From: Tubiluchus corallicola
Taxonomy: Eukaryota > Animalia > Priapulida
Direction of reading: 5' to 3'
Length of the DNA stretch: 64,000 nt
Assembly (NCBI GenBank): GCA_030141605.1
Contig: JAQGDQ010000133.1
Coordinates: forward strand, 248,001 to 312,000
Each line of letters starts with the position of its first letter. The first letter of the stretch is position 1. This document shows, in pieces, positions 1 to 64,000 of this stretch. The position numbers and the translations under genes are program-made. The notes beneath the pieces are model-generated. The model did not search any database and was not told where the DNA came from. It was given only the letters and a program-made list of their open reading frames with translations.

Positions 1-28
1 CTAATTTAATTTTTAATTTTCTTTACAG

Positions 29-71
29 CTTATCGACGAAGGACATTCATCTTGTGGTAAACTCTTACTCA
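29..71 (+). other. Possible 43-nt plus-strand internal exon
   Basis: CTAAT branch-like motif, poly-T tract and ttacAG acceptor at 1-28; CA|gtaagt donor at 72. No partner exons identified. Confidence 0.3.
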
Positions 72-121
72 GTAAGTGAGAAGTTTTTCGCTGTGTCTTC
101 ATTTAAAATTTGCGCCGCCAT
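69..121 (-). CDS. Possible first coding exon of a minus-strand gene leaving the window (MAAQILNEDTAKNFSLT...)
   Basis: acgATGGCGGCG start context (also a YY1-like motif), 53 nt open, then a GA|gtaaga donor. It overlaps a competing plus-strand exon signal (29-71), so the call is ambiguous. Confidence 0.35.
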
Positions 122-899
122 CGTCTGCTACCAAGCTGATTTAGAGGCGTAAACTTGTTATATAGCAGCCCGATATGCATGTGTAAATTAAAATTGCTGC
201 AGTAGACTCATCAAGCCGAACTTAATGCCACTAAAGTTCTCAGCAGCCAAATTCTCACTTGGTTCTTCTTGTAGTTGCATTTTTAATAAAATTTTAAAAA
301 TAATGACAAACTTTCCAATCACCCCGTGTAAAAATCCTTCATCAAAACATTAAAAGTAAACAATATAGTAATAATAATAATAGCACAAGTAATATGTTAA
401 ATGGTTAAAAAATAACTTTAAACCTTTCGCTTTACAAAATTGTGTAATTGTGCAATCAGTATTTCAACTTATGAAATTACATAAAGCAACAAAGTATACA
501 AAATTCTCGGCTGAAACAGGAAATGCAAGAACAGAATAAAACTAAGTTTAAGTTTTTACTTTAATTTTCGTAATAATAATGAAAGAAAACACATACGATG
601 AGAATAAGAAAGTAATTCATTGAAGTAAAAGTTCGCAACACACACTTACCTATGTGAAGCACCTGTGTGTCACTTTCTTTCATCTCTCTGCGAGCTTCTC
701 ACTTGAATATCGCTGTTCACCTGTCTCTAGCGCAGAAGGACTGGCGGGGATACGTGGATGGAAACACTCCCAGACTCCTTGCTGTTTTAATTATTAAAAT
801 CGAACTCCGCAAATGATAGGCAGGTTAACGCGAATGAGCACTCGTTGTCGCTGACACAACATTAGTAACTCTGGTAGAGATTTTGCTCGTCTTCCCAGT

Positions 900-1030
900 C
901 AATTGGTCAACATCTCAAAAGCCTCCCAGTAAATATGCAAATTAGTTTGGCAATAATAGGAGGAGGCGGTCCCTAAAGTTATTGCATGTTAGAATGGATA
1001 AAATGTATTTTCGGACGAGTCACGTGACTG
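900..1030. promoter_or_regulatory. Promoter-like motif cluster: CCAAT (ATTGG), octamer ATGCAAAT, palindromic GTCACGTGAC E-box (USF/TFEB CLEAR-type)
   Basis: Motifs read directly at ~902, ~935 and 1019-1028. A minus-strand ag|gtaagt donor at 649 suggests a non-coding first exon at ~900-650. Confidence 0.4.
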
Positions 1031-2302
1031 CGTGCTTCCTTAAAAGCGTGCTACTTCTTAAGTGGCGGTGCCCTTTAAACTTTTTAGAGGTAAAATCGTA
1101 CAGTCTGAGTCAATACTTTATAGGATGATTCGGGTAAAAAAGTAATTATTTGGAAAAGCTGATCTCTCACAAAATTAATGAAATAGTGCTTAATCAATGA
1201 TTTGCCCAACTGCGTCTTTTAAGATTAAAATATAATGTCTGAGTCCACGAAAGTGAATTTAGCAGGAATCTAATTCGACTTTGTACACATTGAATTACTT
1301 TAACTGTGTTGTAATAAAAAGACGATTTTAATTATTCAAATATTTATAATTTTAGTACTTAATATAAATATAAATATTGAATACAAATATTTAACTAATT
1401 ACCCACCGACTGTTCTAAATTGTAATTCCGGTTAAGCCTGCGTTTTGCAAGTTTAATAATTCGGAATTCGTTCATATACTGACGTATACCTTTTGAGTGA
1501 CATGCGTTGCTAAATTTAAACAAAAATGATTTCTTACGTGTAAAATCCAAAGATGACACGAGACTACAATACTACGAAAGTTTGTGTCTGTGGTGTTTAT
1601 TTTTGTTTTGTTTGATGAGTAATATACTACTTGGGCCTTATAGAAATCCATTTTACGTTTAATAATTTGGTTTGCTACATGTTAGTTTCAGCACTTACAA
1701 GTACTTTTAATTATCAAATTTTTATGTTATCTAACGTTTGCCAAAAATGAAAAGCCATAAAAATAAAAGGAAGGATGTTAGTGTTTCAGTATTTTGAGTA
1801 TATTAATGTACTATTTCTGCCATGTTTTCACTATAATTATTGTCTACTACTAGTAGAAGCAAACGTGACATTAAAGTTTTAGTCTTTTTTACAACAACCT
1901 CTGCAATTCGTACATAGCCTGCATTAAACAAGTTAATAACTAATTCTGTATTTAGGTATACAGTTGTTACCAATTTTCAATATAACAGTAAGATCACTAA
2001 ACGTTACACTTGTAAAAAAACAACAGAACAAAGACCGTGTTTCCAATGTACTATGAGGTAAATTTACCTTCCTGCAGCTACTTTATTTAATTGTTAATTC
2101 AATTTTAAAACTTACTACAGATAAAACAGTTCATATAACATTTAACAACAACACACGTTGTTATTTACAGGTATTTCCTCACTCATTAATATTGTAAAAT
2201 TTAATAATAATGTTAATTAATGATGGAACGAATTGTATACAGTATATAAATAGAATACATTAAAAATAATAACAAAACAGTGAAAATTTTCTGCTTTGCA
2301 TG

Positions 2303-2304
<2 letters not shown>

Positions 2305-2377
<73 letters not shown>
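2305..2377. repeat. (TA)n microsatellite
   Basis: Pure TA run. Confidence 0.95.
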
Positions 2378-2379
<2 letters not shown>

Positions 2380-2426
2380 CTTTAAAATTACTATATATTG
2401 CTACTAAATAGGTGCTCCACATACAA

Positions 2427-2640
2427 AAGCAGCAGCAGCAGCAGGAGGAGGACGAGGAGGGGAGAAAGAGAAATAAAGAAGAGGATAGAGATGATAACGA
2501 TGACGATGATGACAATAATGATGATCATTGTAGTGACAATGACGACGACGACGACGATGGTGATGATTATAATGATGACGATGGTAAAGATGGTGAAGAT
2601 AATGATAATGATTGTTACCGTAGTGACAACATTGATGACA
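2427..2640. repeat. Mixed CAG/GAG/GAT/GAC trinucleotide low-complexity tract
   Basis: Degenerate triplet repeat; it generates spurious ORFs in several frames. Confidence 0.85.
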
Positions 2641-5600
2641 TTAAGCAATATGCTGTACATTATTTATTATTTAATTATTATTATTAATTCGAAATAAAGT
2701 GAGAAAAGCCATTTTTACACAATACAGAACCGCGTTTTTAATCATTGTAATTATTTGTACAAAAGGCATTCAAACAAATGACTTGTCAACTTGTTGTTGC
2801 GGTATGCTTTGAAAATATGAAACGTATACCTGCTGCCTAAAATGACAATGATTACTTTTCACCATATTTGGTCGCAATACAAGGCCGCGCGCATGTAACA
2901 AAGTAAATGGGTATCAAATATTGAAACAGATAAGCTGAACAATAGACATTGTAACTGGTCGATTAAAAGAGGATGGGGATGGCTCCGAGCGCTTGCAGAT
3001 GTGCAAACAGGGAAAATGCGCAACCAACAAAGTTTGGCATTATCTTTGTCGTGTGCGCCTATCGCTTGCCGTTTCCGATTTCGCATTTCCTACGTTTGAA
3101 CTTTACACCACGTTTGGAAACTGTTCACATGGGTAAATACTCTCCAATGTTTGTGAGACAATTTGGTCTCGTGTCACAATGATCCTGGCTGATACTTATC
3201 CGGTCACTTCAGTTGAAGTGGTCTTGTCCATGACTGTACACTGGTCAACAAGGCAGGCGGACACTGATGAAAGGAACTCACTTTAGAACAAGAGCCACTG
3301 AACACCGAACTAAAGCAGTCAGCTGTAATTATGCAGAGCTTCTACACTTGAAGGGGCAGCTGATTTAAAAACCAGAGATGCCTGAAGACACTTAATTATA
3401 AGTAGAACATAGCCCATTGTCACTAACATTTTAATAGTAGGCCTATACATTTTATAAGCTTAAGTTAAGCTCTAGCTAATACAATAAAAGTCGAAAGTGC
3501 AAATTTGAATGCTCGGAATTTATCGATTTTGACTAAATGTTAGAAGTTAAGATCACACTAGATATTATCAATAAACATTTATATTGATTTGCATAACGTT
3601 TGCCCTGGACTGGAATATAAAGCCAGAAACATAAAATACTAAAAACATGCATTTTTAACAGTTATCTCTATTGCGTTTCTTTTAAGGAGGTCTGGTGACA
3701 CTTTTCTGTTGTCACCAGTAAGTTGTCATGGATATTGTTGCTTCGGGTTAATGTTTAAGAAAATTGGGATCATTCTGCTTAAACACAGCAGAATTTCTGG
3801 ATGTAATGAATTGAACGAAAAACGATAATTGAAAAGATTCTTAAAATTACGTTTTAGCTGGAGGCTATTAACAGCAGAAAAACTGGAAAATAAAGCGTCA
3901 AAGATGGGAAAAGGCTAAAATTAATAGCAATACAGCAATAGCGACAAATTTGCCAAAAGTCTTAAAAACATATTTTAAACGAATGACTCGTGAAAGACAC
4001 GTTTAAAGTTACGGGTCTTGTCACTAATAGCTCTGCAAAGTTTGTTAATAATCGTCCAAGCTATCACCTTGTAAAGTCTAAAATCAAACAATTTAACAGA
4101 CTTTCAATACGAAACGCAAACAGCTGAGACAAGGCATGGGTCTTATTATCCTCGCAAGTGAATTCCTAATTTGAAGGCTTTTCTCACCATATGACAATGA
4201 AAAGAGGAACCACATGGAGCGCTGCGTGTGCGAGCTGTAAGGTTTCAAGCAATCAGCGTCCCAGATATTTTGTGCCAACTTAGCTGAGATAACAAAAAAA
4301 GAAGAAAAATCGCGTGTGTTTCCTCACCACAACACGCAGGCTGACATTTATATGGTTAATCATAACGATCTAACCGAGGTCATTTGCAGAATTCTTAGGA
4401 GCTTGCCCAGATTAAGATGGTTCGCATTGGGAAAGCAACAGTTCGGAAGAAAATCAATTTTAGTTATTTATATCGTCACGTGATCTGTCGAAATATAAAC
4501 ACAATATATACAGCGTATATCTGTAGGAATGTCTGTAGGAATTTCTGCCACATTAAGAATTTGTTAGCACGCTTGTTAATAAATGGCAAATGCACATTAG
4601 AACTTAATCATAAAAACCTTGATTACTATGCTTCAAGCAATTAAATTATGTAGAAGTGTTCTAGGAATAGCTATAGTCGTTAAAAAGAACAAAAATAACC
4701 ATGTCTTGAAAAGATAGAGGATCGTTTTCCAGAAATGTAGGAAGAGCACATCATAGCCTATTATTGTCAGTAGGCCTCTACTCCAGTACATTCAATATTA
4801 TATTATACGTTAAGAAAAAAATCTTTCCTTTCAACTCTTTGTATGTTTTTTATTGTGAATTTCTGAGTTTTATTGACAACACTGCATTTTTGTGGAGTTT
4901 TGTAACCAGAAATAAAACTTAAAACACCATATCATATATGTATATATTTATGTATTTATATACATATACAAATATATATATATTGTTCAACTGACCATGA
5001 TAGCATAAGTTTCTCGTGAAATATTCGTGCCTAGAGTTTGATGAATCTATCGCAATAAAATCATGTGCTACACGAAGGGTATTAAAAGATACTGAAAAAT
5101 AACTGGAAATGTTTTGTCAGATTATTATAAGATCAATGGCAACACCTGAGGCAGGGCGAAGGCTCGCCATTTCCCTCTTCTCTAAGTACCTGTTTGCATG
5201 CCTTGTGTCATTAATATTGATAATAACGATATAATCAAGAGGCTGAAGTTGATTTAGCAGGAGTATCACCTGAAGTGACGTGAACTAATAACAAAGATGT
5301 AGTCTGCCTGATGCAAACTACATTTCAGCATTTTTTATTTTCCAGAAATCGAGTAACAGTAAAAAGAGAGAAATACGCATTTAATGAATAAAACGCATAA
5401 TTATGTTTGGTCAATCTGATAAGCCACACCGTTACATCACACTACAAAACCTTCCAACACAGCCACACAGATGTTCAATTTACACAAACTATAGTAATAC
5501 ACATTACACATACAAAAACAAATACATTTTGATGGTTCTGCGACTCCTTTTCGTAGTACTTCGTGGAAACTCCTTGAAAATAAGGTATATTTCGATCCTA

Positions 5601-8069
5601 CTACAACTACACTGTTTGGTGAAATTAGTCTGAGTGGAAAAATAGTCTCACACAGATTAATTTTAAAATTTATTAGTGTGTTTCGAAAATAGTATGTGTT
5701 GCACTGCGCAGCTCAGTTCTTGAGGACATGAATTTCATAAAACAAAGGATAATTTGGCATCCCGGCAGAATATGGCATGACTTTTGTTAAGAAAGCAATG
5801 ATACGCACTGACCTGGTGCTGGATGCAGACGACAAATTGCACTAAATAGAGTACTAACATAACAAGTCCCCTTCCCCACCGATGAGTGCTGGATGTATCG
5901 GCTTGCAGTGTTCTAAAAACACAGTTATTAAGATCTCGTTAAACTGGCATTATGTGCTGCACTTTAGCTTCACATTCAATTTGTTTATGATCAAATGCGC
6001 AAAAATTGCGTATACGTTGTTTTAATTAAGTTAAGTTCCATTTATTTCAAACACAAAGTTCATAAAGCATATTTACAAGAAAAAAGTCACAATTTGCCAA
6101 TAGTTACGTAATTTTGATGTAACTTGAATATCTGAATTCATTAAGCAATAGATAATATTTTATTCAGAATTAATCAATCGTATCATAAGCAAATAACAAC
6201 ATTTTCGTAATAATACTGTAACACAAATCATGTTATCGCCGCCATGTTAAATTCCAAGGGTGGATTGAAAATCCAACTATCAACCTGTGCGAATTCACGG
6301 ATCTTTAGGCTTCTTTCAAAAGGTCATTCCCAACATGAACATGAACAAGAACAAGAACAGTAAGAACAACAGCATTCAGATAACTAGCGATTTGGTGCGA
6401 GTCCCTCGACTAATAATACGTCTGGTCACAGAATATGTTGATATGCTAGATATTATGCCATATTGCACTGTTATATTTTAAAGTGAGGTCATTTCATACA
6501 AACAATTCAGTCGACTGCGAGTTAAAATCATTGAAGCATTCAAAGGCACGACTATTAATACTAGATAATTATGGCGAAACTGGAATCTATCTTATTATCG
6601 AATTTATAGGGATTACAGAGATAGGTGTAATGAGATTCCCGTTTTGAGAATCCAGTTTTACTAAAATGACATCGACATCGAAACAACTAGGTTCTACATT
6701 CAGGTAAAATTTTAGGTGCCTTGAAAATGAATAGTAATAGTTCGAAACCGGTCTGCAATAAGAATTTTGAAGAAGTTATACTTGTTTGCTAAATAAGGAT
6801 AATTCTAAAGACTATATATTAATTTCCTTATTAAAACAGACTTCAGCGAAACGTTTTAAGAGTTTGGTGCTTCAGCTTAACAAATGGCTAGCTCACACAT
6901 TACCCAAACTGTGAAGTTGCATGATGTGAACATTCAAGTCAGAGAATTTTATTTATGATTCAAAGACGCAAATATATTTTTTGGCTGAAGTTTGGCGGAG
7001 AGAGAGAGACATCGACGTTTGGATGCACATACAATCATCCTTCCCTATAGTTGGAAGCAGTACCGTACACGAAATCGTCCAGAGACAGTCACTGATCCAT
7101 TTGCTACGTGTGGTTAGTTCTGCTTAATTAGCCACGTATACAGAGTGACGACTTAAGCTGTTTCTCTGTGCTTAAACTATGGTTTTAATATTTCAAAGGT
7201 TTGGCGTAATTAATATAAAATTTAAACACATTTTTTGGTCGGTTATCACCCTGCACTCACTGTAATGTAATTAAAAATAGTAACAACAGAAGGACGAACA
7301 AAAATTAGTGTCTTTGGTGTAGTTGGTATTGTTTGTGTCGTTGTTGTTGTTGTTATACGTCTAACGGTAAACACTCTAGATTACTCTTTGCTGTTTTATT
7401 GACAACTATTGTCCATCTGAGTTCATTTTTTAGTTTTATATCAAATTTAAACTGCACAAATAAACAATAAACAAATGTACTGTAAGAGCAAATCAATCAC
7501 TACCCATCGAAGTTTAAAGGAAAGCATACTGTTCCTTCTACACTCGTAGACGTGCACACGAACTGTACTCATACACCCACTCAGCCAGTCACGCTCATAC
7601 ACAAACACACTCACAGGCACTAACGCAACCAAACACGCACATATGTTAAGTATGATATATACGACGAGTGGCGATGGACGAGCACGAGTTAACAAAACCA
7701 GAAGTGCAGAGTTTGCAGCACAAATCAGTTCATTTCACTGCAAACAATTAAACACCTGACCACCGTGTAATGTTCCTCAGGTCTGTCATAATGTGAGAAT
7801 TGCGTGTTCTTACCTGTGTTTCTAGTGCTTACTAATCAAAGTTGAGCAGCTAGGATGCAGGGGGGAACGAGTGATTGACGTAACTGCTGTTAAGACTGAT
7901 TACGCTACTGATAGTTATCACGAACGGGTAACTTCGAGTATTCTAATTCATTTCAAAACTTCAAAATAAATTTAAACAACTTAAGGATAACAAAAAATTA
8001 AAACAGAACGACAAAAACATGGCAATTTCATATGCAACATTTTTCACAATTCACCTTTTGGCAAAGGAA

Positions 8070-8130
8070 TGCTTAGCCAGTGACGTTAAACATCATCGAG
8101 ACTGGTTAGTGAATGGATGAGCGACGGGTT
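8070..8130 (+). mobile_element. 5S rRNA-derived SINE segment
   Basis: gacgttaaacatcatcgagactggttagtgaatggatgagcgac aligns by eye to the 5S internal control region (GAAGTTAAGCAACGTCGAGCCTGGTTAGTACTTGGATGGGTGAC, consensus recalled from memory). Confidence 0.65.
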
Positions 8131-8908
8131 AAATGTTTGTTTTGGATGGTTTCTTTCGTCCTATTTATCTCGCTGAAGGAGCTGTATTCACATTAGAATG
8201 TGGCTAAGACACCTCTGCTAATCCAAACCAGATCTCAGAGGCTTAACCTTGATAATGAAATAAAGCACCAATTCTGTCACAGCCAGTAGCTCCAACAACC
8301 CGACTTTGTCACTGAATGCTGCATTGAAGTTTGTCGAATCCAACATTCCGAAATGTAATAATAATTGGCAAGTAAAAATAATTTTTTGGTAAGTAGAACA
8401 CCAGATAACTTTTTCTGCGGATAACTTTCTTCCCAGCCATTTAATTTGAGTCGCATTGTTTCTATCGATTTTGTATTGCATAGCTGTAGGTGGCGGGGGG
8501 TGGGGGGTGTATGTGTGTACAAGTTATCAAAGCGAATTTCTTTCAATTCCGGCAACCTAAAAATTATCATGATTTCTACCGAGCGTCAAGGCATTCAAGG
8601 ATAAATACGGGGAATGTTCTGTACCACACAACTCTGTTCTTCATAATATTTTATAATAGGCAACAATTTAAAAAGTTAATTAATTATATTGCTCTAATAA
8701 GTGAACTAATTAACTAATTAACAGCCTGACATGATAGACATTTTAGCAATTCGCACTGAAACTCTGTTCGCGTAACGCAATACCTACGTTACATACTACT
8801 GTGAATAACCCAGGAGTAATACTATTTAACACATGGAGTAAGATGACGTAATAAGTCCAGTAGGAGCAATGCCCTCATCTTTGTAGAGCTGGCCTTTTTG
8901 TCACCACT

Positions 8909-9020
8909 GGTTACCATGTAAACTGGTTGCTAGGAGACGGGATTGCTAGGAGATAGGTTGCTAAGTGACGAGGTTGCACAGAAACAAGGTTGCTAAGTGA
9001 TGGGGGTTGCTAAGTGACGA
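8909..9020 (+). promoter_or_regulatory. Tandem cluster of RFX X-box-like motifs (~16-bp period)
   Basis: GTTACCATGTAAAC (8910-8923), GTTGCTAGGAGAC, ATTGCTAGGAGAT, GTTGCTAAGTGAC (x2) and GTTGCTAAGTGAT. Confidence 0.45.
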
Positions 9021-9324
9021 GTCACAAAGGGATTTGATTTTCTGGGGAAACTGTGTTACATGAAGACCGGTTAGATGAGAAACCAGTTACTGGGGTAAAT
9101 CTGCCAGAAAGGGTTGATGACGTATTCCCTTTATGGGTTAAAGCTGTTAATGCAACACGTATTTAATCCTACATAAATGATCTGTGAACTATTTGATTAA
9201 ATTTATATTAATCATACAGTAATTATTGTATTGAAATTGATACAAAATTGTGCAATTTTAATAATTTTCGTTAGTTAATAAATTAGGAAAATAATAAATA
9301 AATCCTAATCCTACTAGGCAAGAA

Positions 9325-9440
9325 GCTTGGTAACTAGATTGGAAACTTGATAGCTTGACAGGAAACTGGTATGACAGCAAATTTGGCAACTTGACAGAAA
9401 AATTGGTAACTTGAGAGGAAAGTTGTTAACTTGACAGCGA
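9325..9440. repeat. ~20-bp degenerate minisatellite (aaacttggtaacttgacagg-like)
   Basis: About 5-6 units visible. Confidence 0.7.
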
Positions 9441-9621
9441 AGCGCATAAAATAACTAAGGTGGAAACGATGAGGGGAGGCAGCGGCGAATGGCAGCCAAA
9501 CTTACAATGCTATTAACGTCCAATTGCAAATAGATTTTGGGGTGTCCCTTTGGTATCGAAATTAACCATAACTTTCTTATTGTGTTTGTCTGCTTTGTCC
9601 CAAAAATTTAACTAAAGAGTG

Positions 9622-11536
9622 TTAAAACTGTCGTAAATGGTAAAGGCCAAACTGAAAAAAATGACGGAAAAAGCCGAACTGTTTGACTAGCTGGATGATC
9701 AAAATGATAAAGTTGAATTGACCAAAACCTATAAGCTTATTAAAGCATAGTTTTTTGTGTCATTTTCCATTTTTGGTCTTATTTTTATAACAATAGATTT
9801 AATTTGGCCTAAGGTAAGTCTCAGTGTACAGAATGTACTTAAACCGTGTATTGCAGGTAAGTTGTGGTTAAAACGAAAACTTCGTTAGGAGCCTGCTGAG
9901 GTTGTAGGCCTAATTATTATAAATGTATTCATTAATCTTGATTTGCTCGAGAGAACTTAGAGGCACTATAATGACTGCTGCTTGCATTTTGTAGAACAAA
10001 ATTTAATGTAGGCCCTACTGCATGGCTCGCTCGATGTAAATTAGACATACTTGGGTTATGGGGGCAGGGTGGGCATGGTAGCTTTGTACTTTTTAGTGAG
10101 TACGCCTAATTGACGTCAAACAAATTGACGGTCTATCGCTCCGCCCCCGCTGTAACTTAAGCACACTCAGCAGCATTCGGGACAACAGCTCACGAAGGAC
10201 AACAACTGTCTAAGCTAAACTAAACTAATGTCTCATCAGCAGATAAACTGATTGCACTTTTCATAAACACAAATTTGCAGACCAGCAGCTATTTTTGCAC
10301 GAAATTAATTTCAAGTAGCCAAAAAATGACTTTTAAATTTAAACAGAATGTAGAGACGAAGTTTCAAAGCACTACAAAATACAGAAACATATATTAAAGA
10401 AACTAAACCAGTTAGCCTTGGTTTACAATAAATGAGTTACAAAAGTATTGTCTTTGTTGCCTTTGAACACACGAACATCATGCCTGCGATGTATTTTCCT
10501 ATATTAACATATCATGTGCTCGTCTGCAAGATTTGTTCAGTTTTTGTATTTTTCCGTTTGTTAGGTTAGGGAAGTGGAATAAATTTGATTGTTCCATTCC
10601 ATAGACAACCCGCATGTTGAATGCCTGAGTAACAAGTCCCAATGTCATCTTTTAACCATGATTATAACCAGAAAAATAGCTTAAAATTAATAATAATACA
10701 TTAATGTATAATATAAGTTTTGACCACGTTTGAATTAATTTTGAGTGTGAAGATCTCATTGAAGTTTATAAAAACTGGCCAGAAAAGAAAACATTTTATT
10801 TTGTCCTTATTTAAAGTTAATTAAACAGCTGCTTTTATCTAACTTCCGAAGGAAAAAATTAAACTAAACTGCGTATTTTCTTGATTGCAAAATGGTTTAA
10901 TCAGCAACTCATAGACGTAAGTGTTGTGCATTTCTTTCTATAAACGAAACTGGACTGTTTATTTCCACTGATTCACTTGCAATTTCAATTATCAATAACA
11001 AAATCTAGAACCAGGCCAATATTTTTCCCGCTATCTAATGAAAAGTTGAGCATTTTTCGTAACAGTATTAGAGGCAGTTGTAGCTAATTAGCTAAATGTC
11101 CCGAACGAGCCTGGGTTAATTAAGCTGATTTGGCAGTCAACGAAAATGACTGACATTATGTTAGACGTCAGTTATGGCGGTTGATAAACAAGTAGGTTCT
11201 AGGCGCGCCTAACAAAAGGCAATAATTGCTATACACGTACTCACATCGTTTTATACTTTTTGCAATACATGCCTAGATGCAGTCATATTGCATGCACTGA
11301 TTGCAGCCATGTAGTAGTTTTAGTCCTTTACTCACCAGTATTACAAAAAATAATGCCAAAACCACCAAATTTACTTCTGGGAATAAAAAATTCAAGATAA
11401 CAAAAATGTAAAATTTCTATTATAGAGCGCATGGTCGCAGGCACTAAGGTGTCCAAATGTTAGATTTCTTTGGCAATAAATACAATTATTTTTCACGAGT
11501 ATTTTTTATAATTATGTATACACACACACGCACACA

Positions 11537-11576
<40 letters not shown>

Positions 11577-12031
11577 CACATCAATATATAAAATTTGATA
11601 TGGGCCGTATGTTAATTCCACCATTTGTTTTTTGAGTGCTCTGTTTTTAAAGGAATTAACATGCTACAATTAGTCTAACCCAAAAAATGTAAAGTAGGTT
11701 TTATATAATTATTATCTTAATAAAACACTTGGGGTTCAAGCAATTATTTGCATCATGCTTCATTAACCTGCCAGATAATTTACAGATTTGTTGAAAATGT
11801 TAATTTTAACTATATTATACGCTGTTTTGCTCGAAAATTTCTATTATACTTTATAAAACTGGTAATTTTTGCTTTTCTACAAACTGCATTAGGCCTACGC
11901 TATAAAAAATTAAGAAAGCAATCTCTCGAATATCCTTACATTCATTCCATAATGTTTTGGCTTTCTATTTTCGAGGCTAACTCACTGTCCGCCCGCCAGA
12001 CTGCTGCTACTAGTCGTTGATTTGTGCGCAT
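9622..12031 (-). CDS. Candidate spliced 38-aa single-pass membrane microprotein MRTNQRLVAAVWRADKVNLVVLALFFVILFGLYHLRQF; exons 12031-11986, 11376-11336, 9651-9622
   Basis: ATG with A at -3 next to the promoter. Splice sites: donor A|gtgagt, acceptor ttttttattcccAG, donor CTG|gtgagt, acceptor tttttccgtcatttttttcAG. Phases (1, 0) are compatible and give one continuous hydrophobic helix across two junctions. Confidence 0.55.
11519..11580. repeat. (CA)n/(CACG)n microsatellite
   Basis: Direct reading. Confidence 0.9.
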
Positions 12032-12039
12032 TTTTCAAG

Positions 12040-12165
12040 TTTTGTGCTCTCTGCGCAAAATCAGCAAGTGGCGTTCACATCCGGGCTATCGATATGTAGA
12101 ATACTAAAATGGCTGCGTTAATAAAATGGCGGCATTTTTTGCTGTAAATGTTTAGCGCGAAAACA
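12040..12165. promoter_or_regulatory. Bidirectional housekeeping/proliferation-type promoter
   Basis: DRE palindrome TATCGATA (12087-12094), YY1-type AAAATGGCTGC and AAAATGGCGGC (~12107, ~12123), E2F-type GCGCGAAA (~12155). Splice donors point outward on both strands (11985 minus, 12463 plus). Confidence 0.6.
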
Positions 12166-14074
12166 GCATTCGTCTACGGTTCAGTTCTAAATTTTCATTA
12201 GAGAGGGGCAACTGTGTAGATTGTAAACCAAAAGCACTAGTTAAAATTAAAATAAATAATTCTTTTCTGTAACGCCGGGAGAGAAATGACAGCTTTATAG
12301 CCATTAGAGAAATATTAGAATAGCCGCTGTGAATCGCCTTTCAACCCAGCGAGCTTGAATTCAGAATGCAAAGTAATTTCAGGATACTATATAGGCAGTG
12401 ATAAATGATCTGATGCACATTGCTGTGGAACTGACTACATTACAACTCGTTGGTAAAGTATGGTATGTATCTATTATTTTCTACTTTGTAGTGTATCTAT
12501 AATATTATTATACTTTGTAGCTTGAAACCAGACTAATTTGTAATTGTTTGCTACAACATCTAATGTCTATCGTTTATAATAGCTTTAAATGTCTTTAAAT
12601 GTTAAATGTTTTAACTATTTGAAAGTTTATGAAAGGATTTTGTAAATTTGCTGCAGTATTTGTTTGTTTATATTTATAAACGATTTTAGTATGCTCTAGA
12701 ACTTGTTCAAGTGATTATGAGAGCCTTTTCACAAGTAGCCACTGCAGCAGTGATAAACAAACTTGAACGAGTCTGCAGCTAATACTAATAGCTAATAATA
12801 GAGTTGCTATGAAATAGAAATTGGTGTTTGTAAAGATAATGATTACCCTCATACAAGGTTATTATTAGAGTTACAAAAATAAAAACCATTTAATATAGAC
12901 TATAATGTAGTTTAGTGAAGACAACATTGCAGATATAAGAAGTACGTTGCAATATATGAAAAACAACTCGTACATTACATAAATCTCAATTTCAGGTATA
13001 AAATTCAAATTCAGTTCAGCTCAGTTTTATTTTTCAACTGTGAAGTTGAAGTTGCATGATTTAAACAAACTATCATAGAAAATGTACTAAAATATAATAT
13101 TAAACATTTCAGTTGCTTTCCTATGTTTGAAACTGAAAAAGACAGTTTTCGTTTATTGCTTTATGACCTCTAAGTCACTTTTGACCTGGTGCCAGCAGGT
13201 ACCTTTCAACTTTTCTCCTCACTTGTAGATTTTAATGTCGCAGGTATTGTGACGTATTTTTACGTCTGCGGTTCTTTGGGTTTGCCCCTTGAAACAAACG
13301 TCTTTACGTCTGCTGTACTTTGGATTGCCCATTGCCCATTGGAGATAACGTATTCTCCTTCAAAAGCAAGTATAAAATGCACAAGTGATGAGTTAATTTG
13401 AGCCCAGAGATTGTCAGACAATGATTGTTACCTTCTATGACTTTCTAGTTGTTCTAATAACCTCTGACATTGATTTAGCTGGGCGTTGTTCTACTTTTGT
13501 ATGCTATATTTCAAACTATGTTATAGGCCTTTCAAAGAGAAAATACAGTGTGCGTCATAGACAATGTGTCACATTTTACCCCTGGATACGTCAAAACTAC
13601 TCCGTTTCCTTAGTAACAAGGTCCTGCCAAGTTTTAGATTCTGTTTTCACCAGTTTTTATCGTTTGCTGACAAGACTCATGAAGAAGTCGTCAAGTGCAA
13701 AACTTTTCAACAAAAGTGATCGTTGACCTTGAACTACACCTAGAAAGTCATTATCAGCTTATGCCATATTCTATCTCGTATCTGTCTGTTACTATGTTGA
13801 TTAGCGTTAGTCACTTACCACTCCACGTTAATTCTGGCCTGAATTGTGAGTGAGTGGGTAGTTTCGCCTGCTTTATTCTTGGCCATTTCGCTTGTTTTGA
13901 GACGATTTGTTAACGCATCCAAAGCTAGCTAAGACACCTCTGCCGGGTTCAGTATCTTTACAAAATTATCATTAATAATGAACTAGATTCCTGTCATTTA
14001 AAGCATTTACATTAAGTAGGCCCTGTCACTGAGTGCTAGAGCTTGGCTTATAGAGAATGCTGAAATGTTCTCTT

Positions 14075-14086
14075 CTCGCTCCCTTT

Positions 14087-14147
<61 letters not shown>

Positions 14148-14195
14148 CTCTCTTTCTCTGCCTCCTCGTCTCTCTCTCTTTTCTTCTTTCTCTTT
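14075..14195. repeat. (CT)n microsatellite
   Basis: Direct reading. Confidence 0.9.
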
Positions 14196-15473
14196 CAGCT
14201 GTTCTTTAGTTATCTACAGCGGTTTGACTAATGACTGTCAAAAATCAGAATAAGTAGAAAATCAGAAAGTATTTAAGGAAGTCAACTTTGTTTTTTAAGT
14301 TTGTTTTGAAACTTCGTTGCTGCAATTTCAAGTTTTTGGGACGAAATTGCTTGCTCAAAGCAATTTGCATTGTATCTTTTACTGCATGTAATTACTTCAA
14401 ATTCAATTGATTTTCATGGGATTTGAAATAAAGTTTAATGAATAATGGCTATAATAAATGAAAACACCACTTATTAGAGGTTTTGTGAGCTATACAGATT
14501 TGTAAACATCTTGGGTTGCATTTGCTCAATAAATTATGCTCCTTCGCAAGATTTTTTACAGGTTCTTTTAGGGCAGGGGCCAGACCCTAGTTCATTATCA
14601 AGATAATCCTCTGAGGTTTACACGTTGAACTGCTAAAGTCACAGTTATATTCTGATGCGTGTGACATCTTCTCTCCCAACAAATCAGTTGCCAAGCTTTG
14701 CATTGCTTAACTTTGGTACCCACCGCGATTGCTCACTATTGCGTATGTGAATGACTCAACATGATTCGGTACCTAATCGTTCCGATGTTACAAATCTACT
14801 TTTTTGCTTTAACGAGTTTTGCATTTTTTTTATTATATAATGCTTATTAATCAGTACTGCAGTTAAAACAAACTACCTTTTATTGCGCATTATCGAATTT
14901 ATTACATTTTCCGTGAATTTTATTTTGTATGATTACATAGAATTACTATGTAACAAGTAGACTTGTGACTTTTCATAAGCGCATCGTGGCTTTCTGTAAG
15001 CGCACACTGCTTAAACTAGCTCAGACTCCTGCAGCAGAAATATAAAATATATAAATATTCATGCAAAAATATAACAAAATTAGCTACCTCATTTTTTTTG
15101 TAAAAATTTTTGACCGAGATTCTTTTCAGGTGATGAATGACATCATTGGTGGAAAAATGGGCGTTCAAACTGCGAGCGCCCAAGCGTGAAATTATTGCAA
15201 CTTTAAGGTGTTTTTACTATTTGCACGAGGCACTATTTAGTTATTAAACTTGTATTACTAAATCCTAACATTTTTATTGAACTATGAAATATGCCTAACT
15301 TCTCAGGAAGGCTTGGCCTTTCCTTTAAGAGTATGTTGCGCAATGACTAAGCACGTGTATCGGAGTTGTATTAATGCAATTAACCGTTGGTAAAAACACA
15401 TTGTTCGCGTGGGTCTTTGTGACAATATAAGCGCATCGTTGTCAATGTCAGTTGAGTCACTATAAATTATTAT

Positions 15474-15502
15474 TCCCTCCCCTCTCTAACTCTCTCTCTC
15501 CC

Positions 15503-15556
<54 letters not shown>

Positions 15557-15635
15557 TCTCTCCCCCTCTCTCTCCCCCTCTCTCTCCTATCTTTCTGTCT
15601 CACTCCTTCCCTCCTCTCTCTCATTCTCTCCCTTT
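15474..15635. repeat. (CT)n-rich microsatellite
   Basis: Direct reading. Confidence 0.9.
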
Positions 15636-15994
15636 CTGTTTTTTGGTATGATTTTAGAATGTGCATTAATTGTGCAAGAAGTCCTGTCTCCACATTTTTT
15701 ACCAAAACCCTGTTTCTCACGATCTCAAAAATAATGAAAACTGACTGATAAAACTGAGTAATTATCAGTTATCATTTCCACGTTGACAGATAGGACTAGT
15801 GCATTAATTTTAGAGCAGCTGCTGTCAAAACATCTAGGACAAATTTTGGCACATCTTTGCTTAAAGCACAAGAAAACCTTCCACTTACATAAAGATTAAA
15901 AATTCGTCTCGAAATTTTATACCACTTACATACCACCTTTCGTATGCATGGCTTGCATAGGCCGTAACGCAGTATAAAACGTGTAAATTTAAAC

Positions 15995-16475
15995 CAGGGG
16001 TGTGCAAATTGCGGCCCGCCGAGAGAATTTGTGCGGTCCGCGAAGAGATTTGTCAACCTCATGAAAGTGCGGCCCGGGCGATTAATTGAGTGTATCCAGC
16101 TGAAGTCCGTGCCACGATCTCAAAGATAGTGCGGGTAGTTTTTTCTACTAGATCGGATGCCATTAACCCTTACAAGACGGTTGTAGCTTAATGCCACTGT
16201 ACTACACAGACTGTGTGATATACATTACTAATATGCATTGTAATGAAATTGCCACTATGTGTCCTGAAAGTAGAAATATATGGTTCGTAATATAAATTTT
16301 AATAACTTCTAAAATAGTTTCTTGAGTGTAGTAGTAATGATGTACGCAGGTCGGATGCAAAAAATCGTTATTAGGCCTTTCTGTACTTGGCTCCTTGATC
16401 AAACTGCCTGTGGCCCGCAGGAATTGCGGGAAAGTTTAATGTGGCCTGGCTAGTCAGATAATTTGCACACCCCTG
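15995..16475. mobile_element. hAT-superfamily (Charlie-like) MITE, 481 bp
   Basis: TIRs CAGGGGTGTGCAAATT / AATTTGCACACCCCTG, perfect 8-bp TSD ATTTAAAC (15987-15994 and 16476-16483), and subterminal GCGGCCCG motifs. Confidence 0.92.
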
Positions 16476-16662
16476 ATTTAAACTACCGCGATGACTGTTA
16501 GGCGCAGCCATTTTAACAAAATCGTTTGAAATAAGTTTTGATAACATTAAGTAAAGTTTCAAAAAATAATCAGAGCATTCGTGACATACATGTTACTAAT
16601 TAAGTAAAATTTTAAATTACTGTATCTTGTCACTGATATGAAAACTACGCTTTTGGCTAGTG

Positions 16663-16845
16663 AGTGGCGCACCTTGGAGGGTGCGTCAGGACATTTTACC
16701 AATTAGCACAAACATTTTAAATTATTAGTCTAGTTACGTAAGTCTTTCCAGCAGGTAAATGAAATGCTAAGTAATATAGATTTGCACGAAAAGTTTTTTG
16801 GGTCATAACTTAACGTTGCCTTTTCTTTCCCCGATTTGCATGGCG
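16663..16845 (+). repeat. Interspersed repeat copy 1 (copy 2 at ~19996-20190)
   Basis: Shared blocks gcacaaacattttaaattatta, taagtcttt..caggtaa and aatgctaagtaat in the same order in both copies. Confidence 0.75.
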
Positions 16846-18279
16846 TAGTGACGTCATGTAATGGCGCCGTCGGAACAGTATTGCTGGAGATTTAAAATGA
16901 AAACAAACGAAAATTCCTTTCAGCGCGAATACGATATGTGCATAAAATTGTTGTAAAGTAGTGTAATTTTTTGAGGCGATTTTTCTGAAACCTACTTCAG
17001 GTGCTCCTTGCCCTTTAAGTGATTAATGATTGTAGATCGATTAAAATTTTGAATTGCTGTAGTTTCTTTTAAAATGATGTTAATTTTAATTTTTCACGGT
17101 TTTACTTGCTGTTATACAATTATACAATTTGTGCTATTTGTTTTATTGACTTCTAAAATTAACCCTTGCTTGTAGTATACTGTCAGAAGACCGGAAATTA
17201 AAAAACTTGTTGTAAATCATGATGAATTTTCAGTTATTGATAAAGATCAATCAGTCCATTCCCTTCTTCGTCAAATGGTGTCAGTCTTGTAAAACTACAC
17301 TTTGTGGGATGTGAACTGCTGTTGATAAGATTTCTAATCGACCATTTAGCGATCGGTATCGACTGTTTGAAACGAAGTGTGCCGGTGTACCATCTGAAAT
17401 AAAAACACATTCATTATACCCTCCCCGTAATTCAAACCCAGTTTTAAGTTACCGAGGCGTATCTATGTTAAGTTCAAAGCGTCTTCTGGGATATCTTAAA
17501 GCTAGTTTAGAAATACCCTTTCTAGTTTCAAATTACCCGCTCCATAAATGAAGCTTTACACCGTTGAACTTATTTTTTCGTTCTACGTTATAGTAGTTTT
17601 CTAAATAGCAAACTCACTGCAATTAAAAAGTGCGATTTTTTCAGATATTAAAGAATAATTTTGCGCGAGAGTAGCTTTGTCACACTTTTGTTATTCTTAA
17701 TTTAACAGATAAAATTTGAGTGGCAACTATAATTAGTAATTGAAAGCATACCACATGCAGATATTTCAAATTAGTACATCAAATTAACATCACATTTAGT
17801 GAATACCCCGAAGCAATCTTTTGTCTTTTATATCTTGTTGTACAGCATTATTTATTAATTTAATGTTATTTATAATTTGAATACTTCATACCTGACATTT
17901 CCTATACCAATACATTAGTTTTGAGCAATGTAATCGATCTTTTGTCGAATTGCTTGATTTTATACTCATGATTAGGAGTATAATCATTATTTGATTTGCC
18001 GCTATGACAAATAAAAATCGTTAGAAAAATTTGTCGGTAAATTATTAGAATCTGTCAGTCTGATCAATTAAATAACTCAGAAGTTGACTGAACACATAAA
18101 AGAATGCCTCATAACCCCGTGTTCTAATATTGCAAAGATGGGCTGGCATTTTTCCTGTTTTTACGTCTGTGTACTTTTAGCACGTCACGGCACTTGTGGC
18201 GCACGCTTTCTTATAATTCTGAGTACACGCACGATATATGCAGGTGAAAATGAGAAGGTAAGTTAATCTTAGGGCGGCT

Positions 18280-18402
18280 TCGGGGTTCAAATATCCGTGG
18301 ACCAAATTTTTAGGGTCCAAATATTCAGGTCCCAAATGTCGAGCGCCCAAATACTCAGTTCCAAATTGTTTGTGGCCCATATACCGGGGCCCAATTGTCT
18401 GC
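18280..18402. repeat. 15-bp degenerate minisatellite (ggggcccaaatrtcc-like)
   Basis: About 8 units with a recurring (c)caaat core. Confidence 0.75.
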
Positions 18403-18889
18403 CTGTTTAGTACCTAAACAGCTGGGATCTAGACACTAAACACATCTAGACATCTAAAGTGTCGTAGAATCATTAAGACAGCAAATTGTAGTGAAGCAAA
18501 TGTACCTTTTTAAAGCAATTGCGAAAGCCCTGGATTATTTTAACGTGACTTTGCTATGTGTTGAGAGTGTTTCTTTGAAGATTTGGTACTTTTGTTTTTC
18601 CCGATGACGGCTTTGTTTCTTTTCCTGATGATGAAGAGTAAATCATATTACAAGTAATAAAAATGAATATGATTGTTATTAAATGTGTAGACTATAGACC
18701 TGCACCACACACCATTATAATGAAGTGCAATGTGGAATACAATGTGTCTGTCGTAAGTTCAAATTTTAAATGATTTCCGTTTGGGCAATTGTAATTTCTC
18801 ATTTTAATAAATGGTTTGAGAAAATTAAATATGAATTCATTTTACTAGGCGACGCCAGCTGCTACATGTTACTAGAAAGTTTCGCATAT

Positions 18890-19530
18890 TTGTAGCGCAG
18901 CAGTATGATGTAGTGAAGCGTATTTGTAGTATAGCGTAGTCAGTGTAGTACAGTTTGGTGAGTGGTGTGGTGCAGTATGCTTAATGTAGTGTGATGGGGT
19001 ATGGTATGCTGTGGCGTACAGAGGGTTATTGTAGTGCAGTGTATTGTAGTAGTGTAGTGTAGTGTGGTTTAGTGTAGTAGTGTATTGTTGTGGAATGTCG
19101 TGCATGTAGTAGATATCGTAGTATGGTGGAGTACTATATGGTGTAGTGCATTGTGATGTATTGCAATATAGCGCAGTGTTGTGTAGTGTAGTGTCATACA
19201 GTGCAATCCATTGTCGTGCTATGTACATGGTGTCAAATGATAAAGTATAGCAAAAGAAAGTGGATTATATTTTGTGGTGCATAAGGATAATGTGCACTGG
19301 TATAGTGTTGAGGAATATCGTGCGTGCAGTATATATATATTACTATTATTAAGTGCCATGTGGTACAGTGTGCATTGTGGTGTATTGCTATGTAGTATCG
19401 CAATGTACATGTATAGTGTAATACAGTGTAGGGTAATGTTGTAGAGTGGAGATTAGTTTGATGCGTATGATGTAGTATATGATGGCGTTGCGTAGATGTT
19501 TTGATGCGTAGTGTAGTGAGTGCAGTTGTT
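18890..19530. repeat. Degenerate (GTAGT/GTGTA)n pentanucleotide satellite
   Basis: Direct reading; it accounts for the T/H/Y-rich minus-strand ORFs. Confidence 0.85.
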
Positions 19531-19704
19531 TATGAGTGACCAATGCCTTCTTGCAAGTATATATACCCGGCACCGCTACATTTAGGTAACTTTTGATTAC
19601 TATTTAATGCATTCATTATTTAGCGTCGACTTACTATTCTCTAGTCATTGTTTACATGTGACTTGATTATTGTTTATTTATTACTTACAGGATGTACGCA
19701 AAAG

Positions 19705-19748
19705 ATGAGTGGTTCTAACATTGATGGTAATAAAATTCAACTCTCTCC
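19705..19748 (+). CDS. LRIF1-like gene, upstream coding exon (MSGSNIDGNKIQLSP; exon begins 19691)
   Basis: ttacttacAG acceptor at 19690 and CC|gtaagt donor. Phase 2 matches the 22042 acceptor (CC+G = Pro). Confidence 0.65.
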
Positions 19749-19995
19749 GTAAGTGTCAATGCCGTTTTTTTCTGTTCTTTAATAGCTTTAAGTACAAGAA
19801 AACACTTCACAGATAAAGCTTAAAAATTCGTGTTTTGAAATGGTGCATCACACATTATGACATAAAGAGTTTGCGTTAGCAGTAACTCAGTATTACAAAT
19901 AATCTGAGCATTCTTAATACACCCTTCGCTAACTAAGCAAAAGTACAAAGTGCTTTATGTTGTCAATAAGATCAATAATGTGTTTTTCGGTAAAC

Positions 19996-20190
19996 CAGTG
20001 GTGCACACGGAGATGGTGCTACATTGGTTTTTTTCCTGTTGGCACAAACATTTTAAATTATTAATAATTTTATTTTCCAATTACATAAGTCTTTCAAACA
20101 GGTAAGCGTAATGCTAAGTAATTTAACTTTGTATGGAATTTTTTTTAGGATATACTTTTAAAATTCCCTTTGTTCCTCTTGTTTGCAAGG
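19996..20190 (+). repeat. Interspersed repeat copy 2 (copy 1 at ~16663-16845)
   Basis: Same blocks as copy 1. Confidence 0.75.
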
Positions 20191-21144
20191 TTTGTATGAT
20201 AGTTTGCAGAACCATTACATTTACTCTTCAGAGTTTTTTGTGAGAGTTATTTATGGCTTGAGGAACGGAAGAGCTTACAACAGTCAACAGCCTTTTATAC
20301 TCAATCTTTTCATTTTTCTAAAACTTCTCTAGATAAATCTAGATAGGCCTTATCTAGTCTGCCTCGCCTAGTAAACGTTTTGTTAATAAGTTTTTGTAGC
20401 GGCCAACAGGTTGCAGCACATAGTCGTAGTTATTTTATGGTCATTTCAGTCGACTCGCTTTGTTTTGTGCGCGCTCTGCACAGTAGGTCAGAAAATTGTG
20501 TGGAGGGATTTGTGAAGACCAAACTGAAGCAATTAATATTATCGACAAATGCTTCTTGAGCCTGACTGCTTCCCTATTTCCCTTTCTTTTCGTGTTTTTC
20601 GCATTCCGTCTTTGGGTTTTGGGCAATGGGTTTGGATTTTGGGTTGTCTGACTTTTCACGCAATCAGAAAAGTATTAAACTATTTGTGTGCTGCCATCTT
20701 TTGGTATGCCTATAAAAATTCCTTCAGACCAAGAATTATAATTACAGCTACGTCTGCAAATTCTAAAATTTATCACAGTTTTCCAAATGTCACACTTGGG
20801 GATTCTGCAGGCATAAGAAAAATTTGATTTCCGAATCAATGATTCAGATTTGCAGACAAAAATAAAAAAGCACGTATAAAAGGAGTAGGTTCATGTGTGC
20901 GGGTACGCGCGCTAGCGTGTAATTTACGTAAATCATATTCTTTTTTTACTTTACAATGTTTTGCGACTTTGGGTTGGTTTTTCGTCTTCGTGACAGGTGC
21001 GGCACAAAATACTGTACCTGACCGGCCTCACCAGGTTTGAGGACAATAACTTGAGAATGGTCGTAGATGTCATTCCGAAAAACAGTGTGGTTTTTCATTT
21101 GTTTTTTATCCGTTTTGGGGAATAGCCAAATTGTCATGGGTGTG

Positions 21145-21205
21145 TGCTTAGTAACCAAAGTTAAATTTATGCCGAGGCTGCTCAGTGAATGGATGGGTGA
21201 CTGAT
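21145..21205 (+). mobile_element. 5S rRNA-derived SINE segment
   Basis: aaccaaagttaaa...ccgaggctgctcagtgaatggatgggtgact; shares the gtgaatggatg variant with the 8070 copy. Confidence 0.6.
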
Positions 21206-22041
21206 GGCTCCAATAATTGCCCTGGACTGTTTTGTTCACATTACTGATTTTGGCTGGTCACTTCATTCACGTCTGAACATCATGAATGAGACACCTTTGT
21301 TGGTTCAGTATCTTATCTTAGAAGATTAGCCTTGATAGTGAGCCGGATTCCTGTTTTACTACAAACGTCCCATTGAAGATGTGGAACGGTATATAATGTT
21401 TTGAGCAGTGCGCAAAACAAGGTAAAGCATGTTTGGCTTTGCCAGTTTCTAGTATGTCTCCTACTCTCTCTTACCTGCCTGGTTTCACAACATCAATGTC
21501 ACTCATTTACTGGCATTAGTCTGATAGTCCCAAAGACATACGGACAGTCAAAGTAACAGACAAGCACATGACGATCACGACCATTCAACTTAATCACTAT
21601 TTGTGTTAGGTAAAGTTAGGTAATGTAAGAGCAGAAGATAAAGTTGATGATATTCAAGTGAAAGTTATGTGGCACCTAATTGGAATTAAAGTAGTAGTAA
21701 CTAATATCAAGCAAAATGTTCTGATAAAATGGGCTACAAGAAAGTGACCCAATAGAAGTGATGCGATTTGATTGTGATCCACACTTCAATTTTCGTGTAA
21801 TTGTGTAGACTGATGTAAGCCATTCTACAGTACCTGTGAGGAAATAAGATTGGCTGGCTTACTGAATGATGAATTGACTGGCACGAAAACAAAACAAAAC
21901 AAAAATGAAGGCATTTTACAGTCCTTGGGATCTTGTTTGTGCTTTGGTTACAAACTGAATGCACATTCTTGGGTTTCATTTGTAATACAAGTATTTGGTT
22001 GTAAGCTGCTTATTGAATATTGTGATTTTGTTTAATTTCAG

Positions 22042-24157
22042 GATAAATCTCCAACTTTCTGGCAGTTTTGTGAAAGATGGAAAGCAGTATTTGATCTTGA
22101 ATGCTGAAAATGATGCGGATACTAATGTATATAAACACAATCAGCAGGATCAATCATTATCAAGGAAAACATCAATAACATCTAGCATGTCATCTACTTC
22201 CATTTTGCAAGTACCGTCTCAACAGATGATAACGTATTCTCAGGTGCCACTGCCACATGCTCCTTTGTCGCGCGAACAACCAAATGCAGTTAACAAAAGC
22301 CCATCCAAAGTTTTGGTGTACCCATCTTTACAGAAAAAAGCCAAGGATGTCTACTTTGCAAGCACAAGATCTAATAAACCAAACCAACCACATCTGCTTG
22401 GTAATCTTGTCCCGAGAAGTCACTTTTTCAAAGTAGCAAGTTCTTCCCCTATGACATCTGCATCGTGTGTTCAGCTAGCTAGTTTACAGCTTTCTACCCT
22501 TGCAGAAAAATCTAAAGGTGACATTCATAGTGAATACCAGTACACTGTTAAACCACGTGTTAACATTATACAATCTGCAGTGCCACATGTTACGCCAGCT
22601 AATACGGCACCTAAAGTGTCACCTAATACGAAAAGTGTAATGCAACCTGTTGTGCCTGTTAAATTAGTGCCTAGTGTTGTGACAACTAATGCAGATCGTT
22701 TAACAAAAACTGATGATAGCACTGATCATGACTATATTGTTAGACCAACCTCATTACCAATTTTGAATTTGCATGCTCTAAAACATGCTGTGAGTGCTGT
22801 AAATTCAAATCCTGCTGTAAGTTCAAGCATGCAAAAAGGAAAACAGGACCAAATCGGTAATATAGTTATCAAGAAGGTGGAGACGTTAAAGGTGAAAGAT
22901 GTTGCTACACAGTCCTGCCAAAAAGAACTTCCTTGTGTTCCGCATGTGAAGACAAAGACAGAAGCAACTTCCCTTGGTAAATTAGCAGGGTTGGGTGACT
23001 TCTCAAATATTACTATTAAGAAAGAAGTAAGTTCTCCTATTAAGGCAGAAAACTCAGAAGAGGCAATGTCTAGTGATAGCAGTATATCTTTTGCAAGGGC
23101 GAAAATTAATATAGAACCAGACTGTACAGAAACATTGATTCAGTATCCAATAAACCCGGCGCAAACAAATTGTAGCTTTTCGTTAAGCGATACGCCAGAT
23201 TTTTACACAACAGTAGAATCGAAACATAAAGCAGACACTATAAACGCTGGTGAGAATATGCACATCTCTAAATCACAAGAGGATGAATTTGTAAATGTGT
23301 GGGATACTGATGATGATTCTACTGATGATGTCCTTTTAGAATTGCTGCAAAGTTCTGCAAAAAATTCTGCAAGCACCAGAAAGATTTCACAGCTTCCTGT
23401 TATCCACAATAACATCTTAATTCGTCCATGCTACGTAAAGTTGGAAAGATGCGATGGTTTTATTGCTGCCGGAACATCTAATGTACGCTCCCGTTTGACT
23501 ACAGATGAGGTAACAACAACGAAGAGTGGTAGAACTATTTTGATAGTTAACTCAAGCGATGTAAAAGTCAAGGAACATCGAACAAGCAATGCAAAAACTC
23601 CGACCATGTATAAGTTTAAGTTTAGGGTTAGCAGTGGCAAACAGTACGAGCTGTCAGGACAGTTAGTGCGCATCAAAGGACGAGAGGGGCTCTTTTTACA
23701 TAGCATGTTCAGTGGTAAATCATTTTTGTTTCCTGCGAGTGCGAGCCAGCATTCTTGTGCAGTTGTGAGTTCTTCAACATCGACATCTAATCTACCAATT
23801 TCATCAGATAGTAATTCCTTACATATCAATGATGCGGTTAACAAACCATCTTCAGCATCTAGCAGTCATTGTTCAACAACTCCACTTTCTTATGTTGCGT
23901 CATCTATCAAAACTGGAACTTCATCATCAGCTCCACTACCTTCTGCCACTGCCATGTGCATGGAAGGTGAATTGGCACAAACAGAGTCTACTGAGAGTTT
24001 AAGCAGATCAGATAGCATACCTAGTAAACTTCAGAAATGCGAGGAAGCACTGGAATCATCTCAGGAACGAATACGGCGGCTCAAGGAGTTACTAAAGAAA
24101 CAAGAAGCAGAACTGGAAGAACTGAGGACTAAAAACCTGTTTTCAGATGATAGCTAA
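22042..24157 (+). CDS. Large terminal coding exon of a LRIF1-like (ligand-dependent nuclear receptor-interacting factor 1-like) nuclear protein, ~719 aa in total
   Basis: 720-codon ORF with a tttcAG acceptor at 22041. The S/T/P-rich disordered body carries SUMO-type sites (IKKE, IKAE) and an HP1-box-like PCYVKL. The C-terminal coiled coil ERIRRLKELLKKQEAELEELR resembles the recalled LRIF1 terminus KIRRLKQVLREKEAALEEMR. Confidence 0.75.
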
Positions 24158-27152
24158 CAGGTCGTGTTTTGTGCAACAGACTGAAACAATTACAGATATC
24201 TTCTAGCAAACTTTATAGCAAAAGTGATAGATTGTAACTGTTGACAATGCAGTGGTGCATATAACTTGTTTAACTCAGATTCGAGAAATTCAGACATGTA
24301 TTTCATACATAAGTGGTTTACTTATTTGTTAGTAACGCAACGAAAGAAACATTACGTAAAAACAAAATATGTGATAAAAATACATGTATAGTACTAAATA
24401 TATAATGCGCAGAAAAATGAAACTAATATTATTAAAAATGCGATTTAAAATAAAGCAGGCATTACTGCAATTAAAAATAAGAAAAAATTAAATATGTTTT
24501 ATATCAGCAACATATGTTGAAAGTGACAAAATATTTGAGTTTCACTTGCAAATTTACGAAATATTAAAATTAAATACTTGACACTGTGCCACACACACAC
24601 AATTTTTCTTACAAATATTTTGCTTTTCCTATAAACATAACTAAACTATGAGTATGATGGATTTATAAAGATAATTTAATACAGTAAATAATATATGAAT
24701 ATTGTAAATATTAATGCTTTCTTCTCCTTTGTAGCACAATTAGCTTCTGTAATGGTGTATTGCTTATCACACTGTCTTTATTGTGTGTACGTAGGGGTAT
24801 CTACTGTAATTTGTTTACTTTAAGGAGTAGCACTAATAGTTGACAATTTGTCATTTGATGTTCCATTTGACTGTCTGAGAAATGTGTCTATTTACAGCTC
24901 ATTTTTGTTTAAGTGCATCATATTCTTAATAGGTTTACCAATTTGCTTTTAATAACTGCTATTAAAGTGAACATGTCAAGGCATAAATTATTGACCAACG
25001 AGGGGAATTCATTCAAGTTCAAGTGTTTGCTAAGGAGAGTGAACTTTCTTCAAGTTCAAGTTCACCAGATAAGTGAACACTTATTTTCACACTCATGTTC
25101 AGTAGAATGAGCTTGTCTTATCACTGTAGATCTCATATTTTGTTTAAGAGCAACATTAAAACAGTTTTCACCATTATTTATCATTGCAACATCATCATAA
25201 GCACTTGAGTAAAAATGACATACGTACCTGTGAACGAATCAGTATGTGATTAAACTTCAAGCATTTTTTCGTTTTATGGAAAATTAAAGCATCGATTTTG
25301 GTGCAAAGTCATAGCTAAACTACGCACAAGTGTGTAAGCTTACAGCTAACATATCAAAGTATGTTTGCTAAAAAATTGTTTCATTTCCTTTTATTAGTAA
25401 TTGCCTTGACAATTTGCAGTGTTATTTTTAAGTAGCATTATGAAAGGCTGTGATATTGCTGAAATCTATTTTAGCTTTGCCTTTTCCATTCTCAAGTCGC
25501 AATTATAGTTGTTTGTGCTTTGCTTTCACAGGACTTTTTGTAGTGTAATTATAGTTCATGGATTTAGCAAAGTTTGTTGCTTCTGAAATTATTAATTTAG
25601 ACTACGATGTTAATTTGGCATTTATAGATATTGAACCTCTTGGTCAAAGGATGATCAGCTGTAAAATTGAAATACAATATTACAGCAAGCTTTCTTCTTG
25701 CCAAATAATATCAGTAAACTGTTCCTATAATTTTGTTTTAAATAACTTATAACTTTGCTGATACGCAGATGAGCAAACTAAAATGATAAACTATAGCCTC
25801 TAGTTGTTAAACAGCGAAAATATAGAAATGTGCTGATTACAAAGATTATCAATTGTAATAGTCAGTTTGTTTGTTTGCTAATATAGCATTGTCAAGACAG
25901 CACAAAAATGTTTCTGAAAATTACCATTGCACAAGTTGTGGTTGTCATATGAAAACAAGCACACATGTGAATAAAAATGCTAAAACATAAAATTGCATTT
26001 GCGGGGTTAATATAGACACAGGAGCTAATAGAGCCCTTTCAAACTGATCTACACGTTGTATTCCCAACTGGTTGGCGAAAACACGAATTAAAGACTCACG
26101 TTTTGAAGGCATACTGATAACTTTGGGTCCTCTGTGTCAGTGTTTTTCTATATCTTGCAAACTTTAATTCTGCGCTTGAGCCAGTGTTTTGCATTCAGCT
26201 GTATATACACTTATCTTTATGTTCTTTATATGAGAACTGCAATTTCTGAATAACAGAAATTTTCACAAAAGTAGTGTTCAAAAACATTTTTGATATCAAA
26301 TGTTTTTTATGGCTTTCGTAGCCCCTTAAATAACATTTGAAGTAATTCATTTGATAATCTTTGTAGTCAGCACATTTCCATTTTTTTACTGTTGAACAGT
26401 CACGTGGTTTATTCATTTTTGTTTGTTTGGTGGTTGCTTTTGTGTAGCTAGCAACAGAAATGGGTCATTTTAAGGGAACTTTTAGCGACAGTTTGTTATC
26501 TTTAGCAATCGGAGAATTTGCCCTAATTGATACTACTTATTATAATTATAATGTACAGCAGTTGCTGTTCATAATTTGAAAACCATCTCGGGCTGTAATG
26601 TTTTAGACAAATAAAAAACCAGTTTAACTATTTTGAATAATCGCTTTCGTATATGTATATACGATTTCATTATATATACACTATACAATACATAGTGTTC
26701 CTAAATTAAGTAATTTTTGTAGTTCGACGTGTTTTAATTTTCTTATTTTGTATATGTTGTGGCTGTCTGGAACCTAGCTCATTAGCAGCGAAAATCCCGT
26801 AAGATGAGCATCAAATCAACAAGAGGTGATTCCACTCATCTGTGATTTCAGCTCACGCAGTCTTATATTTATTTATAGTTGTGATATAATAATTAGTTCA
26901 GGGAATGACTTTTTTGGATGTCAATCAACGTGCAGTTTTATTGTATCTGGGCTTTTTGTGACTTAGAGTAACATGTCTTTTAGTTTACCCAATAATATAG
27001 CACAGTAAACGAAGTATCTTAATCCTCCTGTCTAGCAAACTGTACGTGTTTTTAGGTATAATGAGCGCAAGACCATGTTATCTTGGGAGAATTTTCCAAA
27101 GGCAAATTTCACAACTCAAAGGGAAAGATAAATGGTTAGAGATTTTACGCCA

Positions 27153-27210
27153 AGTAACCGGACTTAAACCGAGCCTGATTAGTAAATTAGGGCGGGTGAC
27201 CAATTGGTAC
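27153..27210 (+). mobile_element. 5S rRNA-derived SINE segment
   Basis: gagcctgattagtaaattagggcgggtgacc. Confidence 0.5.
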
Positions 27211-29249
27211 ATTTTTTCAGTTTTTCAGGCAGTGGTTTCATCTGCCATACTGCTCCAAGTATTCCCTTTGCTGAAGTAGGTTGCTAGTTTTTTGTTTGTT
27301 TCTTCGTTTTTTGTTTGCTTGTTTGTTTGTTTTTCAGTTTACTTGAATCAACAAGTTGCAGATAACCTGTTGGGTAACCTGTACGCGTGTTAATTGGATT
27401 TTGTCTTTTGAACGTCTTATATTGTTAATACACGTTATACTCTTAACCTGGGCCGTACTTGTATTGCAAGCATGCACTATGTTTTAAGTAAAACGGAATC
27501 GTATTCTTGACTCTTGTATAATTGTATTAGTGCAAAAAGCCTCTTTTTCATTAACTTAGTTGCTAATTAGCAGGGCTTTTAATTACTTGTATAAACCTAA
27601 ATAAACCTAGTATCTTTATATGTATGTTAAATTGGAAAAGTGAGGCTAAAGAAGTATATTATAATTTATAATCTGTATAAAGATATTGTAGCTTGATGTA
27701 AGCCCCTGTAATTCACAAATCCTTGTAAAAAAGATATTATTAGTTTGATGCAAACCTTCAGTTCAGAAATCATAATAAATGTATGATGTGAGAAAAATAA
27801 TAACTTAGTTTTTTGTATTATACTTGTGGAATTTGCTTGACGTCCTCATAGCATCTATATAATTTCCACCTAGAATTAACAGGCAAGCGCTCTTGCTATA
27901 AATTTGTCCCAGATCGTAAGCCAGTGGACTCACTTATAATTTATGACTGAACGACTCTCCCAGACTATTAAAATAGGTAGTATTTCTTGGTTATCCTAAT
28001 GCTGCCTGCTTGTATCGGCCAAGTGCAACGCAAAACTCGCACTAGCTTCAAACAAGCGAGCAAGATCATAATGCCCAGATTATATACGGCCAAGAAACTA
28101 GTTGTAACAGGACCGGAAGCTAGCAAATTGTTAAAGAAAATCTTTGAAACGCAAGCAATAGCTAAAATCAGTGTGGCAGATGAAACCATTGAGAAGCTGT
28201 AAGAATTACTGACTTCAACAGCTTTCACGAGCCAATATGGAAAAAAATGCAACTGACATTTTTCTACAATTTTGACTGTTTCTTAAGCAAATAGTTCGTC
28301 ACTATAAAACTTTACAGAATAATCATTTTCCAGAAACATAATCATAAAATAAACAGTTATTTTACCAGAGCCTCTTTTAACACGTTGGCTTGGTACCAAG
28401 TTTGAAGAAATCTTGGTACCCACTGATGTCTAAATCTGACCACTGGGTACTGACATACATTGCTTCAACGAAAAATAGCTTTTCCCGTTTCATTGGTATG
28501 TACAACTAGTGATCCTGGTCTGGCCCTGGCAATGAGTTCATGTTCGCTCCAGTGTTGAAGAACAACAGGTCGCTAGTGGTCGCTCTTCTGACGTCTGTGG
28601 CACATGATTGGCTACGGGACATCAGTATAGGCTATTTAGCGACATGTCACACTCAGTGCACGTGTTGATGTGACGACTCGGCTGACTGACTACTATGATT
28701 TCTGGGATGGGAGTACGATTGTCTTGATCATGCTATCATCTCCGGTCAAGTATGTCACGTGAAACGCCAAATCATCGTCTACGAATTGCACTGAAACCTG
28801 CAGGCATTGCCTCATTCGGTTCTTGATTTCTTAACCGCAAAACAATGTAGGGAACGATTGCCAGAAACGATAGAGAATTCACCAAAGAATTCGTCTGCAA
28901 GGACAATATGTTATGAGCCTGTCTTAGAGCTCTTGTTCAGATGTTTTATGGGAGTGGAGGTGTCGGTTCGGTAGATGTAATTAAGATTTTGCTGAGAGAT
29001 TAATTAAGAGAGTAATTAAGAGATTAACAGCAAAATCTTACTGTTTTTTCTTATTTATTCTCCGCCATTTTAACTCTTAATAACTTGCAAGCCTTGTTAT
29101 AGGAAAAAATAAAATCACAATTTCCGGATTAGTAGACACTGACACAAACATTTATATACGTAAAAAATTAGTACTTAATATCAAAACAAAGAAAAGTAAT
29201 ACAACACTGATATTACAATTAATATATCCTAAATGACCACATACCTATT

Positions 29250-30560
29250 ACACAATATTTATACATATTATCTGATACCAATGGAAAACACCCGTGAAAA
29301 GGTAATTGACACAGAGCCAATTTTTAATTTCATTTAAATTACACATTTCTAAAAAAGCATTATTGCACTCAATAGCATTTATGGTATCTTCTATCACTGA
29401 AATAACGATTTCTTCCTCAGATGTCAGATGAAAACTGCTACTCACAATACTATCTTTAATTTTTCTCGCTTCATTTTTGTTAGTGAAATTAATGCAATAG
29501 TTGTTATATTTAAAGTTAAGCAATTGTAGATTATAACCTAAGACAGATCTTGTTGAAAATTCAGCTAGCCTAGCGAAAAAATTAACTAATGTATTGTAAC
29601 TGTTCACACAAGTTGCATAATATTGCACGAAACACTTCTCAAATTGTTTACCTAAACAAAAAATTTTTACTGATGTATTGTGAAATGAACCTGTGAGTTT
29701 TATTTGGCATCTTCCATAGTTTACGCATGGATATATTCCAGGCTGTATTAATATCACTAATGTAGGCATTATAAAATTTCCAAATTTGGCTACCGTAGAA
29801 AGCGTGACAGTAGGTCATAAATACTTTTGTTTTCATACTACTGTTGAGAAATGAAAAATTGCTAATTACACTATTAGCTGTGTGTATACGTTTACGACTT
29901 ACATTGTTAGCATCATCTGAATTAGAGGTTAGTACACAGTCAAGATGAACTGCCTCTGTGCACCAAGTCAGTGAAGTTCCTGCCAAAATAAGTTTTGGGT
30001 TAAAAGTGTTGGGTCTGTCATTATTTGCATAAAACATAATACATTTGCTTTTCACTTTATTCTTTTGAATGTTGACAAAATTTATATTAAAATTTCTGGC
30101 ATATTCTTGACATAAGTTTAATATTCTGCATTGCAGTTAGACTAGGGGCTAGCATAGATAAATCATCTGCATACGATAATGCACCACAATATTTATTTCC
30201 AACAAAGCACCCTAAGCCGGTTTAGAAAGTTTTACCAATAGCTGATCTAGATATATGCCGAATAATAGAGGTGAAATCACTGCCCCTTGCCTCCTGCTCC
30301 ATTAGGGACAGTGACGTTCTTAGACATTGTTCCAAGATACAATTATTCTTTGATTGGTGTACGTATTTAGAAGCAGGCGTATTGTAAGCTGAATCATTTA
30401 CAATAGTGTACCTTGTCAAAAGCTTTCGACGCATCAAGCAGGGTGCTATACACAATGAAATTATTTTTTATATAGTATTTTGCTGTTTCTTTTAAAATCA
30501 TAGTACGCATACTTGTAGACATTTTTTCTTTAAACCCAAATTGCTGATCTGACTTATACA
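29250..30560 (-). mobile_element. Decayed non-LTR retrotransposon (LINE; reverse transcriptase and C-terminus, possibly RTE-X-like)
   Basis: Frameshifted RT motifs on the minus strand: QFGFK, LLDASKAFDKVHY, VRQGAVISPLLFGIYLDQL, YADDLSMLAPS, TYCHAFYGSQIW, AWNISMRKLW. Confidence 0.9.
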
Positions 30561-30874
30561 AATGCTTGTATTTCTCATAATTTGTCGATGTTTTATGGTA
30601 TCATATCGCTGGTTTAATGTGCTTCGCTTTATTGAAAGTGGCGCTCAGAATAGGCCAGAAATAGCCGTTTTTGAAGGAAAAACTCAAAATTTTCCCGAAC
30701 CCACCTACCAAACTGGTGGGAAAGAACCCCCCAGACTTCTCTGGTATCCAGTCATTGTCCCTTAAAAGAAGTTCTGTATTTTACGTAGATTTTGTTAACA
30801 AGTGAAGAGAAACGCTTAATACGCTATTGTTACCAATGAATAAAAAATAAAAAATAATAATGAATAAAATTAGG

Positions 30875-31225
30875 GCTAATTCCCGAGCGCCAGCTTGAGT
30901 CCTACAAAAAATTCACACTTCTTCCTGCTCAAAAAGTATTTAACTAATTGAGTTGAAATTTGGTAGGCTGATTACCTAGGATGTCCTTGGTTCAAAACTA
31001 AAAAACAACAACTAGAAATACTTAATTTAGTTAGTTAGGAAAGTTTAATTAATTAATTTTAAATTGATTTAAATTTTTATCCAATTGAGACAAATTTGGT
31101 AGAACGTTTAACTTGGATATCCGTGGTTCAAAACAAAAATAGAGTAATTCGTTAATGAATTAATTATATAGGGCTGTTTAATTAATTAATTTTAAGTTTA
31201 CCTTGACGCTCGGGTTCTATTTTAG
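30875..31225. mobile_element. Non-autonomous element with subterminal inverted repeats and a ~135-bp internal tandem duplication (Helentron/HINE-like)
   Basis: CCCGAGCGCC (30881) and GACGCTCGGG (31206) are inverted. There are two copies of aattgag..aaatttggtag...ggat.tcc.tggttcaaaac...tttaattaattaattttaa. Confidence 0.5.
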
Positions 31226-31934
31226 TCCAAATTTAGTAAAATTCATAGATTTACGCAATAAATTAGGTAGGTCAGCATTAAAACACAAAATTCACGTAAT
31301 TCATTTAGGACAGATCGCAAAACACCATTGAAGATTGATCAGAAGATATATAGCTCACATTATTGTTTTACCTGAACGAAAAATTCATACGATAGTTACA
31401 AGTATTAGGAATTTAGTAGCACTTTGCAGCACTAAATTTTAAAAACTATTTAACTATTTTGTGACAGTTGACTATACGAAATATTGCTTGCGTGCCTAAT
31501 AACCTGTAGCGATCCATACTATTTTCACAAAATGTAATATATTGGAAATTCTCACTTTCAGTTCGTAATAAACTAAAAGTGTCAATAAATCTGGATCAGC
31601 AATAATAAAAATTAGGACTTTTGCAACTGACGCCATTTTTAAGGTTTACGTCACTAGTAGAGATGTTGACTTTATTTAAAAACAGCCCAAGTAGCATTGA
31701 TAAATTCGTTAACTAAGAAACCATGGACCTATTAAAAAAGAATTATTGATATTAAATGGCAATTACTAGATGAAAGACAAAACTAGTAACATTTGTAGAG
31801 TTTTAATTATTTTATCAGTTGGTCTCTTGCTATTTTAAAAAGTTTCTTTTAAGTTAACCTATAGATGACCTTTAAGTGTTTTCCACAAAGTGCCAGGTCA
31901 TTCTTTCAATGCACTAACTTGATAGTTTCTAATA

Positions 31935-32095
31935 AAACCGCCCCCACTGCTTTCTCGTAGCTGTAACTTAAGAAAACTATTGGCGGGAATTCCGTCGCTT
32001 GAAGATGGTCAAGACATTTCTAGGGAATGTACGTCCGTCCTCGGCCACAGGAAATGGTCATAGTACGTGACTAACTGATACTTCCGGTTTGTATT
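31935..32095 (+). promoter_or_regulatory. Promoter of the scavenger-receptor-like gene
   Basis: GC box CCGCCCCC (31938), E2F-type TTGGCGGGAA (31980), and ETS-type CAGGAAAT (~32048) and ACTTCCGGT (32080), 80-230 bp upstream of the signal-peptide ATG. Confidence 0.5.
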
Positions 32096-32169
32096 TTATC
32101 TTACGCAGCTGACTTCATAACCGAGCAGATCCAGTCAGTTATCACTCAGGGTGTTGTTCCTATAGCATC

Positions 32170-53929
<21,760 letters not shown>

Positions 53930-54059
53930 TATTGCATTTTAGCTTATTTATTATGCACTTGTACAGAATTTGTGCCTAATTTGTGTTGCTGCGTAACTTT
54001 TTCCTTTCAATCTTGCACAAAATTATTTCAGATGTTTAAGATGTAATTTTCTTGCGTAA

Positions 54060-54190
54060 AAACGATTTCATTTGTGCAGAAAGCAAAGTCATTTGTGCAA
54101 AAAGTGAAATCAGTTGTGTAAGAGGTAAAACCAATTGTGCGAAAGGCAAAATAGACTGTGGAACTATTTAAATCAATTACTGTGCACGCT
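54060..54190. repeat. ~21-bp degenerate tandem repeat in the receptor 3' UTR
   Basis: About 5-6 units of tcatttgtgcaRaaagYaaa. Confidence 0.65.
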
Positions 54191-54547
54191 AGGTGATATC
54201 AATTAATTCATTTTTTGTGCACAACTGAAAGGGGAAAGAATTAGTTCGTGCTATTTTAGTAATCTGTGTACAGATTGCTTACTTACCTTATTGTGTCAGC
54301 TAATCGTGTCAGCAAATATAATCCTATTCAAATACAGCTACAGTGTGCTTAAAATTTTTAAAGTCCGATCTTTGACGCGACGGAGCACTGTAGCACTGTA
54401 AAACATTGTGAATAGGGTATAATTAAATGTGTTTGATACATAACAAATAAACCGATTAATTACCCATTCATAATCATGTATCTAAATTTGATTTTAGCTG
54501 CTTTTCGTCTTTTCATTGCGCGTTATAAATGGGCTTATCCAGAGACT

Positions 54548-54613
54548 GCGTTGTTTAGTAGTCACGGCGTTGCTTTTGTAATCCAAAGACTCCCTGTTCA
54601 AATACAGGTTCAC
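54548..54613 (+). mobile_element. tRNA-derived SINE head (decayed)
   Basis: Homologous to 55797-55860 (gtcacggcgttg...ttgtaat...gttcaaata). Confidence 0.6.
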
Positions 54614-55242
54614 TCTTAACTTTTTAACATTTTCTTCATTTAATTTTATAATTTTGAGTTCATTCTATCAAAAGACCGATCAATCACGCGAGAAATGATT
54701 TCGCTCAGTCGTAGCATTAAATTTAGAAATTTGAGCGAATCTATCAGTGTGTACTCAAGAAGTTATAATACCCGTCAAGAAGGGTATGGCAAACTCATAG
54801 AAGCAAAATCCTCTGCTCCTTCACCTCGCAAGCGGCTCTTGAATTTATAGTAGCGACTGTGCTTTGTTTTCCCTGTTGCTGCTAAAACAATTATAGCCTA
54901 TAGGGAAAGTACAGGTTGCGTTACTAATTGATGGCCAACAAGATTGTTGTGTAATACAGTAAAATTTGTTGTTACATTGATGTACATAACGTAATAATTA
55001 TTATTGTTTTATGGTACTTAAGAATTTCGTAGAATGAAAATGAACAAAAGAAAATCATTTCTTCAATTCTTCATTACTTTAAGCAAGTTCTTCATTTTAT
55101 TTTCATTTGGGTATATCTGCTGTGACGGTTCGTAATAAGTAGATTAAATAATAATAATTACAGTTATTTTTCCCTTTTGCATGTAAGTTTGTTGTGTATG
55201 CAACTAACACCCATTTTTGTTTCTCCTCTCATTAGTTGTTTG

Positions 55243-55510
55243 TAGTTAATAAATGCATTATCAAAAGGATCACTGCGCCATTTACAGCTGACATATTACA
55301 TGTGTTATGCAAACATTAAATCCTGAAAGTAATCTATGATCATTGCTTAAATCCTAAGACTTATTAACATTAATCATTGTACTTAACCACATTTATTAGG
55401 TCGACGGAAGTAGCTCTGTAATCGCGGTAACTGAAGTTAAACAACACTGAGCCTGATTAGTAGATGGTCGAATGACAATCGGAAATGCTGGTTTTCACCT
55501 GTGCGATAAT
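55243..55510 (+). mobile_element. ~265-bp repeat with a 3'-located 5S-derived segment; inverted copy at 46112-46376
   Basis: actgaagttaaacaacactgagcctgattagtagatgg resembles the 5S box A / intermediate element / box C region. Confidence 0.9.
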
Positions 55511-55796
55511 ACTCCTGGTATGTTTCTGCTGTACATCAGAACGTGTATAAACCGCTTTAGTGAGTTCAGTATCTCATTTTAAAGCCTTATCCTTCATAAT
55601 AAGTTAAATACCACAAGGCTGACTTGCAGAGGGTCAAGATGTAGAAAAAAATCACAACAGTTTTTAAATTAATTACAAAGTTAATTTAATTATGCACTTA
55701 GTTAGTTAGTAATTACTAAGGTGGACATACCAACATATGAAAATGAATGTAGATTGCCGAGCTATTAGAAGTGAATTATTAGGGAGTTGTCATTCT

Positions 55797-55860
55797 GTGT
55801 GGTCTGGTGGTCACGGCGTTGAACTTGTAATTCACAGATACCTGGTTCAAATAACAAGTT
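55797..55860 (+). mobile_element. tRNA-derived SINE head
   Basis: A-box-like TGGTCTGGTGG, anticodon-loop-like CTTGTAA and B-box-like GGTTCAAAT; no intact acceptor stem. Confidence 0.65.
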
Positions 55861-56393
55861 ATTGTGTGCAATAACAAGTTAAGACAAAAATTAAAACTAT
55901 TACAAAGTTAAAAAATGCCCAAATGCTTGGTGTAGTTTAAATTTAAAATTGTTAAAGAATCCAACCATACTTGGATTTGTAAAAAAACACCACAAAAAAC
56001 TGGAAGTTAGCACGTCAAGACGCACTTTATGGACACAAGACGCAAATACAATTTCTGAGCATATTTTATATGCGAAGGCCACAACGCTAAAGCGAATGAA
56101 GCCAAACATTAGTAACTGTTGCGTTGCGCAGGTCGTCTAGGGACGCTGAAGCGCAGCAGAGCACGCCGCGAGACGCGGGCGGCCGTTTTGTATTAGAACT
56201 TCAGTAGCACCTTTGCACATGTGCAACCGATCCGGCAGAAAGTGGCACACGAGTTAGGACGTACTTGCTCCATCAAAATGGACAGCAAAGAAAACGTTTT
56301 GCTCCGTTTCCACAGTAACCGCCTGCAGTGCAATAAGATCCTGTGTTCAGAGTAGAAAAATGTAGCAGTTAATAACAGAGAGAACCAAGCAAC

Positions 56394-56684
56394 ATGTACA
56401 CTTACTCACGCTGGAAGATTGTTACGAGATTCGCTTACTGCCTACTGTTCGTTGTTCTTGATTTAGTGAAAAGTGAAAATTGGACGTATATAGATGACGA
56501 ACTTTTGCATGACGAGCGAATCGTTATTGTGGTCGCTGGGTTTTTTCCCAAGGACACCGAACTTCCGCAAGGGAAAATCGGTCGTGGAGTAATACCTGCA
56601 GTCGACTTGGCTGTGGAAGACATTAACAGAAATCCAAACATTCTTAAAGGATACAAACTTCAAGTTTACAAGAACGACAGCAAG
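56394..56684 (+). CDS. First coding exon of a GABA-B receptor (class C GPCR, subunit 2-like); the rest of the gene was not found in this window
   Basis: Signal peptide, then the Venus-flytrap start IVVAGFFP...GRGVIPAVDLAVEDINRNPNILKGYKL...NDSK. Phase-0 AAG|gtaaat donor just before the expected Cys. GC-rich promoter-like patch at 56120-56190. Confidence 0.85.
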
Positions 56685-56944
56685 GTAAATCGATTTAAGA
56701 TTTGACATTAATTTTGATACACTTAGTAATTTTACATCAGACATCAGATAATATGATTCTGTTCCCAACGATGCCCTACAATGCCTTTTGACAAAAGTCA
56801 TGAAGTTACACAACATATCCTAATCTATCGGCGAATTATGTAGAGAATAATAGCGTTTTCCGACAGCATAATGCACAAAACATGTAATTCTGCAGACTGA
56901 CAAGAAATAAACATTATGCATCGCCCAGACAGTAATTACATATA

Positions 56945-58060
56945 TATATGGCACGAGGGGCTAATATTTAAGCTGCAAAAGGCAGGAATTAGAGGACCAT
57001 TACTACAATGGTTATACAATTATTTAGAAAGTCGCAAACAGAGAGTAGTAATTGAAGGTTCTACATCTGAATGGAAACAAATCAGGGCCGGTGTTCCTCT
57101 AGGTTCCATTTTAGGACCATTACTTTTTTAGTACTTATTAATGACATTGCTGAAAACTAGAAAATATAGTGCACTTATTTGCTGATGATACAAGTTTACT
57201 CTGTTCAACTACCAGTGTACGTTTAAGCGTTGAAAGTTTAAATCGAGATTTAGACAGAATTAAAAACTGGAGTTCTATTTGGGGAGTTACAATAAATATT
57301 CAAAAAAACAAAGTCAATTTTATATTCACGAAGAAAGATTACCATCAGTACTAAATGGTCTCGTTTTAGACAATTATGAAGTCGAAGTGGTTAATACAGT
57401 CAGACATCTGGGATTAATATTCGATTCTGCGCTTGACTGGAACTTCCATGTTAATTATGTTGAACCCAACAAAATACTTCATTCACATTATTTACTCAAA
57501 TTCAAAACAACTACGTATAATCTGGCCATTTTTATAAAGCATTTAAGACCAATAATTGACTACAAGATTATAATTTGGTCAAACTGTACTGTATCAATTT
57601 TCTGAAGATAGAAAAAATTCAGTACCGTAGTTTGCTGATAATATCAGGTGTTATGAGAGGCACCAGCGAAACAAACCTTAATCAATATATTTGTCTTCCC
57701 TCTTTAAAAGCCAGGGATGAACTCCGTGTAGTTCAAACAATCCAAAAATATTTTATCATCAAGCGCCTGATTACTTAGATGAAATAATAAATGAATCTTC
57801 CCATAAATGTCCTCGATACAATAATGTCGGGCTAACGAAATATTTACTAATAGATGCATTACAAATTTTTCTCAGTCAAAGGTGACCATTTTATTAGAAA
57901 TTTAATTGCCGACCTCAAATGTAGCTGCGGTGACTTTAAAGAAAGTTCTTACCATTACTTTTTCGAATGCGTAAAATATGATAGCGCTAGAACGGCATTA
58001 TTAGGCGACCTACTCGATCACCACACCAGATTTGTGAGCTCTTACAAAATTATAATCCAG
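56945..58060 (+). mobile_element. Decayed 5'-truncated CR1/L2-group LINE in GABA-B intron 1
   Basis: WHEGLIFKL..GIRGPLLQW..YL..RKQRVV, GVPLGSILGPLLF, LFADDT, HLGLIFD, EKIQYR and a C-terminal CSCG...E..YHYFFEC..Y; frameshifts and stops present. Confidence 0.92.
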
Positions 58061-60574
58061 TAGTATTATACAGAAACATTTTCGAAAAATTCAAAAGTGC
58101 TCATCAATCTTGCTTTATTATTTATTGTTATTACAGCAGTCTATTAAATCATCTTCTCGCTTCACAGTACAACCGAATTTACTGTTAGATGATTAACCAG
58201 CTAACTTACCTTGTAAATGTATTTTTATTATTACTGCTGTTATTAAAATATTGTGTTTATACTGTTCAAGTGTGTAAGTTTAGTCACCGTCTGCTGATTG
58301 TAAATGAGTCAATTGTTTTATCAAATCGAGTGTGTTATTAGTTGTGATGCCTATTATGCTTTTATAAGCACTTTGCACTCAGCACTTGCACCGTGGAGAC
58401 ACCTGTATCAGACGCAGTCTGTTTTGCAAATCCACTATAAATAAATAATGTTTGAACTAAACTAATTATATATGTGCGGCTCCTAGTGATACGTTCATCA
58501 CTTATAGTGATATTCAGCTTGTTCATTATAATTTTAGTATTGCGTCTTTTCAATTTAGTAATCATTTTTATCACACCTATCATCAAAAATAAAACGGATT
58601 TTTAATAAACTACTCAAACCCGCGACAATTCAAAAATGTAAACTTTTTTCGCTAAATTGGCTAGCTAATTTGACATAAAAAAGTTTCTATTCTATATAAA
58701 GAATTTACCAGGTCTAAAAGAGTACGAGCAATATTCTTATAAGTGGCCTTTGCGTGAAACATCCTCTCTATGCTAATGACCTGTGTATGCTAGTCCCCTT
58801 TATGCAAGCTTTTAGAGTACTATTTGTGTTTGTGTGCAAGCTTTGCTTGTTCTGCAAAGACAGAGCATCAGGAATTGGATATTTTCGAGGACGATATGCC
58901 ACTTTAAATAATTTTTAGAATCGCATATTTTGAAAAGTCGCAAATTTCTCATCAAAAAATTACAATATTTTTTGTGAAGAGCGCCTTTTCTTGTTGTCAC
59001 TTTATTGTTGGAAAATAATTGCAAGATAGTTCGCCAGAGTTGGAAAATAATGATGCAGTTTGTAGCATTGCAACCTTTAGTGTGTACACAATTAAAGACA
59101 ACTCTCTCCTATAACCACATGAATATTGCAACTAGGAAAAAGTCAGACACCAATTTCAATTTAATTTAATTCAGGTTTAATGTTGAAAATGCTTATTATT
59201 TATTAAACAAAAACTAGAACTAATAAATCAACAAGTTCGGTGCTGTATATTGCTGAACTACTTCTTTGGCGTTAATGAAATGAGGAAAATCCAGTCAAGT
59301 CATGAAAGAGCAGCTTTTTCTTACGAAACAGCTATCTTCTACCGTGGAGCCATCAATGCAGTAAACGTCAAAATATCATTAGTATTTGAACGAATAGCAA
59401 CCAGAAAATTTGCATCAACCATTTCTACAAGTAATATGCTTGATTAAAATGATTAATTATATTTGTTACCGCTCACGATTCCAGCACATTTAATAAATAA
59501 ATGATATTTTTCGAATAAATGGCTAACAGCAACAATAATGATGTTGATGTTTCGTGCAGCCAACCTACAGCATTTCCTTTACAAATTATAAAGAAACCAT
59601 TAGCTAATAACATACTTCAAGCATTTTAATTGGCGCCTAGCAAAAAATGCTGACATGGGCGTTCAGTGAAAAGTCAATTCCCCTTGGAGTCATAGACGTT
59701 ACAGCAAACATAATAAACACGTATAAAACCAATGATCATTAATATTTAATTAGGTGGCAATGGCGCTCTTTGCAACAGGATGTTGCATCTTTTCTTACAG
59801 AGTAATTAGACCTTGTGACTTTTCAAAATACGCAGCCTTACAAGTACTTAAAGTCTCGTATTCTTGATGCTGTGTTTTGTCTTTACAAATCTGCTGTGCA
59901 ACTTTGTACGGAATACTTCAGTAACATCTGTTATAACCAATTCCAAAGATTGTGAAATTGTATTGTTAAGATTCTGACGAGGACCTTGTTCATCAATGAC
60001 CAGTTGCTACATGAGATACTCTCAGAACTTCTTCCATTTGTTCCGAGTTCTCGTTTTGCTCCTACGTGTCTAGTTATTTCTCGTGGGCCTCTTATCTGTG
60101 GAATTCTTTTGATATTGTAATGGCAGCAGCTAACAGGTCCAAGGTTCACTACCTAATTGCTGCTATCTTTTTATCCATAACCAGTGGTAAACGTAGAAAT
60201 ACAAGTTGAACAATAGAAATTTCTCTCCCGTGTTCTTCACGCTGGTTACGACTACAGGCTAGGTGCTGAGCTGGTAAACGCACATGCCCGTTCACCTATT
60301 GAATCAAGGAGGACATTTCATATCAGCGCTATACCTGATATGCAATGGTTTCATATGGACGAGTAACATCACAGTTTAGAGTGGGGTCAAAAATAAATTG
60401 CATTTCGCCCACTTGACAATATTCTTGGAAATAATTTCTATTTATCTCTGCACTTAGAATTCGACGATTTTACAATTTATAGAAATTTACAGTCAAGCAG
60501 TTTTCCTACACTTAACGAAGCCAAGTTTACTTGTATAATAACTCAGAGCAATCTAGCGAGTACATCTTTTGTGT

Positions 60575-60800
60575 GTGGCACGGTGTAGCCAAGCGTGACG
60601 TAATTTTCATGTCAAAATGAAGTTTTAAATGGCTTCTGCAGTTCGCCAAATTAATACTGTGAAAAATGGGTTGAATCCACCGCAGTAATCAACTGAAATG
60701 ATCTTTTGATGTATAGCCCCTATCTCGATTACGGACTAATGCTTGCATCGCCCTTGAATCCTCCCTGGTTGAGGCGCAATATGAGGCTCTTACTGCAGAG
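60575..60800 (+). mobile_element. Decayed tRNA-headed SINE-like element
   Basis: A-box-like ggtgtagccaagcg, B-box-like gggttgaatcc, and a downstream atcctccctggttgaggcgcaatatgag resembling conserved SINE central domains (recalled). Confidence 0.4.
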
Positions 60801-61149
60801 AAACTGATAGTTTGTGGCCTGAATGCTTGTGCTTGTTTACGTATCCTGAACGTTGAGACACATAACTGACTACTCTTAGAGCGTCATCTTATTCAAGTTA
60901 CATCAGCAGTGGCACATGATTGCAAACGCCTTGGTCACTTACCGGTTAACTTCATTGAGTATCATGAGATTCATTTGCTATTCACTTTGATATGTTGTAT
61001 GTTTTTGTACGTCGAGACCGGATCCTATGTATAACCGCTAACCCCCCAACATGAGACACTGAACCAGCAGAAGTGTCTTAGCAATGTTATTAATGTATTC
61101 CCCCCCCCCCCCAACGAGGAAAATAGCTGGAATTCACAACGAGAATTGA

Positions 61150-61192
61150 TCCCAAGCGGTCACTGACTAGGGTCGGCATAGCTTAACTTCCG
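61150..61192 (-). mobile_element. 5S rRNA-derived SINE segment
   Basis: cccaagcggtcac...ggtcggcatagcttaacttccg matches reverse-complemented 5S with an internal deletion. Confidence 0.5.
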
Positions 61193-61369
61193 CCTGTGTA
61201 ATACCTGTCAATCTTTTTCCCGTGTAATTCTGTATCTATGTAATGAAAATTCCGCTTAACGAAATATAATAAGAATTGTATAATCTAAATTGTAATTGTT
61301 ATCTGAGTTAATGTTGTATATCAGCCCGCTTCGTTAATTTTAAATTATTGACTGCACATTCAGCTTGCC

Positions 61370-61585
61370 TCCTCTCTCTCTCTTTCAAAAAAAAAAAAAT
61401 CAGTGCCAGTTCAACGCACATAATAAAACAGATTTTTCTAGGTTTATGCATCAAGTGGTTTCTCTCTCTCTCTTTCTCTCTTTCTTTCTCTCTTTTTTTC
61501 TCTCTCTCTCTCTCTCCTCACACTCGCCTGTCTTTCTCTTTTTCTTTCTCCTACATTCTCTCTCTCTCTATCGCTCCTTTTTTCT
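61370..61585. repeat. (CT)n-rich microsatellite region
   Basis: Direct reading. Confidence 0.8.
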
Positions 61586-62447
61586 GTGTGTCAAGATGAT
61601 CAGCGGTCGACAAGAATACTTTAAATCCCCGCGGGACAATAAGAAGAAATGTTTTGCGGTTCGAAAGAAATCAAGTCATCATTATAATATAGCGCAGGAG
61701 CATGCTTCCCGATTACAATCAAAAAAGCCTTTTTAAATTATCAAATATTACCACGTTTCTGAGAAGCGGAAACACAACGGCGTAATTAATTACTGATTCA
61801 AAAGTTCGCGCAAAAAAGGTTCAATATGTTTGACTTAACAGGCCAAAGAACAGAAGACGATTGCATCATAGACCTACTGATATCATTGTAATCTTGTTAC
61901 GTACATAGATTGTGTGGCACTGTAATATGTGGAAACCTTTGCGCTAAGAGTTTTATTTGATTATATTTCTTATTTACTTGAACTGTAGTGCGTTTACAGC
62001 TCGTTATTGATTGAGGAATTTGTTGCTTCGCGTGTCTTTTGCAATCACATCAACTTACTTTTTTATATGAAAATATCGAACATTAATCAGTGATGTCAAT
62101 ATCACTTAATATCTCTTTCTGATTGCCTTTTTAACTCAAAATACTTATGGTGAGTCAATAATAATTGGCAAGTACAGGATATTAGGAAATTGTTAACGCC
62201 TCTCCTGGATGTAAAACACCAAAAGGAATAGCAAAAAAGAGCACATTTTATATTTAATTTAGTAGCTACTCGCAGCTCTGGAGGTCTTAATCGACGAGGA
62301 TACGATCACTGAAATTTCTCAAAGGGCTTAGTATGATCAATCATTTCTTTAAGAACTTTCTTTGAATTCTGGGGATAAAAGTGATAGGGATTAGTAAAGC
62401 AGATTAAATGGAGAATAATGTTATGTCATTAAGAAGTTAAAAACGAG

Positions 62448-62487
62448 TATATATATATGAAAACTATATATAACTATATATAGTTTC

Positions 62488-62521
<34 letters not shown>

Positions 62522-62522
62522 T
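62448..62522. repeat. (TA)n tract with an internal inverted repeat
   Basis: Direct reading. Confidence 0.85.
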
Positions 62523-62647
62523 AATATGAAAACTGCGCCAATGATAGTGGCTGTTAATGAAGCCAATAATAATATTTCGATTTAGTTTCAACTACTATGC
62601 ATTAAATTTGTAAAACACAATTGGTCTTTGGATGAGCTTAAAATACT

Positions 62648-62790
62648 TGTTCATTCATTCATTCTGTCATTCATTCATTCATTTATTTATTCATTCACTC
62701 ATTCACTCATTCATTCATTTATTCATTCATTCATTCATTCATTCATTCATTCTTTCTTTCTTTTTTCATTTATTATTCATTCATTCATTT
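62648..62790. repeat. (TTCA)n microsatellite
   Basis: Direct reading. Confidence 0.9.
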
Positions 62791-63379
62791 ATGCAAAGGC
62801 CTATGAACGTACACAAGTAAGCACTATGTTCTACTATATTCTACATTTCGTTCACCTTGGAACTTATCTAGTGATCAAATTCTCTAGGCGTCTTAAAAAG
62901 TTCTTGCTCGACATCACGAAGCCGCTCAAAGATTTCAGATCAGGTTTAAACTGGATCAGATTTTGAAGCCAGGAAAAGTAGCTTGTTAGCAAAAAAATGG
63001 AATGAAAAACTCGCTGAACGTGTTATAAGCGCAAAAGTATGTCGGGAAGATCAAGAGATTTTGAAAACACCGCAAGAGAAGTTCGTTTTCTCCTTTTTTA
63101 TGGAAAGAATTTTGTCTTAGTAAAGCCGTGGAGTTTTCAAACATAAAATTTGTCCAGTATTTCCCAAGCTAGAATCCAACATTCGCCCAGCAGGGCCTAC
63201 TTAATTTTAGTATTTAATATGGATGGTTGTAGGGTGACAGAAGTCTGGCTCATTTTCGAGGCCATTCCTCTAAGACTAGACATCGAACTAGCAGAAAGGT
63301 CTTAGCCATATTCAGACATGTGTACGTCTTCCATCAACTAGAAGTATGTCAGATGAATCTTCTTAGAACGCGTATTGAA

Positions 63380-63432
63380 CTCGGCAGTCGTCCATCCATT
63401 TACTGAACAACCTTGGTTTTGCTGAACTTTGT
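63380..63432 (-). mobile_element. 5S rRNA-derived SINE segment
   Basis: ggcagtcgtccatccatttactgaac...ttgctgaactt matches reverse-complemented 5S. Confidence 0.55.
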
Positions 63433-64000
63433 CTGGTAAACTCCTCAAGATCTAGTTATGTTAACGTCACGTGGAATTGTAATTAAATCGCATTGTTAAT
63501 ATCAGCTTCATAACGAAGTGAAAGCTATTCTTAGACATTGAGTGCGGACCGTCTTCTGATTTCTGCACTGAAGCGACTTAAGACTCTTTAGGGAAATACC
63601 GAAGAGCAACATAAGTAAATTACACATAATAAAGTATTCAGCACCGCCTTATGGGTGACCACTTACTAATAGCTTCTAACCAAGTACTGGTACAATTGAG
63701 TAGCAGATCAAAGCTTGAATGAAGAAGACGGAGAAAATTAAAGCGAACTTGTAATCATTTTGTATGTATTGCCGTCTGAGACGACAGAAATGAGAATAAG
63801 AAGCACTTTGATGATGTTAATGTAGAGAACAGTCCGAAGACATTTGTCTTGATGAACTTATGTCTTAGAATAGCCAGAAGCCAAACTATGTGTTTGATTT
63901 ATTGGGTACCAAACGCTTAGTTACAAATAATTAGCAAACCAGAAAAAATGTATAATTATTAAAGTGCCTGACATTGAACCGGTAGGGCATAATAATCAAT

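What the first reader, a model, noticed from the sequence alone, without database searches (positions are those of the whole stretch)
9506..12031. Hidden three-exon 38-aa membrane microprotein, probably the upstream cistron of a longer transcript
Seen: three minus-strand exons with strong canonical splice sites join in phase to MRTNQRLVAAVWRADKVNLVVLALFFVILFGLYHLRQF*. This has a basic N-terminus, one ~18-residue hydrophobic helix assembled across two introns, and a short basic tail. It is below the ORF-track size limit. Exon 3 continues ~115 nt past the stop to another strong donor (T|gtaagt at 9505), so the stop is not in the last exon; that is the layout of uORF or bicistronic mRNAs, or of an NMD target. 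From memory, the core aligns without gaps to the human MKKS uORF peptide (WRDYKVLVVMVPLVGLIHLGWYRIK vs WRADKVNLVVLALFFVILFGLYHLR, 9 of 25 identical). It lacks that peptide's P, H and W residues, so homology is unproven. This is the best candidate for an undescribed system in the window.
Basis: partly seen in the sequence, partly recalled or inferred. Interest (0 to 1): 0.8.

Follow-up and report, generated by a model that had tools for sequence, protein, structure and literature searches.

The report
Likely three-exon 38-residue membrane microprotein gene
Three short exon-like stretches beside a promoter-like site in what is likely an invertebrate genome join in frame to a 38-amino-acid reading frame with a predicted membrane helix, so this is likely a small membrane-protein gene of a familiar kind, but no RNA or relative was found and a second gene on the same message is unsupported.

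Summary
The exons, splice dinucleotides and 38-aa reading frame are as described. The best evidence for coding is exon 2: 11 of 13 second codon positions are T in the frame set by the upstream ATG (P about 0.0003-0.002). An exon like it arose in 1 of 60 simulated windows. Two YY1-like motifs lie 75-100 nt upstream. The 'upstream cistron' reading is weak. The 9505 donor is of a type found four times inside a long open exon of this window, and no second cistron or MKKS-like frame appears in the 9.5 kb downstream. The uMKKS1 match (9 of 25) is real but lacks the His-Leu-Gly-x-Tyr core, and the human ORF has no intron. No RNA run and no homologue were found; only single-exon frames were searched, not the spliced peptide. 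Best reading (0.4): a stand-alone housekeeping single-pass microprotein, likely mitochondrial. Main rival (0.22): a chance ORF in non-coding exons. The scan has noted uMKKS1-like loci in other genomes, not this gene. Interest 0.3.

The parts
12106..12132 (.). Two YY1-like motifs (12106-12115 and 12123-12132), promoter/TSS-like; CpG-rich patch 12001-12300
   Evidence: 2 of the 5 matches in the 64-kb window lie 17 nt apart, chance about 0.009; 14 CpG per 300 nt against a window mean of 7.7. The motif is recalled; its link to housekeeping TSSs is from PMC2249607, in mouse (passages). The TSS is not mapped.
12075..12080 (-). Start-stop (ATG TGA) element; further 3-5 codon ORFs begin at 12135, 12169 and 12198
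   Evidence: relevant only if they lie inside the 5' leader
11986..12031 (-). Exon 1 coding part: ATG with A at -3, 15 codons plus 1 nt, basic amphipathic segment
   Evidence: hydrophobic moment 0.565 over residues 1-16, P 0.05 (residue shuffle) and 0.011 (nucleotide shuffle, open frames); an in-frame stop two codons upstream rules out an N-terminal extension within this exon
11377..11985 (-). Predicted intron 1 (609 nt), contains a GTGC microsatellite
   Evidence: donor score 2.5, acceptor 4.4; microsatellite seen
11336..11376 (-). Exon 2 (41 nt): N-terminal two thirds of the hydrophobic helix
   Evidence: donor 6.8, acceptor 4.4; T at 11 of 13 second codon positions, P 7e-4 mononucleotide, 3e-4 dinucleotide shuffle, 16 of 10237 T-matched window stretches
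9652..11335 (-). Predicted intron 2 (1684 nt), largely multi-copy repeat
   Evidence: contig depth 271-880 over the bins 9838-11493 against 2-12 at the exon 1 and exon 3 bins in DNA-like run X1
9622..9651 (-). Exon 3 coding part: end of the helix, 5-residue tail and TAA
   Evidence: acceptor 6.0, rank 27 of 7164; a comparable hydrophobic-then-basic continuation follows 14 of 137 acceptor-like sites
9506..9621 (-). 3' untranslated part of exon 3; holds an 18-codon ATG ORF and, in the third frame, 14 codons with a weak zf-CHCC match
9500..9505 (-). Possible donor (GTAAGT, no G at -1); use unproven
   Evidence: score 1.3, rank 357 of 7434; decoy-type site
9257..9262 (-). Candidate polyadenylation signal ATTAAA if exon 3 is terminal (3' UTR about 380 nt)
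   Evidence: no AATAAA between 9660 and 7800

Best explanation
Three exon-like segments join in frame to a 38-codon ORF, which is likely a stand-alone housekeeping gene for a single-pass microprotein that would be inserted after translation into an organelle membrane, more likely mitochondrial than ER, and would act there as a small accessory subunit of a membrane complex. Shown: the sequence, the phases, the coding-type periodicity of exon 2, the basic amphipathic residues 1-16, the 15-17 residue hydrophobic segment and the 5-residue tail. Inferred: transcription from about 12.1 kb, use of both introns, translation, and a 3' end near 9240 or one non-coding intron at 9505. Inferred from established rules: a helix ending 5 residues from the C-terminus is tail-anchor-like and so is inserted post-translationally. 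The short helix, basic flanks and amphipathic N-terminus favour mitochondria (about 50% given coding); the high hydrophobicity favours ER (about 40%). The partner complex is unknown.
For: Exon 2 codon periodicity beyond composition (P 3e-4 to 1.6e-3). With within-exon shuffles, P(ORF of 38 aa or more and equal hydrophobicity) = 0.0017. In 60 simulated windows, 1 of 546 exon-like acceptor/donor pairs had an open frame this hydrophobic. Exon 2 is the only minus-strand pair in the window with acceptor >=4 and donor >=6. The ATG has a -3 purine and the right phase, which 8 of 70 GT[AG]AGT donors show, this one included. The N-terminus is amphipathic. YY1-like doublet. Exons 1 and 3 lie in low-depth DNA while intron 2 is repeat-filled. 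Tail-anchor sorting rules: PMC10200711 (passages). Single-TMD microproteins are common among verified mitochondrial SEPs: PMC7066179 (passages).
Against: No junction is shown by RNA and no homologue is known, so conservation is untested. The window was picked from a very large scan, so about 0.02 per window for exon 2 alone is not decisive. Donor 1 is only moderate (rank 189 of 7434). Exon 3 is chosen by acceptor strength alone, and its continuation has about a 10% chance rate. A second frame also stays open over all three exons for 57 codons without an ATG, which shows that open frames come easily here. Four short upstream ATGs would compete if they are in the leader. The helix is hydrophobic (mean KD 2.97 over 15 residues) and the tail carries only +1, which points away from mitochondria.
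Confidence: 0.4

Rival explanations
1. The exons are real but non-coding (a lncRNA or the 5' leader of a distant gene), and the hydrophobic ORF is a chance product of a T-rich exon, at most a regulatory uORF.
For: Exon 2 is 49% T. An ATG-led, open, in-phase partner exists for 12 of 70 donors by chance. The ORF is at least 30 codons long in 16% of shuffles. Selection from a huge scan inflates rare coincidences.
Against: T is concentrated at codon position 2 (11 of 13) in exactly the ATG frame, P about 0.001 after matching composition. Exon 1 gives an independent amphipathic signal. No snoRNA in the introns to explain a host transcript (Rfam: 5 matches in 1-22 kb, 4 on simple repeats and 1 in low-complexity DNA at 19.1 kb; no C/D-box pattern).
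Confidence: 0.22
2. One reading: the 38-aa ORF is real and is the first cistron of a longer spliced mRNA that uses the 9505 donor and carries a main ORF further down, possibly the gene whose leader begins near 650-900 and leaves the window.
For: GTAAGT 116 nt after the stop. Acceptors exist downstream at 5145, 4283 and 510. Bicistronic smORF mRNAs are known in invertebrates (sloth1/2, PMC9681215, passages).
Against: The donor is of the decoy-prone type, with chance about 0.07. 113 of the 125 frames listed in 1-12.4 kb were scanned against Pfam (plus 8 from elsewhere): 7 of 121 hits at E<=0.05 with about 6 expected, none a chaperonin. No ATG-led ORF behind a good acceptor looks like a second cistron. 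The -3 purine at the ATG would limit leaky scanning (inference).
Confidence: 0.13
3. Exons 1 and 2 are the cytosolic tail and signal anchor of a longer type II membrane protein. Exon 2 would splice to a different acceptor (9611, 9547, or exons beyond the window), and the 9651 exon would be a minor or poison exon.
For: A basic tail plus short hydrophobic helix is the type II layout (established knowledge). The 9611 acceptor would give 61 aa with the stop beside the 9505 donor. The 9547 frame has a zf-CHCC-like 14-mer that ends in phase 0 at the donor (Pfam E 0.0045-0.016; PDB 7tgh_S6 E 0.84).
Against: Both alternative acceptors score below zero (-2.8 and -2.4) against 6.0 for 9651. The 31-aa 9611 frame hit only 2 repeat-rich proteins among 1.84 billion. 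No exon coding the Cys ligands of a CHCC finger was found upstream or downstream. No domain-coding exon in 9.5 kb.
Confidence: 0.12
4. It is a diverged uMKKS1/uMKKS2-family mitochondrial microprotein that has gained introns, lost the histidine and lost its C-terminal half.
For: 9 of 25 gap-free identities, including the Trp-Arg-x-x-Lys flank and Gly-x-Tyr (by eye); about 4.5e-4 per comparison under assumed compositions. Earlier unreviewed scan notes report uMKKS1-like ORFs in other invertebrates.
Against: The His-Leu-Gly-x-Tyr core with a preceding Gly, seen in human uMKKS1, human uMKKS2 and mouse uMKKS2, is not met. The human ORF is one 189-nt block (PMC13577902). 38 aa against 50-63. No MKKS-like frame in the 9.5 kb downstream. 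Over an assumed 700 comparisons, the chance of such a match is about 0.27.
Confidence: 0.06
5. There is no such transcript; the splice-like sites are chance intergenic sequence.
For: Simulated windows give about 9 exon-like pairs each, about 2 with a strong donor.
Against: Promoter-like doublet, in-phase ATG, periodic exon 2 and a strong third acceptor all fall within 2.6 kb.
Confidence: 0.07

Closest known systems
Human uMKKS1 / micro-MKKS63 (Q9HB66) and uMKKS2 (V9GZ13) (PMC11837024 passages; PMC13577902 passages; PMC7066179 supplement 3)
   Same: Short basic N-terminus, one hydrophobic segment, basic residue after it; 9 of 25 identical with uMKKS1 without gaps.
   Different: No His and no preceding Gly in the core; 38 aa with a 5-residue tail against 63 and 50 aa; ORF split by two predicted introns against one 189-nt block; no MKKS-like ORF seen downstream.
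Single-TMD mitochondrial SEPs as a class (PIGBOS1, MTLN, SMIM12, SMIM26, BRAWNIN; PMC7066179 Table 1, passage)
   Same: smORF gene, one TMD, under 100 aa; this is what it most likely works like.
   Different: Shorter than all 18 listed (53-96 aa); no sequence link to any was shown; location untested.
Sloth1/Sloth2 bicistronic smORF mRNA of Drosophila (PMC9681215 passages)
   Different: There the second ORF follows 5 nt after the first stop and the shared mRNA is shown; here no second cistron was found.
Sarcolamban / phospholamban / sarcolipin SERCA regulators (bioRxiv 10.1101/2020.07.19.211243 passages)
   Same: Length range 33-45 aa, N-terminal basic helix plus C-terminal TMD.
   Different: [quoted passage not shown]

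Membership tests
uMKKS1/uMKKS2 | His-Leu-Gly-x-Tyr core preceded by Gly at the end of the hydrophobic segment (shared by the 3 sequences seen) | tested here: not met
   Human uMKKS1 and uMKKS2 and mouse uMKKS2 have it; this peptide keeps only Gly-x-Tyr. Three sequences are a thin definition.
uMKKS1/uMKKS2 | ORF in one exon block | tested here: not met
   Human CDS chr20:10420549-10420737 (PMC13577902); here two predicted introns
uMKKS1/uMKKS2 | Lies in the leader of an MKKS-like chaperonin mRNA | tested here: inconclusive
   No chaperonin match in the 9.5 kb downstream, but the window ends there
uMKKS1/uMKKS2 | Significant profile match of the whole peptide | not tested
   The spliced peptide was not searched; by-eye identity is 9 of 25, with chance about 0.27 after an assumed 700 comparisons
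uMKKS1/uMKKS2 | Mitochondrial membrane location | not testable with these tools
   needs a tagged or endogenous localisation
Conserved-peptide uORF / bicistronic mRNA | A second ORF on the same mRNA | tested here: inconclusive
   None found in 1-9.5 kb; no RNA; sequence beyond the window unseen
Conserved-peptide uORF / bicistronic mRNA | Peptide-level conservation across species | not testable with these tools
   No related animal genome is held; metagenome scans were blank
Sarcolamban (regulins) | [quoted passage not shown] | tested here: not met
   Feature from the preprint passage; the only Trp here is residue 12, before the helix
NDUFS6 / zf-CHCC | Cys-His-Cys-Cys zinc ligands around the Gly-His-Pro core | tested here: not met
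   Only the His-bearing 14 codons match; no fitting Cys-coding exons
snoRNA host gene | Intronic C/D or H/ACA RNA | tested here: not met
   Rfam at E<=1 over 1-22 kb found none; no C/D pattern on the minus strand 2.8-12 kb; diverged H/ACA RNAs could be missed
Single-pass (tail-anchor-like) microprotein | One hydrophobic segment near the C-terminus, short polar tail, no cleavable signal | tested here: met
   Residues 19-33 uncharged, mean KD 2.97; 5-residue tail; a prediction from sequence only

The most novel reading that the evidence does not exclude
An unrecognised, intron-split 38-residue membrane microprotein, possibly a His-less offshoot of the uMKKS family, heads a polycistronic mRNA that splices at 9505 to further small ORFs (such as the 25-26 codon hydrophobic ORFs formed at the 510 acceptor) and to a main gene outside the window.
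Probability: 0.12. Interest if true: 0.55.

Novelty: new member of a known kind. Interest (0 to 1): 0.3.

Why it matters
If real, it is one more membrane microprotein gene that size-limited annotation misses, and one whose helix is assembled from three tiny exons, so six-frame searches cannot see it. It could seed a new smORF family once relatives are found. It would matter more if it proved conserved across phyla or polycistronic; neither is shown. As it stands it changes no principle and makes no open question directly testable.

Tried and rejected
RNA: no RNA holder listed. Run X1 behaves as genomic DNA nearly identical to the window (7 of the 8 listed contigs have 0-1 other letters over 270-900 nt and the longest has a 7-nt gap); none of its 15 listed joints matches the introns, and 19 more were not shown. 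Run X2 gave only one 35-nt repeat piece here and 4 short pieces under 90% identity on 21.9-41.8 kb, so it does not appear to hold this species and its blank says nothing. No whole genome is held. Homologue searches, all with unspliced single-exon frames and so of low power: Pfam, 0 families for 4 exon frames; exon 1 frame, no candidate; 9611 frame, 2 repeat artefacts; ESM Atlas, no usable lead for the exon 3 third frame or the exon 1 frame; an exact 24-mer of exon 3 in metagenome contigs, 0; no paralogue in the window by tblastn or blastn. Anchoring on neighbours to reach related loci or name the animal failed. Earlier scan notes: nothing near, among look-alikes or by sequence. NDUFS6 reading of exon 3: rejected as probable chance, since 7 of 121 frames hit Pfam at E<=0.05 with about 6 expected and no Cys exons were found. 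61-aa isoform via 9611: weak acceptor. snoRNA host: nothing found. The supplement of PMC7530721, which may give the taxonomic range and alignment of the MKKS uORF, could not be read. Seven files of the PMC4568590 supplement were not searched. No structure or complex prediction was run.

Full report
Context. The window is AT-rich (about 35% GC) and intron-rich, with sushi, MAM and ANF-receptor exons at 37-57 kb, so it is an animal genome. An earlier unreviewed note on the same genome calls it a probable non-arthropod invertebrate (not tested by me). No whole genome is held, and my attempts to place the animal through neighbouring genes failed.

Observation. The three minus-strand segments are at the stated coordinates, have GT/AG ends, and join in phases 1 and 0 to the stated 38 codons. 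The stop is at 9624-9622 and a GTAAGT follows 116 nt later. With a generic animal splice matrix (recalled frequencies, uncalibrated), three sites are good: donor 2 ranks 15 of 7434, acceptor 3 ranks 27 of 7164 and acceptor 2 ranks 81 of 7164. Two are moderate: donor 1 ranks 189 and the 9505 donor 357. Of 71 GT[AG]AGT hexamers in the window, 53 lack G at -1 as these two do, and 4 lie inside the 2.1-kb open exon at 22-24 kb, where they are evidently not needed. The chance of one within 170 nt is about 0.07. The matrix may underrate such sites: a presumed real plus-strand donor at 19749 scored 0.2.

Is it more than chance? Exon 2 is 49% T, which by itself favours hydrophobic codons, so I controlled for composition. 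In the frame set by the exon 1 ATG, 11 of its 13 second codon positions are T and the mean Kyte-Doolittle value is 3.11. This is reached in 0.07% of mononucleotide shuffles, 0.03% of dinucleotide shuffles, and 16 of 10237 T-matched stretches of the window's non-coding DNA. Shuffling within all three exons gives an ORF this long and this hydrophobic in 0.17% of 200,000 trials. For comparison, 4 of 196 unspliced ATG ORFs of 30-50 aa in the window are as hydrophobic, and all four are low-complexity repeats. In 60 Markov-simulated windows there were about 9 exon-like acceptor/donor pairs each, but only 1 of 546 had an open frame this hydrophobic. Further signals are weaker. Residues 1-16 form an amphipathic basic helix (moment 0.565; P 0.05 by residue shuffle, 0.011 by nucleotide shuffle). 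An in-phase open ATG with a -3 purine precedes 8 of 70 such donors. A hydrophobic-then-basic continuation follows 14 of 137 acceptor-like sites. Two of the window's five YY1-like motifs lie 17 nt apart, 75-100 nt upstream of the ATG (P about 0.009) (all). In mouse, YY1 motifs mark positions just downstream of housekeeping TSSs (PMC2249607, passages). In DNA-like run X1, intron 2 is multi-copy while the bins of exons 1 and 3 are low-depth. Against this, the window comes from a very large scan, so 0.02 per window is not rare overall; a second frame is also open for 57 codons across the three exons; and four tiny upstream ATG ORFs exist. My estimate is about 0.7 that exons 1-2 are coding and about 0.55-0.6 that the 38-aa form is made.

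Expression and conservation could not be shown. No RNA holder was listed and the one guessed-RNA run does not appear to be this species; these blanks are not evidence either way. The spliced peptide itself was not searched against protein databases. Single-exon frames found nothing, but 13-15 informative residues have little power.

Upstream cistron? This depends on the 9505 donor. I scanned 113 of the 125 frames listed in 1-12.4 kb against Pfam (11 low-complexity or microsatellite frames and 1 frame already scanned were left out; 8 frames from elsewhere were added). There were 7 of 121 hits at E<=0.05, about what chance gives, and no chaperonin. No ATG-led ORF of 25 aa or more behind a good acceptor looks like a second cistron, and no His-x-Gly-x-aromatic motif lies in a hydrophobic ORF in this region. 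An ATTAAA at 9262 would give an ordinary 3' UTR of about 380 nt. In Drosophila, direct NMD targets are not enriched for 3'-UTR introns (PMC3962487, passage), so even a used 9505 donor need not imply a uORF, a second cistron or decay; whether this holds in this animal is unknown. A small intron at 649-511 with good sites probably belongs to the leader of the next gene, which leaves the window, so a long-range splice to it cannot be excluded.

Alternative exon 3 readings. An acceptor at 9611 would give 61 aa, and one at 9547 would open 14 codons that match the zf-CHCC core of NDUFS6 (Pfam E 0.016 for 34 aa, 0.0045 when trimmed to 20 aa; PDB 7tgh_S6 E 0.84). Both acceptors score below zero. No exon supplies the Cys ligands, and the 9611 frame hit only two repeat-rich proteins. 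I treat both as unlikely.

Mechanism. Shown: a basic amphipathic N-terminal 16 residues (+3), an uncharged run at 19-33 (mean KD 2.97) and a 5-residue tail (+1). Inferred: a helix this close to the C-terminus is released from the ribosome before co-translational targeting, so insertion is post-translational (established knowledge of tail-anchored proteins). High hydrophobicity favours GET/ER, while lower hydrophobicity with a positive tail favours MTCH1/2 and the outer mitochondrial membrane (PMC10200711, passages). The features are mixed. I commit to mitochondria at about 50% given coding, because of the short helix, the basic flanks and the presequence-like N-terminus, and because single-TMD SEPs are frequent among verified mitochondrial SEPs (PMC7066179, passages and Table 1). 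A peptide with no soluble domain can hardly be an enzyme; an accessory or regulatory subunit of a membrane complex is the usual role for this class (inference).

Comparison with known families. The human uMKKS1 sequence in the supplement of PMC7066179 confirms 9 of 25 gap-free identities. Under assumed residue compositions this is about 4.5e-4 per comparison and about 0.27 over an assumed 7 registers x 100 families. Human uMKKS1, human uMKKS2 and mouse uMKKS2 share a Gly followed by His-Leu-Gly-x-Tyr; this peptide keeps only Gly-x-Tyr. The human ORF is a single 189-nt block (PMC13577902, passages), and PMC11837024 (passages) describes both as leader ORFs of MKKS conserved across mammals. Earlier unreviewed scan notes report uMKKS-like ORFs in several invertebrates, mostly ahead of MKKS (not tested here), which suggests that recognisable orthologues exist and that this genome may hold a better one. 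I do not file it as uMKKS. Sarcolambans match in size but need a TMD Trp that is absent (bioRxiv 10.1101/2020.07.19.211243, passages). Sloth1/2 show what a proven invertebrate bicistronic smORF looks like (PMC9681215, passages). PMC7530721, PMC13303939, PMC8448870 and PMC6173133 were seen as passages only and added nothing decisive; the supplement of PMC7530721 could not be read and may bear on how far uMKKS1 is conserved. My literature searches were by topic, not by this peptide, so I make no claim about its absence from print.

Verdict. A probable but unverified small membrane-protein gene: a new member of a known kind, with no family assignment. The bicistronic and uMKKS ideas are each minor possibilities. 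Interest 0.3.

Noticed in passing
window 9506-9547 (-): 14 codons in the third frame of exon 3 match the His-bearing core of zf-CHCC/NDUFS6 (Pfam E 0.0045-0.016) and end in phase 0 at the 9505 donor; no Cys-coding partner exons, weak acceptor; probably chance.
   Followed up: yes
window 463-683 (-): A 139-nt intron (649-511; donor 6.5, acceptor 5.5) joins an ATG at 683 with G at -3 to a 26-codon ORF with a hydrophobic end; likely the 5' leader, with a uORF, of the next minus-strand gene, which leaves the window.
   Followed up: partly
window 4188-4283 (-): Exon-like 96 nt with the strongest acceptor in the region (7.7) and a moderate donor (4.4); one frame is open and holds an ATG that would join the 510 acceptor in the same frame as the ORF above; no Pfam match.
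   Followed up: partly
window 21986-24157 (+): 2.1-kb open, apparently terminal exon ending in a coiled coil; from memory it resembles LRIF1, but Pfam gave only a weak coiled-coil hit and no homologue was found. Possible upstream exons end near 18258 and 19749.
   Followed up: partly
window 27000-29000 (+): Coding-like sequence broken by stops and frameshifts, with no Pfam match or homologue for the pieces tried; probably a decayed mobile element. A contig of run X2 matches 59 nt of it at 86%.
   Followed up: partly
window 29248-30800 (-): Fragments that read like a decayed reverse-transcriptase (LINE-type) element, by recall.
   Followed up: no
window 37869-53929 (+): Multi-exon single-pass protein with sushi, MAM and probable thrombospondin-type repeats and a C-terminal membrane segment.
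   Followed up: no
window 56376-56705 (+): Exon with a signal-peptide-like start and an ANF_receptor match, probably a class C GPCR or receptor guanylyl cyclase.
   Followed up: no
window 9838-11170 and 13978-15200: High-copy repeats by contig depth in run X1; the first fills predicted intron 2.
   Followed up: no
window 9552-12077 (-), spliced: A second frame stays open for 57 codons across all three exons without an ATG, directly after the start-stop element; it has a CTG in a good context in exon 1. An 18-codon ATG ORF with a strong context also lies in the 3' part of exon 3.
   Followed up: partly
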